Below are positions 1 to 57,314 of a DNA stretch of 57,314 bases, one piece after another. How positions within the stretch are numbered: position 1 is the stretch's first letter; each line of letters begins with the position of its first letter. The stretch is from assembly GCA_035655515.1 (NCBI GenBank), contig DASRUI010000016.1, forward strand, positions 1-57,314, written 5' to 3'. A program made the position numbers and the translations under genes. The notes under the pieces were generated by a model. It had not been told where the DNA came from, searched no databases, and worked only from the letters and a program-made list of their open reading frames with translations. The DNA is from Thermodesulfobacteriota bacterium (GTDB lineage: Bacteria > Desulfobacterota > GWC2-55-46 > DRQE01).

Positions 1-863
1 ATGTTGCCCTGTATGGCGAATTCGTATCCTATCGTCTTCCACGCGGCATCCAGCCTTACCTTCCAGTCAATGCCCATGACGTCGCCCCCCGCCTGCCTCA
101 CGATGTCAAGGTATGTTCCTGTATTGGTCGAAAAGTTTATCACCGGTACGGGGGGCACCGAGCCTCTTACCGATTGAACGGCCTTTTTTGTGTAGGGCAG
201 AACAAACTCCCCGTAATCTCCGGGAGAGAGGCATCCGGCCCAGCTGTCGAAAACCTGCACGACGTCAACTCCCGAGGCGACCTGCGCCTTAAGATAAACC
301 GTTATGACGTCCGTGATTTTCGCCATGAGCTTATGCCAGAGCTCGGGCTCGTTGTACATGAGGGTTTTCGTGTGCACGTAATTCCTCGACCCTCCGCCCT
401 CTATGATATAGCTCGCGAGGGTAAAAGGCGCGCCGGAAAAACCTATGAGCGGAATCCTGTCGTTGAGTTCTTTTTTAACGAGTTTTATGGCCTGAAGCAG
501 ATACGGAACGTCCTCTTCGGGATTTATGACGCGGATGGCCTCTATGTCCTTTTTTGTCCTGACGGGATTATTAATGACGGGGCCGTCGCCTTTGGCGAAC
601 TCCAGATTTATGCCCATGCCCGGAAGGGGCAGGAGTATGTCGGCGAATATTATGGCCGCGTCCATCTCGAAGGCCTTTATGGGTTGCATGGTTACTTCGC
701 AGGCTATCTCCGGATTACGGCACATCTCCAGAAAAGAATGCTTCTCTTTTATGGCCATGTATTCCTTCATGTAGCGCCCGGCCTGTCGCATGAGCCAAAC
801 GGGGGTGCGGGACGCGGGTTTGCGAGCGCACGCCCTCAGGAATGTGTCGTTTTTTATCGGCAT
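1..863 (-). CDS. hemE: Uroporphyrinogen decarboxylase, N-terminal ~287 codons (3' end runs off the window)
   Basis: Absent from the ORF track because it is open at the window edge. Reverse translation from ATG 863 reads MPIKNDTFLRACARKPASRTPVWLMRQAGRYMKEYMAIKEK...IPLIGFSGAPFTLASYIIEGGGS, the canonical HemE N-terminus. The 174..896 + ORF is its antisense shadow. Confidence 0.9.
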   Translation of the reverse strand, partial: MPIKNDTFLRACARKPASRTPVWLMRQAGRYMKEYMAIKEKHSFLEMCRNPEIACEVTMQPIKAFEMDAAIIFADILLPLPGMGINLEFAKGDGPVINNPVRTKKDIEAIRVINPEEDVPYLLQAIKLVKKELNDRIPLIGFSGAPFTLASYIIEGGGSRNYVHTKTLMYNEPELWHKLMAKITDVITVYLKAQVASGVDVVQVFDSWAGCLSPGDYGEFVLPYTKKAVQSVRGSVPPVPVINFSTNTGTYLDIVRQAGGDVMGIDWKVRLDAAWKTIGYEFAIQGN

Positions 864-977
864 AAGACTCCTTTCAAAAGATTTTTATTATATTGATAAA
901 TACCGCAAGTTGCAAGGGGTTTGAATAACCCGGGGAGGATGTTCGCGGCACGGCGATATTTTAATTATTTTTGAATC

Positions 978-1853
978 GTGCTAAAATCCGCACAGGATAA
1001 AGAGACGATGCCTTTGGACATAAATAAAATTTCGACGAACCTCTCGCCTTCGGACTCGGGCATCTGGTTCTCCCGCTCCACAAGGAAGATTTCTTATCCG
1101 AAGGAAGGAAACGCCCTTTGTTTCGGCATAGAAGAAGAATCCTTCTGGTTCAGGCACAGGAACAGATGCATAGTCGAGGCGGTCAGGCGCTATCCTCCGG
1201 GGGGGACGATATTTGACGTAGGCGGAGGGAACGGCGTCGTATCCATGGCGCTTCAACGCTCCGGCGCGGAAGTCTGTCTTGTGGAACCGGGCCTGCAAGG
1301 GGCGTCAAACGCGATAAAACGCGGCCTTAAAAACGTAATATGCTCAACTCTCGAAGACGGCGGTTTCAAAAAAAATTCGCTCCCCGCCGCCGGCATTTTC
1401 GACGTCCTCGAACACATAGAGGATGACGACGCCTTTTTGGAAACGATAAGAAAGGCGCTCGTAAAAGGCGGGAGGCTCTTTGTCACCGCGCCCGCGTATA
1501 ATTTCCTCTGGTCGAAAAACGACGAACGCGTCGGGCATTTCAGAAGGTATACGATAAAGGATCTCAAGAAAAAACTGGCGCAGGCCGGGTTCTGCGTTGA
1601 ATACGGAACGTATTTTTTCATGTCCCTGCCCGTCGCGATATTGCTTTGGAGGACGCTTCCGACCAAACTCGGCATATACGGCGACATAACGGCGGAGGTC
1701 GTCCGTAAAGAACATGACATAAAAAACGGGACGCTCAACGCGGTTATGGACTGGCTTTCGGAAAAAGAACTGTCATGCATCAAAAAAGGCGGGGCGCTCC
1801 GTTTCGGAAGCAACTGCCTTATTGTGGCGAAAAAAACCGGGGGGAAAAGATGA
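978..1853 (+). CDS. Class I SAM-dependent methyltransferase
   Basis: 291-aa ORF with SAM-binding motif FDVGGGNGVVS and downstream FDVLEHIEDD and GGRLFVTAP motifs typical of Methyltransf_11/23-type enzymes. ATG 1008 is an alternative start. Confidence 0.75.
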   Translation: MLKSAQDKETMPLDINKISTNLSPSDSGIWFSRSTRKISYPKEGNALCFGIEEESFWFRHRNRCIVEAVRRYPPGGTIFDVGGGNGVVSMALQRSGAEVCLVEPGLQGASNAIKRGLKNVICSTLEDGGFKKNSLPAAGIFDVLEHIEDDDAFLETIRKALVKGGRLFVTAPAYNFLWSKNDERVGHFRRYTIKDLKKKLAQAGFCVEYGTYFFMSLPVAILLWRTLPTKLGIYGDITAEVVRKEHDIKNGTLNAVMDWLSEKELSCIKKGGALRFGSNCLIVAKKTGGKR

Positions 1854-2638
1854 CGGCCTTTCATCTCTATCTCTTTTCAACGGACGAAAAAATGACGCGG
1901 AGCGCCTCCTGCGGCGGGCTCTCCGGCATTGTCATCGACTGGGAGAATAAAAACAAAGCCGAGCGCCAGGCGAACAAAGACACGCAGATAAATTACGACA
2001 CGGCGGACGACCTCAGGCGCATGAGCGCGCTTGCCGGTTCCGCGGTAATATGCAGGGTGAATAAAATCCGCGACATTCGGGAATCCCGGCGGGAGATTGA
2101 CATGGCTCTTGAATGCGGCGCCGGCGAGATTCTGCTGCCCATGGTAAGAACAATCGACGAGGTCGAAGACGTTTTGAACTGCGTCGCGGGCAGATGCGGC
2201 GTGGGCGTCATGATTGAGACCGACGAGGCCGTGAATCTGGCAAGGGAGTTGGGACAACTGCCCCTGTCGCGCGCCTACATAGGGCTGAACGACCTCGCGA
2301 TTGACCGCCGCAAGACAAATATCTTCGACTCGCTCGAAGACGGAACGATCGATTATGTGAGGGAATTCATTAAAGCGCCGTTCGGGTTCGCGGGGCTTAC
2401 GTTGCCTGAACTCGGCCACCCGATCCTCTGCCGCCTCCTTATAAGCGAGATGGCAAGGCTTGAGTGTTCTTTCACATTTCTAAGAAGGTCGTTTCTCAGG
2501 GACGTCAAGGATAAAGACCCCTCCGTTGAAGTCCGAAGGATTTACAAGGCCGTAGAAGAGGCGTTCCGCAGCGGGGATGAGGAAAAAACGGCCAACAGGG
2601 AAGATATCAAGAAAATAATCAAGGAACACCGCCTTTAA
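1850..2638 (+). CDS. HpcH/HpaI aldolase / citrate-lyase-beta family TIM-barrel protein
   Basis: ATG 1850 overlaps the upstream stop (ATGA coupling). LLPMVRTIDEVEDV, GVMIETDEAV and IGLNDLAID resemble the conserved strands of HpcH-family enzymes. Confidence 0.55.
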   Translation: MTAFHLYLFSTDEKMTRSASCGGLSGIVIDWENKNKAERQANKDTQINYDTADDLRRMSALAGSAVICRVNKIRDIRESRREIDMALECGAGEILLPMVRTIDEVEDVLNCVAGRCGVGVMIETDEAVNLARELGQLPLSRAYIGLNDLAIDRRKTNIFDSLEDGTIDYVREFIKAPFGFAGLTLPELGHPILCRLLISEMARLECSFTFLRRSFLRDVKDKDPSVEVRRIYKAVEEAFRSGDEEKTANREDIKKIIKEHRL

Positions 2639-3454
2639 TCAGGACACCCCCCGGAACACTCCGGCACGGCTCTTGGCATTTTCCTCCTCGCCCTTTTTTG
2701 GCGCGTCTTTCTTTACAGAGGCAAAACGCGCGCCGATGAGCGCCTTGATTCCAACCTCTTCGTTGCGGCCGGAAAGAGGCCCGGGCAGGCGCAACTTGTG
2801 ATAAAACGCCTGCCTTACGGCGCTAAAACCCATTCCAAGCCGCATGCGCGCGCTGTATGCCGATTTGCCGGCGACTCTTCTGTCTCTTACGACAGGAACG
2901 GAAACAAGCGGAAGTCCGATAAGCCCCATCATGGCCACAATATTGGGTTCGAACCAATCAAAGGCAAGCAACCGCTCAACCATCCGCCTATCCATGGCGA
3001 CAAAGAGGCCCGCGTCCGGAGGCGTCCCGCAAAGAATATGTAAAAACCTTTTGTATATGCGCGAAGTAAGAAGCCTTGTGAGCGACTCGTATCTGCCGCA
3101 TCTGCCGGCAAAAACGGCCGAGGCTCCCGTCTTCCTCATCATGTCAATCAGTTCCGGTATGACCTCCGGCCGGTCCTGAAGGTCCCCGTCCATTATAACG
3201 GCAGTTTCCCCCGCGGCATGCCTTAAACCTATCAACACGGCCTTGTGCTGTCCGCCGTTACGTTCAAGCGCTATCACCGACACGCGCGAGTCGCCTTTGA
3301 CCAGGTCCTCAAGCGCGCGAAGAGAGCCGTCGGGACAGGCGTCGTCAACAAATACTATTTCGTAAGGGTTGTCTCCCATGGCGCGCCGGACGCGGCCGGA
3401 GAGTTCACGAAGCGTTTCCTTATGCCTGTAGACCGGCACGACTATGCTTATCAC
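2639..3454 (-). CDS. Family 2 glycosyltransferase, polyprenyl-phosphate sugar transferase type (ArnC/DPM1/GtrB-like)
   Basis: GTG 3454 overlaps the upstream stop (GTGA). ISIVVPVYRHKE...IVFVDDACPDGS...MDGDLQD is the GT-A/GT2 signature including DxD. Confidence 0.8.
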   Translation of the reverse strand: MISIVVPVYRHKETLRELSGRVRRAMGDNPYEIVFVDDACPDGSLRALEDLVKGDSRVSVIALERNGGQHKAVLIGLRHAAGETAVIMDGDLQDRPEVIPELIDMMRKTGASAVFAGRCGRYESLTRLLTSRIYKRFLHILCGTPPDAGLFVAMDRRMVERLLAFDWFEPNIVAMMGLIGLPLVSVPVVRDRRVAGKSAYSARMRLGMGFSAVRQAFYHKLRLPGPLSGRNEEVGIKALIGARFASVKKDAPKKGEEENAKSRAGVFRGVS

Positions 3455-4413
3455 GATGAGCCCTCCCGCGCGTAGCGGTCGCGGTTGATATCGAACCACG
3501 CGATTGTCTTTTTAAGCCCTTGCTCGAGCGTATGCCTCGGCTCCCATCCGAGAAGTCTTTTCGCCTCGCTTATGTCAGCCTCCCAGCGCTTTACGTCAAA
3601 AGGACGCAAAGGATATTCCCCTGCCCTCACCGCAATCCTTTTCCCTGCCAAGGTTTGCACCGTCTCGACGACTTCTTCGTTGCTCCATTGCCGTCCGGTC
3701 CCGATATTAAGAACGCGGCCGAAGGCCTCCTTCGAATCTGCGGCCATAAGGCACGCCTCGCAGACATCTTCCACAAAGACATAATCCCGTCTGTAACCGG
3801 CGGGCGTGACGTCCATGCCGCCGCCTTGAAGGGCGGCCATGACGGAAACCGGTATAAGGCGCGTCCCTACGTCCCACGGGCCATAGACATTGAAAGGCCT
3901 CAACACCACGATGGGGCGGCGGTTTGCCGCGGCGGCTTGCAGGCAAAAAAGCGTTGACGCCGCTTTGGTCGCGCCGTAGAAAGTCGCCGGCTCGAGGCAA
4001 TCGGATTCCTTCATTGGACTGTTTTTGGGGCCATACTCGGTGGAACTTCCGAGATGAACGAGACACTCATGGTCGCGGGTCTTTGCCGCCTCCAGAAGAT
4101 TTACCGTGCCGAAGACGTTTACCCGCAAGATGTCGCAAGGGTCTTCATTGTATGTGCGCATTCCGCGCACCGCCAGATGAAAAATAATCTCGGGACGGAC
4201 TTGGTCGAGGATTTTTTCAATCCCACCGCGGTCGGTCAGGTCGGCGCAATGGAGGCCAATCGCCGAAGCGACGTCCGAAAGCCTCCACAAACTCGAGGAA
4301 GGCCTGACAACCGCGTGCACCGTCGCGCCCCGGCCGAGAAGTTGGCGCGTAAGGTTCGAGCCGATGAAGCCCGCCGCTCCGGTGATAAGAACACGCTTGC
4401 CGTTGAATTCCAT
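3451..4413 (-). CDS. NAD-dependent epimerase/dehydratase (extended SDR)
   Basis: VLITGAAGFIGSNL Rossmann motif and YGATKAAS (YxxxK) catalytic motif. ATG 4413 is preferred over TTG 4425. Confidence 0.85.
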   Translation of the reverse strand: MEFNGKRVLITGAAGFIGSNLTRQLLGRGATVHAVVRPSSSLWRLSDVASAIGLHCADLTDRGGIEKILDQVRPEIIFHLAVRGMRTYNEDPCDILRVNVFGTVNLLEAAKTRDHECLVHLGSSTEYGPKNSPMKESDCLEPATFYGATKAASTLFCLQAAAANRRPIVVLRPFNVYGPWDVGTRLIPVSVMAALQGGGMDVTPAGYRRDYVFVEDVCEACLMAADSKEAFGRVLNIGTGRQWSNEEVVETVQTLAGKRIAVRAGEYPLRPFDVKRWEADISEAKRLLGWEPRHTLEQGLKKTIAWFDINRDRYAREGSS

Positions 4414-4514
4414 AAAAGCCGGCAAAAACTATATCACCTGTCAAAAAAAATTACAACGGAATATTAAAACTATTGCGTTTCAAGGGAGATTTTCATAATA
4501 TACGCGGTGGGCAT

Positions 4515-5252
4515 ATGAACCGGACGAAAAAAAAATTCAAGAACCATAACCGCGCGCAGATTAACTATTTCAGTGGAACAATCAAACAAACGATGGTCCC
4601 CGCGCCCACGCCCTACCTCCTCAGGCATATTGACGAACTCGTGCGGTTCGCGAACATCAAGCGCGGAGACAAGGTGATTGAGGTGGGGTGCGGCATGGGA
4701 CGCTATACGCTTAATATCGCCGCACGCGGGATTGACATCGAGGGGCTGGACCTTACGCCGTTCCTTCTCGACAGGCTCAGGGAATACGACGGCGGCCGCC
4801 ACAATATCCCTTTGCATTGCGCCGACGTTCTGGACCTGCCGCCGGAACTTTGCGGCCGGTTCGACGCAGTAGTCGGATTTTTCGTGCTGCATCACTTCCA
4901 TGACGTCCGCGCGTGTTTCGAGTCAATGACGCGGCTGGTTAAGCCGGGCGGGACGATAGTTTTCCTGGAACCCAACGCCATAAACCCTTTCTATTACGTC
5001 CAGATATTGACCACGCCCGGCATGACATGGAAGGGCGACGGAGGCATCGTAAAGATGAGGAAGGGATTGATATTCAACGCCATGCGCGAGGCCGGCCTCG
5101 CCGGGCTCGAACTTCTGAGGTTCGGTTTTTTTCCGCCGTTCATATACAACAGGCAGTGGGGCGAAAGGCTTGACCATTTTCTCGAGCGGACGCCTTTTTT
5201 AAAACCCTTCCTTCCGTTCCAGCTATTCAAGGGCGTAAAAAGTGAACGATAA
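4515..5252 (+). CDS. Class I SAM-dependent methyltransferase
   Basis: VIEVGCGMGRYT SAM motif and GGTIVFLEPN motif. ATG 4515 is preferred over the upstream TTG 4473. Confidence 0.75.
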   Translation: MNRTKKKFKNHNRAQINYFSGTIKQTMVPAPTPYLLRHIDELVRFANIKRGDKVIEVGCGMGRYTLNIAARGIDIEGLDLTPFLLDRLREYDGGRHNIPLHCADVLDLPPELCGRFDAVVGFFVLHHFHDVRACFESMTRLVKPGGTIVFLEPNAINPFYYVQILTTPGMTWKGDGGIVKMRKGLIFNAMREAGLAGLELLRFGFFPPFIYNRQWGERLDHFLERTPFLKPFLPFQLFKGVKSER

Positions 5253-6747
5253 GCTCCGCTCATTCCCCGGCTCCGCCCTCTTTCATATAGCGATACTGGC
5301 AACGGTCTCCACCGCCGTTTTACTGCGCTACGGCCTAAGCGAACAACCGATACTCGGCGACCGCGCTTACTTCGTTTATGTGTCGCAGGCCGTTTCCAAG
5401 GGCGACCTTCTCTACGGCTCCACGACCTTCGGCTACACTCCATACGGGCCTTTCCTGTCGGCGATGACAATGCACATCGGCGATATATTCAACGTGCCGT
5501 CTTATCTCGCGCCACGGTATCTTTCTCTGCCGGTTTACGCGGCCTCCGCCGCGCTGCTCTACCTTGTGGCGCGCAACGCCTCCGGCAGCGCTCTTGCGGG
5601 GATATTTTCAGGGTTGACCTTGTCCGGGTTCGGCGCCATGAGCGTGCTTTGCGCAAGCAATCTGGAACCGAAGGCAATGGTGATGTTTTTCATGCTTGCC
5701 TCGATGCTCGCCCTTCAAAAACGCAACTGGCTCGTAACCGGCTTCGCTTCCGCGATGGCCGGAATGTTCTGGCAACCGGCGGCAATAGCGGGGCTCTCGA
5801 TGTTTATGATATTGGCATTCACCGACCGCGACAAATTACTGCCGAATTTTCTCAAATTCTCGGCGGGCATGCTTTTGGGGATGCTCCCGGCCATTCTGTA
5901 TCTTACGGCGTTTGCAGAGTGGCACAACTTCTACGAGATGGCCGTCGTGCGAAAGGCCGCGCTCAGCCTGCCGGACGCGGCCTCGACGCCGTTTAAGTGG
6001 ATGGCAAAGGGGTTCAAGGCTTACCGGAGCGAAGGCTTCGTATTTTTCTCCGCGCTGGCGGGATTCTCCTATTTCATGATAAAGAACGGAAGAAAGACCT
6101 TTAACGCGTTGACGGACAGGAAAGACGGCGGCATGCTTATCCTTACGCTTGCATGGTTTTTATTCAACGGCATTGAGTTTAACGGGGCGCCGGACCTTAT
6201 CCCGATGCTTCCCTTGATGGCGTACTGGTCTTCGCTTTTTGCCGCAAGGCTGATTGAAGGCGTCTCTTTTCTGGCCGGCCGGATTGCCTCCAACCGCTTC
6301 GTTCTTTTAACCGGCTTTATTTTTGTTAACGGCCTTTTATTCACGGACGCCATTACCTACAATCTTCCCTCTACGCTTACCGAACAGAGGCTTCTGGTTG
6401 AAAGCGTTATGGGCAAGGCAGACCGCCGGTTTATCGCGCTGAACGCCGAGGAATTTTACGTGCTAAGCGAAAAAAAATCCCCTCTTCGTTATACGCGGAT
6501 GGAACGCTGGGTCGATACGGTTATAGAAATGACGGAACCCGGAGGCAGTGACGGATTTATAAAAAGACTGGAAGAGTCGATGCCCCCTCTTGTGATAATA
6601 AAAAAACGCAAGAGCGCCAACCTGAAGAGGATAGAAAACGAATTGCTGGCCGGCTATGACGTAACCGTTTACAATAAAATACCGAAGCATAATGTCGAAA
6701 AAAGAAAATCCCATGAGGATTTATACGTATACGAAAAACGCCCATAG
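5242..6747 (+). CDS. Polytopic membrane protein, probable GT-C fold glycosyltransferase (ArnT/PMT-like)
   Basis: GTG 5242 overlaps the 3' end of the upstream methyltransferase. The first ~380 aa contain many hydrophobic segments, followed by a soluble C-terminal domain. An early loop, LGDRAYFVYVSQ, resembles the Asp-containing first loop of GT-C enzymes. It sits next to a GT2 and an SDR. Confidence 0.55.
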   Translation: MNDKLRSFPGSALFHIAILATVSTAVLLRYGLSEQPILGDRAYFVYVSQAVSKGDLLYGSTTFGYTPYGPFLSAMTMHIGDIFNVPSYLAPRYLSLPVYAASAALLYLVARNASGSALAGIFSGLTLSGFGAMSVLCASNLEPKAMVMFFMLASMLALQKRNWLVTGFASAMAGMFWQPAAIAGLSMFMILAFTDRDKLLPNFLKFSAGMLLGMLPAILYLTAFAEWHNFYEMAVVRKAALSLPDAASTPFKWMAKGFKAYRSEGFVFFSALAGFSYFMIKNGRKTFNALTDRKDGGMLILTLAWFLFNGIEFNGAPDLIPMLPLMAYWSSLFAARLIEGVSFLAGRIASNRFVLLTGFIFVNGLLFTDAITYNLPSTLTEQRLLVESVMGKADRRFIALNAEEFYVLSEKKSPLRYTRMERWVDTVIEMTEPGGSDGFIKRLEESMPPLVIIKKRKSANLKRIENELLAGYDVTVYNKIPKHNVEKRKSHEDLYVYEKRP

Positions 6748-6758
6748 ATAAAAAACGG

Positions 6759-7487
6759 TTAAATCTTCTCCTCAATCCTCGTAAGTATGCCGCGGAGCAT
6801 ATTGACTTCCTTTTCGACAAGAACCGTCCTTCCGAAAATCTTGCGAAGGTTTCTCAAGAGTATCGGCATGAGGTAGCCTTTTTTAATCTCGTCCGCGTAG
6901 CCTAATTTTTCAAGCACCCTCTCGATATGCTCGTGCATGGCCTCGACCTCTTCCCTCGAAGCGGATTTAAGGGTCAACTCGACTACGCAAGAAGCCTCGG
7001 TCTTAAAGAGCGCGTGACACACGGCAAATACCGCGTGAGAAAGATTTAAGGACATCATGTCCCTGTGGGCCGGGATCTCGAAAAGAATGTCGCAGAAAAG
7101 GGTCTCCTCGTTTTCAAGCCCGCGGTCTTCCCTTCCGAAAAGTATTGATACGGTATTTTTCTTTGAAACGGAAAGTATCTTCGGCAGGGCCTCGTCCATG
7201 GTAAACACGGGAAACCTCGCGCCCCCTTTTCTCCTTGTCGTGCCGACTATGAAGTGAGAATCCTTCACAGCCTGTTTTAAGGTCTTAACCTCTTTTGCCT
7301 TAAGCAAAACGTCGGATGCCGAGCAGGCCATTGAAAAACCTTCGTCGTTTTTATATTGAACGGAATTCACGAGCACGAGATTCCGGAAGCCCGTGTTTTT
7401 CATGACCCTCGCAACGCTCCCCACGTTTCCCGCGCCCTTAGGCTCGACAAGCACGATAGAGATATTTTTCCGCGCCTTACTTTCCAC
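6759..7487 (-). CDS. trmJ: SpoU/TrmH-family RNA 2'-O-methyltransferase (TrmJ-like)
   Basis: ISIVLVEPKGAGNVGSVARVMKNTGF, ILFGREDRGL and SLNLSHAV motifs. Length of 242 aa fits TrmJ. Confidence 0.8.
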   Translation of the reverse strand: MESKARKNISIVLVEPKGAGNVGSVARVMKNTGFRNLVLVNSVQYKNDEGFSMACSASDVLLKAKEVKTLKQAVKDSHFIVGTTRRKGGARFPVFTMDEALPKILSVSKKNTVSILFGREDRGLENEETLFCDILFEIPAHRDMMSLNLSHAVFAVCHALFKTEASCVVELTLKSASREEVEAMHEHIERVLEKLGYADEIKKGYLMPILLRNLRKIFGRTVLVEKEVNMLRGILTRIEEKI

Positions 7488-8817
7488 CCATGCGCTCCAG
7501 AATTCCTTTCGCGGCCATGACGCCCGATACCGATGCCTGCACGATGCCCCTCGTTACCCCTGCGCCGTCTCCCGCGGCAAAGAGGTTTTTTACCTCTGTC
7601 TCCATCGTTCCCGTAAGTTTTAACCTCGTGGAATAAAACTTCACCTCAACGCCGTAAAGAAGCGTGGAGGGAGAGTTTATGCCCGGCGCGACCTTGTCCA
7701 TTGTCTCGAGCATCTCAAGTATGTCCGACACATAGCGGTAAGGCAAAACAAAAGAAAGGTCTCCCGCGGTCGCGTCAAGGAGGGTGGGCTTGACCGGATT
7801 CTTCGCGACTCCCTCCCGTGTCGAGCGCCTTCCGTGAAGCAGGTCCCCGAGCCTCTGCACTATTATGCCCTCGCCAAGGAGATTCGCGAGGCTCGCTATG
7901 TATCTTCCGTAGGCAATCGGCTCTTTAAAAGGCTCGGTAAAGGTGGTTGAGACGAGTATGGCGAAGTTCGTGTTTTCCGATTTTTTAACGGAAAAACTAT
8001 GGCCGTTCACCGTGCAAAAGCCCTTGTATTTCTCCTTTACCACGACCCCGTACGGATTCATGCAAAAAGTCCTTACCGGGTCGTTGAACACCTTTGAGTT
8101 ATACATGAACTTGGCCTCGTACACCGCGTCCGTTATCGAGCGGAGTATGGAGGCAGGAACCTCGACCCTCACCCCTATGTCCACGGGGTTAATCGTGGTT
8201 GAAAGCCCGAGCGTTTTCACGACGTCTTCGAGCCAGCCGGAGCCCACCCTTCCGGGACAAAGCGCGACAAAATCCGAATAAAACGCATCGCCGTCCGTCG
8301 TGCTTACGCCCTTGACGATTCCGTTTTCAACGATTACGTCCTTAACTTCTTTGTTGAAACAGAATTCGATTTTAGCATCAAGGTCTTTTCTTATGTTTTT
8401 GAGAACTCCGGCGCACCTGTCGGTTCCGAGATGCCTTATGCTGAAGGGCACAAGCCGAAGACCGGCCATTGCCGCGGCCTCCGAAAGAGCGGCCACCCCT
8501 GCTTTGTCTCCGCCCTTGAGTTCCCTTGGCGCGCCGTAGTTGAGATAAAGTTCGTCCACATAGCGGATGAGTTCCGAAAGTTCCTGATGCCCGGCGTAGT
8601 CGGCGAGAAACCCTCCCACCTCCGAGGAAAGATTAAGTTTTCCGTCGGAAAAAGCCCCCGCGCCTCCGAAGCCGTGGAAGAGGTCGTCCCGCGTCCGGGT
8701 CGTGATGTCGCGGCCCATCTCAAGGAAAAGGACCTTTAAACCCTTTTCCTTCGCGAGTTCGAGGCCAGCGAATATCCCGGCTGGCCCCGCGCCTACTATT
8801 ATGACGTCGTAATTCAC
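7477..8817 (-). CDS. FAD-dependent oxidoreductase of the uncharacterised COG2509-like family
   Basis: GTG 8817 gives an N-terminus MNYDVIIVGAGPAG (dinucleotide-binding fold) and there is a C-terminal GDGAG motif. The longer ORF start at 8856 would read into an intergenic inverted repeat. Confidence 0.75.
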   Translation of the reverse strand: MNYDVIIVGAGPAGIFAGLELAKEKGLKVLFLEMGRDITTRTRDDLFHGFGGAGAFSDGKLNLSSEVGGFLADYAGHQELSELIRYVDELYLNYGAPRELKGGDKAGVAALSEAAAMAGLRLVPFSIRHLGTDRCAGVLKNIRKDLDAKIEFCFNKEVKDVIVENGIVKGVSTTDGDAFYSDFVALCPGRVGSGWLEDVVKTLGLSTTINPVDIGVRVEVPASILRSITDAVYEAKFMYNSKVFNDPVRTFCMNPYGVVVKEKYKGFCTVNGHSFSVKKSENTNFAILVSTTFTEPFKEPIAYGRYIASLANLLGEGIIVQRLGDLLHGRRSTREGVAKNPVKPTLLDATAGDLSFVLPYRYVSDILEMLETMDKVAPGINSPSTLLYGVEVKFYSTRLKLTGTMETEVKNLFAAGDGAGVTRGIVQASVSGVMAAKGILERMGGK

Positions 8818-8991
8818 GATTGAAAGTATAGCAGAAATGCCGCGGCCCAGCACCACTTTTCACTATTAATACGCATCTGTTTATGCAATGGTATTTGACA
8901 CAAATACGCGCATTGCCGGTGCGTTGGCATCAAAAAGTGGTGCTGGGCGCGACCTTCAAAAGGCAATAAAAAAGCCGGCGGATTTTACAAG

Positions 8992-9020
8992 TTGCCCGCA
9001 ATAAGAATACTTGCTATAAT
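8992..9020 (+). promoter_or_regulatory. Sigma-70-type promoter candidate for the small hicB gene
   Basis: TTGCCC, 17 nt, TATAAT (8992-8997 and 9015-9020), 21 nt upstream of ATG 9042. Confidence 0.45.
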
Positions 9021-9041
9021 ATCTTCCACGAGGGTAAATTA

Positions 9042-9209
9042 ATGATAGTAGAAACCGAAAAAGAAAATGACGGCCGTTGGATAGCGGAGATCCATGAGTT
9101 GCCGGGTGTCCTGACCTATGGAAAAACCCGCGAAGAAGCCATTTCAAAGGCTAAAGCCCTTGCCTTGCGGGTCATGGCCGACCGCCTCGAACATGGCGAA
9201 ACTTTGTAG
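9042..9209 (+). CDS. hicB: HicB-family (UPF0150) antitoxin-like protein, 55 aa, orphan
   Basis: Below the ORF-track size cutoff. Translation: MIVETEKENDGRWIAEIHELPGVLTYGKTREEAISKAKALALRVMADRLEHGETL. The G-W-A-I-ELPG...G-T-EEA pattern is the HicB N-terminal fold signature. Confidence 0.65.
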   Translation: MIVETEKENDGRWIAEIHELPGVLTYGKTREEAISKAKALALRVMADRLEHGETL

Positions 9210-9232
9210 GGCGGGCTATGCCACCCTACAAA
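9203..9232. terminator. Hairpin between convergent hicB and the HNH gene (mini member of the GTAGGG...CCCTAC family)
   Basis: TTTGTAGGG / CCCTACAAA 9-bp stem with a 12-nt loop. It overlaps the hicB stop codon. Confidence 0.4.
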
Positions 9233-9234
9233 AC

Positions 9235-10179
9235 TTAGACATGTTTTCCAAGAGAATGCAGACGTAACATGGCTTGCTCAATTGGTATTCCCCGCTCTCG
9301 AAGAAATTGTATTAATCCCTTATTAGTCTTCATCATGTTGCAGGTTGAGCAACACCAGATAAGATTTTTTACAATGCTTAATCCACCCGTGTCGACAGGA
9401 TAGATATGATCAAGGTGCGGATTCATTCCCAACTCAGAACCACAATAAGGGCAGTCCTTTGTTTTCTCGACTAAGCGTTTAAGGCTATCAGCTCTATTCC
9501 TCGTCCGATTATTGACCGATGCGACTTTTGCGAAATCTTTTCCGTATTTTGCTTCGTAACACTCAACTGCCGCCTTCTTTTCTTTGGCGAGTAATAATTG
9601 TTTCCTGATTTCTATAACGCGGTTATCGTATTTGCACAACTCATTAGCTGCTTCTGTTAAAATCCTGAGTGCGTCTTCGATTGCTGGTATTTCACGTGAA
9701 AGAACAAGATATTCGTTCTTGGCCTGCTCACATCTCCGTATAGTATCGACATAAACTTTCGAGGTGAATAACGAAACCCAAAAGCTATTGGTAACTCCTT
9801 TTGCCTGAAATTCAGCAAGCTCCTTTTCAGTTTGCTTAAGTCTGAAACGTATTTCACCTACTATGCCTCTCCTATTACACAGTCGGAGCAATCTTAAGAA
9901 ATTAGAGATCGATGTGCCCGAGCTGTAAATCTTCAAGGGTTCGAGTTCATTGAGACATAGGATGGAATACTCAGCAAAAGTTTTAAAAGTTTTTTTACAG
10001 ACTGTGTGTATTAACGTTACCGCTACTAAAACTCGAGCAAAATCAAATTGTTGCAAATGGTTGCGAATACTCTCTATTTCGGCTTCCCATTCAGGAATAC
10101 GGCGCAAATCGACTTTGAGATTTCTTTTTTGTTCATCGGATCGTTCTGGTTTTCGGGCCAAAATCGCGCTCCTTTTCAA
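9235..10179 (-). CDS. HNH endonuclease-domain protein with an uncharacterised ~230-aa helical N-terminal region
   Basis: The C-terminus, CPYCGSELGMNPHLDHIYPVDTGGLSIVKNLIWCCSTCNMMK, is an HNH (CxxC...H-N-H...CxxC) motif. I recognise no family for the N-terminal part. The DNA is visibly AT-rich. Confidence 0.7.
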   Translation of the reverse strand: MKRSAILARKPERSDEQKRNLKVDLRRIPEWEAEIESIRNHLQQFDFARVLVAVTLIHTVCKKTFKTFAEYSILCLNELEPLKIYSSGTSISNFLRLLRLCNRRGIVGEIRFRLKQTEKELAEFQAKGVTNSFWVSLFTSKVYVDTIRRCEQAKNEYLVLSREIPAIEDALRILTEAANELCKYDNRVIEIRKQLLLAKEKKAAVECYEAKYGKDFAKVASVNNRTRNRADSLKRLVEKTKDCPYCGSELGMNPHLDHIYPVDTGGLSIVKNLIWCCSTCNMMKTNKGLIQFLRERGIPIEQAMLRLHSLGKHV

Positions 10180-10272
10180 GAAAAAACCCTGCCCCTTTTT
10201 CTATTCTTTTTTATTATAAGCCTAACGCCTGCTTTATCAGCCGCGGCGTAGCCAGTCGGCTACAAGCAGTTA

Positions 10273-10659
10273 TTATACCGATTTACGGCACAGCAGCAAT
10301 TGCCCACTTTTGTTAACCAGTCTGTATCTGACTCTATTGTCTTCATCGATTTCATAGACCGCTTCCTTTCCTCCGGCGATTCGCTCCGCTACACGTTCTG
10401 AATTCGACCAACTAAAATCTTTGCACCCTTTCGCCTCATATTGTTTTTTCAATTCTGAGGACTCCCACCATGCGTTATTAACTTCTTTCTCTTTCTCGGT
10501 CCATTGCTGTTTCTCGCGCCGTTTATCGCGAAAATAACCGACTGCTGCTATGCCACCAAGTACGGTGGCGATACCAAGAACCAAAACGATAACTTTGGTC
10601 ATGATTTCTTTTAAGAGAAGAATCCATTCCGTTGACACCATATTTAATTCCGTTAACAA
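10273..10659 (-). CDS. Hypothetical single-pass membrane protein
   Basis: One hydrophobic helix (VIVLVLGIATVLGGIAAVGYF) followed by a charged soluble tail. ATG 10602 is an alternative start. No recognisable family. Confidence 0.5.
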   Translation of the reverse strand: MLTELNMVSTEWILLLKEIMTKVIVLVLGIATVLGGIAAVGYFRDKRREKQQWTEKEKEVNNAWWESSELKKQYEAKGCKDFSWSNSERVAERIAGGKEAVYEIDEDNRVRYRLVNKSGQLLLCRKSV

Positions 10660-10669
10660 TCCATATTCT

Positions 10670-10813
10670 TTACCTTCTCACATCATTTATTTCCTTATCC
10701 ATCTTTTTCTCGACAGCGATAATCTTTGCCTTTTTCTTCGGAGCCCATCCGTGCTTGTGGGGCTTGCACAACGCGCAACCCTTTGATTTCTTATCTCTGT
10801 AAACCCTTCCCAT
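10670..10813 (-). CDS. 47-aa lysine-rich CxxC peptide (unannotated small ORF)
   Basis: Below the track cutoff. Translation: MGRVYRDKKSKGCALCKPHKHGWAPKKKAKIIAVEKKMDKEINDVRR. It starts 3 nt after the relE stop and ends 10 nt before the next ORF. Confidence 0.45.
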   Translation of the reverse strand: MGRVYRDKKSKGCALCKPHKHGWAPKKKAKIIAVEKKMDKEINDVRR

Positions 10814-10816
10814 TCC

Positions 10817-11083
10817 TCACCTGTACACGCTTCCTCTAAAATCAACTATATCAACAAAGATGCTTCGTGATGCGCTGTCAACCTTTAAAACTATTCTAAC
10901 ATGTCCTTTTCTGATGCGATAATAACCCGCCCACGCACCTTTTAATTTCTTGACGTCTACGTTTACGTTTGAGCCTGTTATCTTTAAGATAAAGCTGATA
11001 ACGGAATCCTTGACCTTATCTCTTATTCCGTGCCCTTCAATGAAATCATTCGCCCTCTTTGAATATTCGATGTTCCACTTCAT
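10817..11083 (-). CDS. relE: RelE/ParE-family type II toxin
   Basis: 88 aa. KKLKGAWAGYYRIRKGHVRIVLKV...IFVDIVDFRGSVY matches the RelE/ParE core pattern (L-G..YRIR-G-YRI...I..I..R...Y). Confidence 0.75.
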   Translation of the reverse strand: MKWNIEYSKRANDFIEGHGIRDKVKDSVISFILKITGSNVNVDVKKLKGAWAGYYRIRKGHVRIVLKVDSASRSIFVDIVDFRGSVYR

Positions 11084-11277
11084 AGTTCTATCTTCTCTGT
11101 ATGCGCCGGTTTCCTTCCCGGCTTTTCATAGCGGCTGACAATATCCTGCATCTCTTTACCGGAGACTTCGGGAAAGAACATAAGGCGCATCTTTATTAAC
11201 TCCTCTTCCAGCGCCTCTTTCACGGACTCTTTGATAATTGTCTTTAGTTTCTCTTGATTTGCAACCTGCATTTTCAA
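11080..11277 (-). CDS. Putative cognate antitoxin
   Basis: 65-aa ORF whose stop overlaps the relE start (ATGA) in the usual antitoxin-first order. No recognisable DNA-binding family by eye. Confidence 0.5.
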   Translation of the reverse strand: MKMQVANQEKLKTIIKESVKEALEEELIKMRLMFFPEVSGKEMQDIVSRYEKPGRKPAHTEKIEL

Positions 11278-11318
11278 TACCCCCTTTCCCGAAAACCTCT
11301 AATTTACAAACGCACCTG

Positions 11319-12170
11319 TTAAAACTCCGTCCTGTTATAGACCATTGCCTCGAGCCTCTTAACCCTCTCCTCTATTGGCGGGTGGGTGGAGAAGAGTTTC
11401 ATGACCGCGCCGCCGCTCAATGGGCTTACTATGAACATGTGGGCGGTCGCCTCGTTCGCGTTCCGCATGGGGATTCTCTTGTTGTAATACGCGAGTTTTT
11501 TCAAGGCCTCGGCGAGATAAAGAGGATTATCGGAAATCTTCGCCCCTCCCGCGTCCGCCCCGTACTCCCTCGAACGCGATATCGCCATCTGGATAATCAT
11601 GGCGGCCAAAGGCGCGACAATCATCATGACTATAAGGACAATCGGGTTTCCTCCCTCTCGGTCGTTCCTGTTGCCCATGCCGAACCACATGGCCATGTGA
11701 GAGAGATAGCTTATGGCTCCGGCAATGGTCGCGGCAAGGGTCGCGATGAGTATGTCCCTGTTTTGTATGTGGCTGAGTTCGTGCGCCAGAACGCCCCGAA
11801 GTTCGTTTTTATTAAGAAGGCTTCTTATTCCGGTCGTTACCGCGATTGCGGCGTGCGAGGGATTTCTTCCCGTCGCGAAGGCGTTCGGCGTGTCGTTCTC
11901 CATTGTATAGACCTTTGGCATGGGAAGCCCTGCCTTCTGCGAAAGGTCTCTTACCATGGAGTAGAGTTCAGGCTCTGTCTTCTCGTCAACTTGCTTGGCC
12001 CTGTACATGGCAAGCACTATCTTGTCGCTGAACCAGTACGTGCCGAAGTTCATCACCCCTGCCATGACAAGCCCTATTATCGCGCCCTGCCTGCCTCCCA
12101 TGAGGCCTCCCAAAAAGACCAAAAGGGCCGCAAGAGCCGCCAAAAGTATCGCTGTTTTAAGATAATTCAT
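11319..12170 (-). CDS. htpX: Membrane zinc metalloprotease HtpX
   Basis: From ATG 12170: MNYLKTAILLAALAALLVFLGG...NAFATG...HELSHIQNRD (HExxH)...STHPPIEERV. A GGAG RBS lies upstream. Confidence 0.9.
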   Translation of the reverse strand: MNYLKTAILLAALAALLVFLGGLMGGRQGAIIGLVMAGVMNFGTYWFSDKIVLAMYRAKQVDEKTEPELYSMVRDLSQKAGLPMPKVYTMENDTPNAFATGRNPSHAAIAVTTGIRSLLNKNELRGVLAHELSHIQNRDILIATLAATIAGAISYLSHMAMWFGMGNRNDREGGNPIVLIVMMIVAPLAAMIIQMAISRSREYGADAGGAKISDNPLYLAEALKKLAYYNKRIPMRNANEATAHMFIVSPLSGGAVMKLFSTHPPIEERVKRLEAMVYNRTEF

Positions 12171-12337
12171 GTTGTTCTCGTCTCCTTTTTTAAAAAATCC
12201 GGCGCATGTCAACCCTGAAGAGTTGAGATACAATGTCAACGTAACTCAAGGCTTTAGCCTTGAGAACACGCCATATTGATATGATAGGTAAAACATCTCC
12301 GGCTGTCAAGGCCGCCCCTTTTTCCCCCTCACCCCGA

Positions 12338-12360
12338 CCCTCTCCCGCGAGGGGAGAGGG
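12338..12360. repeat. CCCTCTCCC / GGGAGAGGG hairpin unit
   Basis: ccctctcccgcgaggggagaggg. Related units lie at 41277-41316, 41347-41370, 47068-47090 and 54906-54925. Confidence 0.6.
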
Positions 12361-12422
12361 AGATAAACTTGTCAAGGCAGGCCCATAAAGCCGGGTAACG
12401 AATCATCTGCACCCTGATGCAT

Positions 12423-12488
12423 GTAGGGCAGGGCTTTAGCCCTGCTCAAAGACGCAACCCTTCCGCCTCAGGCGGAGGGTTGCCCTAC
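12423..12488. repeat. GTAGGGCA...TGCCCTAC nested-hairpin element, copy 1
   Basis: An outer 8-bp stem encloses two inner hairpins (CAGGGCtttaGCCCTG and CAACCCTTCCGCCtcaGGCGGAGGGTTG). Confidence 0.7.
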
Positions 12489-12506
12489 GAAAACAAAACT
12501 GAAACC

Positions 12507-13325
12507 CTAAGCCGCCTCGCCCAAAAGCCCCTCTATAGCCCCTTTTATGTCGTCTATCTCGACCCCGGTCTGGGCGCAGTATCCGAAAGGCCTTTTATTC
12601 ACGATAGTAACCACCGGAAGAGGGTATGCGTCCTGAACCCCGCTCGTCAGGTCCCTCTCGCACGCGACCGCTATCACCGCGTCGGGCCTGTACTCGAAAA
12701 GCTTTCTCCTCGCCACCGTGCCTCCCGTAAGGACAAAGAGATTCAACCCAAACCTCTCGGATAAGGCGACGAGTTCGCCTATCTCGCACCTTCCGCACCC
12801 CACGCAGTTCTTGACGTCCTTCGTAACCTTAATCCTGCAGTCCTCGTACTGGATGCAATGAGGCATGAGTATGACTATCTTCTCGGGGCTGAAGATTCTG
12901 CCTCTCTTCACCATGGCCCTTACCATGCGGTTATTTAAATCAAGAAACGCCTGCTCTATCTTTATCTTCTTTATCTTTAAAATCCCTCCCATGAGAACCA
13001 TGGTCGGCAAAAACACCTTCACCAGCACCCACCTGAAACGGGGAGACGGGAGAGCATCCTTGCCTCTTATAAGCGAGACCGCCATGACCGAAACGCCTGA
13101 TAGGACGAAAAGCCCGGCGCCGAAGACAATCGTTCCAACCGCGTACGGAAGAACCGGGTGAATGCTCCGAAGCCCGACTGTCGGCACGTACCACAATAAA
13201 AACCCCGCGAAGACCACGCCCGCAACCGAGATTAAAAGGAGGGTTATCGCAAATAACGGAGAAACCCTGTAGGCAATGCTCTCCGTGCCTTCTTTGATTT
13301 CAACGCTATTTTCCGAGGACTTCAT
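12507..13325 (-). CDS. DUF116-family membrane/Cys-rich protein
   Basis: N-terminal TM segments followed by MPHCIQYEDCRIK...CVGCGRCEIGELV...VACERDL. It lies immediately downstream of fmt and overlaps it, as DUF116 genes often do. Confidence 0.65.
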   Translation of the reverse strand: MKSSENSVEIKEGTESIAYRVSPLFAITLLLISVAGVVFAGFLLWYVPTVGLRSIHPVLPYAVGTIVFGAGLFVLSGVSVMAVSLIRGKDALPSPRFRWVLVKVFLPTMVLMGGILKIKKIKIEQAFLDLNNRMVRAMVKRGRIFSPEKIVILMPHCIQYEDCRIKVTKDVKNCVGCGRCEIGELVALSERFGLNLFVLTGGTVARRKLFEYRPDAVIAVACERDLTSGVQDAYPLPVVTIVNKRPFGYCAQTGVEIDDIKGAIEGLLGEAA

Positions 13326-14250
13326 TTTCGACCTTATGCCCCTTTAAAAAAGCCTCCGTGCTCATCCTATTTTTGCCTTCGAGCTGGAGTTCGGTCACGA
13401 TGAAAATATCTTTGCCGCATTTTATGGCTATGCCTTCTTTACCGGCCTCGATTACGGTTCCCGCGGAAGTCCCTCCGCTATTATCCGGCAAAACCTTTCC
13501 CCTGTAAATCTTCAGAACCTTCCCTTTAAGATAAGTATAAGCGCCGGGCTTCGGACAAAGCCCCCTGACCTTGTTCTTTATCTCTCCTGCCGAAAGACTC
13601 CAGTCGATAAGAGCGTCTTCTTTTTTAAGGGGCAACGCGAAGGTGGCTCGATTTGAGTCCTGCGCCAGAGGGGTGATTTTACCTTCGGAAACAAGGCGAA
13701 GCGTTTTCACGAGAAGCTCCGCGCCTATCAATGAAAGCCTCCCGGAAAGTTCCCCCGCTGTTTCATCTTCCCCTATCGTTGTTTCTTCAATAAGAAACAC
13801 AGGCCCTGTGTCCATGCCTCTGTCCATGAGCATGGTCGAGACGCCGGTTGATTTATCCCCGTTCATTATGGCCCTGTTTACGGGAGAAGCGCCCCTGTAA
13901 AAAGGCAGTATGGATGCGTGAACGTTCACGCATCCCATTGGCGGCACTCTCAATACCTCCTCGGGCAATATCTTGCCGTAGGCCACGACAGCCATGACGT
14001 CAGGCTTAACGGAGTTGAGTTCACTCAAAAATTCGGCGTTCTTTTTCATGCTCGAAGGCTCAAGCGCCGGAATCCCTTGCTTTAACGCGAACTCCTTCAC
14101 CGGGGTCTTTGACACCGCCCGTCCGCGTCCTCTTGGCTTTTCGGGTTGCGTGACGACGGCCGCTATGTCGAACCCGGCTTGAAGCAGAGCTTCGAGCGAA
14201 GGGACCGAAAATTCGGGAGTGCCCATGAATACTATGCGTAGCCGCCTCAT
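13306..14250 (-). CDS. fmt: Methionyl-tRNA formyltransferase
   Basis: RIVFMGTPEFSVPSLEAL...VVTQPEKPRGRG...NVHASILPFYRGASPV motifs. Confidence 0.95.
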   Translation of the reverse strand: MRRLRIVFMGTPEFSVPSLEALLQAGFDIAAVVTQPEKPRGRGRAVSKTPVKEFALKQGIPALEPSSMKKNAEFLSELNSVKPDVMAVVAYGKILPEEVLRVPPMGCVNVHASILPFYRGASPVNRAIMNGDKSTGVSTMLMDRGMDTGPVFLIEETTIGEDETAGELSGRLSLIGAELLVKTLRLVSEGKITPLAQDSNRATFALPLKKEDALIDWSLSAGEIKNKVRGLCPKPGAYTYLKGKVLKIYRGKVLPDNSGGTSAGTVIEAGKEGIAIKCGKDIFIVTELQLEGKNRMSTEAFLKGHKVENEVLGK

Positions 14251-14260
14251 GAATCGCCCG

Positions 14261-14803
14261 TTACGAGGCCGTCTCCAAAGAGGACATCTCTCTCTTATAT
14301 CTTCGAACCACGAATTCCCGTTTAAGCCTGCTCAATCTGTCTATGAAAAGAACTCCGTCAAGATGGTCTATCTCGTGTTGCAAGGCCACGGCAAGAAGGC
14401 CGTGGGTGTTTATCTCGATTGCTTTTCCGTTTTTATCCATTGCCCTTACGATGACCCTCGCCGCCCTCTTGACCTCGGCGGTAATGCCCGGGACGCTCAG
14501 GCAGCCTTCTTCGTATTTTTGCTCTCCCTCCGAAAAAACTATTTCCGGGTTTACGAGTTTGAAAAGTGTTTTCTTTTTAATCTCGCCCTCTTCTTCGTCT
14601 GCTTCCGAAAACTCGGGCACTTCCAAGACTATAAGCCTCTTGCCTATGCCGATCTGAGGCGCGGCAAGACCAATGCCTCCGGCCTCGCGCATGGTATCGA
14701 GCATGTCGTCGAGGATTTTTTTTATCTCCGAATCAACGGCCTTGACGGGCGCGGCCTTTATCCTGAGCAATCGGTTCGGGTATGTAAGTATTTCGAGTCT
14801 CAT
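14261..14803 (-). CDS. def: Peptide deformylase
   Basis: From ATG 14803: MRLEILTYPNRLLR...GIGLAAPQIG...EGCLSVPG...QHEIDHLDG. Confidence 0.95.
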   Translation of the reverse strand: MRLEILTYPNRLLRIKAAPVKAVDSEIKKILDDMLDTMREAGGIGLAAPQIGIGKRLIVLEVPEFSEADEEEGEIKKKTLFKLVNPEIVFSEGEQKYEEGCLSVPGITAEVKRAARVIVRAMDKNGKAIEINTHGLLAVALQHEIDHLDGVLFIDRLSRLKREFVVRRYKREMSSLETAS

Positions 14804-14931
14804 AATGTAATTATAACTCAAACCGCCTTATTATTCCATCACGCGGCGCCGCCACGGGCGGCCCTTCATGCGATACGAGCATTATTGCCGTAAAAACGGC
14901 AAACGCAATGGTTTCGCGCATACTATTCCGG

Positions 14932-17355
14932 TCACACCGTGCTTACAGGGTCAATGTCCATGTATACGGCCACTCCGGGTTGTTTTAAAGCTAAAAATTC
15001 TTTTTTAAAGGCCGCGAGAAACCTGTTAAGCGCCGTAGCATCCTTGCTCTTTATGAGCATATGAAAACGATAGAGCCCTTTAAGCCTCGGTATCGGGGCA
15101 GGGGCCGGGCCGAGGACGCTTATGCCTCTCGCGTTGGTCGCGAGCCTTTGAATTATGACGGCGGCCCGTGAAGACGCCCTCTCGACCGCTTCTTCTTTAA
15201 TCCCCTCCATCCTTATTCCGGCGAGCCTCAGGCAAGGCGGGTATCCGGCGTCCTCTCTCGCCTTGAACTCCTCTTCGAAAAATCCGAAATAGTCGTGCGC
15301 CGCGGCCTTTTGGAAACAAAAATGCTCCGAATTGACGGTCTGTATTATGACGCGAGCGCCGTGAGTCTCCCTTCCGGCCCTGCCGCTTGCCTGAGAGACC
15401 AATTGAAACGTGCGCTCCGCGCTTCTGAAGTCCGGCATGTTCAAAGACGTGTCGCCCGATATTATGCCCACTAAAGTTATGCCCGGGAAGTGATGCCCCT
15501 TGGCGACCATCTGGGTTCCTATGAGCACGTCAACTTCCCGCTTCTCGACGGATTCGAATACCTTGCGCCCGGCGCCCTTTTTTGACGCAATATCCCGGTC
15601 GAGCCGCGCCGTCCTTATGCCCGGGAAAATCCTCCTTACCTCCTCCTCGACCTTCTCTGTGCCGACACCCGGGTCTTTAAGATTATGGCCGCCGCACTTC
15701 GGGCAAACGTCCGGTATGGGAACGCCGTGGCCGCAGTAATGGCACTTCAAAAGGTTCTCCCCTTTGTGAAGCGTGAGGCTTACCGAGCAATTAAGGCACG
15801 TTACCGTGTTGCCGCAGTCCCGGCAGGTAAGAAGCCTCGAAAAACCGCGCCTGTTCAGAAAAAGAAGCGCCTGCTCGCCCTTACCGACGGTTTCCCTGAT
15901 TGCCGAGATAAGCCTTTCCGATATAACCTCTCCCTTATTTTTCTTCATGTCGAGAACTTCAACGTCCGGCATGGTTATCCCGCCGACCCTTTTCTTGAGA
16001 TACACGGCGGTAATCTTTCCTGTTCTCGCGTTATGAAACGTCTCGATTGAAGGGGTCGCGGAACCCAATACAACCGGTATGTCCAGAATCTTTCCGAGCA
16101 TCAAGGCGGCGTCCCTCGCGTTATACCTTACGCCTTCTTCCTGCTTGTAGGACGGGTCGTGCTCCTCGTCCACTATTATGAGGCCTAAGCCCCCTGCCGG
16201 AGAAAAAAGGGAACTCCTCGCGCCCACTATGACGTCGAACTCGCCCTTTAAAATCTTCTTCCACTCTTCGTACCTCTCGGCCGAGGTAAGGCCGCTGTGC
16301 AAAACCCTTACCCTGCCGGGAAACCTCGAAAGAAGATACGAAAGAGGCCGCTCGGTTAAGGCTATCTCGGGAAGAAGATACATGGCCTTTTTCCCGGATT
16401 CGATTGCCTTTTCTATGAGTTTCAAATAAACGAGGGTCTTGCCGCTCCCTGTTACGCCGTAGAGAAGATACGGCGAAAAACCTCTTCCCATGCCGCGGCT
16501 TATCTCCTCTATCGCGTCCTCCTGCTCCTTGTTCGGGGCAAAGCCGTAGAGACGCGGCGACAGGTCTTTTAATGGATTCCTTGCCTTTTCTTTCTTGATA
16601 ATGTCTATCAGGCCGCGTTTGAAAAGTTTTTTTATCGCGGCGGCCGTACTGCCCGATTCTTTTTTAAGGAGCGAGAGAGGCGTTTCGCCGTTTTTTTCAA
16701 GAAAGGCGATAACCGAGTTTTCCTTGCAGGTAAATCCGCCGGCCGGAACTTCGCGGAAAGGACGAAGCGAGACAAAGTTTTCGAGCCGGGTCTTCCTGCT
16801 CTTCAAGAACATGTCTTCCTCGATAAGCCCGTCTTTCTTAAGCCGGAAAAGGGTCGAGTAAAGAGAGCCCTTCTTGAACTTTTTCGCAAGCGAGGGAAGG
16901 CCGGTAAAGTCCTTGGTCGCGGAAAGAATCCCGATTGCAAGATTTTCGGAGCCGGAGCGCGGGGTTTTCGCGGAACTCAGGAATTCCCTTCCTTTTTCCG
17001 TTATCCTGAAACGCCTTTGGCTCTTCACGTCCGCTTCGGAAGGATGAGCCAGGGAAAAGACCTCTCCCGGAGGGGCGAAATAATAAGACGCGAGCCACTG
17101 AAAGAACTTGAGCCTTTTCGCGTCAAAGAGCGGAGAGTCGTCCAAAACGTCGAGCACTTTCTTTATTCCTTTGACAGGGCTTTCCTTTTCCAAAGCCACG
17201 ACATAGCCGGTAACAACGCGGCGGCCGAAAGGCGCCAATACCCTCGTGCCGGGAATAATCGAATCCTCGAGCTCGCCCGGAACCTCGTAGGTAAAAAAAC
17301 CTTCCACAGGAAGGTTCATCGCGACAAGCGCGTATTTTTTGGGACTAAGTTCCAT
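14932..17355 (-). CDS. priA: Primosomal protein N' (replication restart helicase)
   Basis: LLYGVTGSGKT Walker A, IIVDEEHD, and double Cys4 zinc motif CRDCGNTVTCLNCSVSLTLHK...CHYCGHGVPIPDVCPKCG. Confidence 0.95.
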   Translation of the reverse strand: MELSPKKYALVAMNLPVEGFFTYEVPGELEDSIIPGTRVLAPFGRRVVTGYVVALEKESPVKGIKKVLDVLDDSPLFDAKRLKFFQWLASYYFAPPGEVFSLAHPSEADVKSQRRFRITEKGREFLSSAKTPRSGSENLAIGILSATKDFTGLPSLAKKFKKGSLYSTLFRLKKDGLIEEDMFLKSRKTRLENFVSLRPFREVPAGGFTCKENSVIAFLEKNGETPLSLLKKESGSTAAAIKKLFKRGLIDIIKKEKARNPLKDLSPRLYGFAPNKEQEDAIEEISRGMGRGFSPYLLYGVTGSGKTLVYLKLIEKAIESGKKAMYLLPEIALTERPLSYLLSRFPGRVRVLHSGLTSAERYEEWKKILKGEFDVIVGARSSLFSPAGGLGLIIVDEEHDPSYKQEEGVRYNARDAALMLGKILDIPVVLGSATPSIETFHNARTGKITAVYLKKRVGGITMPDVEVLDMKKNKGEVISERLISAIRETVGKGEQALLFLNRRGFSRLLTCRDCGNTVTCLNCSVSLTLHKGENLLKCHYCGHGVPIPDVCPKCGGHNLKDPGVGTEKVEEEVRRIFPGIRTARLDRDIASKKGAGRKVFESVEKREVDVLIGTQMVAKGHHFPGITLVGIISGDTSLNMPDFRSAERTFQLVSQASGRAGRETHGARVIIQTVNSEHFCFQKAAAHDYFGFFEEEFKAREDAGYPPCLRLAGIRMEGIKEEAVERASSRAAVIIQRLATNARGISVLGPAPAPIPRLKGLYRFHMLIKSKDATALNRFLAAFKKEFLALKQPGVAVYMDIDPVSTV

Positions 17356-17652
17356 GAGGGCCGTTGACTCTTAAGGAAGGATATTTATACGATACCGCAA
17401 ATTCAGAGCGTCAGAACAGAGCACGGGTCACCCGCCCCGATGTGACATCGGGGTCGGGGGAAAGGGGATAAAAATACCCTCTCCACGATAAACCGGCAAG
17501 TTTTGCGTCAGACGAGGCGGAAAATGTTTTTGAAGATTCTTCGCTTCGCTCAGAACAGGCTCCGGCGTATCCGTAGGATACGTTGAGTAAGCCAAAATAT
17601 TTTCCAACGAAGTATCACGCAAAAATCGCCGGTTTCCCCCGCACCCAACCCG

Positions 17653-19086
17653 CTACTCGACCCACTCGCCGTGTATTGCCCCGTAATCCACCTGCGCGTG
17701 GTCTTCGAACCTCGCGAGGTGGCGCAGGAAAGTCACCTTAACTTCGCCCGTCGGGCCGTTACGCTGTTTGGAGACCATTATCTCGGCGCTGCCCCGCACG
17801 CCGCACGTGCACGAATCCTTCGGACAATCGCAGTCCTTGTAAACGCTCTCCCTGTAAACGAACATCACGACGTCCGCGTCCTGCTCTATGGCGCCGGACT
17901 CGCGAAGGTCCGAGAGCTGGGGCTTGCTCTTCTCTCTTTGTTCCGCCCTCCTCGCGAGCTGCGAGAGGGCCACGACCGGGATGTCGAGTTCCTTGGCGAG
18001 GGCCTTAAGAGACCTCGATATGTCCGATATCTCCTGCTCCCTGCTTTCCGCCCTCGCGCGTCCGCGCATAAGCTGAAGGTAATCCACGATTATGAGCTTA
18101 AGACCGAGTTCGTTCTTCCATCTTCTGGCCTTGGCGCGAAGCTCAAGCACGGTCTGCGCCGGGGTGTCGTCTATGTATATGGGCGCCTCGAAAAGCGTTC
18201 CCACCTCTATCGAAAGCCTCGACCAGTCCTCGTCCGTAAGGCGTCCTGTGCGGATTTTTTGCAAATCAACCCTCGCCCTCGACGCGAGCATCCTCTGCGT
18301 CAACTGCTCTTTGCTCATCTCCAGCGAAAACACCGCCACCGGCACCCCGCATTCTATCGCGGCGTGTTCCGCGATATTAAGAGCGAAGGCGGTCTTTCCC
18401 ATGCTCGGGCGTCCCGCCACTATCACCAGATCCGAGCGCTGCAACCCCGACGTTACCCTGTCCAGGTCCTTAAATCCCGTCGGCACTCCGGTTACGTGCC
18501 CCTTGTTCTCGGCTATCTTTTCAATGGTATTCAGCGCGGCCTTCACGAGGTCTTTCATGGGATAGTAGGACCTCTTGGCCCTCTCCTGCGCGACCTGAAA
18601 TATTATGCGCTCCGCGTCGTCAATGAAGTTCTCCACCGATTCCTCGGACTCGTAGGCGCGCCCGGCGATTTCAGTCGAGGCGCTTATGAGTTTCCTGAGG
18701 AGCGCCTTTTCCCTCACTATCCTCGCGTAATAGGTTATGTTGGCGGCGGTCGGAGTGGAGTCGGCTATCACGCCGAGGTAAGACACCCCTCCGACGGATT
18801 CCAAGAACTCCGCGTCCCTGAAGAGGTCGGTTAAAGTAATCATGTCTATGGGAACGCTCTTTTCGAAAAGCGCGACCATACCCTTAAAAACCCTGCCGTG
18901 GACGTCGCTGTAAAAATCGCTCCCGTCCGGGGAAAGCGTCTCAAGCGCCCTGTTGACGGCCTCTTTATCAAGGAGTATGCCGCCCAAAACCGCCTGTTCG
19001 GCGTCAAGATTATGAGGAGGGATCCTGTGCAACGGAACGCCCGAGGTTCCTGAATTTATGCCGGTTTTCCGGACTCTCTGCGTCAT
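17653..19086 (-). CDS. dnaB: Replicative DNA helicase
   Basis: PPHNLDAEQAVLGGILLD, GRPSMGKTAFALN, IVDYLQLM, SQLARRAEQR, SDLRESGAIEQDADVV. No intein. Confidence 0.95.
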   Translation of the reverse strand: MTQRVRKTGINSGTSGVPLHRIPPHNLDAEQAVLGGILLDKEAVNRALETLSPDGSDFYSDVHGRVFKGMVALFEKSVPIDMITLTDLFRDAEFLESVGGVSYLGVIADSTPTAANITYYARIVREKALLRKLISASTEIAGRAYESEESVENFIDDAERIIFQVAQERAKRSYYPMKDLVKAALNTIEKIAENKGHVTGVPTGFKDLDRVTSGLQRSDLVIVAGRPSMGKTAFALNIAEHAAIECGVPVAVFSLEMSKEQLTQRMLASRARVDLQKIRTGRLTDEDWSRLSIEVGTLFEAPIYIDDTPAQTVLELRAKARRWKNELGLKLIIVDYLQLMRGRARAESREQEISDISRSLKALAKELDIPVVALSQLARRAEQREKSKPQLSDLRESGAIEQDADVVMFVYRESVYKDCDCPKDSCTCGVRGSAEIMVSKQRNGPTGEVKVTFLRHLARFEDHAQVDYGAIHGEWVE

Positions 19087-19230
19087 AGGAAGGGGTTGGA
19101 AGATTTAATGTTACGGGAGGGAAAAAATCCCCTCCCGTTTTAGCTGAGCCCTTGACCCGTAATGCCTTAACTTGCGTCGCGGTATGCCTATTGCCGAGGC
19201 CTATTGATTCATTATGCCGTCCGCAAGGAC

Positions 19231-19683
19231 TTATTCTTTTACTACCGTTACCTTTATCTCAACCCTGACTTCGGGATGGAGTTTGACTCCGATTGAAAAC
19301 TCTCCGACGTGCCTCAAAGACTCCCTCATGTGAATGTTTTTCTTTTCTATCTTGAAACCCTTTTCCTTAAGCGCCTTTTCTATGTCCATGGCGGTAACAG
19401 AGCCGAAGAGTTTTTCCGCGCCTTCCTCTTCGCCGGCCTTTCTCTTGAACTCGAGCGTAACGCCCTGCAAAGAGGCGGCCACCTTCTCGGCGTCCTCCTT
19501 GAACTTGGTAACCTTCTTTTGCCACGCCTCGCGTTCGGCGCCGAGTTGAGCTATGTTGCCCTCGGTCGCCAAAAGAGCCAACCCTCTTGGCATAAGATAG
19601 TTCCTCGCGTAACCGTCGGCGACCTGCACCACGGCCCCGAAGGTTCCGAGGTTTTCGACATCGTCTCTCAATATGACCTTCAT
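19231..19683 (-). CDS. rplI: 50S ribosomal protein L9
   Basis: MKVILRDDVENLGTFGAVVQVADGYARNYLMPRGLA. Confidence 0.95.
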   Translation of the reverse strand: MKVILRDDVENLGTFGAVVQVADGYARNYLMPRGLALLATEGNIAQLGAEREAWQKKVTKFKEDAEKVAASLQGVTLEFKRKAGEEEGAEKLFGSVTAMDIEKALKEKGFKIEKKNIHMRESLRHVGEFSIGVKLHPEVRVEIKVTVVKE

Positions 19684-19765
19684 CCGAAAACTCCTTTTCG
19701 ATTAGGCTCTGCCCGGTAATCAAGGACAGTAAAGTACCGTTCGCAGCGTTTCCCGGTTTTTTTAC

Positions 19766-19820
19766 GTAGGGCAACCCTTCAGGGTTGCATCAATTAAGCA
19801 GGGCTGAAGCCCTGCCCTAC
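19766..19820. repeat. GTAGGGCA...TGCCCTAC nested-hairpin element, copy 2 (opposite orientation to copy 1)
   Basis: gtagggcaacccttcagggttgc...gcagggctgaagccctgccctac, in the rplI-rpsR gap. Confidence 0.7.
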
Positions 19821-19875
19821 ACGTTCCATATCTTGTCGAACTGCCCTATGACGGACGGCAAAACTAACCCGCCTC

Positions 19876-20241
19876 TTATTCCTCGAACCTCGAAGACGCG
19901 AACGGCAGGAGCGCGAGGTTTCTCGCGCGCTTCAGGGCTATCGCAATCTCCCTCTGGTGCCTGGCGCAAGCGCCGCTGATGCGTCTCGGGGTTATCTTGC
20001 CTCTCTCGCTTATGAACTGCCTCAAAACTCTGGCATCCTTATAGTCTATGAAAAGTTCCTTGTTCTTGCAGTAGGCGCAAACCTTCTTCCTGCCGAAAGG
20101 ACGCCTCGACGCGTCTCCGCCCGGCCTCCCCGGTCTTTCGCCCGGCCTCGCCCCGCCGTATCCCGGCCTTCCGCCCGGTCTCGGCGCCGGTCTCGTCATC
20201 GGTCTCGTTGCCGGTCTTTCACTGCGAATTTCGTCAGCCAT
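19876..20241 (-). CDS. rpsR: 30S ribosomal protein S18 with a ~50-aa Pro/Arg/Gly-rich N-terminal extension
   Basis: Core [59 protein letters not shown]. Confidence 0.93.
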
Positions 20242-20617
20242 TTGCGCCTCCTTCTACCTGAGGAGCCTTGGCTTCTTCAACCTTTGCCGGAGGAGCCTTG
20301 ACTTCTTCAACCTTCTTCTGCGGCCTCTTCTCGACCCTCACGGTCTGATAGCGGATAATGCCCTCGTGGTATCTGAGGGCGAGTTCCACTTCCTTCTCGA
20401 TGTCAGGCGGCATGTCGTAAGAAAAAAGCACGTAATGGCCGCTCGTCTTCTTGGCTATGGGGTAGGTCATCCTCTTCCTGCCCCAATCGGTCACCACGAG
20501 AGCGGTGCCCTTCTGCTTCTCGATTACCCCGCTTATTTTTTTGACGATTTCCTTGGCCGCCTCTTCACCAACGTCGGGGTTGATGATGCAGACGGTTTCG
20601 TAATGACGTTCCTGCAT
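20234..20617 (-). CDS. rpsF: 30S ribosomal protein S6
   Basis: [15 protein letters not shown]...[10 protein letters not shown]. The C-terminal tail carries a repeated KVEE(V/A)KAP unit. Confidence 0.93.
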
Positions 20618-20724
20618 TGAATTGCCTCCTTATGGATCCCCGCGACTTTTCCGTCCGGGTTCGCTCCCTAATCCGGGAACAAGGGATTTGAGTCCTCTAA
20701 AGCGAGGACTTTTGTGAAATATAT

Positions 20725-20753
20725 TTTATATCAGACCTCGCGAATAAAATCAA
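20725..20753 (-). promoter_or_regulatory. Sigma-70-type promoter candidate for rpsF-rpsR-rplI
   Basis: On the minus strand: TTGATT, 17 nt, TATAAA. It is followed by a leader hairpin AGTCCTCgctttaGAGGACT and an AAGGAGG RBS. Confidence 0.4.
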
Positions 20754-20759
20754 GAACAA

Positions 20760-21848
20760 TCAGACATTGAACCTGAAATGCATTATATCCCCGTCTTTTA
20801 CCGCGTATTCCTTGCCCTCGACCCTGAGTAACCCCTTATCCTTGCAAGCCGCTTCGCTCCCGCAAGCGACAAAGTCGTTATAGGCCATGACCTCGGCCTT
20901 TATGAAACCCTTCTCGAAGTCGCTGTGTATCACGCCCGCCGCCTGAGGAGCCTTGCTTCCGTTCTTTATGGTCCATGCCCTGACCTCTTTTTTCCCGACC
21001 GTGAAAAAAGTTATAAGCCCCAACAACTCGTAGGCCTTCATCGTGAGCCTGTCGAGGCCGGATTCATGAAGTCCGAGGCCCGTCAGGAACTCGGCCCTCT
21101 CCTTATCGTGAAGCTCCGAGATTTCAACCTCAATCTTGCCGCAGATGACGACAAACCCGGCGCCTTCCTTGTCCGCCGCGGCCTTTACGGCCTTCGCGTA
21201 TTCGGACCGGCCGTCAAGGTCGTCCTCGCCAACGTTCGCGACGTAGAGCATGGGCTTCGCCGTAATAAGGTGCAAGTCCGCCACCGCCTCCCTCACCTCT
21301 TGAGGAAGAAGCCTCGCGGGAACGCCTTTTTCCAAAGATTCTTTGACAATAGACGCCGCCTCGAACATTGCCTTGGACGCCTTATCCCCGGATTTGGCCG
21401 TCTTCTCGGCCTTCGAGAGCCTCTTCTCGACCGAATCCAAATCAGCCAGCATAAGCTCGGTATTTATGACCTCTATGTCAGAGAGGGGCTCGACCTTGCC
21501 GCTTACGTGGACAATACCCTCGTCCTCGAAACACCTGACTATGTGGGCGATTGTGTCAACGCTTCTTATGTGCCCCAGAAACTGGTTCCCAAGCCCCTCG
21601 CCGGAACTCGCGCCCTTCACGAGCCCTGCTATGTCCACGAACTCCACCGAGGTCGGCAAAACCCTCTCGGGCTTGGCTATGCCCGCCAATACGTTAAGCC
21701 TCTCGTCACGAACAGGCACTATGCCGATATTGGGATTAATTGTGCAGAAAGGATAATTCGACGCCTCTGCTCCGGCCTGAGTCATGGCGTTAAAGATCGT
21801 TGACTTGCCAACGTTCGGAAGCCCCACTATGCCGCAATTGAATCCCAT
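20760..21848 (-). CDS. ychF: Ribosome-binding ATPase YchF
   Basis: MGFNCGIVGLPNVGKSTIFNAMT...DIAGLVKGAS...C-terminal TGS-like domain. Confidence 0.95.
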   Translation of the reverse strand: MGFNCGIVGLPNVGKSTIFNAMTQAGAEASNYPFCTINPNIGIVPVRDERLNVLAGIAKPERVLPTSVEFVDIAGLVKGASSGEGLGNQFLGHIRSVDTIAHIVRCFEDEGIVHVSGKVEPLSDIEVINTELMLADLDSVEKRLSKAEKTAKSGDKASKAMFEAASIVKESLEKGVPARLLPQEVREAVADLHLITAKPMLYVANVGEDDLDGRSEYAKAVKAAADKEGAGFVVICGKIEVEISELHDKERAEFLTGLGLHESGLDRLTMKAYELLGLITFFTVGKKEVRAWTIKNGSKAPQAAGVIHSDFEKGFIKAEVMAYNDFVACGSEAACKDKGLLRVEGKEYAVKDGDIMHFRFNV

Positions 21849-21873
21849 TTAATTGCCCTTTCGACCTGAAAAT

Positions 21874-21901
21874 TAAAAAAGGGCCGGCTTTGCCGGCCCC
21901 T
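21874..21901 (-). terminator. Rho-independent terminator after hppA
   Basis: The minus strand reads GGGGCCGGCaaaGCCGGCCC followed by TTTTTT. Confidence 0.7.
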
Positions 21902-21926
21902 CGGATAAAACAATGCCGCAGAGCAA

Positions 21927-23948
21927 TCAAACAAGCAGAGGCGCGATTATTAAAGCCACTATGCTCATGAGTTTTATGAGTATGTTCATTGCAGGGCCCG
22001 TGGTGTCCTTGAACGGGTCTCCTACCGTGTCTCCGACGACAGCGGCCTTATGGGCGTCCGAGCCTTTACCGCCGCCTTCGCCTTTTTCTATGGCCTTCTT
22101 GGCGTTATCCCAAGCCCCGCCGGCATTAGCCATGAAGAGCGCCAAGAGCACCCCTGTTACGGTCGCGCCGGCTAACATGCCTCCCAAGGCGGCCGGGCCG
22201 AAGGCGAAGCCTATTATGACGGGACTTACCACAGCTACGACTCCCGGAAGTATCATCTCCCGAAGCGCGGCCGTCGTGCTTATGTCAATGCACTTGGCGA
22301 CGTCCGGCTTGACGCCCTTTTTACCTTCGAGAAGGCCGGGAATTTCCCTGAACTGGCGCCTTATCTCGTTAACCATCTTATGCGCCGCCTTGCCGACGCT
22401 CGTCATGGTAAGGGCGCCGATAAAGAAAGGCAATATGCCGCCTATGAAAAGACCTACTACCACGTACGGATCCGTAAGGAGCATGATGAAAGGCTCGCCG
22501 AGATTAACTTCTATGGCCTGTCCGAAAGCGGCAAAAAGAGCCAAGGCGGTCAACGCGGCCGAGCCTATGGCAAAACCCTTGCCAATGGCGGCCGTGGTGT
22601 TGCCGAGGGCGTCGAGAGAGTCGGTTATCGAACGGACGTCTTTGCCGAGTCCGCTCATCTCGGATATGCCTCCGGCGTTATCGGCTATCGGGCCGTAAGC
22701 GTCAACGCTCATTATTATGCCTGTGGTGGCCAACATACCCACGGCGGCAATGCCTATGCCGTAGATACCTGCGAAGTGGTTTGATACGAGTATGGCCGCG
22801 GCTATGGCAAGCACCGGCAGGGCGCAGGATTCAAGCCCTACCGCTAATCCTGTTATTATGTTCGTCGCGGGGCCTGTCTGGCTCGCCTCGGTTATTCTCT
22901 TTATCGGGCTTGCCGAGGTGTAGTGCTCGGTTATGAGCCCTATGGCTATTCCCGCGACACAGCCCGCGAAGACCGCCCAGTAGATGCCGTCGTTCACGTC
23001 TATGATATCAACCACGAAATATCCGCCTATGAGAAAAAGGCCCGCCGCTATGAATGTGGCGTAGCGCAAGGCCGCGGCCGGGCTTCTGGATTCGAGAAAC
23101 TGCATGGCCCCGATGCCCAATACGCTCGCCACAAGCCCGGCCATGGTAAGCACGATGGGAAGAGCCATAAGGGCGGATGATGTTCCGAGGTTGGCCACTT
23201 CGCTTCCCGCAAGGGCGGTGGCGCCTATGGCTATGGTGGCGACTATCGCGCCTACGTAGGATTCGAATATATCAGCTCCGAGGCCTGCCACGTCTCCGAC
23301 GTTGTCTCCGACGTTATCGGCTATGACGCCGGGGTTACGCGGGTCGTCTTCGGGTATTCCCGCCTCGATTTTGCCGGCGAGATCGCTTCCCACGTCCGCC
23401 GCCTTGGTAAATATGCCGCCTCCGACCCTCGCGAAAAGGGCTATGCTCGACGCTCCCATTGCGTAACCGCTAATTATCGCCGCCTCGGACGGATCTCCGA
23501 AAATTATAAAAAGGACTCCGACGCCCAAAAGTCCCAAACTCGCGACCGAAAGACCCATTACGCTTCCGCCCAAAAACGCGGTCGAAAGGGCCTTGGCCGC
23601 GTTAGGCTTAAAGAGGTTCGCGGCCTGAGCCGTCCTTACGTTCGCCTTTGTGGCGCCCTTCATGCCGAAAAACCCGGCTAACATGGAAGACACCGCGCCG
23701 CCTATGTACGCGATAGCGGTGTATTTGTCTATGAATATCGCAAGAAGCGCAACGGCTATTATTATGAAAACTACGAGTATCGTATATTGCCTCTTGAGAT
23801 ACACCATCGCGCCGTCGTGTATGAGGGCGGCTATATCGCGCATCTTCTCGTTGCCGTCCGGTCTTTTTTTGATGGAAAGATAAATAAAGAGAGCGAGAAC
23901 CAAGCCGCCTATTGCGAGAAGCGGAGAGAATTTAACCAAACCTTCCAT
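21927..23948 (-). CDS. hppA: Membrane-integral pyrophosphatase (ion-translocating PPase)
   Basis: [47 protein letters not shown] and [18 protein letters not shown] motifs. 673 aa, polytopic. Confidence 0.95.
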
Positions 23949-23979
23949 GTTTACTCCTTTCGTCCCTGTTTAATATTTT

Positions 23980-24546
23980 TTATTGCCGGGCGTTGTGCAG
24001 GTTCATCGCGAAGTCGGCTCCGTTTTTTATTATATCCGTAAGAGCCGCGGCGGCGCGTTTTAGTTCGTCCTCGAAAACTTCTTTTTCTTCCGGTCCGAAC
24101 GGAAGCAAAACGTAATCAGAGAGTTCCGTTCCCGAAGGAGGCCTGCCTATGCCGAGCCTGAGCCTTAAAAAATCAGGGGTCCCGAGACGCTCCATGATAG
24201 AGGCGACGCCCCTGTGTCCGCCGCTTCCGCCGCCTTTTCCTATCCTGAGCCTTCCGAGTTCCAGATCGCAGTCGTCATAAACGACTATAAGGGATGCCGG
24301 GCTTCCGCCGTAAAGGCGCAATAACCTTTCGGCCGCGCCGCCGGAAAGGTTCATGTACGTAAGGGGCTTGGCGAGCGCTACTTCCTCTTCCCCGACCCTG
24401 CAAACTCCGCACACGTAACCATCGCCCTGCCGGTCAATCTTAACGCCGGATTCGGAGGCCAATAAATCAATTGCCATGAACCCGGCGTTATGCCTTGTTT
24501 TCCCGTAAGACTGCCCGGGATTACCGAGGCCGAGGATAACAAACAA
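23980..24546 (-). CDS. pth: Peptidyl-tRNA hydrolase
   Basis: FVILGLGNPGQSYGKTRHNAGFMAID...YMNLSG. Confidence 0.95.
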   Translation of the reverse strand: MFVILGLGNPGQSYGKTRHNAGFMAIDLLASESGVKIDRQGDGYVCGVCRVGEEEVALAKPLTYMNLSGGAAERLLRLYGGSPASLIVVYDDCDLELGRLRIGKGGGSGGHRGVASIMERLGTPDFLRLRLGIGRPPSGTELSDYVLLPFGPEEKEVFEDELKRAAAALTDIIKNGADFAMNLHNARQ

Positions 24547-24561
24547 AGGCCTGCACCCGCC

Positions 24562-25248
24562 TTACTTCTTCTCTTTCTCTTTTTCTTTCTCTTTTTCCTT
24601 CGAGCCTTCCTCTTCGGGCTTTTCCTTCTCGGCAAAGCTTTCCTTAAGCTCGGCCTCTATCTGCTCGGCCGTCTTCACGACCTCTTCGGCCATGGGCGCG
24701 CTTACGAGGACGACCGTGTGCTTGGCGTCGTCCAGAATCTTCACGCCCTCCTTGGCCAATATGTCGCCGACGTGCAGCGAATGGCCGATGTCCAGATGCG
24801 TAACGTCAACCTCTATGGAATCGGGGATGGCGTGGGGCAAACACTCTATCCGGAGGCGCCTCGCCTCCTGATGCAGTATGCCTCCCCTTTCGATGCCTAT
24901 TGCCTTGCCAATGAGAACCACCGGAACCTCTACGGCAATCTTACGGTCTTTAAGGATGTTTATGAGGTCTATGTGAGAAAGCGTATCGCTCAAGGGATGC
25001 CTCGTAATGCTTTTAAAGAGCACCGTCATCGGCTTCTCGCCCTCCACCAGAAGGTTAACGAGCACGTTCGTTCCCGCGTGAGTGCCGAGCACCTTCTCGA
25101 CCTCTTTGGCCAAGAATTTGAGCTTAATGTTTTCCTTCACGCCCGGGCCGTAAAGCACGGCAGGCACGAACCCCTCTTTCCTCATCCTTCCGGAAGGCCC
25201 TTTGCCGGAACCCTCCCTCGCGTAGCCTTTCATCTCCACCTGTTCCAT
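24562..25248 (-). CDS. rplY: 50S ribosomal protein L25 / general stress protein Ctc form
   Basis: GKGPSGRMRKEGFVPAVLYG N-terminus and a two-domain length. The C-terminal tail is KE-repeat rich. ATG 25233 is an alternative start. Confidence 0.9.
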   Translation of the reverse strand: MEQVEMKGYAREGSGKGPSGRMRKEGFVPAVLYGPGVKENIKLKFLAKEVEKVLGTHAGTNVLVNLLVEGEKPMTVLFKSITRHPLSDTLSHIDLINILKDRKIAVEVPVVLIGKAIGIERGGILHQEARRLRIECLPHAIPDSIEVDVTHLDIGHSLHVGDILAKEGVKILDDAKHTVVLVSAPMAEEVVKTAEQIEAELKESFAEKEKPEEEGSKEKEKEKEKEKK

Positions 25249-25286
25249 TTGTTTCTTCCTCCCGCTTATTTATGTTCCGTTACAAT

Positions 25287-25424
25287 CTCCTCCCCTTAAC
25301 AAGGGGCTGGGCTCCCGTTGCCGCGAAGCGCAATGCAACGGGAAGTGGTGGGGTTTTAGAAGCAAACTAACCTCCCCGACCCATCCTTCGGATGGGTACC
25401 CCGCCTCCTTGGCAAGGAGGGGAG
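25287..25424. repeat. Composite of four short hairpin modules (mosaic repeat family)
   Basis: ccccttaacaagggg; cccgttgc..gcaacggg; cccatccttcggatgggtaccccgc (the same module as at 46158-46182); cctccttggcaaggagg. Confidence 0.6.
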
Positions 25425-25449
25425 AAAAGAATAATTTCCCTTCTATATT

Positions 25450-26388
25450 TTACCTGAAAAGGGAACTTACCGATTCCCCTAAATGTATCCTTCTTATGGC
25501 CTCGGCCATAAGCGGCCCTATGGAAAGATATTTTATCTTCGCCGACTTATTATCGTCCCGCCTCGGAATGCTGTTCGTCACGACCACTTCCGTTATGCAG
25601 GAGTTGTCTATTCTTTCTATAGCGCTTCCCGAAAGCACCGCGTGCGTGCAACAGGCATAGACCTTTGTGGCGCCTTGCTTCAAAAGCGCATCCGCGGCCT
25701 GCGTAAGGGTTCCGGCGGTGTCCACCATGTCGTCAAGAAGAAGCGCCGTCTTGCCGTCGACCTCTCCTATTATGTTCATCACCTCCGAGACGTTCGGCTT
25801 CCGGCGCCTCTTGTCTACTATCGCGAGCCCCGCCTGAAGCCTCTTCGCGAACGCCCTCGCCCTCTCCACCCCTCCGGCGTCCGGAGAAACCACCACTATT
25901 TCGTCCTTGAAATTATCTTCCGCGTATTTGGAAAGCACCGGAGTGGCGAAAAGATTATCGACCGGGATGTTGAAAAACCCCTGTATCTGCCCGGCGTGCA
26001 AATCCAAACACACGACCCTCGTGGCTCCGGCGACCGCGATAAGGTCGGCTATGAGCTTCGCCGATATGGGAGCCCTCGGCGCCACCTTCCTGTCCTGCCT
26101 CGCGTACCCGTAATAGGGTATGACGGCCGTTATGTTGCTCGCGGACGCCCTCTTTAAAGCGTCCAGCATTATGAGAAGCTCCATCAGGTTGTCGTTGCAC
26201 GGCATGGAGGTGGACTGCACCACGTAGATATCCATGCCCCTGACGCTCTCCTGAATGTCAACGCATATCTCGCCGTCGCTGAAGCTCTTGACCTCGCTCT
26301 GGCCGAGAGACACGCCGAGCGCGGCGCACATCTCGGAGGCCAAACCGGCGTTGGAATTGCCGCTGAATATCTTTATCTTATCCACCAC
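25450..26388 (-). CDS. prs: Ribose-phosphate pyrophosphokinase
   Basis: IKIFSGNSN...[10 protein letters not shown]...[16 protein letters not shown]...[10 protein letters not shown]. Confidence 0.95.
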
Positions 26389-26462
26389 GATATCAATCCT
26401 TTAAAGATTCAGAAGATAAAATTCCGGTTCATTGCCGGTCCGGCGCTTACGGCGCGCATGCA

Positions 26463-26537
26463 TGGTTGGGGCGGGAGGATTCGAACCTCCGGATGCGGGG
26501 ATCAAAACCCCGTGCCTTACCGCTTGGCGACGCCCCA
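26463..26537 (-). tRNA. tRNA-Gln (UUG)
   Basis: The reverse complement folds as a cloverleaf: acceptor TGGGGCG/CGCCCCA, anticodon stem CGGGG/CCCCG with loop TTTTGAT, T-arm GGAGGTTCGAATCCTCC, and an encoded CCA. The U1:A72 pair is typical of tRNA-Gln. Confidence 0.9.
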
Positions 26538-26556
26538 GCAAATCGGTTACCGGTAA

Positions 26557-27414
26557 TTACTTCCCTGCCGCCGAAAAAACCTCGCATCCGGCCGGGAGTT
26601 TTCCCTTTAGCCGCGTTATCGCCTCCGTTGCCTCGCGTTCCTCGAAGAACAAACCGAAAACCGTGGAGCCGCTCCCGCTCATGAGAGCGCCCTTGGCGCC
26701 GGCCTTTTTCAAAAGACTCTTCAGCACCGCTATGACCGGATACTCGCCCATGACCGCGCCTTCGAGGTCGTTTTCGAGGAGTCCGGCTATCTTTTCTTTG
26801 GACCCGGCCAAACCTTTTGAAACAATCAGGATATTATCTTTGGTTTTCTTTGTCAAGTCCAAATTGCCGTAGGCCCACGCGGTCGAGATATGCAAGCCGG
26901 GATTAACGAGGACGTAATAAAGGCGCGGCAGGGTTACCCTTTCCAATATCTCGCCCCTGCCGTAAACAAAGGCAGGCCCCCTTAATATGAAAAAAGGCAC
27001 GTCCGAGCCGAGCCCTGAGGCCATTGCCTTAAGCCGTTCCTCGTCAAGACCGGCGCGGAGAATTGCATTCAGCCCGGTCAAAACCCCTGCGGCGTCGGAA
27101 CTTCCTCCGCCGAGGCCTCCTCCCGAAGGTATTCTTTTCTTTAAAATAATCGAAACCGCTCTTTTTATTCCGGTCTCCTTTAAAAACAAGGCCGCGGCCT
27201 TCCACGCGAGGTTCTCCTCACCGGAGGGAATGGAATCGACGTCGCATTCAAGGGTTATCCCGTCTCCCTTCGAGACCGTAAGGATAACATCGTCAAAAAG
27301 CTCGACCGGCTGCATGAGGGAGCGTATCTCGTGATAGCCGTCGCCGCGCTTCTCCATGACCTTGAGAAAAAGGTTTACCTTGGCCGGACAGAGTATGTTG
27401 AGAGAGTCGCTCAT
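26557..27414 (-). CDS. ispE: 4-diphosphocytidyl-2-C-methyl-D-erythritol kinase
   Basis: CPAKVNLFLKV...RGDGYHEI...IPSGGGLGGGSSDAAGVL (GHMP kinase motif). Confidence 0.93.
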   Translation of the reverse strand: MSDSLNILCPAKVNLFLKVMEKRGDGYHEIRSLMQPVELFDDVILTVSKGDGITLECDVDSIPSGEENLAWKAAALFLKETGIKRAVSIILKKRIPSGGGLGGGSSDAAGVLTGLNAILRAGLDEERLKAMASGLGSDVPFFILRGPAFVYGRGEILERVTLPRLYYVLVNPGLHISTAWAYGNLDLTKKTKDNILIVSKGLAGSKEKIAGLLENDLEGAVMGEYPVIAVLKSLLKKAGAKGALMSGSGSTVFGLFFEEREATEAITRLKGKLPAGCEVFSAAGK

Positions 27415-27428
27415 GGAAAGAAAAGCCT

Positions 27429-29273
27429 TTAAGAAAGGAGAAAGAAGAGATTCAGGAGCACAAGAAGCCCTACGAAGACGGATACCGCGTAATCGTGCAC
27501 GAGCCCCGTCTGTATGCGGCGCAAAACCACCGACAACCCTGTCATGAGTTCAGCGGCGGCGTTCACGAGCCCGTCAACGACCTCGACGTCGAACTTGAAC
27601 GACATGCCGCAGAGCCGGTCGCTGAGTCTCAAAGCGAGAGTCTTGGCGGCGCTTACGAACCCGTCAACAATCTCTACGTCGAACTTGAACGACATGCCTG
27701 AGAGCCAATTGCCGAACTTCAAGACAAGGGTCTTGTAAGAGTTGCCGACCGCGTTGTCAACCGGCGCAATGACGTTTGTGTCCCACCACATGAAAATTAG
27801 CGCGCCCTTTCTGTAAAACCAGTCCGTGTCGAGGCTTACCACCGGCTTGGTGCCGAGTTTCTTTATGTACAGATAGAAACCGAGCCACGTAAAGAGCAGT
27901 ATCTCGAATGTCCACACGAGATGTTCCGCCGTGTAAGAGGCGTAATGAATCGGATAGGGGAGCATATCGTATAAAAACTTCGGATACAGCCCGATGAATA
28001 CGCACATAAAAGCGGCCATAGCCATGCCAATCAGCATATTCAACGGCGGGTCCTCGGTCTTGATTTTCTTGTCCTCGGCCATGAAGGCGAGATAAGGGAG
28101 TTTCAGGCCTACGGAAAGGAAAGTTCCTGAGGAAGCGAGCGTCAGAAACAACCACGCATAACTAAGATGCTCTTCGGCCGCCGCGCTCACGATTACGGAT
28201 TTGCTCACGAAGCCGCTGAAAAACGGCACGCTCGATATGGCAAATGCCCCGACCATGTAAAGGATAAACGTATAAGGCATGGTCTTGTATAGCCCGCCAA
28301 GTTCGGAGAGTTTTCTCTTTCCCGTCATATAGATGATGCTTCCCGCGCCCATAAAGAGAAGCCCCTTATAGAGTATATGGGCAAAGGCGTGGGCAACGGC
28401 CCCGTTTATCGCCATCTGAGTGCCGATGCCGACCGCAGCCACCATGTAGCCGACCTGGCTTATGATGTGATAGGAAAGCAGCCTTCTTATGTCGTTTTCC
28501 AGAACCGCATAAACAACGCCGTAAACCGCCATGATGACGCCGAGCACTATAAGAATGTCCGTCCCGGCGAAACCCCTCGCAAGGGCATATACCGCGCTCT
28601 TTGTCGTGAACGCCGACATGAAGACGGCGCCGCTTATCGTCGCCTCGGGATAGGCGTCCGGAAGCCATGCCCCGAGCGGAGGCACGGCGGCGTTAATGAT
28701 GAAAGCAATGAGTATGAGCGCGGCGCCGGGCCCCGCAAGTTCCATGGGGTTGAAGGCGAAGCTCTGAGTCTGCGCGTAATACATTACAGCCCCTCCTATG
28801 AGGCATACCCCGCCGAAGATATGCACCAATATATATCTGAACGCCGCCCCGTAAGCCGCGTCAGTCCTCCGGTAAAGTATCAGGAATACCGAAGAAAACG
28901 CCATGAACTCCCAGAATAAGACGAGCGTAAGAAAATCCCCTGCGAGCGCGACCCCGATGGCGCTCCCGGCGTAAACAAAACCGGCTATATGATGGCCGTC
29001 TTCTTTGAGATTCAGCCCGTAGCACATCGAAATAAAAGCCGTAAGCGAAAATATGTATGAAAACACGAGCGAGAGTTTGTCGACCCTGCCGAATATCAGT
29101 TCCTGCCCCATGATGTGATACGCCCCGTAGACACCCTCGCTCATGTTCAGAACGCTTAAAAACGCGAGCGCGGGCAATAAAAGCAGATACGCCTGCTTTA
29201 CCCTGCCTTTAAAAAACGGGATCAAAATGGAGCCTGCTATCAATACCGCCCCCGGGTGAACCCAATCAATCAT
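27429..29273 (-). CDS. Antiporter-like complex I/Mrp-family subunit bearing a NuoL/MrpA-type C-terminal lateral-helix arm (likely annotated NuoL or Na+/H+ antiporter subunit D)
   Basis: 614 aa. PF00361-type core (WEFMAFSSVFLI, GAWLPDAYPEATISGAVFMSAFTTKSAVYALAR). The ~135-aa C-terminal extension ends FDVEVVDGLVNAAAELMTGLSVVLRRIQTGLVHDYAVSVFVGLLVLL. The (I/V)DGxVN...QTG...Y + terminal TM pattern is the helix-HL/TM16 signature of NuoL. The start overlaps the upstream small ORF by 8 nt. Confidence 0.8.
   Translation of the reverse strand: MIDWVHPGAVLIAGSILIPFFKGRVKQAYLLLLPALAFLSVLNMSEGVYGAYHIMGQELIFGRVDKLSLVFSYIFSLTAFISMCYGLNLKEDGHHIAGFVYAGSAIGVALAGDFLTLVLFWEFMAFSSVFLILYRRTDAAYGAAFRYILVHIFGGVCLIGGAVMYYAQTQSFAFNPMELAGPGAALILIAFIINAAVPPLGAWLPDAYPEATISGAVFMSAFTTKSAVYALARGFAGTDILIVLGVIMAVYGVVYAVLENDIRRLLSYHIISQVGYMVAAVGIGTQMAINGAVAHAFAHILYKGLLFMGAGSIIYMTGKRKLSELGGLYKTMPYTFILYMVGAFAISSVPFFSGFVSKSVIVSAAAEEHLSYAWLFLTLASSGTFLSVGLKLPYLAFMAEDKKIKTEDPPLNMLIGMAMAAFMCVFIGLYPKFLYDMLPYPIHYASYTAEHLVWTFEILLFTWLGFYLYIKKLGTKPVVSLDTDWFYRKGALIFMWWDTNVIAPVDNAVGNSYKTLVLKFGNWLSGMSFKFDVEIVDGFVSAAKTLALRLSDRLCGMSFKFDVEVVDGLVNAAAELMTGLSVVLRRIQTGLVHDYAVSVFVGLLVLLNLFFLLS
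27555..27706. repeat. In-frame tandem direct repeat, period exactly 90 bp, inside the arm-coding region
   Basis: 27555-27616 (ggcggcgttcacgagcccgtcaacgacctcgacgtcgaacttgaacgacatgccgcagagcc) versus 27645-27706 (ggcggcgcttacgaacccgtcaacaatctctacgtcgaacttgaacgacatgcctgagagcc), with about 7 mismatches in 62. It encodes GMSFKFDVE(I/V)VDG(F/L)V(S/N)AA twice. Confidence 0.9.
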
Positions 29274-29508
29274 AATAGTCCTCGCTTTTCTGCAACCATA
29301 TTTTCCCTATAAATTTTGACACCACTATAATTGCAACGCACGAAATAAAGCCGTATGCGGCGCTGAAGCCCGGGATTTCGTCCCACGGGAATATCGCGTG
29401 ATGCTTCGGTATTATGAAATCACCGATTACCAAAAGCCCCATGGCAACGTAGACAACGGTCTTGAAAACCTTCTTGCCATGACCTTCGAGTATCTTTTCG
29501 AGTATCAT
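29266..29508 (-). CDS. 80-aa two-TM membrane protein, translationally coupled on both sides
   Basis: ATG 29508 overlaps the upstream stop (ATGA), and its 3' end overlaps the next start by 8 nt. Translation: MILEKILEGHGKKVFKTVVYVAMGLLVIGDFIIPKHHAIFPWDEIPGFSAAYGFISCVAIIVVSKFIGKIWLQKSEDYYD. No family recognised. Confidence 0.6.
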   Translation of the reverse strand: MILEKILEGHGKKVFKTVVYVAMGLLVIGDFIIPKHHAIFPWDEIPGFSAAYGFISCVAIIVVSKFIGKIWLQKSEDYYD

Positions 29509-30974
29509 TTTATCCTCTCTATGATGGACAGGAAAAAGTCGGGCCATACGCCTACTATGACCGTTATTACGGCGGTTATCATTATCGGCGCTATCACGAA
29601 AGGAGGCGCCTCCTTGACGTTACGCACGTGACTGTCTTCCGACGGTTCTTTGAAATACGCCCTGAAGATAATGGGGAGAAAGTAGGCCGCGTTAAGAACC
29701 GTGCTCGTAAGAAGCACCACAAGCGCCGTTCCGTTTCCGGCCTCGAGCGCGCCCTTCACGAGATACCACTTGCTCGTGAACCCGGCGACCGCCGGAACGC
29801 CTATCATGGAAAGAGCGCCTATGGTAAAGGCCGCCATGGTGTAAGGCATCTTTTTCGCTATGCCGTCCATCTGGCTTATCTTCTTTATGTGGGAGGCGAC
29901 GAATATGCTTCCGGCGCAGAAAAAGAGCGTTACCTTGGAAAACGCGTGATTCCCTATGTGAAGTATGCCTCCCAGAACGCCGCTCGGAGTAAGGAGCGCC
30001 ACTCCTAATATCACGTAAGAGAGCTGGCTTATGGTCGAGTAGGCGAGCCTCGCCTTAAGGTCGTCTTTCGTGAGGGCTATGACCGAGGCGGTTATTACCG
30101 TAAAAGACGCGAAGAGCGCGGTCGGAAGTCCGAGCCCGAAGTAACTCATGACGTCCAGCCCGAACACGAAGAGCATTATCCTCACCACCGAAAACACCCC
30201 TACCTTAACGACAGCGACCGCGTGCAAGAGAGCGCTGACGGGCGTGGGCGCGACCATGGCGGAAGGAAGCCAATTATGGAACGGCATCATGCCGGCCTTG
30301 GCTAAACCTATGAGGAAGAATATGTAGGTAAGGGTGACCAGTAGCCTCGGCATCTCGGTCGTGAATATGCCGCCCGGCTGAAAATCGAGGGTCCCGGTTA
30401 TCATGTAGGTCATGATTATCGCGGCAAGCAAAAACACCTTCGCGAGACCTACGAGATAGACGACGTACTTTTTGCCGCCCTCCCACGCGTCCTTGTCCTC
30501 GTGGTGCGCGACGAGCGGATAGGTCATTACGCTCAACAACTCGTAAAAGAGATACAGGGTAAAGAGATTCGCGGCGAACGCGACGCCTATGGCCGAAGAA
30601 AGGGCTATGGCGAAACAGGAAAAAAACCTCGTCTGGGAGTGCTCGTTAAGGGACCTCATGTAGCCTATGGAATAGGCCGTGGCTATAATCCAGAGGAAAG
30701 AGGCGCTCAAAGCGAAGAATATGCCCAAGGGGTCCACCCTGAACTTCAACTCTATCCCGGGTAAAACGGTAAATACCGTGTACTCGACGACCGCGCCGGA
30801 AAGTATCAACGGGAGCATGGATACTATCAACGCGAATTTTACCAAGGCCGCGGCAAAACTCCAGCCCTCTCTCAGGTTCGGGTATTTTCCGGACGCCACA
30901 ATCAAGGCGACCGATATGCCCGACACTAAAACGGCTAAAAGAGGCTTTATCGAAACTATGGTTTGAAATTCCAT
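29505..30974 (-). CDS. Antiporter-like subunit with a NuoL/MrpA-type core but no lateral-helix arm (likely annotated Na+/H+ antiporter subunit D / NADH dehydrogenase subunit)
   Basis: 489 aa. VDPLGIFFAL...YSIGYMRS...RFFSCFAIAL...LFYELLSVMTYPLV resembles the NuoL N-terminal region. HNWLPSAMVAPTPVSALLHAVAVVKVGVF resembles the NuoL/MrpA PTPVSAL(I/L)HA motif. The protein ends right after the 14-TM core. Confidence 0.75.
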   Translation of the reverse strand: MEFQTIVSIKPLLAVLVSGISVALIVASGKYPNLREGWSFAAALVKFALIVSMLPLILSGAVVEYTVFTVLPGIELKFRVDPLGIFFALSASFLWIIATAYSIGYMRSLNEHSQTRFFSCFAIALSSAIGVAFAANLFTLYLFYELLSVMTYPLVAHHEDKDAWEGGKKYVVYLVGLAKVFLLAAIIMTYMITGTLDFQPGGIFTTEMPRLLVTLTYIFFLIGLAKAGMMPFHNWLPSAMVAPTPVSALLHAVAVVKVGVFSVVRIMLFVFGLDVMSYFGLGLPTALFASFTVITASVIALTKDDLKARLAYSTISQLSYVILGVALLTPSGVLGGILHIGNHAFSKVTLFFCAGSIFVASHIKKISQMDGIAKKMPYTMAAFTIGALSMIGVPAVAGFTSKWYLVKGALEAGNGTALVVLLTSTVLNAAYFLPIIFRAYFKEPSEDSHVRNVKEAPPFVIAPIMITAVITVIVGVWPDFFLSIIERIK

Positions 30975-31040
30975 GCGCCCACCCTTATTCCGAGATTACC
31001 TCAAAGACCCGCTCAATGACAGTCATTGCGCGGAGATTTT

Positions 31041-31104
31041 GTAACTCAGCCCTCCGCCTGAGGCGGAAGGGCTGACGTGTATCAGGGCTAAAGCCCTGAG
31101 TTAC
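31041..31104. repeat. Nested-hairpin element, variant outer stem GTAACTCAG/CTGAGTTAC (copy 3)
   Basis: gtaactcagccctccgcctgaggcggaagggctgacgtgtatcagggctaaagccctgagttac, in the gap after nuoN. Confidence 0.65.
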
Positions 31105-31119
31105 GTAAACAAGAATACC

Positions 31120-32592
31120 TTAAAGTCCGAACGCCTTGCTTGAGGCCATACGGACGAATTCTATGACGTGGTTCGGATACACTCCCAAAGCCAATACCAT
31201 AACCATCGAGACAGCCAGGGCGTAAGACACTCCCTTGCTCGGGGCCGTCTCGTGAACGAAGGCCGGCTCTTTCATGTACATGAGCATGATTACCCTTATG
31301 TAAAAATACGCCGCTATCGCGCTCATGACCACCGCTGCCACGGCGAGACCTATCATGCCTTTATGGATTAGGGCCATGAAGACGTAGAACTTGCCCATGA
31401 ACCCGGCGGTAGGCGGAATGCCGGCCAGGGAAAACATGAATATCATCATGAGGAACGCCAGAAGCGGATGGGTCTTCGAGAGCCCCGCGTAATCCTCGAT
31501 TGTTTCCCCCTGCCTGCCTTCTTTTCTCAGGATAATCACTATCGCGAACGCGCCGAGGGTCATGAACACGTAAACGAGGGAATAGAACATGACGCTTCCG
31601 GCGCCCTCGCCGGTTCCCGCAAGCACGCCCAAAAGCGCGTAGCCGGCGTGGCCTATGCTCGAATAGGCGAGCATCCTTTTAATGTTCGACTGCGCTATCG
31701 CGGTTATGTTTCCGTAGAACATGCTCGCGACGCTCACGACCGCGATAAGCACGAACCACTTATCGTAGGCCGGGCCGAGCCCTTCCATGAAAACCCTTAT
31801 CATGGCGGAAAACGCGGCGGCCTTGCTCGCGACCGATATGAAACCCGTAATCGGCGTCGGCGCTCCCTCGTATGCGTCCGGCGCCCACATGTGAAACGGC
31901 ACTCCGGCCACCTTGAAGGCGAAACCGCACGCCAGCAAAACCAGCGCTATGCTGAGCGAGGGGTTCTTTAAAACCTCGGGCGTAAGGGCGGAGGCGACGG
32001 CGTGGAGTTCGGTGGTTCCCGTAAGCCCGTAGATGAAGGAAATCCCGTAAAGCAGTATCCCCGAAGAGAACGCGCCGAGTATCACGTATTTCATCGCGCC
32101 CTCGCTCGAGCGCGAATCGTTATGAGCGAAGCCGGCGAGAACGTAAACCGGTATGCTCATGAGCTCCAGACCTATGTATATGGAAAGGAGATCCGCCCCC
32201 GACGCCATGACCATCATGCCGCTTAACGAAAAAAGCATGAGGACGTAGTATTCGCCGGAGTTCGCGTCGTCGTCTTTCATGTACCGGAAAGAAATAAGTA
32301 TCGTAAGGACGGCCGCGAAGTAAAAAACGAACTTAAAGAACGTCGAGTAGTCGTCCGCGACGAACATCCCTGAAAAGAACGTGCCGCCGGAAATATCGGA
32401 CGCGAAAATGCAGGCCGAGCCGACGGCCGCGGCGACTACCAGCAAAAACGCGAGAGTAGCCGTAACAATCCGCCTCTTTTCGCCCAAGAGGAGGTCGAGC
32501 AAAAGAAGCACGCTCGCCCCTCCCGCCACCGCAATCTCCGGGCTTATCGCGAGTACGTCTTTTATGCCTATTACGCCGACGCCTGTCATCAT
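31120..32592 (-). CDS. nuoN: NADH-quinone oxidoreductase subunit N
   Basis: 490 aa. LLSIYIGLELMSIPVYVLAGF, PFHMWAPDAYEGAPTPITGFISVASKAAAF and MLAYSSIGHAGY motifs, in the position after nuoM. Confidence 0.9.
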   Translation of the reverse strand: MMTGVGVIGIKDVLAISPEIAVAGGASVLLLLDLLLGEKRRIVTATLAFLLVVAAAVGSACIFASDISGGTFFSGMFVADDYSTFFKFVFYFAAVLTILISFRYMKDDDANSGEYYVLMLFSLSGMMVMASGADLLSIYIGLELMSIPVYVLAGFAHNDSRSSEGAMKYVILGAFSSGILLYGISFIYGLTGTTELHAVASALTPEVLKNPSLSIALVLLACGFAFKVAGVPFHMWAPDAYEGAPTPITGFISVASKAAAFSAMIRVFMEGLGPAYDKWFVLIAVVSVASMFYGNITAIAQSNIKRMLAYSSIGHAGYALLGVLAGTGEGAGSVMFYSLVYVFMTLGAFAIVIILRKEGRQGETIEDYAGLSKTHPLLAFLMMIFMFSLAGIPPTAGFMGKFYVFMALIHKGMIGLAVAAVVMSAIAAYFYIRVIMLMYMKEPAFVHETAPSKGVSYALAVSMVMVLALGVYPNHVIEFVRMASSKAFGL

Positions 32593-32598
32593 GTCTCC

Positions 32599-34137
32599 TT
32601 AAAAACCCGCCACGGGCGCGCCCGTTACCTGCGCCAGCAAGTTGGCGACCGATACGTGCATCACGTTGAGAAAACTCATGGGCCTAAAACCAACCCAGAA
32701 TACGAACACCAGAAACGCGACGAGAGCCGCGGCCTCCCTCAGGTTTATGTCGCGGACATCGCCGTGGCCGTGCGTCTCCCCATGGCCGGATTCATCGCCA
32801 TGCTCCGCGTGCGATTGCCCGAAACTTACCCTCTGATACATGGAAAGCATGTAAGCCGCGCCGAGCGCTATGCCCGCGAAAAGGAAGAACAAATAAAACT
32901 TATAGCTCGCGTACGCACCCGCGAGTATCAGAAATTCTCCGATAAATCCGTTAGTGCCCGGAAATCCCAGAGACGCCAGAGAGAATATCAACAAAAACAC
33001 CGCGTAAATCGGGATGCGCCTTGCCGCCCATCCGTAGTCTTTGAGGTTTCTCGTGTGCGTCCTCTCGTATATCAACCCGACGCAGAGGAACAGCGCCCCT
33101 GTCGTTATGCCGTGGTTGAACATCTGAAGCATGCCGCCCTCGACCCCGTTCTTGTTAAGAAGAAATAACCCCATGGTGATGAAGCCCATGTGGCTTATGC
33201 TCGAATAGGCGATGAGTTTTTTCATGTCCTCCTGCGAAAGAGCGAGGAACGCCCCGTATATTATGGCTATTATGGAAAGGATTGCAACGGGGGTTGTGAA
33301 ATAAATGCTCGCGTCGGGGAACATGGGGAACAAAAACCTCAGGAATCCGTACGCGCCCATCTTCAGAAGCACTCCGGCGAGCATGATGCTTCCGGCGGTC
33401 GGAGCCTCGACGTGCGCGTCGGGCAGCCAAGTGTGGAACGGAAACATGGGAACCTTTATGGCGAAGGCGATGAAGAGCAAAATAAACACGAACGCCTGAA
33501 AGCCGAAGGCGTATTGCTTTGTCATGAGAAGCGGTATGTCGAACGTCCCTCCGGAGGTGAAATAAAGGGCTACGATGCCGACAAGCATGAATTTGCCTCC
33601 GACCCATGTGTAAAGGAAGAACTTGATCGCCGCGTATATCCTCCTCGGGCCGCCCCAAATCCCGATTATGAGACACATCGGTATGAGCATGGCCTCCCAG
33701 AATATGTAGAAGAGGAAGAAGTCGAGCGAGGCAAAAACCCCCATCATGGCCGCCTGCATCAAGAGGAGCATTATCATGAACTGTCTTACGCGCTTCTCTA
33801 TCGACGTCCACGAGGCCAAAACGCATATCCACCCGATGAGGCCGGTAAGGAACATGAATATCACGCTTATACCGTCCACTCCGAGGTAGTACTCGATATT
33901 AAGGCTCGGTATCCACTCGCCTCTTTCAACGAACTGCATTGCGGCGGTTCCCCTGTCGAAGCGCAAGAGAAGAGGTATGGTAAGGATAAAGTCCGCCACC
34001 ATAGCAACGAGCGTTATCCAGCGCGAGGCCGAAGCATTTTTCACGAAAAGAAGCGCGACCACGGCAAGAAGCGGCAGGAATATTATGACGCTCAAGATAT
34101 GGTCTTGAATCATAGGCAGATCGAGAAGAAACTCCAT
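32599..34137 (-). CDS. nuoM: NADH-quinone oxidoreductase subunit M, downstream tandem copy (His-rich loop variant)
   Basis: 512 aa. FYIFWEAMLIPM, PFHTWLPDAHVEAPTAGSIMLAGVLLKMGAYGFLRF and LIAYSSISHMGF motifs. About 9 in 10 residues are identical to the upstream copy by eye. Confidence 0.92.
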   Translation of the reverse strand: MEFLLDLPMIQDHILSVIIFLPLLAVVALLFVKNASASRWITLVAMVADFILTIPLLLRFDRGTAAMQFVERGEWIPSLNIEYYLGVDGISVIFMFLTGLIGWICVLASWTSIEKRVRQFMIMLLLMQAAMMGVFASLDFFLFYIFWEAMLIPMCLIIGIWGGPRRIYAAIKFFLYTWVGGKFMLVGIVALYFTSGGTFDIPLLMTKQYAFGFQAFVFILLFIAFAIKVPMFPFHTWLPDAHVEAPTAGSIMLAGVLLKMGAYGFLRFLFPMFPDASIYFTTPVAILSIIAIIYGAFLALSQEDMKKLIAYSSISHMGFITMGLFLLNKNGVEGGMLQMFNHGITTGALFLCVGLIYERTHTRNLKDYGWAARRIPIYAVFLLIFSLASLGFPGTNGFIGEFLILAGAYASYKFYLFFLFAGIALGAAYMLSMYQRVSFGQSHAEHGDESGHGETHGHGDVRDINLREAAALVAFLVFVFWVGFRPMSFLNVMHVSVANLLAQVTGAPVAGF

Positions 34138-34177
34138 GCCTTAAATCCCCCTGACCTCTTTGTGAAAGATAGTAACC

Positions 34178-35704
34178 TTAAAAGCCCGCCACGGGCGCGC
34201 CCGTTACCTGCTCCAGAAGATTGGCGACCGATACGCGCATCACGTCAAGAAAACTTGCGGGCCACAAACCAACCCAGAATACGAACACCGTAAACGCGAC
34301 GAGAGCCGCGGCTTCCCTCAGGTTTATGTCGCAGACGCAGCCCCGCCCCGCGCCGTCGCCGGGCTCCGCTTGAGCCGTGTCGAAGCTGAAGCATACCCTC
34401 TGATACATGGAAAGCATGTAAGCCGTGCCGAGCGCTATGCCCGCAAGAAGGAATAACAAATAAAACTTATAGCTCGCGTACGCGCCTACGAATATCAGGA
34501 ATTCTCCGATAAATCCGTTAGTGCCCGGGAATCCCAGAGACGCCAGAGAGAAGATAAAGAGAAATCCCGCGTAAGCAGGCATGAGCCTTCCCACCCATCC
34601 GTAGTCTTTGAGATTTCTCGTGTGCGTCCTCTCGTATATCAACCCGACGCAGAGGAACAGCGCCCCTGTCGTTATGCCGTGGTTGAACATCTGAAGTATG
34701 CCGCCCTCGACCCCGTTCTTGTTGAAAAGAAATAACCCCAAGGTGATGAAGCCCATGTGGCTCACGCTCGAATAGGCGATGAGTTTTTTCATGTCCTCCT
34801 GCGAAAGAGCGAGGAACGCCCCGTATATTATGGCTATTATGGAAAGGATTATGACGGGGGTGGCGAAATAAATGCTCGCGTCGGGGAACATGGGGAGCGA
34901 AAACCTCAGAAATCCGTACGCGCCCATCTTCAGAAGCACTCCGGCGAGTATGATGCTTCCGGCGGTCGGAGCCTCAACGTGCGCGTCCGGCAACCAAGTG
35001 TGGAACGGAAACATGGGAACCTTTATGGCGAAGGCGATGAAGAACAAAATAAACACGAACGCCTGAAAGCCGAAGGCGTATTGCTTTGTCATGAGAAGCG
35101 GTATGTCGAACGTCCCTCCGGAGGCGAAATAGAGGGCGATGATGCCGACGAGCATGAGTATGCTTCCGGCAAGCGTGTAGAGGAAGAACTTAATCGCCGC
35201 GTAAACCCTCCTCGGCCCGCCCCAAACCCCGATTATGAGATACATCGGTATGAGCATGGCCTCCCAGAATATGTAGAAGAGGAAGAAGTCGAGCGAGGCG
35301 AAAACCCCCATCATGGCGGCCTGTATAACGAGGAGCGTTATCATGAACTCTTTTACGCGCTTATCAACTGACGTCCACGAGGCCAAAACGCATATCCACC
35401 CGATGAGGCCGGTAAGGAACATGAAGAGAACGCTTATACCGTCTATTCCGAGGTAGTACTCGATATTAAGGCTCGGTATCCATTCGCCTCTTTCGACGAA
35501 CTGCATTGCGGCGGTTCCCTTGTCGAAACGCAAGAGAAGGGGTATGGTAAGGATAAAGTCCGCGACAAGCGCCGCGAGCGTTATCCAGCGCGAGGCCGAG
35601 TCGTTTCTCACGAAAAGAAGCAGGGCGACGGCCAGAAGCGGCAGGAATATTATGACGCTCAGGATATGGCCTTTAATAATAGGCAAATCGAGAAGAAACT
35701 CCAT
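34178..35704 (-). CDS. nuoM: NADH-quinone oxidoreductase subunit M, upstream tandem copy
   Basis: True start is ATG 35704 (MEFLLDLPIIKGH...), 2 nt after the nuoK stop. The 605-aa track ORF is an out-of-frame read-through across nuoK. It has the same NuoM motifs as the other copy. Confidence 0.92.
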   Translation of the reverse strand: MEFLLDLPIIKGHILSVIIFLPLLAVALLLFVRNDSASRWITLAALVADFILTIPLLLRFDKGTAAMQFVERGEWIPSLNIEYYLGIDGISVLFMFLTGLIGWICVLASWTSVDKRVKEFMITLLVIQAAMMGVFASLDFFLFYIFWEAMLIPMYLIIGVWGGPRRVYAAIKFFLYTLAGSILMLVGIIALYFASGGTFDIPLLMTKQYAFGFQAFVFILFFIAFAIKVPMFPFHTWLPDAHVEAPTAGSIILAGVLLKMGAYGFLRFSLPMFPDASIYFATPVIILSIIAIIYGAFLALSQEDMKKLIAYSSVSHMGFITLGLFLFNKNGVEGGILQMFNHGITTGALFLCVGLIYERTHTRNLKDYGWVGRLMPAYAGFLFIFSLASLGFPGTNGFIGEFLIFVGAYASYKFYLLFLLAGIALGTAYMLSMYQRVCFSFDTAQAEPGDGAGRGCVCDINLREAAALVAFTVFVFWVGLWPASFLDVMRVSVANLLEQVTGAPVAGF

Positions 35705-35706
35705 GC

Positions 35707-36009
35707 TTACCCTTTCAAAGAATCCATTTCGTCGGCATTGAAGACGTTGCGTTGCCTCATGAGCGCTATCAATATGCCCAGGGCAACGGCGACCTCGGCC
35801 GCGGCTACGGTTATGGTGAAAACCGCGAACATCTGCCCCCTCATGTCGCCGAGATAGTACGAAAACGCCACGAGGTTTATGTTCACCGAGTTGAGCATCA
35901 GCTCGACGCTCATGAGCATTATTATTATATTCTTCCTGAGCAGCACCCCGGACGCCCCTATGACAAAAAGCGCGAGCCCGAGCGCCATATACCACGTAAC
36001 TGGAATCAT
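35707..36009 (-). CDS. nuoK: NADH-quinone oxidoreductase subunit K
   Basis: 100 aa, 3 [28 protein letters not shown]...[11 protein letters not shown]. Confidence 0.93.
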
Positions 36010-36013
36010 AACC

Positions 36014-36508
36014 TCAGTTCCACCTCTTTTTCGCCATGACTATCGCGCCGACCATCGCGGCCAGCAAAAGCACCGAAACAACCTCGAACGGAAGAAGATA
36101 ATCGGTAAAAAGGGCCTTGCCGAACTCTTTGACCGAGGTCTCGGCGGAGGTCGGGGGCAACATGTCTTTAAAGGCGCTGCCCCATATTACGATAAAAAAC
36201 TCGATGGCGACGAGCGGGCTCACCACGTAGGCGAACCACCTGTTAAGCCGCGGGAAGACCTCAAGCGCCGCTTTTTCCATGTCCAACACCAAAACGACGA
36301 AGAGGAAAAGCACCATGACCGCGCCGACGTATATGAAAAGTTGCGCCGCCGCGAGGAAAGGCGCGCGGAGAAGCACGAATATGCACGCCACCTGAAAAAA
36401 CGTCACCATGAGCGCGAGGGCGCCGTGCACCGGGTTTTTCAGGCTTATCACCGCCAGCGCCGCGACTACCGCGGTAACCGCGAACATTATAAAGAATAAT
36501 TTTTCCAT
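36014..36508 (-). CDS. nuoJ: NADH-quinone oxidoreductase subunit J
   Basis: True start is ATG 36508 ([33 protein letters not shown]...[13 protein letters not shown]). The upstream 41 codons of the track ORF translate an intergenic repeat. Confidence 0.9.
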
Positions 36509-36521
36509 ATATCCCGCAATT

Positions 36522-36600
36522 CCCGCTTCCCGTTGCAATGCTTTACCGGGGTACCCATGCGAAGCATGGGTCGTGGAGCCCGGCCCCTTTGAAAAAGAGG
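36522..36600. repeat. Mosaic hairpin-module repeat in the nuoI-nuoJ gap
   Basis: The 17-mer cgcttcccgttgcaatg (36524-36540) is identical to 45001-45017. The 26-mer ggggtacccatgcgaagcatgggtcg (36548-36573) is identical to 49069-49094. The element ends with cccctttgaaaaag. Confidence 0.8.
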
Positions 36601-36609
36601 AAAACGAAA

Positions 36610-37197
36610 CTACTTCGCCTTTAACCACCAATCGGGCTTTTGTTCTTCAAAATACGGCACTATGACCGGCACGCCTTTAATCTTATCCCTGCCGAGCCGC
36701 GCCTTCACGATGACGCCTCCCTTGAAATACTCCGGGGTGCGCTGAGGCACGAGCAGTTCTTCCTTCGTGAAAAACGTGCAACTTTTGTCGGAGCAGGCAA
36801 GCTCGAAGTCCCTGCCGAGCCGGACGGCCGTCGTCGGGCAGGCGTCCTCGCAGTATCCGCAGAAAAGGCACCTTACGAGGTTTACCGTCCAGACCGCCGC
36901 TACCCTGTCGGATATGCCTCTTCCGTTCTTGTCCTCGACCGGCACCACCGTTATGCAGTTGGTCGGGCAGGCCTTGACGCAAAGTTCGCACGCGACACAG
37001 AGTTCCTTGCCTCTCTCGTCCCTGTTCAACGTGTGCCTGCCTCTAAACCTCCTGTACGGCACCCACTTCTCCTCGTCCGGATAGCGAAGCGTTACGCTCC
37101 TCGACACGTTATGCCGGAAGGTAGTGGAAAGCCCCTTCAGAAAATCCAAGAAGAATATCCTCTTTATCAAATCCGCTATGCCGAAAGGTTTTTTCAT
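36610..37197 (-). CDS. nuoI: NADH-quinone oxidoreductase subunit I
   Basis: ATG 37197 overlaps the nuoH stop (ATGA). Two 4Fe-4S motifs, CVACELCVKACP and CLFCGYCEDACP. A ~35-aa C-terminal extension is present. Confidence 0.93.
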   Translation of the reverse strand: MKKPFGIADLIKRIFFLDFLKGLSTTFRHNVSRSVTLRYPDEEKWVPYRRFRGRHTLNRDERGKELCVACELCVKACPTNCITVVPVEDKNGRGISDRVAAVWTVNLVRCLFCGYCEDACPTTAVRLGRDFELACSDKSCTFFTKEELLVPQRTPEYFKGGVIVKARLGRDKIKGVPVIVPYFEEQKPDWWLKAK

Positions 37198-38231
37198 GGC
37201 ACCCATATCTTTAAGAATCCGGTAACGAGAATGTTCGCCATCGAGACCGGTATCAATATCTTCCACCCTATGTTCATGAGCTGGTCATAGCGGTAGCGCG
37301 GTATGGTAAACCTTATCCACATGAAAAAGTAGATTAACACCGCCACCTTGCCCATGAGCCAGAATATCCCCGGCAAAATCCCCGTGCCGAACGGGTCGTC
37401 CCAGCCGCCGAGGAAAAGAATGGTCGTAAGCGCCGCGATGGAGGTCATGGCGATGTACTCGGCCATGGCGAAGAACGAAAACCTCATGCCGCTGTATTCG
37501 GTGTGGAACCCCGCCCCGAGAGTGCCCTCGTCCTCGGGAAGGTCGAACGGAATCCTGTTCATCTCGGCCATCCCGGCTATCACGAATATCACGAACCAAA
37601 CAGGCCCGACCGGAAGGTAAAACACGTTCCAATGGAATACCCCTCCGTATTGGCTCCTTACGATGTCCAATAGGGAGAGGGAGCCTGATATCATCACGAC
37701 CCCTATCACCGCGAACGTGAGGGACACCTCGTAACTGATCATCTGGGCCGCGGAACGAAGCCCTCCGAGAAGGGCGTACTTGCTGTTCGATGCCCACCCT
37801 CCTAACATCAATCCGTAAACCGAAAGGCCGGAAACCGCGAGCACGTATAAAATCCCCATGTTCATGTCTGAGATGTAGAGGGTTATCTCTTTATCCACGT
37901 AGGGAAGATTAACGGATTCCCCGAACGGCATCGCGACGAATATCAAGAACATCGGCACAAGCGCTATGAGGGGCGCGATCTTAAAAAGAAACTTATCGGC
38001 CTTTTCCGGAACGATGTCCTCCTTGAGGAGCATCTTTATTCCGTCGGCGACGGGCTGGAGTATGCCGTGCGGGCCGACCCTGAAGGGCCCGAGCCTCGAC
38101 TGTATGTGCCCTGCCACCTTCCTCTCTATCCACGTAAGAGGTATGGGAAGGTTAAAGAGCACTCCGGCCACTATCATCACCTTTACGATGATTATGACGA
38201 CCTCTGTCAATACCGCCGTATCCATTGTCAT
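37194..38231 (-). CDS. nuoH: NADH-quinone oxidoreductase subunit H
   Basis: IERKVAGHIQSRLGPFRVGPHGILQPVADGIKMLLKED...EGTLGAGFHTEYSGMRF. Confidence 0.95.
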   Translation of the reverse strand: MTMDTAVLTEVVIIIVKVMIVAGVLFNLPIPLTWIERKVAGHIQSRLGPFRVGPHGILQPVADGIKMLLKEDIVPEKADKFLFKIAPLIALVPMFLIFVAMPFGESVNLPYVDKEITLYISDMNMGILYVLAVSGLSVYGLMLGGWASNSKYALLGGLRSAAQMISYEVSLTFAVIGVVMISGSLSLLDIVRSQYGGVFHWNVFYLPVGPVWFVIFVIAGMAEMNRIPFDLPEDEGTLGAGFHTEYSGMRFSFFAMAEYIAMTSIAALTTILFLGGWDDPFGTGILPGIFWLMGKVAVLIYFFMWIRFTIPRYRYDQLMNIGWKILIPVSMANILVTGFLKIWVP

Positions 38232-38238
38232 GCCTGTC

Positions 38239-38709
38239 TTATCTCTTTCTTCCCCACATGTAGTTTATCATCTCCATGTAGCGCGTGTTCATGCCGCGCA
38301 CTATGGAATGCACGGTAAAAACGACGTTCCGCATGAGCTTATACACTATCCACGGGTGGGTTTCCACCACCCTCTCGAAGTCTTTCCTCTCAAGAACCAA
38401 AACCTCTATGTCGGAGACCGCGACGACGGTGGCGGAACGCGGCCTTCCGTCGAGAAAACTCATCTCTCCGAATATCTCCCCCTCTTTCATGAGGGTCAAC
38501 GTGAATAGTTCCCCGTCGGGAGAGACCTTGCAGGCCTTTACCTCGCCTTTTTTAAGCACGTAAAGCGATTCTCCGTCCTCGCTCTCTGAAAATATAGTCT
38601 CGCCGCGCTTGTACTCTTTCTTTCCGAGCATCTTCGCGACCACCTCGCGCTCTTTATCGTTAAGCTCGGTGAAGAAAGGGATGTTCCCGAGTATTTTCGG
38701 ATCTACCAT
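38239..38709 (-). CDS. Stand-alone cyclic-nucleotide-binding (CAP-family cNMP) domain protein, no HTH
   Basis: 156 aa. FFTELNDKEREVVAKML, ESLYVLKKGEV, and the phosphate-binding cassette FGEMSFLDGRPRSATVVA. A short helical tail follows and there is no DNA-binding domain. AAGGAGG RBS. It starts 34 nt after nuoG and ends 7 nt before nuoH. Confidence 0.85.
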   Translation of the reverse strand: MVDPKILGNIPFFTELNDKEREVVAKMLGKKEYKRGETIFSESEDGESLYVLKKGEVKACKVSPDGELFTLTLMKEGEIFGEMSFLDGRPRSATVVAVSDIEVLVLERKDFERVVETHPWIVYKLMRNVVFTVHSIVRGMNTRYMEMINYMWGRKR

Positions 38710-38743
38710 AAAACGCCTCCTTTTACTTTCAAGGGCATATTAG

Positions 38744-41239
38744 TCATTCCTTGAAACCCGCTATGTTGACGACCGGTATAGGTTCGCCTTTTCTGAAAAA
38801 TCTGTTCACCGGAGCGTCATTGAAATTCTCCGGTATGAAACAAACGTCTTTCATGGAATTCGCCTTGACCCGCAACGCGAACTTGGCGCTGAATCCGTTT
38901 CCGCTCACAATGACCTTGTCTCCGTCCGAAAGGCCGGCCTCGTCGGCCCTGAGTTTGCTTATCTCGACAACAGGCTCCTTAAGAAGCCCGCTGAGTATGG
39001 ACGACCTGCTTGAAAGTCTGCCTGAATAATAAAGGTGATTTCCCGTAACGAGAATATAAGAGTTGACCTTGTCGGTCTTGAACGGAACGCCCGGCTCCGG
39101 TTTATCCCCCGCGCCGGAAAGCCTTTTATCCGAAGCCTTTACCATGACGCCCTTGGCGCCGCCCGCCGATATCTCCGCTCCGGCGTAAGACGAGACTTGT
39201 TTTTTTATCTCCTCGAAAACCGAAGCGCTCGAACCGACGGTCATCGAAGCCGCGGCATCGAGAAGAGAGGCTATTATGTCGAAATCCGTCTTAACATCGC
39301 CCGGGGGCTTGACAAGCGGATAAACCGCCTGAATACGTCCTTCCTGATTCGTCACGGTGCCGCTTCTTTCGACGAACACGGCCGAAGGCAATATAAGATG
39401 CGCCAACTTCGCGGTCTCCGTCATGAAACTCGCCTGCACCGCCAAAAACTTGACCTTTGAAAGGGCGCCCCCGGCAAAGGCCTCGTCCGGGTACATCGCC
39501 GCTATGTCCTCTCCGACGACGTACATAGCGTCCATCTCTCCCGATGCCGCTTTCTCCAACATCTCCCCGCACGACATCCCCCGCGACACGGCTTCGTAGC
39601 CGGGGCCGAAAACCGGACTTACTCCCATGTCCCAGGCGCCCCTCTGGTTAGACCTGTCGAGAAGCGGCAATACCCTGATTTTCTTGCCCATCGCCTTGAG
39701 TGAAGCGATAAGAAGCCCTAACGCGAAAGAGCCTTCCTTATATCTTAGAAAGTCCGTGCCGGCCATGATGCTTATCGTCTCGGCTCTTTTGAAACGCTCT
39801 ATAAGGGCGTTTACGTCCGGGGCTTCGGCGCCGCATGTCTGCAAGAGTTCTTCGATCGAAGCGGCATTTATTGCCTCCATGCCCTTTACGGCGCTCAACT
39901 TGGCGGAATTGTCCTTATTAAGCAAAGAGACCGCCGCGAGGAGAAGGCTTCCGACACGTCCCGGAAGATGCCTTATCCTCAAATGCGCCGAGGAATCCAG
40001 CTTCATGGAGCGCGGAGACGCTATGACCACGGCCTTCCTCGCGCTCGCCGAAACATACCTTACTATGTAATCGGTAACCGGATTTTCATCCGATATCTGG
40101 GAGCCGACTATGAAAGTCATGTCCGAGTCCATGCACTCGTAAACGGCGGAAGGGCCTTCGGCCATGCCCGTGGCCGATATGAACGAGGCGACGGCCGAGG
40201 CGTCCCACCTTGAAGAAGAATCCACGTTAGGCGTCTTTACGACTTGCCTCATAAGCTTCTGAAAAAGGTAGAGTTCCTCGTTCGTAAGACGCGCCGAGGC
40301 GACGCCTCCGACCTTTTCCGGGGCCGGCCTCATGAGGGCTTCCTTAAGAACCTCTATCGCCCTCGCCCACGATATCGGCTCGAACCTGACGCCGACCTTC
40401 AAAAGAGGCGTTGTGAGCCTGTCGGCGTTGTTGCTTATGTCGTAACCGAACCTGCCTCTCGCGCAAAGCATGTTCGCGTTGAATCCGTTGGAATTGCGCG
40501 CTATGGAGCGCACCACCTCTCCGTTACGGGACTCGACGGTTATCCTGCAACCGGTCGCGCAATAAGGGCAGACCGTGGCGGAACTTTTCAAATCCCACGG
40601 CCTTGCCTTGTACCTGTAAGGCCGCCTCATAAAGCACCCTACAGGGCAAACCTCTATGCACATGCCGCAGTGGTCGCAGTCGAGTTCGGTCTTCCAAAAG
40701 CTCGTCTCCTCCTGATGCGCGCCCCTGCCCATGACACCCAGAACTCCCCTTCCGACAATCTCCCTGCAGACCCGGACGCACCTCGTGCACTGGACGCAGC
40801 GGTTGGAGTTCTTCACTATGACCGGACTTAAAACGTAATCTTCCTCGTGGAAGCGTATCTTGACCTCGTCGAATCTTCCGTTCCTCGGCCCGTGCTTGTA
40901 AACCATGTCCTGCAACTCGCACTCGCCGGCCTTGTCGCAGACCGGGCAATCGAGGGCGTGGTTCGAAAGGAGAAACTCAAGCATCGCCGCTCTCATAGAC
41001 GAAATCGAGCTTGACTCGGTAAGTATGCTCACGCCGGGTATTACCGGGGTTATGCACGCGGGTTGGAGCTTTTTCTGCCCCTCTATCTCTATAAGACACA
41101 TCCTGCAGCTTCCGAGTCCGGATATCCGAGCCTGATAGCAGAAGGTCGGGATGTCGAATCCGGCTTCTTTGGCCGCGTCCAGAATAAGCGTGCCGTCATT
41201 CACGGTTATCTCTTTATTGTTTATCTTTAAAGTTATCAT
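38744..41239 (-). CDS. nuoG: NADH-quinone oxidoreductase subunit G
   Basis: 831 aa. An N-terminal 2Fe-2S ferredoxin-like part (CYQARISGLGSCRMCLIE), HALDCPVCDKAGEC, 4Fe-4S motifs, then a molybdopterin-oxidoreductase-like domain. Confidence 0.93.
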   Translation of the reverse strand: MITLKINNKEITVNDGTLILDAAKEAGFDIPTFCYQARISGLGSCRMCLIEIEGQKKLQPACITPVIPGVSILTESSSISSMRAAMLEFLLSNHALDCPVCDKAGECELQDMVYKHGPRNGRFDEVKIRFHEEDYVLSPVIVKNSNRCVQCTRCVRVCREIVGRGVLGVMGRGAHQEETSFWKTELDCDHCGMCIEVCPVGCFMRRPYRYKARPWDLKSSATVCPYCATGCRITVESRNGEVVRSIARNSNGFNANMLCARGRFGYDISNNADRLTTPLLKVGVRFEPISWARAIEVLKEALMRPAPEKVGGVASARLTNEELYLFQKLMRQVVKTPNVDSSSRWDASAVASFISATGMAEGPSAVYECMDSDMTFIVGSQISDENPVTDYIVRYVSASARKAVVIASPRSMKLDSSAHLRIRHLPGRVGSLLLAAVSLLNKDNSAKLSAVKGMEAINAASIEELLQTCGAEAPDVNALIERFKRAETISIMAGTDFLRYKEGSFALGLLIASLKAMGKKIRVLPLLDRSNQRGAWDMGVSPVFGPGYEAVSRGMSCGEMLEKAASGEMDAMYVVGEDIAAMYPDEAFAGGALSKVKFLAVQASFMTETAKLAHLILPSAVFVERSGTVTNQEGRIQAVYPLVKPPGDVKTDFDIIASLLDAAASMTVGSSASVFEEIKKQVSSYAGAEISAGGAKGVMVKASDKRLSGAGDKPEPGVPFKTDKVNSYILVTGNHLYYSGRLSSRSSILSGLLKEPVVEISKLRADEAGLSDGDKVIVSGNGFSAKFALRVKANSMKDVCFIPENFNDAPVNRFFRKGEPIPVVNIAGFKE

Positions 41240-41276
41240 CTGCCGATTCCCTTTACCTTTACCCTTTTGTCTTTAC

Positions 41277-41370
41277 CTCCTCTCCCCGACGGGGAGAGGA
41301 TTGAGGTGAGGGGTCTTTAATTTTCTTTTCCTATAACCCCTAAGTCCCCCCTCGCCCCAAAGGGGAGAGG
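41277..41370. repeat. Two CCTCTCCCC/GGGGAGAGG-type hairpin units in the nuoF-nuoG gap
   Basis: cctcctctccccgacggggagaggattgaggtgaggggtc and cccctcgccccaaaggggagagg. Confidence 0.6.
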
Positions 41371-41423
41371 AAGAAAAAGATAAAACCATTGCTTCTTCTT
41401 TACCCTTTACCTCTACCCTGTCC

Positions 41424-42680
41424 TTACACCATGCACTTCTTATTTTCTACGTGATACACGAACTCTTCCCTGAAATTTTTAAGCGCGCCGCGAAGGGCCA
41501 TCACGGCGCCGTCAGACAAGGGACAGAACGTCCTTCCGAATATATTTCCGCAGAGGTCTTCCAAAAGCTCCACGTCTCCCTGCCTTCCGGTGCCGGACTC
41601 GAGACGCCTTAATATCTTGGTCATCCACGTCGTGCCTTCCCTGCATGGAGTGCATTTGCCGCAGGACTCGTGGCTGAAAAAGCGGTTTATTATGTAAGCG
41701 GTCTTGACCATGCAAGTCGTTTCGTCCATGACTATGACCCCTCCGCTTCCGAGCATGGTGCCTTTTTGCGCGAGGGAGTCGAAATCCATGGGCGTATCCA
41801 GATCCTTCTCGATAAGAAGCGGCGCGCTCACGCCTCCGGGTATTACCGCCTTGAATTTTCTTCCGTGCCTTACGCCTCCCGCGTGATCATAGATTATCTC
41901 GCGCAAAGGCGTGCCCATCGGAAGCTCAAAGATGCCCGGCTTATTCACGTGCCCGCTTACGCAGTAGAGTTTCGGGCCCGGGCTTTTTTCGGGCCCTATG
42001 GTTTTAAACCAGTTCGCGCCCTTGGATATTATGAAAGGCACGCAGGCCAATGTCTCGACGTTATTTATGACGGTCGGCTTTGCGTAAAGGCCGCTTAAAG
42101 CGGGGAACGGCGGCTTTTTCCTCGGCTGGCCCCTTAATCCCTCTATGGACTCGAGCAACGCGGTTTCCTCGCCGCAGATGTAGGCTCCGAAACCCCTGTG
42201 CACGTGCATATCGAGCGAAAAGCCGCTCCCGAAGATATTTTTACCGAGGTATCCCTTGCCATAGGCCTCAAGAATCGCCTGTTCGAGAATCTTCGCGCTC
42301 CGCGCGAACTCTCCCCTTATGTATATGTAAGCCGTGCCGGCGCCTATTGCGTAGCTCGTTATTATCATGCCCTCGATGAGAAGGTGCGGGTCGTTCTCCA
42401 TTATGACCCTGTCCTTGAACGTGCCGGGCTCGCCCTCGTCGGCGTTACAGCAGAGGTATTTGGCGAGGGTGGGATCCTTTGGTATGAAACTCCACTTAAG
42501 GCCCGTCGAAAAACCGGCTCCTCCCCTGCCCCTTAAGCCGGAATCCTTGATACGCTGGATAAGTTCGTCGGGAGTCATCTTGAACGCGTCCGCGACGGCC
42601 TTGTAACCGCCTCCTGCGAGATACGCGCCTATGGTGAGGGAGTCGGGCTTACCCACGTTTTTAAGAAGAGTCTTTTCCAT
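41424..42680 (-). CDS. nuoF: NADH-quinone oxidoreductase subunit F
   Basis: GLRGRGGAGFSTGLKW (FMN site), CNADEGEPGTFKDR and ESCGKCTPCREG (N3 cluster). Confidence 0.95.
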   Translation of the reverse strand: MEKTLLKNVGKPDSLTIGAYLAGGGYKAVADAFKMTPDELIQRIKDSGLRGRGGAGFSTGLKWSFIPKDPTLAKYLCCNADEGEPGTFKDRVIMENDPHLLIEGMIITSYAIGAGTAYIYIRGEFARSAKILEQAILEAYGKGYLGKNIFGSGFSLDMHVHRGFGAYICGEETALLESIEGLRGQPRKKPPFPALSGLYAKPTVINNVETLACVPFIISKGANWFKTIGPEKSPGPKLYCVSGHVNKPGIFELPMGTPLREIIYDHAGGVRHGRKFKAVIPGGVSAPLLIEKDLDTPMDFDSLAQKGTMLGSGGVIVMDETTCMVKTAYIINRFFSHESCGKCTPCREGTTWMTKILRRLESGTGRQGDVELLEDLCGNIFGRTFCPLSDGAVMALRGALKNFREEFVYHVENKKCMV

Positions 42681-42684
42681 CAGC

Positions 42685-43152
42685 CTACTTAAGACCTCTC
42701 AGTATGCCCGTTACTTTTTCTTCGGTGAGGCCTTCGTAATAATCGTCGTTTATCTGCATAATCGGAGCCGTGCCGCAACTTCCGAGGCACTCGACGAGCG
42801 ATAACGTCACCTTGCCGTCCTTTGTGGTCTGCCCCGTCTTTATGCCGAGCGTCTTTTCCATGTGACGCACGAGATGCTCGGCGCCGAGAAGCGAGCACGA
42901 AAGATTTCTGCAGACCTGCACGTGGTTCCTGCCGACCGGCTTCTCGACGTTATACATCGTGTAAAAAGCCCCGACCTCCTCGACCTCCACCGGCTCCATC
43001 TCGAGGAGCTTTGCCACGTCCGCCATGTCGTCCTTCGACAGAAAACCCTTCTCCCGCTGGACGGACTGCATCGCGGCCATACAGGCGGACTTTTTCGAGT
43101 GGTATCTCGCCTGAATCTTTTTTATCTCTTCGATCATTTTTTCGCTCAGCAT
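42685..43152 (-). CDS. nuoE: NADH-quinone oxidoreductase subunit E
   Basis: VQVCRNLSCSLLGAE...VECLGSCGTAPIMQIN 2Fe-2S motif. Confidence 0.93.
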   Translation of the reverse strand: MLSEKMIEEIKKIQARYHSKKSACMAAMQSVQREKGFLSKDDMADVAKLLEMEPVEVEEVGAFYTMYNVEKPVGRNHVQVCRNLSCSLLGAEHLVRHMEKTLGIKTGQTTKDGKVTLSLVECLGSCGTAPIMQINDDYYEGLTEEKVTGILRGLK

Positions 43153-43218
43153 AATTGCCTTATTCCATTTGGATTACAGATAAAAATCAATAACCGTCAT
43201 TCGTCATTGTTTGTTTTC

Positions 43219-43272
43219 GTAGGGCAGACCTTTAGGTCTGCATCTTTACGCAAGGCTAAAGCCTTGCCCTAC
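43219..43272. repeat. GTAGGGCA...TGCCCTAC nested-hairpin element, copy 4
   Basis: gtagggcagacctttaggtctgcatctttacgcaaggctaaagccttgccctac, in the nuoD-nuoE gap. Confidence 0.7.
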
Positions 43273-43287
43273 GTAAAAATAACCGCC

Positions 43288-44472
43288 CTACTTGTCGCAC
43301 TCTCCGAACACGGGGTCGAGGCTCGATATGACGGCTATGACGTCCGCGAGATAATGCCCTCTCGTCATGAGGTCCATGGCCTGAAGGTTCGAAAAACTCG
43401 GAACCTTTATCTTTATCCTGAAAGGCTTTTCGCTTCCGTCGCTCACGATATAGAAACCGAGTTCCCCCTTGGGGGACTCGACCGCGGAATACGCCTCGCC
43501 CTTCGGCACCTTGAACCCGGAAGAGACGTACTTGAAGTGATGGATAAGGGCCTCCATGTTCTTGTAAACGTCCGCCTTCGGAGGCGGCACGACCTCCGGC
43601 ATGTCCACGTTAATCGCGCCGGAAGACATCTGCTTCAGGCACTGCTCTATTATCTTCACGGACTGCCTCATCTCCTCCACCCTTACCGTATAACGGTCGA
43701 AACAATCGCCATTTTCGCCGAGCGGCACATTGAAGTCCACCCTGTCGTAGAAAAGATAAGGCTCGTCCTTCCTCAAATCCCGATTAACGCCGCTTCCGCG
43801 GAGAACCGGGCCGCAAAGCCCGTAGTCAACGGCGTTCTCCGCCGATATCACCCCGACGTCCTTATTTCTCTGTATCCATATCCTGTTCCCGGTTAAAAGC
43901 CTCTCGTACTCGTCTATCTTTCCGGGGAAGAGTCTGCAGAACTCGGCGCACCGCTCCTCAAACTCCTTTGTCGCGTCGTAGCGAAGCCCGCCGACGCGGA
44001 GATAACTCACTGTAATCCTCGCGCCGCAGAGCATCTCGAAAAGGTCGAGTATCATCTCCCTCTCCCTGAACGTATAAAGAAGAACGGTCATGGCGCCCAA
44101 ATCAATGCCCCACGCGCCGACGCTCACGAGATGGCCTGATATCCTTGAAAGCTCGGCCGTTATCATGCGGAGATACTTGGCGCGGTCCGGCACGCCTATT
44201 CCCATGAGCTTCTCGACCGTCTGCACGTAAGCAAGGTTGTTGCTCATGGCGCACCAGTAATCGAGCCTGTCCGTGTAAGGGACGAACTGGTGATAAAGGA
44301 GGTTCTCGGCTATCTTCTCCGTGCCCCTGTGAAGGTAACCTATGTCCGGCTCTGCCCTCATTACGACCTCGCCCTGCATGTCGAGTATCAGATGCAGGAC
44401 TCCGTGCGCCGCCGGATGCTGGGGACCGAGACTTAACGTGAATTCTTTTGTGATTATCTCCGTATCGTTCAT
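43288..44472 (-). CDS. nuoD: NADH-quinone oxidoreductase subunit D
   Basis: LSLGPQHPAAHGVLHLILDMQGE...HRGTEK...C-terminal DPVFGECDK. Confidence 0.95.
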   Translation of the reverse strand: MNDTEIITKEFTLSLGPQHPAAHGVLHLILDMQGEVVMRAEPDIGYLHRGTEKIAENLLYHQFVPYTDRLDYWCAMSNNLAYVQTVEKLMGIGVPDRAKYLRMITAELSRISGHLVSVGAWGIDLGAMTVLLYTFREREMILDLFEMLCGARITVSYLRVGGLRYDATKEFEERCAEFCRLFPGKIDEYERLLTGNRIWIQRNKDVGVISAENAVDYGLCGPVLRGSGVNRDLRKDEPYLFYDRVDFNVPLGENGDCFDRYTVRVEEMRQSVKIIEQCLKQMSSGAINVDMPEVVPPPKADVYKNMEALIHHFKYVSSGFKVPKGEAYSAVESPKGELGFYIVSDGSEKPFRIKIKVPSFSNLQAMDLMTRGHYLADVIAVISSLDPVFGECDK

Positions 44473-44487
44473 TGGAATAAGCCGGCC

Positions 44488-44991
44488 TTACTTTTTCTTT
44501 TCTTCGCCAAAAGGGTTATATTGGTCTTTATAACCCTTAAGCGGGTAATCCTTTCTTAAAGGGAAACCTTCCCAATCCTTGGGCATGTATATGCGTTTTA
44601 GATTCGGATGATTGTCGAATACGATTCCATACATGTCGTAGGTTTCTCTCTCAGGCCAATCCGCGCCGCGCCACACCGCTGTTACGGAATCAATGGTCTC
44701 GCCGTCGGAAAGCCTTGTCTTAAGCCTGAGCCTTATCTTTCTCGTTACGCTCACGAGGTTATAGACCACCTCGAATCTCGGCGTTTCGGGATGATAGTCC
44801 ACCCCGCATATGTCGGAGACGTAGTTTATCTGCAAATCGGATTCGCTTTTGAGAAAACGGCAGACGTCAAGAAGCGAGCCCTTGTCTATGGAGAGGTTTA
44901 TCTCACCCTTGGACACAAAGGCATCCGACACCACGGTCCCGAACCGCGCTCTTACCGTATTTATTATCAATAGTTCTTTAGCGCTGTCCAT
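44488..44991 (-). CDS. nuoC: NADH-quinone oxidoreductase subunit C
   Basis: From ATG 44991 (MDSAKELL...). [28 protein letters not shown] motif. The upstream 8 codons of the track ORF lie in a repeat. Confidence 0.92.
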
Positions 44992-45000
44992 GAATCCCCT

Positions 45001-45080
45001 CGCTTCCCGTTGCAATGGCTTCGTCCGTCCGCCAATCAGTAAGGCGGAGCGGAAGAGCCCTGCCCCTTTAAAAAAGGGGA
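45001..45080. repeat. Mosaic hairpin-module repeat in the nuoB-nuoC gap
   Basis: The 17-mer cgcttcccgttgcaatg is identical to 36524-36540. The 19-mer ccgccaatcagtaaggcgg (45029-45047) is identical to 48945-48963. The element ends with cccctttaaaaaagggg. Confidence 0.8.
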
Positions 45081-45089
45081 GAACCCTGA

Positions 45090-45614
45090 TTACCGTTTCA
45101 CCACGAGACGCGACTTGTCGCTTTTTATTTTTGCCTGAAGCTGTAAAAACCCGTATATGAGAGCCTCGGGCCTCGGAGGACAGCCCGGAACGAAGATATC
45201 GACCGGAATGACGAGGTCCGTTCCCTGCACCACGGAATAGGTGTTATAAGGCCCTCCGGCCGAGGCGCACCCGCCCATGGCTATGACCCACCTCGGCTCC
45301 GCCATCTGGTCGTAGAGCGTTTTTATGGCCGGGGCTATCTTCTTCGTCATTGTGCCGGCTATTATTATCACGTCGGATTGTCTCGGAGAGGGGCGGAATA
45401 TGACTCCCATGCGGTCGAGGTCGTAGCGGCTGCACCCGGCCGCAATCATCTCCACGGCGCAACAGGCGAGGCCGAAGGTCATGACGAACATGGAGGAGGC
45501 CTGTCCCCACTTGAAGACCGCGTCGGATACCGGGTTCGTCTTCAAGAACTCCTCTATGCCCGCGACGGTCGTGAACTGCGCCACGCCCTCGCAAGAGTTT
45601 TCCTTTATGGTCAT
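45090..45614 (-). CDS. nuoB: NADH-quinone oxidoreductase subunit B
   Basis: [10 protein letters not shown]...[10 protein letters not shown]...[10 protein letters not shown] (N2 cluster ligands). Confidence 0.95.
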
Positions 45615-45630
45615 GCGCGATTCCTCTTCG

Positions 45631-45999
45631 TCATTTTATCCAATCCAGCGCGCCCTTGCCCCACGCGTAAACAAGCCCCGCGGCGAGGATGCCTATAAAA
45701 ACGAACATCTCCGCGAATACGAGAACCGATATGGCTTTATCGGTGATTATGACTGCCCATGGGAAAAGAAAGAGGGTTTCGACGTCGAATACTATGAAGA
45801 GGATGGCTATGACGAAGAAGTGAATCCTGAAGTGCCCGGTGGAGGCGTCTCTGATCGGCTCCATGCCGCACTCCCATGGGGAGAGCTTGTTGGCGTAGGG
45901 ATTCCTCGGGCTCAGCACGCGGTTAACGAATAAAACCGCGTACACGACAAAGATAATGTAGCCAGCCATTATAAGGACCGGTAGATAAGTCGAAAGCAC
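45631..45999 (-). CDS. nuoA: NADH-quinone oxidoreductase subunit A
   Basis: SPWECGMEP...[13 protein letters not shown] motif. GTG 45999 is preferred because AGGAG lies 6 nt upstream and the predicted -10 box sits at 46044-46049, which excludes ATG 46041. Confidence 0.88.
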
Positions 46000-46043
46000 G
46001 AGACGCTCCTGCGGTTTATTCTGTCCGGCTACATATAGCAAGG

Positions 46044-46072
46044 AAAATAAAACAACTCAGGCCGTTTGTCAA
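46044..46072 (-). promoter_or_regulatory. Sigma-70-type promoter candidate for the nuo operon
   Basis: Minus strand: TTGACA (46072-46067), 17 nt, TATTTT (46049-46044). Confidence 0.45.
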
Positions 46073-46157
46073 GGATAAAGTATACTGTATACAATGCGGA
46101 TAACGCGAAAATCGCATTGCCGGACGAAATAAATTCAATTCGAGAGACAGTCCCCTG

Positions 46158-46182
46158 CCCATCCTCCCGATGGGTACCCCGC
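46158..46182. repeat. Hairpin module cccatcctcccgatgggtaccccgc
   Basis: Near-identical to 25380-25404 (cccatccttcggatgggtaccccgc). Confidence 0.65.
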
Positions 46183-46207
46183 ATAAATCCGGGACAGTCC
46201 CATCTCC

Positions 46208-47002
46208 CTAATACAACTCAACTCTTCTGTCTTTGAAAATATCGTTTAAGGGCGTAATTTTTTTATCCCTCGCCTCTTCGGGATTTATCTCGACGATTTT
46301 GAACTCGGGTTTAGTCTTTCCGGCTTTGCAAAGAACCTCACCCTTTGGCGAAACCACCTGGCTCTGGCCTATGAAGGCAAGCCGCTCTCCCTTTATCCTC
46401 GCCTCTACGCCCACCCTGTTCGCGGTTATTGCGAATACCCTGTTCTCGAGGCATCTCGTTATCATGGCCTTCGGACAATAAGGCAAAACAAGATTCGAAG
46501 GGTGCGCTACGACGTCGGCTCCGAGGAAAGCGAGACGCCTCGCGGCCTCCGGAAAAAACCAGTCAAAGCATATCATCATGCCGACCTTTGCTTTGCCTAT
46601 ATCGTAAACCTTAAAGGCCGTGTTGCCGGGGGTGAAAATCTTTTTCTCGCTCCGAAAAAGGTGCGCCTTCCTGTATAGGCCGATAAAACCCTTGGGTCCG
46701 ACGAGCACAGCCGAGTTGTAAATGTCTTTCCCGTGCTTCTCGGCCATGCCGAAAACAACGTGGCAACCGGTTTTCTTCGCAACCTCGATGAGCCTTCTCG
46801 TCGTCGGCCCCGAAGGCGCGTCTTCCGAGAGTTTCCTCGCCTCGGCCTTTGTCTTGAATTGATAACCCGTGGAGAAAAGTTCGGGCAAGACAATGAGGTC
46901 CGCTCCTCCGAAACTTTTCAAAGTAATTTTTCTAACGGCACGTTCGACGTTTTTTTCGACCTCCCCGAATACCGGAGAGGTCTGCATAAAGGCGGCCTTC
47001 AC
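46208..47002 (-). CDS. Carbon-nitrogen hydrolase (nitrilase superfamily) protein
   Basis: Glu-Lys-Cys triad context: LIVLPELFSTGY, YRKAHLF, GMMICFDWFFPE. Confidence 0.88.
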   Translation of the reverse strand: MKAAFMQTSPVFGEVEKNVERAVRKITLKSFGGADLIVLPELFSTGYQFKTKAEARKLSEDAPSGPTTRRLIEVAKKTGCHVVFGMAEKHGKDIYNSAVLVGPKGFIGLYRKAHLFRSEKKIFTPGNTAFKVYDIGKAKVGMMICFDWFFPEAARRLAFLGADVVAHPSNLVLPYCPKAMITRCLENRVFAITANRVGVEARIKGERLAFIGQSQVVSPKGEVLCKAGKTKPEFKIVEINPEEARDKKITPLNDIFKDRRVELY

Positions 47003-47030
47003 TTAACGCTCCTTTTTTTTCGTCTTCAAT

Positions 47031-47182
47031 GTAGGGCAGGGCTTATGATGAATTTTCTCACCTTATTCCCTCCCCACTTGTTGGGGAGGGCAGGGTGGGG
47101 CAGCCCTGCTATTTCAGTTTTGCTTAAAGACGCAGACCCCCGCTTAAGATTGCGGGGGCAGGCTCTAAAGGTCTGCCCTACG
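47031..47182. repeat. Expanded GTAGGGCAG...CTGCCCTAC element (copy 5) containing extra inserted hairpins
   Basis: The outer arms lie at 47031-47039 and 47174-47182. Inner hairpins are ccctccccacttgttggggaggg and cccccgcttaagattgcggggg. Confidence 0.65.
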
Positions 47183-47247
47183 AAAATAAGACGGGACATT
47201 CCCTTTTTTATTATTCCCGCAGTATTTGACGAGATTTATACGTTTAC

Positions 47248-47280
47248 CAAAAAGAAAGGGGGACAATTGCTTGCCCCCCT
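47248..47280 (-). terminator. Rho-independent terminator after the 28-aa micro-ORF
   Basis: The minus strand reads GGGGGGCAAGCAATTGTCCCCC followed by TTTCTTTTT. Confidence 0.6.
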
Positions 47281-47307
47281 TTTTTTAAACTCGTTTGATG
47301 CTCGCAA

Positions 47308-47394
47308 TTACTTGCAACAGCGCGACATCTTTTTCTTGGCCGGTTTCTTTGCGGCTGCCTTCTTCTTCGCCGGAGCCTTTTTCTTCGTCGCCAT
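47308..47394 (-). CDS. 28-aa Lys/Ala-rich basic peptide ending in CCK (unannotated micro-ORF)
   Basis: MATKKKAPAKKKAAAKKPAKKKMSRCCK. A perfect AAGGAGGT SD lies 7 nt upstream. It has its own promoter-like boxes and a terminator. Confidence 0.55.
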   Translation of the reverse strand: MATKKKAPAKKKAAAKKPAKKKMSRCCK

Positions 47395-47445
47395 CTGAAT
47401 TACCTCCTTGGATTTTCGTTATGAACGAGAAACATCTTATGAATA

Positions 47446-47474
47446 AATTTACCAGTAAAATTTATTTCTGTCAA
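47446..47474 (-). promoter_or_regulatory. Sigma-70-type promoter candidate for the micro-ORF
   Basis: Minus strand: TTGACA (47474-47469), 17 nt, TAAATT (47451-47446). Confidence 0.45.
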
Positions 47475-47700
47475 CCTTTATCGTGCAGTCACCGGAATAA
47501 TGACTTCTTCGTTTTTACACAGAAAAATTGACATTATCGACAAGAAAAAAGTTGCGCTACTCTGATTTTTAATGACATAATAGATGCATTGGGACTTAGG
47601 CCATATCAAGAGTAATATCCCTTAAGAAAGCATCTACGGGACTCCCGTGTATTTCAAAAGATTCTTTGTCTATCGTTTCTGTTCCTTTAACTACTCGCGC

Positions 47701-48768
47701 ATGGCAGAAGAAAAAAGAGAGGCAACTAACTTGGAAAAAAGGGAATGCGCCTTCGATTCATTTTCGTTAGCCATGGCCTTTGTTTTTTTGCTGCTTTTTA
47801 TCATTCCTTCAGGGGTTGCAACGTATAATAGGAATTACCAATGGAAAGACGAATTATCATTTTGGGAGAATACAATTAAAAAAAGTCCTTATAAAGAAAG
47901 AGGTTATCGCGCCCTTGGCCTTGAATATTATAATCGAGATCAAACAATAGCGGCTATCTTAATGTATAAAAAAGCCATAATACTATTTCCTGAGTATTTT
48001 CGCAGCCATAATAATCTCGGAAACGCATACTTAAAACAAGGTTTAACAAATGAGGCTATTGAGGAATATAAAAAAGCAATAGAAATCGCATCCGATGAAT
48101 CACTGCCTCACTATAATATCGGAAACGCCTATTATATGCTGGAACAATTTAATGATTCATTATTGGAATACATGACGGCCACCGAACTGGAGCCGGAGAA
48201 TGCATCGTATCATTATGGGCTCGGATTGGTTTATTACAATTTGGGCAACATGAATGACGCCGTCAAAGAATATCAAACCGCCATAGAACTGCAACCGGAT
48301 TTTCCGGATGCTCATAATAGTCTTGGAGCTCTTTATGCCACGTCGGGATTGACCGATAAGGCGCTTGAAGAATTTAAGACGGCAATAATTCAAAAATTCG
48401 ACCATCCTCAAGCCCATTACAATATCGGACAAGTTTACGAAACCCTCGGCCGTTACGAAGATGCCATCCGGGAATACTCCGTAGCCATAGGGTTAAAGGC
48501 CGATTACGCGCAGGCATATAATAATCTCGCCAATATCCACGCCATGTTCGGCGATTATACCGGCTCCATTCAGGAATACGAGAAGGCTATAAAACTAAAT
48601 CCTCAATATCCCGCCCCATACTTCGGCATCGCTTCTTCGTATGAAAAAATCGGAAACTATCAAAAGGCCGGAGAGAATTACAAGAAATTCGTCGAGAAAT
48701 CTTCTAAGGAAATTTATTACGCTTCTTATATAGAAACGGCGAAAAAGAAACTAAAACACTTACGGTAA
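47701..48768 (+). CDS. Tetratricopeptide-repeat protein with an N-terminal membrane anchor
   Basis: From ATG 47701. TM segment FSLAMAFVFLLLFIIPSGV, then at least 8 tandem 34-aa TPR units (AhxNLGxxYxxxGxxxEAIxxYxxAIxLxP). The DNA is AT-rich. Confidence 0.85.
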   Translation: MAEEKREATNLEKRECAFDSFSLAMAFVFLLLFIIPSGVATYNRNYQWKDELSFWENTIKKSPYKERGYRALGLEYYNRDQTIAAILMYKKAIILFPEYFRSHNNLGNAYLKQGLTNEAIEEYKKAIEIASDESLPHYNIGNAYYMLEQFNDSLLEYMTATELEPENASYHYGLGLVYYNLGNMNDAVKEYQTAIELQPDFPDAHNSLGALYATSGLTDKALEEFKTAIIQKFDHPQAHYNIGQVYETLGRYEDAIREYSVAIGLKADYAQAYNNLANIHAMFGDYTGSIQEYEKAIKLNPQYPAPYFGIASSYEKIGNYQKAGENYKKFVEKSSKEIYYASYIETAKKKLKHLR

Positions 48769-48951
48769 ATTATCCCTGCATCCCCCGGGTCCGCCTGCGT
48801 ATTTGACGGTGTATAAATCATAGTTAGCGCCGTTGTAAGATTTCCCGGTTACAATAACATTGCAGAAAGGATCAACTGCGATCCCACTCGGCACATCATG
48901 CGCATTTGCAATTCCCTTAAAATCCTTTTCCCAAAAAAGTCTACCCGCCAA
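48760..48951 (-). pseudogene. Remnant of an SBBP/beta-propeller-repeat protein gene (single repeat)
   Basis: GIAVDPFCNVIVTGKSYNGANYDLYTVKY matches the SBBP repeat pattern (GIAVD..GN.YVTG....... DY.T.KY). It has no upstream coding continuation and overlaps the TPR gene's 3' end. Confidence 0.35.
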
Positions 48952-49094
48952 TCAGTAAGGCGGCACGATGAATTAATAAATCCTTGCGGCGCGCATACCC
49001 CTGCGCAAATTAAGACACTATGAGTGCGGAGCCCGACCCGCCCTATGGGGCGGGTACCCCGCGCAATCGGGGTACCCATGCGAAGCATGGGTCG
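48945..49094. repeat. Mosaic hairpin-module repeat
   Basis: It carries the 19-mer ccgccaatcagtaaggcgg (identical to 45029-45047), the hairpins cccgccctatggggcggg and taccccgcgcaatcggggta, and the 26-mer ggggtacccatgcgaagcatgggtcg (identical to 36548-36573). Confidence 0.8.
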
Positions 49095-49102
49095 CGGGGA
49101 GG

Positions 49103-49207
49103 TCACCCCTGCTTCTTCGGGCCTAATATATGATAGAAACTGAAACAGACAAGCCCCGCGACAAAACTCCACGAGAGAATGAGAAATATCCACGCCTTGA
49201 AACTCAC
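49103..49207 (-). CDS. 34-aa hydrophobic peptide, candidate MetS-like small subunit of the NSS transporter
   Basis: GTG 49207 overlaps the transporter stop (GTGA). Translation: (M)SFKAWIFLILSWSFVAGLVCFSFYHILGPKKQG, one TM plus a basic tail, like the small subunits found after some NSS genes. Confidence 0.5.
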   Translation of the reverse strand: MSFKAWIFLILSWSFVAGLVCFSFYHILGPKKQG

Positions 49208-50751
49208 GACTTTTTATTCCTCCTTCTCTTCCAGGCGACCTCGACGAGAACGACGTGCAACGCGAGAAGCGCGATCAGATAAACCCTCGCGGCCCACACG
49301 CCCGCATCCTTGCTCGCGAATTTGCCGGGCAATTCCTGCCATCCCCAGCCGATTAGAATCATGAGTATGAAGAGCGGGGTTATGTATTTGGTGACGTAGT
49401 AGAAAATCCCCGGTATTCTTACTTTCGCGCCCCTATTGACCTCTTCCCACGCGTTCTCTCCGCCGAATACCCAGAAAAAGAGCACGACCTCGAAGAGCGC
49501 GAGGAACACCAATCCGAACGTCCCGGCCCAGAAGTCGAGTTCGTCGAGGCTTCCTTTTACGAAGGCAGGAAGCAAAACCGAGACGGCAAAAAATATTCCG
49601 AGCGTGATGACGGAGCGGTGGCGCGAAAATCCCAATTCGTCTTCAAGGAACGCCACGGCCGGCTGGGCAAGCGCGACCACGGAGGTAAGCCCCGCCAAAA
49701 ACAAAAGAAAGAACCAGAGGCACCCGAAGTAGGTTCCCGCCGGCATGTGCGTGAATATGGCCGGCATGCTGATAAAGCCGAGTTTGAACGCCCCTCCCGC
49801 CGCGACCTTAGCCCCGGCGAAACCGAAGAATATGACGGCCGCGCCGATCGCGATTGTAGAGCCGTAGATGACCTCGGCGAATTCGTTAAGCCCGGCGGTG
49901 GCGATTCCGTCCATCACGATGTCTTCGTCTTTTTTTACGTAACTCGCGTAGGTGATTATCGCGCCCATGCCCAGAGACAATGTGAAGAAAATCTGCCCCG
50001 CGGCCGCGAGCCACACCTTCGGGTTTAAGATGCCGCTAAAGTCCGGCTCCCACAAAAACGAAAACGCCTTGCTTGCCGTCATCGATGGATCGGTCGGGGA
50101 ATCGAGCGTCACAACCCTTACGAAAAGCACGGCGCCGATTACGAATATCGCCGGAAGCGCGATATTGCAGAATTTTTCTATTCCGCCCGATATGCCCTTC
50201 CATAATATGTACATGCTCAAGATAAGCGTTATCGCGAAGAATACGTATGCTGCTTTAGGCGGATTCAGATAAAGCGCGTCGCCGGTGTCTCCGATATACG
50301 CGCCGAGATAATTAGCGTACGGCGTAAGATACTCCTGCGGCGAAACAGCGGCGCTTAAAGTATCTATTGTCGGAAATTTATGAAGTAAAGACGACACGCT
50401 GTAAGCGAGCGTCCATGAGCATATATACGTATAATAAACGAGCACCACGAGCGGCAGGAATATGCCGAGTATGCCCATGTATTTGGCTATGGGGTGTTTC
50501 CATATCGCGTCGAATACGCCGGGGGCCGTGCCGTGCCCACGCGCTCCGCCGTAGCGTCCGAGCCCCCACTCTACCCACATGAGGGGGATGCCGAGGAGTA
50601 TCAAGGATATGAAATAAGGTATCATGAAGGCGCCGCCGCCGTTATCCGCGGCCTGCACCGGGAACCTCAGAAAATTACCGAGCCCTATGGCGTTCCCAGC
50701 CATGGCGAGTATGAGCCCGATCCTGCTTCCCCACTGCTCGCGTTCCGCCAT
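49204..50751 (-). CDS. Sodium-dependent transporter, neurotransmitter:sodium symporter (SNF/NSS) family
   Basis: WGSRIGLILAMAGNAIGLGNFLRFPVQAADNGGGAFMIPY is the NSS TM1 signature. 515 aa, polytopic. Confidence 0.92.
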   Translation of the reverse strand: MAEREQWGSRIGLILAMAGNAIGLGNFLRFPVQAADNGGGAFMIPYFISLILLGIPLMWVEWGLGRYGGARGHGTAPGVFDAIWKHPIAKYMGILGIFLPLVVLVYYTYICSWTLAYSVSSLLHKFPTIDTLSAAVSPQEYLTPYANYLGAYIGDTGDALYLNPPKAAYVFFAITLILSMYILWKGISGGIEKFCNIALPAIFVIGAVLFVRVVTLDSPTDPSMTASKAFSFLWEPDFSGILNPKVWLAAAGQIFFTLSLGMGAIITYASYVKKDEDIVMDGIATAGLNEFAEVIYGSTIAIGAAVIFFGFAGAKVAAGGAFKLGFISMPAIFTHMPAGTYFGCLWFFLLFLAGLTSVVALAQPAVAFLEDELGFSRHRSVITLGIFFAVSVLLPAFVKGSLDELDFWAGTFGLVFLALFEVVLFFWVFGGENAWEEVNRGAKVRIPGIFYYVTKYITPLFILMILIGWGWQELPGKFASKDAGVWAARVYLIALLALHVVLVEVAWKRRRNKKS

Positions 50752-50753
50752 TA

Positions 50754-52037
50754 CTAAAGCCCCCTTAAACTCTTATCAACGGCCGAAAGGGTATTTTCCA
50801 AGTCGGCCTTGGAATGGGCGAGGCTCACGAACACGGCCTCGAACTGGGAAGGCGGAAGAAATATTCCGGACTTCGTCATGCGCGAAAAATACGCCGCGAA
50901 TTTCGAGGTATCGCTCTTTTTCGCGTCACTGTAATTCTCGACCTTGTCCGGAGTGAAAAACAAGGTGAACATGCTCCCTGCCCTCTGAACCCTGCAACCG
51001 ACCCCGCGCCGCTTGGCTATCTTCTCTATGCCTTCGCAGAGCGCGGCGGAAGAGGCCAGAAGTTTTTCGTACGCGCCTTTTTTCTTAAGTAATTTAAGAG
51101 TCTCTATGCCGGCGGTCATGGCGAGCGGATTGCCTGAAAGAGTTCCTGCCTGATAAACAGGCCCGGACGGAGAGAGCATCTCCATTATCTCTTTTCGCCC
51201 GCCGAACGCCCCCACCGGAAGCCCTCCTCCTATGACCTTGCCGAGGCACGTCAAATCAGGCCTTATGCCGTAAACGTCCTGCGCCCCTCCGTAACAGAGC
51301 CTGAAGCCGCTCATCACCTCGTCCATTATGAGAAGCGCGCCGAAGCGGTCGAGTATCTCCGAGAGGCCTTCGAGAAAACCCTCTTTAGGAGGAACAACTC
51401 CCATATTGCCGGGCACTCCCTCTATTATGACGCATGCCACGCCTTCGGGGTCTGCCTCGAATATGGCTCGGACAGAATCCAAATCATTATAAACGGCCGT
51501 ATAGGTGTTTGCCGCCGTGCCGGCCGGCACGCCCGGACTGTCCGGAATTCCGAAGGTAGCGGCGCCGCTTCCGGCCTTTACCAGAAGCCCGTCCGAGTGG
51601 CCGTGATACCCGCCCTCGAATTTTATGAGCTTGTCTCTTTTGGTGTAGGCCCGGGCGAGCCTTATGGCGCTCATCGTGGCTTCGGTGCCGGAATTTACGA
51701 ACCTCACCATCTCAATCGAAGAGAAGGCCTCGACCACCATAGAGGCGAGTTCGACCTCGAGCTCGGTCGGAGCGCCGTAACTCGTGCCGCGCTCTAACGC
51801 TTTTTTAAGCGCGGACGTAACCTTCGGGTGCGCGTGGCCGAGTATCATGGGTCCCCAACTTCCTATGTAATCGATGTAGGAATTGCCGTCCACGTCGTAT
51901 ATCTTCGAGCCTTTGGCCTTTTTTATGAAAAGCGGATTGCCTCCGACCGCCTTCAACGCCCTGACCGGGCTGTTGACTCCGCCGGGCATAAGGCCCAAAG
52001 CCTTTTTCATGATGCGCTTGGAATTGGAAGTGCCCAT
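50754..52037 (-). CDS. hemL: Glutamate-1-semialdehyde 2,1-aminomutase
   Basis: [11 protein letters not shown]..., [22 protein letters not shown], and the lysine region [17 protein letters not shown]. Confidence 0.95.
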
Positions 52038-52061
52038 TTAAAAACTCCTTTGAATTGGCTC

Positions 52062-52155
52062 TGTCATTTCGAGCAAGTGAGCCGAAGCCCCCGTTAAAAC
52101 GGGGGGAGAAATCTTGAACTTACAAGCCGGATTTCTCCCTCCGGTCGAAATGACA
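52062..52155. repeat. Three-way hairpin element upstream of hemL
   Basis: A perfect outer 11-bp stem TGTCATTTCGA/TCGAAATGACA encloses CCCCCGttaaaaCGGGGG and GGAGAAATC...GATTTCTCC hairpins. Confidence 0.65.
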
Positions 52156-52305
52156 AATGTTTGGTCCTTTGAATATTTTCAATGCGCCATAAAAAACAAC
52201 CAGTCAATATACTACACTAAGGCGAAAAACCATGTCAATTGTTTAATGGCCCGATAATGCAATGACACGCCGATTCCCTCGCGCTGCCGCGTAAACGCCT
52301 TCCAA

Positions 52306-52322
52306 TGCCTAAATTTTAGGCA
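52306..52322. promoter_or_regulatory. Perfect 17-bp palindrome, candidate enhancer-binding-protein (UAS) site for the nirB sigma-54 promoter
   Basis: TGCCTAAATTTTAGGCA, centred ~57 bp upstream of the -24 element. Confidence 0.35.
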
Positions 52323-52363
52323 AACAGCCGATAAAAGACCGATTTACGGCCAATATACGCCCT

Positions 52364-52378
52364 TGGCACGGAAGTTGC
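52364..52378 (+). promoter_or_regulatory. Sigma-54 (-24/-12) promoter
   Basis: TGGCACggaagTTGCT matches the TGGCAC-N5-TTGC(A/T) consensus with correct GG/GC spacing. It lies 41 nt upstream of the nirB ATG. Confidence 0.7.
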
Positions 52379-52418
52379 TTTATATATTAAAGATAGAAAG
52401 GACACAAGGGGGCAGGAT

Positions 52419-54797
52419 ATGAAAAAAGAACTCGTAGTCATAGGCAACGGAATGGCGGGGGCGGCCGCAATAGAGGAGATAATCAAATTCTCGCCTGAGC
52501 GCTACAACATAACGGTCTTCGGCAAGGAAAAACACACCAACTATAACAGGGTTCTCCTGACCGACGTGCTAAGCGGAAAAAAGACTCTTAAAGACATAAC
52601 CCTGAATACGCCGGAGTGGTACAAAGAGCGCGGAATAAAACTCCTTACGGGTTGCGGAATAGAAAAAATCAACAGGGCGAAGCGCACAGTAATCGCGAAA
52701 GACGGAACAGAAACCAAATACGACAAACTCGTCCTCGCGACCGGCTCGACCGCGATAATGCCGCCCATAAAGGGCGCGGAAAAGGGCGGCGTATTCTCGT
52801 TCCGCGACGTCGAGGACTGCGAAAAGATTACGGCGGCCCTCGATGACTGCAAGCGCGCCGTCGTCATAGGCGGCGGACTCATAGGGCTTGAGGTGGCCAA
52901 AGGCCTCTTATCCATGGGAAAACACGTTACGGTCGTTCACCTCATGAATAGGCTCATGGAAAGGCAGTTAGATGCAATCGCGGCCGCCTACCTCAAAGAA
53001 GACCTCGAAAAGGCCGGAATGGAGATACTCCTCGAAAAAGAGGCTTTGGAGTTCACCGGAGAAGACAAAATAAACGGCATAAGGTTCAAGGACGGCTCGA
53101 CAATCGAATGCGGCATGGCCGTGGTTGCCGTCGGCATAAAGCCCAATATGGAACTCGCAAAAAACTCGGGCATATACTGCGAAAAAGGAATCGTGGTGAG
53201 CGACACCATGCAGACCTACGACCCGTCTGTTTACGCGGTCGGGGAATGCGTCCAGCACAGGGGCGCGACCTTCGGCCTCGTGGTGCAGGTCTTCGAGCAG
53301 GCAAGGGTTCTGGCCAACCATCTGGCCGCGGACTCGAGGCTCATGTTCAAAAACAGCCCCGTATCGGTGAAACTCAAGGTCTCGGGCATAGAGCTTTATT
53401 CGGCGGGCGACGTTCAAGCCAAAGATAACGCTGACGCGATCGAATACGCGGACAAAGGCGGGAGGATTTACAAAAAACTCTTCATAGAAGACAAAAAACT
53501 TAAGGGCATGGTCCTCTACGGCGACACGGCCGACGGGGGCCGCCTCTTCCAATACCTCGTCGAAGGCGCGGACATTTCCGAAAGAAGAAAAACGCTCCTC
53601 TTCGGGGACGTTATCGCGTCCCGCCATATCGCCGATATGCCGGATAACGCGATAGTCTGCGGCTGCAACGGGGTAACGAAAAAAACGATAGTCGAGGCCA
53701 TAGAGAAAAAGGGTCTCTTCACCAAAGAGGACGTGTCGCGCGAAACCAAGGCGGGGACCGGGTGCGGCGGGTGCGGAAGCATCGTGGAAGGTATTCTCGA
53801 AAGCATATTGGGTTCGAGCTTCCGCTCCAAAAAATCCTCGGAGGGAATCTGCGAGTGCACGAAATACTCGCGCGAGGACGTCATAAAAAACATAAGAGAA
53901 AAGAATCTCCGCTCCGTCGCGGAGGTGATGGAAACCCTCGGATGGGAAACGGTCGGATGCGAAAAATGCAGGCCGGCCCTTAATTACTACGTCTCCATGA
54001 TTAATCCCGCCGGATTCAACGACGACCCGACCTCGCGCCTCGTGAACGAACGCGCGAAGGCGAATATCCAGAAGGACGGAATGTTTTCGGTGGTGCCGAG
54101 GATGTACGGAGGGGTAACCACGGCGAGCGACCTTAAGCGCATAGCCGAGGTGGCGGAAAAATACAACGTGGCTCTCGTAAAATTGACCGGCGGACAGAGG
54201 ATAGACCTCCTCGGAGTGAAAAAAGACGACCTGCCCTCCGTGTGGAAAGACCTCGACATGACCTCGGGGCACGCCTACGCGAAGGCCTTAAGGACCGTAA
54301 AGACCTGCGTGGGGGCGAAGTTTTGCCGCTACGGAACTCAGGACTCCCTCGGCCTCGGAATTGAAATCGAAAAACGCTTCGAGGGTTTGACTGCTCCGGC
54401 GAAGATAAAAATCGGGGTGAGCGGGTGTCCGAGAAACTGCGCCGAGTTCTCGATAAAGGACGTCGGAGTGCTCGGAATACAGGGCGGATATGAAATCTAC
54501 GTCGGGGGGTGCGGCGGGATAAAGCTAAAATCAGCCGAGCTTCTCGCCCCGGTAACCTCTTCCGAAGAGGTCATAGAGATTATTGGCGCGTTTTTACAGC
54601 ATTACAGGGAAGAGGCCGAATACGGAGAAAGGACTTACGCGTGGGCGCAGAGGGTCGGAATCGAGACAATCAAAAACGCCGTCGTGGTTGACAAGAAGAA
54701 AAGGGAGAGGCTTTTCAAAAGCCTTTCCGAGGCCTTGAGAGCGACGGAAGACCCGTGGAAGGAAAAGAATAAAAACGAGATTGCGCTCCCGAACTGA
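52419..54797 (+). CDS. nirB: Assimilatory NAD(P)H-nitrite reductase large subunit
   Basis: N-terminal FAD/NAD fold (VVIGNGMAGAAAIEE, VVIGGGLIGLE), two BFD-like 2Fe-2S motifs (CGCNGVTK...GTGCGGC and CECTK...CEKCRP), and siroheme/4Fe-4S motifs CVGAKFCRYG and SGCPRNCAE. Confidence 0.92.
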   Translation: MKKELVVIGNGMAGAAAIEEIIKFSPERYNITVFGKEKHTNYNRVLLTDVLSGKKTLKDITLNTPEWYKERGIKLLTGCGIEKINRAKRTVIAKDGTETKYDKLVLATGSTAIMPPIKGAEKGGVFSFRDVEDCEKITAALDDCKRAVVIGGGLIGLEVAKGLLSMGKHVTVVHLMNRLMERQLDAIAAAYLKEDLEKAGMEILLEKEALEFTGEDKINGIRFKDGSTIECGMAVVAVGIKPNMELAKNSGIYCEKGIVVSDTMQTYDPSVYAVGECVQHRGATFGLVVQVFEQARVLANHLAADSRLMFKNSPVSVKLKVSGIELYSAGDVQAKDNADAIEYADKGGRIYKKLFIEDKKLKGMVLYGDTADGGRLFQYLVEGADISERRKTLLFGDVIASRHIADMPDNAIVCGCNGVTKKTIVEAIEKKGLFTKEDVSRETKAGTGCGGCGSIVEGILESILGSSFRSKKSSEGICECTKYSREDVIKNIREKNLRSVAEVMETLGWETVGCEKCRPALNYYVSMINPAGFNDDPTSRLVNERAKANIQKDGMFSVVPRMYGGVTTASDLKRIAEVAEKYNVALVKLTGGQRIDLLGVKKDDLPSVWKDLDMTSGHAYAKALRTVKTCVGAKFCRYGTQDSLGLGIEIEKRFEGLTAPAKIKIGVSGCPRNCAEFSIKDVGVLGIQGGYEIYVGGCGGIKLKSAELLAPVTSSEEVIEIIGAFLQHYREEAEYGERTYAWAQRVGIETIKNAVVVDKKKRERLFKSLSEALRATEDPWKEKNKNEIALPN

Positions 54798-54950
54798 AGG
54801 GCGGCGAAGGTTGTTACGAAATTGCTTTGCCCGTTCGTCCTGAGCCTGTCGAAGGGTGAACTGGAAAGGTCGGTGCAGGTTCTTGCGAGATTGCTTCGCT
54901 TTCTACCCTCTCCCCCGAGAGGGAGTTCTGAGAAGGAATTACACACACCA

Positions 54951-55667
54951 CTATTTTCGCTTAGCAAAATATTTTTCAAGTTCTGAGAACAACTTCAGAT
55001 GTGTTTCGCTATCAGTAGGACTTGCTGTATAAAAATGCCTTTCTTTCAATGGAATACCCACTCTTGGTTCCATTCTTAAAACTTTAGATTCTATTCTTGC
55101 ACGACTGCCCTGCAATCTATTATCCGTTATTTGATAAGTAATTTCAAAAGCCAAGGAATGTGGCGTTATATTAACTTTTGCCTTATTATCAATAGATGAA
55201 GAACAAGCTTTAGTAGCTTGCTTTTTAATAAAAGAGGTGAATTTTTTCGAGAAAATATCGCTGTAATCAAAATCAAAAGAAACAGCACATGTTGTTTGTG
55301 GAACAATAAGTAAAGGACTTTTTTTAAGCATTTGTCCATCAGGGTCTATGTCAGACAGTAATTTTGCAATCTGATTATAAAATTTATTTGCAATGGCAGT
55401 ATCTCCGAGTATTTTTATTACTATCTTATTTATCTCAACTACAAGCATTTCTATTGGATAAACTCTCTCATCAGTTTTAAACTCGCCCAGTTTCATTAAA
55501 ATTCCCACCACATTTTTAGAGTCGTCTTCAATGGGCGTAATTTGAGTAAAAGCAAATGGTGCCATCAAGTTCTTCAGATTGGTTGCCGTAAGAAGCTTTT
55601 TAAAAGGGATAACGTCGGCCTCATAAAGCCTAGTCTGTATAATACTAATATCCGAAATATTCTTCAT
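54951..55667 (-). CDS. Hypothetical protein, 238 aa, no recognisable family
   Basis: AT-rich ORF with a GGAGG RBS, 41 nt downstream of the long hicB gene. No TM segment or catalytic motif recognised by eye. Confidence 0.6.
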   Translation of the reverse strand: MKNISDISIIQTRLYEADVIPFKKLLTATNLKNLMAPFAFTQITPIEDDSKNVVGILMKLGEFKTDERVYPIEMLVVEINKIVIKILGDTAIANKFYNQIAKLLSDIDPDGQMLKKSPLLIVPQTTCAVSFDFDYSDIFSKKFTSFIKKQATKACSSSIDNKAKVNITPHSLAFEITYQITDNRLQGSRARIESKVLRMEPRVGIPLKERHFYTASPTDSETHLKLFSELEKYFAKRK

Positions 55668-55708
55668 TAGTTCCTCCGCTATTTTTACTCTTTTACGAGT
55701 ATTTGTTT

Positions 55709-56332
55709 TTAATGTTTGCTTTGTGGTCCGCCGCTTGAAAATTCTTCATTAAATTGTACATCGTCAATTCCTCCGCTTTTTTCATAAACCCTTTGCGCCT
55801 CATCGTATGAACTTGAAATCACCGGAAGCTTTCCTGATGCTTGATTTGTCAATTGCTCTACCGATGATAACGGATGTCCTTTAGATGTATCAACAACCAG
55901 ATATGCCGTCCCAAGCCTATACGTCAAAGCCGTTATTGTTTTTATCACTTCTTCTACTTTTGATTCTAATTTATCGGATGCCTTACTTACTCCGATCCCT
56001 TCCGCAAGAATGTTATTCATAAGCTGATTAATGCTAACACCCTCCTGAGATGCCTTCTCACTAAGTTTTGAATGTAAAGTCCTTGTAGTCCTCAATGTAA
56101 TCCTACCACTAACTTGAGGAACAGTAGATGGTTCTGGAATAACCCATCCTTCCTTGAAAGCAACCGTAAGCCATTCGTCTTTTACCTTTAAAACTTTTTT
56201 TGCAGCTTCAACATATGATTCGCCATCTGCCATACAACCGGGAAGGTCAGGGAATTTTGCAAAAAATACCCCATCTTCAACTTCTATATCCATTTTATAA
56301 TCAAGTTTCAAGTAATATTTCAAATCCTTCAT
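55709..56332 (-). CDS. hicB: HicB-family antitoxin with RHH-like DNA-binding region and an extra ~95-aa C-terminal tail
   Basis: ATG 56332 overlaps the upstream stop (ATGA). The HicB fold FFAKFPDLPGCMADGESYVEAAKKVLKVKDEWL is followed by GRITLRTTRTLHSKLSEKASQEGVSINQLMNNIL (ribbon-helix-helix pattern). Confidence 0.7.
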   Translation of the reverse strand: MKDLKYYLKLDYKMDIEVEDGVFFAKFPDLPGCMADGESYVEAAKKVLKVKDEWLTVAFKEGWVIPEPSTVPQVSGRITLRTTRTLHSKLSEKASQEGVSINQLMNNILAEGIGVSKASDKLESKVEEVIKTITALTYRLGTAYLVVDTSKGHPLSSVEQLTNQASGKLPVISSSYDEAQRVYEKSGGIDDVQFNEEFSSGGPQSKH

Positions 56333-56601
56333 ATTGATTCCTCCGACTCTTTCTCTTTCAAAAGCTCGATCGCCTCTAAACATTTTTTTATATAAGGCCG
56401 TTTAACTTTATTTTCTCTACCATGCGGAATTGGAACATGTGGCAAACTCTCAGTTTTAAGTTTCTCATTCTTGAAAAAATAACCGTCAGATGCCCTTTCT
56501 GGCATGAACCCATAATATTTCATTAGTCTTAATAAAATATCAATCGTTACATTGTTCGGTCCATTCTCGACTTTTAATAGCAACTTTTCTTTTTTTGACA
56601 T
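56329..56601 (-). CDS. hicA: HicA-like toxin (YcfA/HicA family, divergent)
   Basis: 90 aa, placed directly upstream of hicB. LLRLMKYYGFMPERASDGYFFKNE...HVPIPHGRENKVKRPYIKKCLEAI resembles the HicA GF..R..G..F....vP.H....k.g....il pattern but lacks the usual GSH. Confidence 0.5.
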   Translation of the reverse strand: MSKKEKLLLKVENGPNNVTIDILLRLMKYYGFMPERASDGYFFKNEKLKTESLPHVPIPHGRENKVKRPYIKKCLEAIELLKEKESEESI

Positions 56602-56672
56602 TATTCATACCCTAAGTAAAGTAAATTAGCAAAATGCCACCACATATAATGTCATAAAATTCATTGGATAAT

Positions 56673-56700
56673 AGTATAACACCAAAAAATAAAAAATCAA
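56673..56700 (-). promoter_or_regulatory. Sigma-70-type promoter candidate for hicA-hicB
   Basis: Minus strand: TTGATT, 16 nt, TATACT. Confidence 0.35.
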
Positions 56701-56866
56701 CATAAAAATGGTTGGGGGAAATGCTTGTACAGCTACTTTTTAATTTATTTTCTGCTTTTTCACCAGAACTATCGTTGTAAATATACTATTAGACGGAAAG
56801 TTTCTGTGCCCTGCGCCTAACGATGACCCACTACCTACTTTTTCCGTTTTTCCGCATCCTGCCCCA

Positions 56867-57139
56867 TCACCTCCTGAACTCCACCGAAGCCCCGAATTGA
56901 GTGAACCTGAATCCCGACGCCGTGCCGGGCTTCTTCCTGAAGAGTTCTATGGAATGGCCTTTCTCTTTCTCCGAGCCGCTTATGAACGATTGCGCCAGAA
57001 TGCGGTATCGGATTCTCGCCTCGTCGAGCCATCCGTAAAACTTCGACATATAGAGCCTACGCAAGACATCGACGACGAACATGCCGAATATCAGAAACGA
57101 TATCCCGGCTATCACTATGAATAGAAGCTTATAGGCCAT
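56867..57139 (-). CDS. Hypothetical small membrane protein
   Basis: From ATG 57139: MAYKLLFIVIAGISFLIFGMFVVDVL..., one TM. No family recognised, and it may be a truncated gene. Confidence 0.3.
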   Translation of the reverse strand: MAYKLLFIVIAGISFLIFGMFVVDVLRRLYMSKFYGWLDEARIRYRILAQSFISGSEKEKGHSIELFRKKPGTASGFRFTQFGASVEFRR

Positions 57140-57182
57140 AATAATCCGATTCAAACTATAGCCCGAATCGAACAAAGGTCAA

Positions 57183-57215
57183 GAAAAAGGGGGTTGACGA
57201 AATCGTCAACCCCCC
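57183..57215 (-). terminator. Rho-independent terminator after tRNA-Phe
   Basis: 11-bp stem GGGGGTTGACG/CGTCAACCCCC with a 4-nt loop. The minus-strand reading is followed by TTTTTCTT. Confidence 0.7.
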
Positions 57216-57231
57216 TTTCCCTTTATGTCCA

Positions 57232-57307
57232 TGGTGCCCGGAGACGGAATCGAACCGCCGACACGAGGATTTTCAGTCCTCTGCTCTACCGGCTGAGCTA
57301 TCCGGGC
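57232..57307 (-). tRNA. tRNA-Phe (GAA)
   Basis: The reverse complement is GCCCGGATAGCTCAGCCGGTAGAGCAGAGGACTGAAAATCCTCGTGTCGGCGGTTCGATTCCGTCTCCGGGCACCA. It folds as a canonical cloverleaf with anticodon loop CTGAAAA and an encoded CCA. Confidence 0.93.
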
Positions 57308-57314
57308 ATGAAAT

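Follow-up and report, generated by a model that had tools for sequence, protein, structure and literature searches.

The closest described relatives of the locus analyzed here are variants of complex I with an altered set of antiporter-like subunits in the membrane arm. In the green complex I of rhizobia, as PMC9040806 reports it from Degli Esposti and Martinez-Romero (2016, FEMS Microbiol Ecol 92:fiw084), NuoL is replaced by two MrpD-like subunits. In 2M complex I, known from Nitrospira among others (Chadwick et al. 2018, ISME J 12:2668, as relayed in PMC9040806 and PMC7419157), a second NuoM is found together with an insertion of ~26 amino acids in the lateral helix (HL), and this combination arose convergently in several lineages. 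Yu, Chadwick, Lingappa and Leadbetter (2022, mBio 13:e03421-21; PMC9040806) describe both forms along with a five-subunit hybrid that carries a 26-amino-acid HL insertion. This hybrid, Complex_I_3 of Ca. Manganitrophaceae, was called unique to that family, and a stoichiometry of 5-6 H+ and reverse electron transport were proposed for it.

We analyzed a 57,314-nucleotide stretch of DNA (the window) from a Thermodesulfobacteriota bacterium assembly (GCA_035655515.1 DASRUI010000016.1). Its minus strand carries one nuo operon with the gene order nuoA-B-C-D-E-F-G, a gene for a cyclic-nucleotide-binding-domain protein, nuoH-I-J-K, nuoM, a second nuoM (nuoM'), nuoN, a 145-nt gap, and a trio that we call T1, t2, and T3. 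The first gene, nuoA (45631..46041), was assigned from its position upstream of nuoB and from the NuoA typing of homologues in related loci; in the window, it matched only itself. The genes nuoB through nuoG (38744..45614) encode the Q- and N-modules, and all score above NCBIfam cut-offs (NuoB 227, NuoC 157, NuoD 563, NuoE 174, NuoF 637, and NuoG 480 bits). Judging from nuoEFG, the operon includes the NADH-oxidizing module, and the encoded complex I is predicted to be NADH-linked. The cyclic-nucleotide-binding-domain protein (38239..38709, 156 aa) gives weak CRP/cNMP-domain matches, and orthologues that match PF00027 occupy the same position in five other loci (L001, L083, L084, L089, and L090). 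The genes nuoH, nuoI, nuoJ, and nuoK (35707..38231, with nuoK at 35707-36009) match the corresponding NCBIfam models.

The open reading frames proposed for the membrane arm in an earlier, sequence-only reading of the window were all recovered in place on the minus strand, and its count of five antiporter-like genes was borne out because all five large proteins match PF00361 (E-values of 1e-41 to 1e-80). The first three are NuoM, NuoM, and NuoN by NCBIfam models above cut-off. These are nuoM1 (34178-35704, 508 aa; TIGR01972, 621 bits), its recent paralogue nuoM2 (32599-34137, 512 aa; TIGR01972, 612 bits), and nuoN (31120-32592, 490 aa; TIGR01770, 486 bits). The ATG of nuoM1 lies 2 nt past the nuoK stop codon, whereas a mechanical list of open reading frames extends the gene to a GTG inside nuoK. 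Thus, as in 2M complex I, two nuoM genes share one nuo cluster, each scoring above 600 bits on TIGR01972.

The remaining two large proteins are not NuoL by any model used. T1 (29505-30974, 489 aa; PF00662 and PF00361) is an armless core of the NuoL/MrpA-N type and corresponds to the "MrpD1" of green complex I. T3 (27429-29273, 614 aa) has an MrpD-type core followed by TM15, HL, and TM16 and corresponds to "MrpD2." Hidden Markov model placement assigned T1 to NF006236 (735 bits, cut-off 663) and T3 to NF009310 (717 bits, cut-off 564), both of which are named "antiporter subunit D." Scores of T3 against NuoL models are far under the cut-offs (NF005141, 144.6 bits versus 556; TIGR01974, 133.9 versus 407.5), and the lateral-helix arm is therefore not carried by a canonical NuoL. 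T1 is also far under the NuoL cut-offs, and the NuoL models align with it only over profile positions 5-467 of 615. The closest sequences in the PDB are MbsH' (6u8y_X, E = 5.7e-35) and MrpA/MrpD for T3, and MbhH, NdhF, and NuoL for T1. No further PF00361 gene was found in the window beyond the five, and the absence of a canonical nuoL noted by the sequence-only reading thus holds at this locus. As far as the window extends, this is a nuo operon of the green type, with two MrpD-like genes and no canonical nuoL.

Between T1 and T3 lies t2 (29266-29508), which encodes a two-TM protein of 80 aa from its conserved start (93 aa from an ATG upstream) with a C-terminal EDYYD motif. It overlaps T1 by 4 nt and T3 by 8 nt and is translationally coupled to both. 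Although t2 matched no Pfam or NCBIfam family, a homology search recovered 554 cluster representatives at E <= 1e-3. An open reading frame of at least 55 aa separates T1 from T3 in 62 of 85 such pairs, with a spacer of mostly ~240 nt, and these intervening frames mostly align as a conserved ~82-aa two-TM protein ending in EDYYD.

The trio lies between nuoN and ispE, and the 145-nt gap (30975-31119, read on the minus strand) separates it from nuoN. The gap had been described as repeat-filled, and it indeed contains a REP-like element of nested hairpins (31041-31106) and a second hairpin (31009-31033), with a predicted RNA fold of -62.9 kcal/mol (z = -5.3). A second copy of the element is present at ~12424-12490, and the outer stem shows compensatory changes. 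An Rfam search with the element returned no match, and the gap has no T-run and no promoter-like or terminator-like site. In sister loci, T1 begins 7 nt (L083) or 42 nt (L005) after nuoN. We infer that nuoN and the cassette share one transcript that crosses the REP-like element, although the structured gap could modulate or partially uncouple expression of the trio.

An AlphaFold2 model of T3 (pLDDT 88) agrees with the proposal that this protein alone carries the arm. It has TM15 at residues 449-468, a lateral helix at 485-554 and 561-588 (104 HL residues in the model), and TM16 at 592-613, and its top Foldseek matches are full-length MrpA, NuoL, ND5, and NdhF. The arm contains a tandem duplication of a 30-codon unit (27519..27698, minus strand; residues 526-555 and 556-585, GMSFKFDVE(I/V)VDG...), which Tandem Repeats Finder reports as 27555-27735 with a period of 90, 2.0 copies, 79% matches, and zero indels. 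Relatives with a short arm have this unit in single copy, and T3 is therefore 30 residues longer than they are in HL. At 1.5 Å per helical residue, the added length is ~45 Å, or roughly one subunit width, as in the insertions of 2M complexes. T3 would be the functional stand-in for NuoL.

The same T1-t2-T3 trio fills the nuoL slot (K-T1-t2-T3-M-N) in ~50 nuo operons that have no other nuoL. These occur on rhizobial plasmids and in Rhodobacterales, Aromatoleum, Photobacterium/Moritella, Acidobacteriota, Desulfobacterota, Nitrospirota, Verrucomicrobia, and Planctomycetota, and the base green form thus has a far broader distribution than "certain rhizobia." The cassette moves as a block, with the order K-M-[trio]-N in L062 and L063 and K-M(-M)-N-[trio]-ispE in the window, L083, L088, and L005. 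The observation that the armed subunit comes last in the operon is therefore true of gene order here, but it reflects a clade-specific permutation and is not a statement about structure.

It is very improbable that the trio forms an Mrp-type cation/proton antiporter of its own and is only a neighbor of the nuo operon. The NCBIfam name shared by T1 and T3 and the structured gap before T1 could be read in this way, and trio homologues without nuo genes do exist, with an extra D-like subunit (e.g., in the ANME archaeon of L073 and the Methanobacteriota archaeon of L058); the sole stand-alone cluster scanned (L078) has MnhE and MnhB genes upstream. However, the trio in the window has no MnhB, MnhE, MnhF, or MnhG gene beside it and sits between nuoN and ispE. 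Furthermore, the lateral-helix motif FDxxxxDGxVN is absent from the stand-alone T3 homologues, whereas T3 of the window has two copies. That the trio fills the nuoL slot in other operons, that arm length changes with nuoM number (see below), and that the trio follows nuoN by 7-42 nt in sister loci all argue, as had been proposed from the sequence, for its being part of complex I. We therefore consider it likely that these genes form the distal membrane-arm portion of one NADH:quinone oxidoreductase operon in which a conserved, Mrp-derived cassette of three genes has taken the place of nuoL and nuoM is duplicated, giving a five-module arm.

Arm length follows nuoM number across these loci. Each of the 48 loci with a short T3 tail (<=112 aa) carries a single nuoM, and 11 of the 12 with a long tail (>=125 aa) carry two (Fisher p = 3.5e-11, with loci treated as independent of phylogeny). 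The exception is L039, in which a long arm occurs with only one nuoM within 7 kb; in addition, L086 has three HL units but shows only two nuoM genes. The lengths of the HL inserts (30, 25, and ~26 aa), the pattern of NuoM best hits, and a T3-core tree together indicate at least three independent origins of the long-arm/2M combination. In the tree, 2M loci fall in separate clades, and the window lies beside the short-armed L004 and L005. The two NuoM proteins of the window are each other's closest relatives (85% identity in protein, 90% in DNA) and cluster with the only NuoM of L005.

Given that the nuoM copies are recent, NuoM1 and NuoM2 might be alternative isoforms, with one per complex and four modules as in ordinary green complex I. 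The low dS in codons 301-360 (down to 0.04), which suggests ongoing gene conversion, would fit this explanation, as would the long arm with one nuoM in L039 and the statement in PMC9040806 that HL insertions are also known without an extra subunit. However, we regard the isoform explanation as unlikely. The 30-residue HL duplication joins the second nuoM in the window's clade, whereas the sister L005 has a short arm and one nuoM, and the same pairing recurs in at least three independent lineages. A dN/dS of 0.37 indicates that both copies are under purifying selection, and both retain all four key charged residues (E148, K228, K259, and E401 in NuoM1).

Each of the remaining subunits was also inspected for the residues expected of a pump (TM5 Glu, TM7 Lys, TM8 Lys/His, and TM12 Lys/Glu). 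The set is complete in four of the five modules, namely both NuoM proteins, NuoN (E143, K227, and K401), and T1 (E145, K226, H251 plus K257, and K402). T3 has the other three (E122, K225, and K358) but carries N194 at the position of the TM7 lysine, which is Lys in every protein compared (E. coli NuoL, NuoM, and NuoN, MrpA, MrpD, and MbsH'). This asparagine is conserved in at least 90% of 86 aligned T3 family members, and the conserved His beside it has given way to Gly or Ala.

Lacking the TM7 lysine, T3 is uncertain to count as a full pump, which makes the difference between 6 and 5 H+ per 2e-. It may instead serve as a structural clamp. If all five subunits assemble but T3 is mainly such a clamp, its proton path being impaired or altered, the enzyme would gain one proton over canonical complex I rather than two, reaching 5 H+ per 2e-. 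The family-wide substitutions point in this direction, but we find the explanation somewhat doubtful. Across the T3 family, Glu122, Lys225, Lys303, and Lys358 are invariant and both histidines of the TM10/11 His-His-Lys motif are at least 90% conserved, which argues for a working central proton axis.

Returning to the five-module arm, we propose the following arrangement on the basis of the genes. The green base form has four antiporter-like subunits (T1, T3, M, and N). In the window's clade, the tandem duplication of nuoM and the 30-residue duplication in the HL of T3 are matched changes that would yield an arm of N, M, M', T3, and T1, all assembled together. T3 would adjoin NuoM and extend its arm across M', M, and N. 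T1 would lie distal to T3 and outside the clamp because the short arm (~74 helical residues) is near the canonical length. The stoichiometry would rise from 4 to 5-6 H+ per 2e-, as has been suggested in the literature. Such a value would favor reverse electron flow to NAD+ driven by the proton motive force (pmf), or would restrict forward operation to conditions of a high-potential quinone or a low pmf.

More tentatively, matched duplications of nuoM and the HL unit may have occurred repeatedly on the green scaffold and, in this case, produced an NADH-linked five-module enzyme in which T1 lies outside the clamp and T3 works without the TM7 lysine. If true, the enzyme would have a coupling geometry absent from any solved structure and would move ~6 H+ per 2e-, implying reverse electron flow or an unusually low pmf in a groundwater bacterium that does not oxidize manganese. 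The sequence-only reading had seen here an elaborated 2M type with up to two extra pumping modules. The comparative evidence agrees with an elaborated 2M design, but the architecture is already published as Complex_I_3, and T3 is the module whose pumping is in question.

How the window differs from each described system can now be specified. Mrp antiporters and MBS (MrpA/MrpD and MbsH'/MbsH; PDB 6z16, 7qru, 7d3u, and 6u8y) resemble it in fold, T3 aligning structurally with MrpA through the core, HL, and TM16. However, in Mrp the arm is on MrpA-N, which is NuoL-like, whereas in the window the NuoL-like T1 is armless and the MrpD-like T3 is armed. The window also has no MrpB, MrpE, MrpF, or MrpG gene, and its trio is embedded in a nuo operon. 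It shares with 2M complex I a second NuoM, the lateral-helix insertion, and several convergent origins, but in the 2M form, as described in the citing papers, the arm is on a canonical NuoL and there are four antiporter-like subunits rather than five.

Rhizobial green complex I has the same T1-t2-T3 cassette, and in a Phyllobacterium locus the three genes lie between nuoK and nuoM. A tblastn search of plasmids with T3 matched 112 records, mostly rhizobial, of which 98 cover at least 80% of the protein; the best rhizobial records show 52-53% identity over 97% of T3, as expected of orthologues of the MrpD-like genes on rhizobial plasmids. PGAP likewise names the window-type genes and their rhizobial counterparts alike. 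In rhizobia, the genes run J-K-T1-t2-T3-M-N-A-B-..., with a single NuoM and a short-armed T3 whose tail measures 104 aa, in contrast to the two NuoM proteins and long arm of the window.

Complex_I_3 has the same design. As PMC9040806 defines it, NuoL gives way to two MrpD-like subunits, which together with two NuoM and one NuoN make five, and the HL insertion is in the armed MrpD-like subunit; all of these features are present in the window. T3 is 55-57% identical to the Manganitrophaceae proteins. However, in the Manganitrophaceae type the second NuoM shares only ~33% identity with other NuoM proteins, compared to 85% within the window pair, and the 26-aa HL insert differs in sequence from the 30-aa tandem duplication found here. 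The window cassette follows nuoN rather than filling the nuoL slot, the operon includes nuoE and nuoF whereas the clusters of the Manganitrophaceae-like L085 and L091 have neither, and the host belongs to a clade of groundwater "Deltaproteobacteria" metagenome-assembled genomes rather than to Nitrospirota. Common descent with the Manganitrophaceae cluster, which has NuoM and NuoN of the Nitrospira 2M type and the 26-aa insert, is ruled out by the in-lineage NuoM paralogues, the T3-core tree, and the 30-aa insert. The window is thus an independent origin of the green plus 2M five-subunit design, and the published statement that Manganitrophaceae alone have this design is contradicted by the window and its related loci.

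The complex I genes of the window form a single array on the minus strand, from position 46041 down to 27429, in the order nuoA, B, C, D, E, F, G, a gene for a cNMP-binding protein, nuoH, I, J and K, then nuoM1 onward. The first nuoM gene (nuoM1, 34178-35704, minus) starts 2 nt past nuoK and is followed by nuoM2 (32599-34137, minus) and nuoN (31120-32592, minus). Beyond these lie three overlapping genes, T1 (29505-30974, minus; 489 aa), t2 (29266-29508, minus; 80 aa) and T3 (27429-29273, minus; 614 aa), with overlaps of 4 nt for T1/t2 and 8 nt for t2/T3, and ispE is located 14 nt beyond the end of T3. All five large proteins contain PF00361. NCBIfam models placed them as NuoM, NuoM and NuoN (each above cut-off), NF006236 for T1 and NF009310 for T3 (both "antiporter subunit D"), and T1 and T3 were nowhere near the NuoL cut-offs. 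No antiporter-like gene beyond these five was found across the 57-kb window. Judged by the ORFs and the Pfam and NCBIfam matches, the sequence-only reading described the genes accurately: five antiporter-like genes, no nuoL in the nuoK-nuoM slot, and a trio after nuoN. A 605-aa ORF (34178-35995) was considered as a full-length NuoL overlapping nuoK and was rejected, because its first 97 residues are similar to no Nuo protein, the C-terminal arm is absent, and NuoM models align from an internal ATG at 35704.

Several neighboring genes were also recorded. The 156-aa product of the gene between nuoG and nuoH (38239-38709, minus) consists of a cNMP-binding domain only and may be a regulatory or accessory complex I subunit; its position is conserved in this clade of green-type operons (those in which two MrpD-like subunits replace NuoL) and also in L001, L005, L033, L083, L084, L089 and L090, where L numbers denote related loci recovered in our searches. 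A tRNA gene (26466-26537, minus; Rfam, 63 bits) is directly downstream of ispE. A membrane pyrophosphatase gene (21927-23948, minus) is found about 3.5 kb downstream of the operon, with synteny kept in L001, L083 and L089, and its product scores 1,033 bits against the sodium-translocating model NF001961 (cut-off 926). Near the right end of the window is a gene for a NirB-type nitrite reductase large subunit (52419-54797, plus; TIGR02374, 917 bits). A 314-aa ORF (9235-10179, minus) gives a weak partial match to a Cas9d model (E = 3.6e-11, residues 134-287 versus profile positions 433-596) and may encode a stand-alone nuclease-domain protein.

T1 carries the NuoL/MrpA N-terminal domain PF00662 and, in TM8, the His-plus-Lys pattern typical of MrpA-N. 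It stops after TM14, and NuoL profiles cover only positions 5-467 of 615. An AlphaFold2 model of T3 (pLDDT 88, pTM 0.80) places TM15 at residues 449-468, a lateral helix (HL) at 485-554 and 561-588, and TM16 at 592-613, and its top Foldseek ranks are full-length MrpA, NuoL, ND5 and NdhF. Among solved structures, T3 is closest in sequence to MbsH' and MrpA/D, and T1 to MbhH, NdhF and NuoL. The third protein, t2, matches no Pfam or NCBIfam family, but forms a conserved, unnamed family of its own: a two-TM protein of about 82 aa with the motif H..W(D/E)..IPG(F/W)..YGF.SC..II..SK..GH...EDYYD, ending in EDYYD. A search of 1.8 billion representatives returned 554 relatives at E <= 1e-3, and an ORF of at least 55 aa separates T1 and T3 in 62 of 85 T1-T3 pairs.

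To place the trio in a wider genomic setting, we searched a set of genomes, one for each GTDB species, with a profile of T3 and typed the ORFs of the resulting 80 loci against the proteins of the window. Approximately 50 of these loci are nuo operons that lack nuoL and carry T1-t2-T3 immediately between nuoK and nuoM. Their hosts span rhizobial plasmids, Rhodobacterales, Aromatoleum, Photobacterium/Moritella, Acidobacteriota, Desulfobacterota, Nitrospirota, Verrucomicrobia and Planctomycetota. For example, the PGAP annotation of a Phyllobacterium plasmid reads nuoJ, nuoK, "monovalent cation/H+ antiporter subunit D family protein", hypothetical, "Na(+)/H(+) antiporter subunit D", nuoM, nuoN, nuoA and onward. 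Other orders also occur, namely K-M-[trio]-N in the Desulfocapsa/Desulfobulbus loci L062 and L063, and K-M(-M)-N-[trio]-ispE in the clade of the window (L083, L088, L005 and L004). From these gene orders, the trio appears to be a replacement of nuoL, and the cassette travels as one block.

One alternative is that the trio is an independent Mrp system that happens to adjoin the nuo genes. Stand-alone clusters with the order D-like, T1, t2, T3' do exist (L007, L058, L064, L066, L068, L073 and L078); they lack nuo genes, and MnhE and MnhB genes are upstream in L078, the one such cluster scanned. One of them, L073, belongs to an ANME-2 archaeon (Ca. Methanocomedens), and t2 is present in archaeal stand-alone clusters as well. 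The T3' proteins of these clusters have no HL motif and end in a hydrophilic linker plus one TM. The stand-alone clusters are the probable source of the cassette. An independent Mrp system was rejected for the trio of the window, since about 50 nuo operons carry the trio in the nuoL slot and the length of the T3 arm (TM15, HL and TM16) tracks the number of nuoM genes. The same two observations bear out the essentials of the earlier interpretation that the trio belongs to complex I and adds antiporter-like modules.

A 145-nt gap separates nuoN from T1. This gap, previously noted as repeat filled, indeed contains nested hairpins (RNA fold z = -5.3). The element, about 65 nt with the core CAGCCCTTCCGCCTCAGGCGGAGGGCTG, occurs at two places in the window, 31009-31106 (minus) and about 12424-12490 (plus), and the two copies differ by compensatory changes in the outer stem (GTAACTCAG/CTGAGTTAC vs GTAGGGCAG/...TGCCCTAC). 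It has no T-run. A scan for promoters and terminators found no promoter-like or terminator-like site in the gap, and across the region such sites were about as frequent as expected from shuffled sequence. Rfam models searched over 26-47 kb gave one tRNA and a sub-threshold SorX match, with no match in the gap. The corresponding gap is 7 nt in L083 and 42 nt in L005. The hairpin element resembles an inserted REP-type sequence more than it does an operon boundary.

As a measure of arm length to compare with nuoM number, we counted the T3 residues that follow the conserved DxDWxYR anchor through to the C-terminus (the tail). A single FDxxxxDGxVN unit is found in tails of 100-112 aa, and each of the 48 short-tail loci with nuoK/J and nuoN in view has exactly one nuoM. 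Tails of 128-141 aa hold two units, and two nuoM genes are present in the window, L001, L083, L084, L085, L061, L088, L089, L090 and L091. L086 (protein P0070, 649 aa) has three HL units in a 169-aa tail and only two nuoM genes in view. The sole exception to the arm-nuoM pairing is L039, which has a two-unit arm and one nuoM within 7 kb; a separate tally counts two exceptions to the arm-length rule, L039/L051 (Nitrospirota) and L086. A 2x2 table of tail length and nuoM number gives a Fisher p = 3.5e-11, although these loci are phylogenetically related and the real weight therefore rests on the number of independent transitions.

Insert length and sequence, NuoM best hits and a tree of T3 cores together indicate at least three origins of the long arm with two nuoM genes. 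The HL inserts differ in both length and sequence (30 aa in the clade of the window; 25 aa in L001, L084, L089 and L090; about 26 aa in the Manganitrophaceae-like loci), and the NuoM copies of each group show a different pattern of best hits. The neighbor-joining tree nests the window, L083 and L003 in a clade otherwise made up of the short-armed L004 and L005, of which L005 has one nuoM. This near-perfect coupling of nuoM copy number with discrete increments of 25-30 residues in HL is a natural experiment that supports the view of HL as a length-matched clamp, and the operon of the window is a clean natural test of this "ruler" idea. The earlier reading of the locus as an elaboration of the "2M" type (with a second NuoM) is essentially right, given two nuoM genes with a long arm in the window and its relatives.

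Both duplications in the window are young. Within T3, TRF detects a repeat with a period of 90 nt (2.0 copies, 79% identity, no indels) that corresponds to residues 526-555 and 556-585. Identity between the two nuoM genes is 85% at the protein level and 90% at the DNA level (dS 0.20, dN 0.074), and their dN/dS of 0.37 implies that both are under purifying selection. Along the pair (32599-35704), dS ranges from 0.04 (codons 301-360) to 0.35 (codons 421-480), which suggests that parts of the tandem copies may have undergone gene conversion. With the nuoM copies still this similar and the helix repeat visible in DNA, the transition can be seen near its origin.

Key residues were compared in an alignment of the five proteins to E. 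coli NuoL, NuoM and NuoN. The TM5 Glu is present in all five. In M1, M2, N and T1 it is joined by Lys in TM7, Lys in TM8 and Lys or Glu in TM12. T3 retains Glu122, Lys225 and Lys358 but has Asn194 at the position of the TM7 Lys, a placement also obtained in pairwise HMMER alignments to MbsH', MrpA and MrpD. Asn194 is kept in at least 90% of 86 family members, and a conserved His neighboring this position is Gly or Ala in the T3 family. The Lys is shared by NuoL, NuoM, NuoN, MrpA, MrpD and MbsH', whereas Asn is found in T3 of the green-type complexes examined. The T3 lacking this lysine, the conserved t2 and the armless, putatively distal T1 are unstudied features common to all green-type enzymes.

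The modeled long HL has 104 residues, and removal of the 30-residue duplication gives a short form of about 74 residues (~110 A), near the canonical NuoL length in the E. coli and T. thermophilus structures. TM15 and TM16 are separated by about 75 aa in E. coli NuoL, by 93 aa in short T3 and by 123 aa in long T3. Because about 74 residues is near the canonical length, the short arm would be long enough for T3 + M + N and too short for a fourth subunit. The most economical arrangement would be N-M-(M')-T3-T1, with M' the second NuoM and with T1 distal to T3, outside the HL clamp, perhaps held by t2. This order would mirror Mrp, where MrpA-N is distal and MrpD proximal (PMC7419157), with the difference that the arm is now on the MrpD-like partner T3. 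An alternative order is N-M-T1-T3, in which TM16 would be anchored one subunit earlier.

Canonical complex I moves 4 H+ per 2e-, and with every module added, more protons must be moved for each NADH. A menaquinone-linked enzyme (delta E about 0.25 V) that moves 4 H+ is already close to equilibrium at a pmf of 150-180 mV, and ubiquinone (about 0.41 V) allows about 5 at most. Forward operation of an enzyme moving 5-6 H+ would therefore require low pmf or a high-potential quinone; alternatively, such an enzyme would make pmf-driven electron flow from quinol to NAD+ easier.

Three unusual forms of complex I are described by Yu et al. 2022 (PMC9040806). These are the Nitrospira 2M enzyme, credited to Chadwick 2018 (as cited in PMC9040806 and PMC7419157); the rhizobial "green complex I", with two MrpD-like subunits for NuoL, credited to Degli Esposti & Martinez-Romero 2016 (as cited in PMC9040806); and Complex_I_3 of Ca. 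Manganitrophaceae. In the literature searched, the term "green complex I" appeared in PMC9040806 only. Complex_I_3 is a hybrid with two MrpD-like subunits, two NuoM, NuoN and a 26-aa HL insertion in MrpD2 (the counterpart of T3), and has been proposed to move up to 6 ions and run in reverse (PMC9040806). This five-pump design was published as unique to manganese-oxidizing Nitrospirota and tied to the energetics of Mn(II) lithoautotrophy (PMC9040806).

By sequence comparison, the window belongs to this published architectural class but has a separate origin and is not a relative of the Manganitrophaceae cluster. Its HL insert is different, its gene order is permuted, and it has nuoE and nuoF, whereas none of nuoE, nuoF and nuoH is seen within the Manganitrophaceae-like five-module clusters L085 and L091. 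(L085 also has ATP-synthase genes, atpI-like, a and c, between nuoK and T1.) Further non-Manganitrophaceae examples of the class are L001, L083, L084, L088, L089 and L090, of which L001, L084, L089 and L090 represent at least one more lineage with the five-pump design. The published claim of uniqueness for Manganitrophaceae is thus overturned, and its appearance in unrelated lineages marks the five-pump design as a solution that evolution has reached repeatedly and not just once. The enzyme encoded in the window is a new, NADH-linked and independently evolved version of this rare known kind, in which unrelated groundwater bacteria have built the five-pump design with a full NADH module.

Follow-up and report, generated by a model that had tools for sequence, protein, structure and literature searches.

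In the solved relatives of the protein described here, the arm, a long lateral helix (HL), lies alongside the adjacent pump subunits and acts as a clamp that holds them together. It is still debated for complex I whether this structural role is the only one of HL, and how tightly its length has to fit the row of pumps. HL length is described as scaling with pump number across MBH, MBS and complex I, and in MBS the HL and the terminal helix TM16 hold two pump subunits together (PMC7684303). Complex_I_3 of 'Candidatus Manganitrophaceae' combines two MrpD-like subunits in place of NuoL with two NuoM and one NuoN, and its MrpD2 carries a 26-aa insert in HL (Yu, Chadwick, Lingappa & Leadbetter 2022, mBio, PMC9040806). 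A five-pump assembly and a raised H+/2e- ratio were put forward for this enzyme as hypotheses only; the architecture was called restricted to Manganitrophaceae, and the word 'duplication' does not occur in that paper (PMC9040806). Two further systems are quoted or cited there: the '2M' complex I of Nitrospira, in which an extra nuoM accompanies an HL insert of about 26 aa, read as making room for a fourth pump (Chadwick, Hemp, Fischer & Orphan 2018, ISME J, as quoted in PMC9040806), and the rhizobial 'green complex I', in which two MrpD-like subunits replace NuoL (Degli Esposti & Martinez-Romero 2016, cited in PMC9040806).

The operon and its Mrp-type subunits

The window, i.e., the whole stretch of 57,314 nucleotides analysed here, comes from a Thermodesulfobacteriota bacterium (contig DASRUI010000016.1) and carries the following genes:

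27429..29273, minus strand: arm-bearing antiporter-like subunit (L-like, MrpD2-like), 614 aa; PF00361, NF009310
29266..29547, minus strand: small conserved ORF of 93 aa, flanked by the two MrpD-like genes; no Pfam or NCBIfam match
29505..30974, minus strand: arm-less antiporter-like subunit (D-like, MrpD1-like), 489 aa; PF00361 and PF00662, NF006236
31120..32592, minus strand: nuoN; PF00361, TIGR01770 (485.8 bits, cut-off 332.6)
32599..34137, minus strand: nuoM copy 2; TIGR01972 (612 bits)
34178..35704, minus strand: nuoM copy 1; PF00361, alignment to copy 2
35707..46041, minus strand: nuoK, J, I, H, a cNMP-binding gene, nuoG, F, E, D, C, B, A; Pfam, ORF list
38239-38709, minus strand: the cNMP-binding gene, between nuoH and nuoG; Pfam, ORF list

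The start of nuoM copy 1 was set at MEFLLDLPIIKG, the mechanical ORF extending to 35995, and the two nuoM copies share 86.6% amino acid and 90.5% nucleotide identity. The D-like protein scores 735 bits with NF006236 (cut-off 663) and 25.6 bits with PF00662 (cut-off 24.5); its best PDB matches are MbhH, then NdhF and NuoL. A homologue of the 93-aa ORF occupies the same place in most related loci. The gene order is K-M-M-N-D-s-L (s being the small ORF), with five pump genes: two nuoM, nuoN, the D-like and the L-like gene. When all window ORFs were compared by BLASTP with the operon proteins, neither a canonical nuoL nor a further PF00361-type gene was detected in the window. By its gene content, the window encodes a complete NADH-type complex I (nuoA-K, M, M, N) in which two Mrp-type subunits and the small ORF replace NuoL. 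The mrpE, F, G, B and C cluster of a Mrp antiporter is absent from the window, which has nuoA-K. Related D-D-s-L trios also exist in true Mrp clusters, for instance in L048, where MnhE, MrpF, MnhG, MbhD/E, MnhB and MrpC are encoded.

In a first-pass annotation made from the sequence alone, the C-terminal pattern of the 614-aa protein had been recognised as HL and TM16 of NuoL. The protein itself lies outside the NuoL family: it reaches 717.2 bits with NF009310 ('Na(+)/H(+) antiporter subunit D', cut-off 564), an equivalog-level assignment, whereas both NuoL profiles of NCBIfam align with it end to end at scores under their cut-offs (NF005141, residues 63-612, 144.6 bits against 556; TIGR01974, residues 64-610, 133.9 bits against 407.5). 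Proton_antipo_N (PF00662) was not detected in this protein. Its best sequence matches in the PDB are MbsH' (6u8y_X, E 5.7e-35) and MrpA (7d3u_A), and Foldseek retrieves MrpA first (9a6h_A, 7qru_A, 6z16_A) and NuoL next. The protein does possess the NuoL-type C-terminal extension of TM15, HL and TM16, according to both its AlphaFold2 topology and an arm profile. The NF009310 profile has 584 positions, the length of a protein with a base arm, and its alignment spans residues 1-553, ending where the extra unit described below starts. The protein is an MrpD2-like arm-bearing subunit and not a canonical NuoL.

A duplicated module in the lateral helix

The C-terminal part of this protein is composed of the following elements:

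27507..27824, minus strand: whole lateral amphipathic helix HL, residues 484-589 (AlphaFold2, hydrophobic moment, arm profile)
27648..27737, minus strand: HL repeat unit A, residues 513-542, YKTLVLKFGNWLSGMSFKFDVEIVDGFVSA (TRF, translation, unit register)
27558..27647, minus strand: HL repeat unit B, adjoining TM16, residues 543-572, AKTLALRLSDRLCGMSFKFDVEVVDGLVNA (TRF, nucleotide identity to unit A)
27435..27491, minus strand: terminal anchor helix TM16, residues 595-613 (AlphaFold2, <H> 0.83, aligned to TM16 of NuoL chains)

Tandem Repeats Finder (TRF) reports a single array at 27555-27735 (period 90, 2.0 copies, 79% matches, 0% indels, score 229), which lies in frame within the minus-strand ORF of 614 aa at 27429-29273. 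Units A and B are identical at 69-71 of 90 nucleotides (77-79%); when the codons of this CDS were shuffled 300 times, the highest in-frame 90-nt self-match was 42.9 on average (sd 1.5) and never above 49. The TRF array and this comparison with shuffles establish that the in-frame 90-bp tandem repeat noticed in the first-pass annotation is real. The two 62-bp segments on which it was based are present (27555-27616 and 27645-27706), with 8 mismatches instead of the approximately 7 given, and its protein reading, two units followed by RRIQTGLVHDYAVSVFVGLLVLL, is the same as our translation. The units are still 60-63% identical at the protein level, in addition to the nucleotide identity just given, so that their origin by tandem duplication remains visible. 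A third, degenerate copy that had been proposed further upstream was rejected: a unit HMM run on the corresponding upstream stretch in 62 base-arm homologues gave a mean of -5.3 bits, i.e., the level of shuffled sequences (-5.1).

The source of the contig is of the MAG type, and tandem repeats are error-prone, so that a repeat collapsed or expanded during sequencing or assembly has to be considered. The 19-21 differences per 90 nucleotides between the units exclude a duplicated read stack, and an independent MAG contig (L074) presents the same two-unit layout with substitutions of its own. Two units are also found in the 614-aa representative of P0001, the 90%-identity cluster of 10 members to which the window protein belongs, and eight further proteins have a diverged arm of the same +30 length. 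With these data, an artefact is extremely improbable.

The AlphaFold2 monomer model of the window protein, in which the arm has a low pLDDT (42-79), shows two helices (residues 484-550 and 559-589, interrupted at 551-558) followed by TM16 at 595-613. The model of P0007, a relative with a base arm, shows a single helix (485-558) and then TM16, so that the helical arm residues number 98 in the former and 74 in the latter. The arm has a mean muH of 0.31 and a mean <H> of 0.23, compared with <H> values of 0.63 for TM15 and 0.83 for TM16. The repeat region is thus helical and amphipathic, as had been expected for a surface helix, and its polarity exceeds that of a TM hairpin; this second topology was ruled out by the same values and by the long helices without hairpin in the models. 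No other part of the protein is so weakly conserved, or modelled with so little confidence, as the arm.

The arm profile A2 matches HL-TM16 in solved chains of NuoL, NdhF and Nqo12 (8e9g_L, 6hum_F, 8qby_L and 4he8_L) with E values from 5.7e-9 (8e9g_L, residues 544-623) to 7e-6 (4he8_L, residues 532-604); E. coli NuoL is absent from the matches of this profile. These matches and the AlphaFold2 models uphold the original placement of the repeat in HL, before the terminal TM helix. The base arm is colinear with a canonical NuoL HL, 79 profile positions corresponding to 80 residues of 8e9g_L. The duplicated module carries the conserved motif FD..(V/I)DG.VN, just upstream of TM16; the FD aspartate of this motif may correspond to D563 of E. 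coli NuoL.

Arm length and nuoM number among relatives

Arm length, measured from the motif D.DW.YR to R..QTG in about 120 homologues containing both landmarks, falls into classes of 72-74 aa (n = 72), 98-99 aa (n = 37), 103 aa (n = 9) and 128 aa (n = 1). Arms are thus quantised into a base form and forms with 26, 30 and 55 additional residues. In nearly all cases detected by the pattern, the FD..DG motif is present once in base forms and twice in +30 forms; a second, often degenerate, copy is recognisable in the +26 forms.

We compared arm length with nuoM number in 49 gene clusters. The eight clusters with a long-arm gene (the window, L081, L083, L084, L085, L086, L087 and L092) all have two nuoM, and the 41 with a base-arm gene (among them L002, L004, L008-L033 and L088) all have one, without a discordant case. 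The Fisher exact probability is 1/C(49,8), or about 2e-9, when phylogeny is ignored; the association is phylogenetically clustered and corresponds to perhaps 3-5 independent transitions. Both gene orders, K-M-M-N-D-s-L and K-D-s-L-M-M-N, show it, and tree neighbours agree with it, P0106 having a base arm and one nuoM, and P0077 a +26 arm and two. The cluster L088, which has the same flanks as the window (ispE-prs-L25-pth), encodes one nuoM and a protein of 584 aa, against two nuoM and 614 aa in the window. Such close relatives, differing by exactly one HL module and one nuoM, constitute a natural experiment. In this survey, which the first-pass annotation had called for, the association between long arms and a second nuoM is perfect. 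That annotation had linked the extension both to the second nuoM and to an extra L-like core; the former link stands, whereas the latter fails, since a second MrpD-like gene is found in every base-arm cluster. For the same reason, the extra D-like subunit was rejected as a cause of the extension.

Unit number also varies between very close relatives: one protein (L001, from MFD12058_ilm_asm_bin5, on a contig of 2,972 nt), 87% identical to that of the window, has a single unit where the window and L074 (from H32-bin127_2, as is L003) have two, which shows that the locus is mutable. A metagenome scan aimed at the nuoM count of this one-unit sister yielded nothing nearer than 60% identity. This mutability, like the weak conservation and low model confidence of the arm mentioned above, would fit a neutral reading, in which the arm is a linker helix that tolerates in-frame changes of length and is functionally unconnected with pump number. 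Such neutrality is nevertheless very unlikely, given the perfect association with nuoM (8/8 against 0/41), which is seen in several clades and with either gene order, lengths that are quantised and not spread, and old, diverged duplicates that are still in frame.

The identities between HL units and between nuoM paralogues (60/87, 37/69, 33/68, 38/51, 27/50, 23/32 and 19/33%, respectively) show that the former follows the latter. The HL module has been gained more than once, as the +26 and +30 forms and a third unit (+29) indicate. This third unit is present in P0070/L085, where only five pump genes are visible on a contig that ends upstream, a point against the interpretation given below. Long-arm and short-arm paralogues are encoded side by side on one metagenome contig, L093 (UOEZ01000085.1), suggesting that the HL module has apparently been removed as well.

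A longer clamp and its place among known systems

We consider it likely that duplication of the HL module lengthened the arm so that TM16 still anchors in the presence of a second NuoM, yielding a five-pump complex I. The distal arm-bearing subunit ends with TM15, a long amphipathic HL and TM16, and in-frame tandem duplication of the 30-residue module would add about one subunit width (30 × 1.5 Å, i.e., about 45 Å). With this longer HL, TM16 could still reach its anchoring site despite the extra NuoM in the row. Both NuoM copies may reside in one complex, with the arm spanning them. By analogy with the Manganitrophaceae enzyme, this complex might move about 6 H+ per 2 e-, possibly in reverse.

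The main interpretation of the first-pass annotation, a modular lengthening of the clamp helix, thus holds, with partial support overall. The base arm, with its approximately 74 helical residues, has only the length of a canonical HL although it goes with four pump genes, so that the rule 'one unit per extra subunit' leaves the D-like subunit unaccounted for. The same fact could be accommodated if the longer arm served another contact, either with the D-like subunit or the small ORF, or in dimerisation as in MBS, where the HL of MbsH' touches the partner complex at the dimer interface (PMC7684303). We regard such a contact as unlikely, since base-arm clusters possess the D-like gene and the small ORF just as long-arm clusters do, and nuoM copy number is the only difference in gene content that tracks arm length.

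The synonymous divergence of the HL units in the window (pS 0.45, over 20 sites) exceeds that of the nuoM pair (pS 0.18), so that the two duplications need not have been simultaneous. As regards independent nuoM duplication or gene conversion in the window lineage, the two NuoM of the window are sisters in a NJ tree; when they are compared with the L081 paralogues in sliding windows, the signal is noisy, and copy 2 is slightly nearer to L081_M2 in the C-terminal third. We lean slightly towards a broader reading in which HL is a modular ruler, its clamp length being set by recurrent in-frame tandem duplication and precise deletion of a module of 26-30 residues whenever a complex I-type enzyme gains or loses a pump. 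On this reading, the published 26-aa insert would go back to an old copy of the module, and the window, with its 87% identical nuoM pair, would represent a young +30 event outside Manganitrophaceae, pointing to a five-pump origin that is either separate or recently re-homogenised. Paralogues of the L093 type could possibly provide four- and five-pump enzymes as needed.

It had been suggested that arm extension by internal tandem duplication was undescribed. The lengthening of HL with additional pumps is published (PMC9040806, PMC7684303); its origin by duplication appears to be undescribed. What seems to be new is that the HL insert arises by tandem duplication of a module and can be lost again, that a recent +30 event took place outside Manganitrophaceae, and that long-arm and short-arm paralogues occur next to each other on one contig. 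Tandem duplication of the TM16-proximal module provides a simple molecular route to the 'insertions' reported earlier. The distribution of the putative five-pump complex I is widened beyond Manganitrophaceae, which is relevant to the ways in which anaerobes and lithotrophs adjust their H+/e- ratio or drive reverse electron transport.

The window protein shares with canonical NuoL, Nqo12, ND5 and NdhF the topology TM15-HL-TM16 and the motifs D..V(V/I)DG.VN and R..Q(T/S/N)G..YA, whereas its core is nearer to MbsH', MrpA and MrpD than to NuoL, and a canonical HL contains the module once. Its best matches in sequence and structure are, respectively, MbsH' and the N-terminal domain of MrpA, both of which are part of non-NADH or antiporter complexes that have one or two pumps; MrpA has in addition a C-terminal domain that the window protein lacks. 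The green complex I, with four pumps, a base arm and a single FD..DG unit, corresponds to the base-arm clusters with one nuoM found in this study. In the Nitrospira 2M enzyme, as quoted in PMC9040806, the extra nuoM goes with an HL insert, as in the window, but with a canonical NuoL and four pumps in total, compared with a MrpD2-like subunit and five pump genes here.

Complex_I_3 shares with the window two MrpD-like genes in place of nuoL, two nuoM together with nuoN, and a lengthened HL, and the window protein is 54-56% identical to P0064 and P0114, which are named Manganitrophaceae in their source. The window differs from it by an insert of 30 residues (on a base of 72-74) instead of 26, the corresponding 98-99-aa class being also recovered here, by the order K-M-M-N-D-s-L instead of D-s-L-M-M-N, and by the presence of nuoE, F and G. 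The two nuoM copies of the window share 86.6% identity, those of the Manganitrophaceae-like L085 and L086 share 32-33%, and the genome records nearest to the window are named as MAGs of Thermodesulfobacteriota or Deltaproteobacteria. The locus is therefore best viewed as an incremental step on a published concept and not as a new type of system.

An in-frame repeat in the arm-bearing subunit of a five-pump complex I operon

The minus-strand operon of the window has the order nuoA, B, C, D, E, F, G, a cNMP-binding gene, nuoH, I, J, K, nuoM, nuoM, nuoN, an arm-less MrpD1-like gene (D-like), a 93-aa ORF and an MrpD2-like gene bearing the lateral arm (L-like). The features concerned are:

27429-29273, minus: L-like gene, 614 aa, with the repeat array in frame
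27555-27735: tandem repeat array within the L-like gene
29266-29547, minus: small ORF, 93 aa
29505-30974, minus: D-like gene, 489 aa
32599-34137, minus: nuoM copy 2
38239-38709, minus: 156-aa cyclic-nucleotide-binding-domain protein (PF00027)

The 90-bp in-frame tandem repeat reported in the first-pass annotation is borne out by Tandem Repeats Finder, which detects this array only (period 90, 2.0 copies, 79% matches, no indels). The two 62-bp segments singled out in that annotation differ by 8 mismatches. The full 90-nt units are identical at 71/90 bases, and shuffling the gene's codon order 300 times gave no in-frame 90-nt self-match above 49. They encode residues 513-542 and 543-572 (YKTLVLKFGNWLSGMSFKFDVEIVDGFVSA / AKTLALRLSDRLCGMSFKFDVEVVDGLVNA). 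An assembly artefact is excluded, since the same two-unit structure is present, with its own substitutions, in an independent MAG contig (L074), and two units are also found in the protein cluster P0001 (10 members, including the window's own protein).

The L-like protein has a PF00361 core and scores above the cut-off of NCBIfam NF009310 ('Na+/H+ antiporter subunit D'), a profile of 584 positions whose alignment ends at residue 553, the start of the extra unit; it falls far below both NuoL family models. By sequence, the solved structures it matches best are MbsH' (6u8y_X), MrpA (7d3u_A) and MrpD (7qru_D), with NuoL chains scoring lower, and Foldseek on the whole model places MrpA closest and NuoL next. 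The antiporter-like D-like protein (NF006236) carries PF00662, the NuoL/MrpA N-terminal domain, and its core matches MbhH first, then NuoL and NdhF. The two hallmarks of NuoL are divided between the D-like and the L-like gene. Given this operon content, with neither a canonical nuoL nor an additional PF00361 gene within the window, the cluster encodes five pump-type subunits.

The small ORF between the D-like and L-like genes, whose stop and start codons overlap with its neighbours, encodes predicted hydrophobic helices without a Pfam or NCBIfam match, and a homologue occupies the equivalent place in most clusters of the nuo and Mrp types. The PF00027 gene is kept between nuoG and nuoH in seven related loci (L002, L004, L081, L084, L087, L089 and L092), and this conserved position suggests a regulatory subunit or a regulator tied to this type of complex I.

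The duplicated module and arm length among relatives

An AlphaFold2 model of the L-like protein, built from a 68-sequence alignment and confident in its core (mean pLDDT 85.7), places TM15 at 449-468, two arm helices at 484-550 and 559-589, and the last TM helix at 595-613. The arm reaches pLDDT 42-79 only, as expected for a model without partner subunits. In the base-arm relative P0007 (584 aa), a single helix (485-558) is predicted before TM16 (565-583); the predicted helical arm residues number 98 in the window protein versus 74, so that the extra helix would measure about 36-45 Å at 1.5 Å per residue. The arm is amphipathic (mean muH 0.31) and too polar to cross the membrane, with <H> of 0.23 compared to 0.63 for TM15 and 0.83 for TM16, in agreement with the proposed surface helix. 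A profile built from 19 base-type arms hits the HL-TM16 region (HL being the lateral amphipathic 'clamp' helix) of solved NuoL, NdhF and Nqo12 chains (8e9g_L 544-623, E 5.7e-9; 6hum_F 583-650; 8qby_L 625-697; 4he8_L 532-604, E 7e-6). Since these matches take in both the D..V(V/I)DG.VN and R..Q(T/S/N)G..YA motifs, the earlier recognition of HL and TM16 is confirmed, and the module that was duplicated is the portion of HL nearest TM16.

We measured arm length, from the D.DW.YR to the R..QTG motif, in 120 homologues and in L-like ORFs from 80 genome loci. Both landmarks were found in 119 proteins, which fall into discrete classes.

Arm-length classes among 119 proteins
Base: 72-74 aa, n=72
+26: 98-99 aa, n=37
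+30: 103 aa, n=9, the window among them
+55: 128 aa, n=1

Where the pattern detects the FD..DG motif, base forms nearly always have one copy and +30 forms two; the second copy in +26 forms is recognisable, often degenerate (e.g., FDIYVVDG, FENYIIYG). The +55 protein P0070 (649 aa; L085, 815-2764) has three units, and the third (29 aa), identical to its neighbour at 70/87 nt, is young. P0033 (615 aa) combines a core placed in the +26 clade by a neighbour-joining (NJ) tree with a +30-type arm nearly identical to those of P0002/P0004; recombination or chimeric assembly may have produced it. The D-small-L trio, plus a second D-like gene, is also present in true Mrp clusters (MnhE, MrpF, MnhG, MbhD/E, MnhB, MrpC) of L034-L080 and L048 (4413-11740, Deferribacter thermophilus), probably its ancestral context; their arms lack the FD..DG motif and, counted from D.DW to the end of the protein, are 79-111 aa long.

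Association with a second nuoM and age of the duplications

Pump genes around L-like genes were counted on contigs from genomes, metagenomes and assemblies. Two nuoM genes lie beside every long-arm gene: those of the window, L081 and L083 (+30 arm, order K-M-M-N-D-s-L, s being the small ORF), of L084, L086, L087 and L092 (+26, K-D-s-L-M-M-N) and of L085 (+55; five pump genes visible, the contig beginning inside the D-like gene). A single nuoM is found in 41/41 base-arm loci with a fully covered cluster. The association is therefore strict, with no discordant case among the 8 long-arm and 41 base-arm loci, and it is present in both gene orders. Tree neighbours agree (P0106, base arm, one nuoM; P0077, +26, two nuoM), as does the syntenic locus L088, which has the window's ispE-prs-L25-pth flanks, one nuoM and a 584-aa protein. 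The first-pass annotation had linked the lengthening to both the extra nuoM and an 'extra L-like core'; only the former stands, since the D-like gene and the small ORF occur in all clusters counted, base-arm and long-arm. In L084, a radical-SAM gene (15185-16825) separates the second nuoM from nuoN; in L086, where no nuoE, F or H was seen in the cluster, ATP-synthase a, c and gene-1 ORFs (6546-8127) interrupt nuoK and the D-like gene.

The window nuoM pair shares 86.6% aa and 90.5% nt identity (dS ~0.20), and the HL units 77-79% nt and ~60-63% aa identity (pS 0.45, on only 20 synonymous sites). Across seven loci, HL-unit identity falls along with nuoM-paralogue identity (rank correlation ~0.86, calculated by hand over roughly four independent lineages).

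Identity between HL units and between nuoM paralogues
Window: 60%, 87%
L081: 37%, 69%
L083: 33%, 68%
L084: 38%, 51%
L087: 27%, 50%
L086: 23%, 32%
L085: 19%, 33%

In the NJ tree, the two NuoM of the window are sisters, the paralogues of L081/L083 pair across genomes, as do those of L084/L087, and the second NuoM of L085/L086 sits on a deep branch. Divergence within the window pair is greatest at a His/Gly-rich segment near the C-terminus of copy 2, HAEHGDESGHGETHGHGD, whose counterpart in copy 1 is six residues shorter (QAEPGDGAGRG).

On the tree of L-like cores, arm states are patchy. L001, sister to the window at 87% identity, carries one unit, and copy number has therefore changed recently; the window repeat is either a new duplication or the product of concerted evolution of an older one. 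Loss of units also seems to occur: in L093 (metagenome contig UOEZ01000085.1), which shares the ...N-D-s-L-ispE-prs synteny of the window and whose contig ends inside nuoM, adjacent L-like paralogues (4429-6297 and 6606-8384; 87.5% identical) are distinguished by exactly one 30-aa unit, the longer (622 aa) having two and the shorter (592 aa) one, the pair of units itself being old and diverged.

A proposed spanning model and known systems

Through the in-frame duplication, HL gains one helical, amphipathic module beside TM16, and without exception in the loci counted this state goes with a second nuoM. If HL extends across the aligned pump subunits and TM16 still has to dock where it usually does, an added NuoM ~40-45 Å wide would call for another ~26-30 helical residues; duplicating the existing module in tandem would supply them in one step and leave the conserved motif adjacent to TM16. 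The base arm already has canonical HL length although base complexes have four pump genes, so the D-like subunit is probably not under the clamp, or is otherwise placed.

The first-pass interpretation is largely correct, and partly anticipated. HL has been described as 'shortened' or 'elongated' by pump number in MBH, MBS and complex I (PMC7684303), and the same spanning logic was proposed for a 26-aa insert, with up to 6 H+ per 2 e-, possibly for reverse electron flow, as a proposed consequence (PMC9040806). That paper also refers to Nitrospira 2M NuoL, which has a comparable insert (Chadwick 2018), and to the rhizobial 'green complex I' with four pumps. The claim of novelty is only partly right, and appears to hold for the origin of the insert: the word 'duplication' is absent from PMC9040806, and we found no description of the insert as an internal tandem duplicate of the HL module in the literature compared, Chadwick 2018 lying outside it. 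Nor did we find descriptions of the +30 class and its young instance in the window, the K-M-M-N-D-s-L order, five-pump clusters in MAGs labelled as Deltaproteobacteria or Thermodesulfobacteriota, the three-unit arm, or paired long and short L-like paralogues. The observation itself is confirmed. The kind of system is known, since 'Complex_I_3' of Ca. Manganitrophaceae, called unique to that family, has two MrpD-like subunits, two NuoM, one NuoN and an HL lengthened in MrpD2 by a conserved 26-aa insert (PMC9040806). The window cluster shares this architecture, with two MrpD-like subunits, two NuoM, one NuoN and a longer HL, but its insert is of the +30 type.

Follow-up and report, generated by a model that had tools for sequence, protein, structure and literature searches.

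In the nuo operon of a Thermodesulfobacteriota bacterium, the gene for a small stand-alone cyclic-nucleotide-binding (CNB) protein is embedded between nuoG and nuoH, and in a total of 95 loci that carry the C-terminal tail motif of this protein the gene lies at the same nuoG–nuoH junction wherever flanking sequence exists. Such a recurrent insertion is far beyond chance. The protein consists of a CRP-like β-barrel followed by one long helix, the distal part of which is the best-conserved segment of the whole polypeptide. We tentatively favour a role for the CNB protein as an accessory or regulatory partner of complex I, gated by a ligand and docked onto the enzyme via its C-terminal helix.

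The window, namely the whole stretch of 57,314 nucleotides analysed here, carries the CNB gene on the minus strand at positions 38239 to 38709 including the stop codon, with the ATG start at 38709 and the stop at 38241–38239. The assignment is based on the ORF list, the translation, a match to the Pfam family PF00027 (E = 7e-27) and homologues. An earlier note made from the letters alone had placed a 156-residue ORF at these coordinates, 34 nt past the end of nuoG and 7 nt short of nuoH on their strand; the coordinates, the length, both gaps and the shared strand are right, but the actual strand is the minus strand. The upstream neighbour, nuoG (831 residues; 38744–41239, minus strand), scores 479.8 bits against TIGR01973, above the cutoff, with Pfam domains in agreement, and it ends 34 nt upstream of the CNB gene. 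The downstream neighbour, nuoH (345 residues; 37194–38231, minus strand), starts 7 nt past the CNB stop codon and matches PF00146 with an E-value of 1e-118 and NF004741 above its cutoff. The CNB gene also has its own Shine–Dalgarno sequence, AAGGAGG, as the note had claimed, which is read from the minus strand at 38722–38716, 6 nt 5′ of the ATG codon.

The GC3 of the CNB gene is 0.694, the same as that of its neighbours. Sites resembling promoters or terminators are not commoner between 36.5 and 41.5 kb than in shuffled sequence, so that a separate transcription unit for the CNB gene is unsupported. A chance ORF or an annotation artefact is ruled out by 390 homologues of constant length, a universal ATG start and a family-wide conservation pattern. 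Likewise, a recent horizontal insertion is ruled out, because the GC3 matches that of the neighbours and because the gene is also present in two operons (L092 and L093) whose NuoG is just 33–35% identical to that of the window. The DNA sequencing runs that contain the CNB sequence are metagenomes of soil, sediment and groundwater, and no RNA runs containing it were found.

The whole operon, nuoA-B-C-D-E-F-G-[CNB]-H-I-J-K-M-M-N-MrpD-MrpD2, extends from 45999 to 27429 on the minus strand according to Pfam and NCBIfam assignments. When the sampled loci were mapped with tblastn, the CNB gene was the sole non-Nuo gene seen as an insertion in the operon. The nuoG–nuoH junction had been taken as the boundary between peripheral-arm and membrane-arm genes; this division is not a clean one, since NuoA is a membrane subunit and NuoI is a peripheral one. 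Pfam or NCBIfam scans of 46 window ORFs, which cover the window except for a few ORFs at 10–13 kb, revealed no cyclase gene. An Rfam search of the window returned two tRNAs only, with no riboswitch near the operon.

The position of the CNB gene is strictly conserved. A search of 5.8 billion proteins yielded 390 homologues of 155–168 residues; the 120 among the matches listed are 156–168 residues long and bear generic names only. In a scan of one genome per species, 417 stretches encode a relative of the CNB protein, the best 80 of which, species-representative and 56–97% identical to the window protein, were taken as the orthologue set. In this set nuoG lies immediately upstream in 76 of the 76 loci with enough upstream flank, and nuoH lies immediately downstream on the same strand in 77 of the 77 with enough downstream flank. 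The order nuoG–CNB–nuoH is constant across at least three different orders of the downstream antiporter-like genes. The median gaps are 70 nt between nuoG and the CNB gene and 61 nt between the CNB gene and nuoH, and some gene pairs overlap by 4–25 nt. All 80 orthologues start with ATG, and a GGAGG-like Shine–Dalgarno sequence precedes most of the 79 genes with available flank.

A metagenome control scan was seeded with the most divergent family members. It gave 15 loci with the tail motif (44–73% identity), all 15 of which are at the nuoG–nuoH junction; the two operons with distant NuoG mentioned above are among them. In contrast, a nuo gene was found within 8 kb in none of 65 loci of other CNB proteins, which are mostly CRP/FNR regulators with a helix-turn-helix (HTH), together with HD-GYP and GGDEF-type fusions. 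The tail motif is thus present in 15/15 nuo-embedded metagenome loci and in 0/65 loci of other CNB proteins. The loci were sampled through the CNB protein itself, and hence the complex I operons among them were found via the gene. Within this sampling, the neighbourhood survey that the note had proposed shows that the insertion recurs in every related locus with enough flank.

The rate of divergence was compared among the proteins of the operon as the median identity to the window proteins in the 45 loci with full coverage. NuoF (75.0%), NuoD (69.5%) and NuoH (67.6%) rank above the CNB protein (66.0%), which is followed by NuoB (65.6%), NuoI (59.8%), NuoE (59.6%), NuoC (53.5%), NuoG (52.3%) and NuoJ (46.6%). 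Because its median identity is comparable to those of NuoH and NuoB, the CNB protein evolves like a core subunit. Lying within the nuo operon and on its strand, in the window as in the 95 loci, the gene is also placed as that of a complex I subunit. However, PF00027 is its sole family match, and no homology to NDUFS4, NDUFS6, NDUFA12, NDUFA9 or Nqo15/frataxin was found.

The cNMP-binding β-barrel comprises residues 31–118 (38356–38619, minus strand), as defined by the Pfam match, the AlphaFold2 (AF2) model and a Foldseek search. The match to PF00027 (cNMP_binding, CAP_ED) reaches 93.6 bits against a cutoff of 27.5 (E = 7.4e-27) and covers profile positions 2–89 of 89. This is the single Pfam domain of the protein. 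The NCBIfam equivalog models of CRP, NtcA, FixK and similar proteins match over the N-terminal sensor part only, with scores far below their cutoffs, and neither Pfam nor NCBIfam detects an HTH. The Pfam check thus bears out the earlier description of a CAP-family barrel without an HTH. The AF2 model, built with 48 family sequences (mean pLDDT 89, pTM 0.82), consists of the CNB barrel and then an uninterrupted helix of residues 119–155, with which the model ends; its confidence falls to 65–76 over the last 20 residues. The Foldseek search produced 641 matches in the PDB at E ≤ 0.001, with CNB domains at the top; together with the model, they agree with the CNB fold of an eight-stranded β-barrel, an N-helix, a cassette helix and a hinge/C-helix. 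An acidic barrel (pI 4.9) is joined to a basic C-terminal helix (pI 11).

The phosphate-binding cassette, F80-GEMSFLDGRPRSATVV-A97 (38419–38472, minus strand), contains E82, R89 and R91 and aligns with the cassettes of PKA and PKG. Both the cassette quoted in the note (FGEMSFLDGRPRSATVVA) and the quoted end of the tail (…MEMINYMWGRKR) are found in the translation exactly as given there. In the window protein the cassette is canonical (G81-E82 … R91-S92-A93). Across the 80 orthologues, F80, G81, M83, F85, D87 and R89 are invariant and E82 is present in 79, so that the start of the cassette, F80-G-E-M-S-F-L-D87 plus R89, is near-frozen. Position 91, the equivalent of the arginine in the PRAAT motif of PKA, is Arg in 57 of the 80 and His in the other 23 (29%), with at least five independent switches between the two on a neighbour-joining tree. 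In a divergent relative (P0193), Leu replaces the cassette Glu, yet the same operon position is kept. The cassette had been called intact, which is true of the window protein but not of the family. These replacements, R91H in 23 of the 80 orthologues and the loss of Glu in P0193, make a cyclic nucleotide insecure as the ligand across the family. A cyclic nucleotide may be the ligand of most members, and cyclic-nucleotide binding may not be the property that the family conserves.

The single long C-terminal helix spans residues 119–156 (38242–38355, minus strand). It is predicted by AF2, for the monomer, over residues 119–155, and residues 122–140 show a heptad-like hydrophobic pattern. The note had described a short helical tail. 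The tail is indeed predicted to be helical, but it is a 37-residue helix rather than a short one, and it includes the most conserved part of the protein. This part is the signature tail, H134-S-IVRGMNxRYxEMxNYMWGRxR156 (38242–38310, minus strand), which was defined in the 80-orthologue alignment. Of its 23 positions, 18 show little or no variation (H134, I136-V-R-G-M-N141, R143-Y144, E146-M147, N149-Y-M-W-G-R154 and R156), and they are spread over all faces of the helix. The tail is basic (pI about 11), and its hydrophobic moment is low (0.2–0.4). A membrane-surface amphipathic anchor is therefore unlikely; with invariance on every face and a low hydrophobic moment, a buried protein interface suits the tail better. 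We infer that two copies of the protein come together through the proximal part of the helix, as in CRP, and that the distal segment is buried in a partner on all sides.

An exhaustive profile search resolved the full-length family into about four clusters at 50% identity, its results being dominated by proteins with multiple CNB domains. Two divergent members keep the position: one of 44% identity (P0166) lies between the C-terminus of NuoG and nuoH, and P0193 (42% identity) lies between an 831-residue NuoG-like gene and nuoH. A further relative (P0186) is a 339-residue tandem CNB protein with a tail-like motif after each domain and degenerate cassettes. Its locus (L084) reads sigma-54 activator, nuoA, nuoH, the tandem CNB gene, nuoJ, nuoK and five antiporter-like genes, and the cluster is without nuoB, nuoC, nuoD and nuoI. 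This is a second architecture in which a tail-bearing CNB protein adjoins nuoH. Modelled as a possible covalent pseudo-dimer, the tandem protein reaches a pLDDT of 68, with its tails below 50. The proteins closest to it are P0272 and P0271, the latter from the same genome, and both are encoded away from nuo genes. The tail-like motifs of these two proteins outside nuo clusters imply that the helix motif as such is older than its association with nuo. As a second nuo-linked family, the relatives of the tandem protein qualify partly only, two of the three contexts examined being unrelated to nuo. One singleton on a 1-kb contig (P0266) has a NuoE-like gene downstream instead of nuoH.

Upstream of nuoA, a putative nuo promoter is located at 46072–46044 on the minus strand, with a –35 box TTGACA at 46072–46067, a spacer of 17 nt and a –10 box TATTTT at 46049–46044. 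It carries the conserved element CTTGACAA, which is present upstream of nuoA in 47 of 50 loci, compared with at most 7 in shuffled sequences, and which is followed across the loci by a 17-nt spacer and a TATCTT-like –10 box. The position of the promoter indicates that nuoA starts at the GTG codon at 45999 rather than at the TTG codon at 46041. Just 6 nt upstream of the –35 box is a 15-bp palindrome, TGTATACAGTATACT (46093–46079, minus strand), which has one mismatch to the consensus TGTATAC-N-GTATACA and occurs only once in the 57-kb window. With up to two mismatches, the palindrome is present in 31 of 48 loci, in 26 of which it lies 8–9 nt from the –35 box. The 1.74 Mb of fetched loci contain 33 near-exact copies, and all of them are 104–275 nt upstream of a nuoA match. 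This confinement suggests a nuo-specific putative operator of some factor. The palindrome may be linked to the CNB protein, or it may be the site of an unrelated factor.

A partnership with complex I is favoured because of the strict synteny, the subunit-like constraint, the conservation of the tail, the coincidence of tail and nuo context, the expression signals, the second architecture and the fold. The CNB protein would be a lineage-specific small-molecule sensor dedicated to complex I and made from the nuo mRNA beside the subunits. Its acidic CRP-like barrel, with a cassette of the ribose-phosphate type (G81, E82, R89, R91/H91 and S/T92), would sense a nucleotide-type ligand, and the proximal heptad part of the helix would pair two copies in the manner of the C-helix of CRP. 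The IVRGMNxRYxEMxNYMWGRxR segment would be buried in a conserved surface of the partner, most plausibly on the cytoplasmic side near NuoH. In PKA, Epac, CRP and HCN/MloK1, a ligand at the CNB cassette in general moves the hinge and the C-helix. In the same way, occupancy by cAMP, cGMP or a related nucleotide would shift the hinge and the C-helix of the CNB protein and alter the engagement of the tail with the complex, and the altered engagement would adjust the activity, the direction or the assembly of complex I. Four elements of this scheme are inferred, namely that two copies pair, which ligand is bound, that the protein contacts complex I and that catalysis is affected. Counted against such a partner are His at position 91 in 29% of the orthologues, the loss of Glu in P0193, the failure to find a cyclase among the scanned window ORFs, the tail-like motifs in tandem paralogues outside nuo, the position of P0266 beside a NuoE-like gene and the nuo-specific promoter palindrome. 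In a stronger form, which is possible but rather doubtful, complex I of this lineage would have a built-in second-messenger receptor, a dimeric cNMP subunit near NuoH that gates the activity or the direction of the enzyme. The gated enzyme would be one with four or five antiporter-like pump modules.

From the gene position alone, the CNB protein could be a subunit, an assembly factor or a regulator. The main rival to a complex I partner is an autoregulator without an HTH, in which the basic C-terminal helices of a CRP-like dimer would grip the palindrome by the –35 box and a ligand would switch the whole operon, the CNB gene included. The note had dismissed a transcriptional role for want of an HTH. 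The HTH is absent, but the nuo-specific palindrome at the operon promoter keeps a regulator under consideration. The palindrome is indeed specific (31/48 loci, with 33/33 copies in 1.74 Mb upstream of nuoA), and yet it is missing from about 15 of the 48 loci, where the tail is still invariant. The closest structures are CRP-family transcription factors, the match to which includes their dimerisation helix, whereas a known DNA-binding domain was not found in the CNB protein. The strongly basic tail (pI about 11), with its many Arg, Asn, Tyr and Trp residues and its invariance on all faces, would suit DNA. The tblastn maps, in which the operon of the sampled loci shows no second non-Nuo insertion, also speak for an autoregulator. 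However, the location of the gene in the middle of the operon, mostly with a GGAGG-like Shine–Dalgarno sequence, implies subunit-like amounts of the protein, which are unusual for a factor with a single operator, and the locus of the tail-bearing tandem protein (L084) has no palindrome and has a sigma-54 activator upstream. We therefore consider an autoregulator unlikely.

If it acted in assembly or maturation, the CNB protein would attach for a short time to a module still being built, for example when the NuoG arm joins the NuoH anchor or when a cofactor is inserted, with the barrel as a checkpoint sensor or a scaffold, and it would be absent from the mature enzyme. The strict nuoG–nuoH synteny and the apparent co-expression with the operon agree with such a role as well, but conservation equal to that of core subunits argues against it. 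A cassette that tolerates the change from Arg to His and even the loss of Glu, while the tail is fixed, fits a role in protein–protein contacts, whereas the near-invariance of F80–D87 and R89 points to a ligand site that has been kept. Some of the extra reading frames in the nuo/nqo operons of Paracoccus and Rhodobacter are not subunits, which would give this role a parallel, but Pfam and NCBIfam revealed no relationship to known complex I assembly factors. An assembly factor ranks below the autoregulator and is likewise unlikely. The least probable of these alternatives, and a quite improbable one, is a soluble protein that buffers cyclic nucleotides or serves as a signalling adaptor, shares no more than its expression with complex I, acts on a target outside the complex and would couple respiratory gene expression to cNMP signalling. 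It leaves unexplained both the constancy of the junction in 95 loci across three membrane-arm gene orders and the coincidence of tail and nuo context (15/15 versus 0/65), although stand-alone CNB proteins with no assigned function are common (for example, 3mdp, 3gyd and 2pqq) and tandem paralogues with tail-like motifs occur outside nuo clusters.

The barrel and the long C-helix of the CNB protein are shared with CRP/FNR factors such as CRP of M. tuberculosis (3h3u and 4a2u) and GlxR of C. glutamicum (4cyd). These two are the top Foldseek matches, with an E-value of about 3e-14 and a TM-score of 0.71–0.76 over about 145 residues including the C-helix, and CRP has the same R-S-A type of cassette. 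However, the CNB protein is without the winged HTH of these factors and ends after the helix at residue 156, and the 23-residue C-terminal motif belongs to the CNB-tail family only, not to the CRP/FNR proteins of the control loci. Three proteins from structural genomics, Gmet_1532 (3mdp), Mfla_1926 (3gyd) and 2pqq, have the same one-domain architecture and size (TM-score 0.75–0.80) but just 23–30% identity. The best PDB matches by sequence are the regulatory CNB domains of PKA and PKG (E-values of 1e-41 to 1e-20), whose cassette, FGE[LM]..L....PR[AS]AT, aligns residue for residue. The tandem domains of PKA and PKG inhibit a kinase through an inhibitor segment, whereas the CNB protein has a single domain and a different effector segment. 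HCN and CNG channels and MloK1 offer a functional analogy only, in that a movement of the C-helix drives a membrane machine (1u12 is among the fold matches). In those channels the CNB domain is fused to the channel, whereas the CNB protein is a polypeptide of its own, for which any coupling is hypothetical.

Subunits beyond the core set, confined to particular lineages, are known from bacterial complex I (PMC8115037; bioRxiv 10.1101/2025.03.13.643058). Nqo15 of T. thermophilus, PdNUYM, PdNUMM and PdN7BM of P. denitrificans and an A9-like protein of M. smegmatis are precedents for such subunits; unlike the CNB protein, none of them is a cNMP-binding domain. To our knowledge, none of them binds a second messenger. 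As far as is known, most of them are encoded outside the operon. Work in the 1990s described extra reading frames among the nqo/nuo genes of Paracoccus denitrificans and Rhodobacter capsulatus, one of which is located between nqo3 (nuoG) and nqo8 (nuoH). As far as we know, these frames belong to other protein families, are not known sensors and are conserved in alphaproteobacteria only. The note had stated that a CNB gene is not a described feature of nuo operons. Consistently, a full-text literature search combining CNB terms with nuoG, nuoH, nuo and complex I found no relevant mention of such a gene, and a recent HMM-based census of complex I in prokaryotes, accessory subunits included, does not mention one either (bioRxiv 10.1101/2025.03.13.643058). 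Neither the CNB domain nor its occurrence in stand-alone proteins is new, and bacterial complex I was already known to have extra subunits. What appears to be new, at the level of sequence, is a distinct CNB subfamily that has a signature tail and is embedded in nuo operons.

The lineage comprises bacteria of groundwater, soil and sediment that are labelled Deltaproteobacteria, Thermodesulfobacteriota or Nitrospirae, with at least 417 species-level genomes encoding a relative of the CNB protein. As far as is known, bacterial complex I is controlled mainly via transcription, and we know of no action of cAMP on mitochondrial complex I other than an indirect one via kinases. Versions of complex I with extra pump modules have been proposed to run in reverse (PMC9040806), and the organisms studied here have versions with extra pump modules. 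The family provides a concrete and cheap target, an 18-kDa soluble protein that is suitable for ligand screening, pull-downs and multimer modelling. Whether it acts on the enzyme or on the promoter, the gene merits a family name of its own and a more informative annotation than 'cyclic nucleotide-binding domain-containing protein'. A CRP-like autoregulator that contacts DNA with no HTH would be a novelty as well. If the CNB protein is a partner of complex I, it would place a direct post-translational control point at the main entry of the respiratory chain, and if complex I of this lineage has a built-in second-messenger receptor, it would be without known precedent among respiratory complexes in its direct binding of a nucleotide second messenger.

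The nuo operon is preceded by a highly conserved putative promoter, and directly 5' of it lies the 15-bp palindrome TGTATAC-N-GTATACA (window 46079-46093, minus strand), which adjoins the -35 box at 46067-46072. The palindrome is found at 31 of the 48 orthologous loci, and all near-exact copies in the 1.74 Mb of fetched DNA (33/33) are located upstream of nuoA. Mechanical ORF calling places the nuoA start at TTG 46041 (45997-46041), upstream of the predicted transcription start. The motif AGGAG at 46010-46006 precedes GTG 45999, and this GTG is more likely than the TTG to be the nuoA start codon, which would give a product of 123 aa.

At the 5' end, the 605-aa 'nuoM' ORF (34178-35995) reaches too far. 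The initial ~96 codons cover part of the real nuoK (100 aa; 36009-35707), which is read in a different frame, and the match to the NuoM profile starts only at residue 112.

Canonical nuoL is absent from the membrane-arm genes in 27429-35700 (minus strand). The membrane arm encodes five antiporter-like subunits, namely two NuoM, one NuoN and two MrpD-like proteins. The first MrpD-like gene occupies 30974-29505 and the second 29273-27429, both on the minus strand, and the 614-aa product of the latter has a NuoL-like C-terminus. Related loci carry four antiporter-like genes each, in two different orders. With its five antiporter-like subunits, the membrane arm resembles 'Complex_I_3' of Ca. Manganitrophaceae, which has been termed unique (PMC9040806).

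A nuo-like cluster consisting of the membrane arm only (L084 6426-17020; GCA_024277675.1) is preceded by a sigma-54 activator gene and contains nuoA, nuoH, a tandem CNB gene, nuoJ, nuoK and five antiporter-like genes; none of nuoB, C, D and I is present in this cluster. P0266, a divergent singleton CNB protein encoded on a 1-kb contig (L083 159-1081), bears the tail IIRNMNKKYIDMVDYMWRWR, and the gene downstream of it encodes a NuoE-like 2Fe-2S protein rather than NuoH.

Two tRNA genes are found on the minus strand (26466-26537 and 57235-57307), one of them between prs and the GHMP-kinase (ispE-like) gene that comes after the nuo operon. ORFs for an HNH endonuclease (9235-10179) and a HicB-like antitoxin (55709-56383) may belong to mobile or toxin-antitoxin elements that have no connection with the CNB gene within the nuo operon.

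A membrane H+-pyrophosphatase (673 aa; 21927-23948) is encoded ~3.5 kb downstream of the nuo operon, with ispE, a tRNA gene, prs, the L25 gene and pth in between, and a NirB-like NAD(P)H nitrite/sulfite reductase (792 aa; 52419-54797) is encoded upstream of the operon. Both enzymes provide context for the energy metabolism of this organism.
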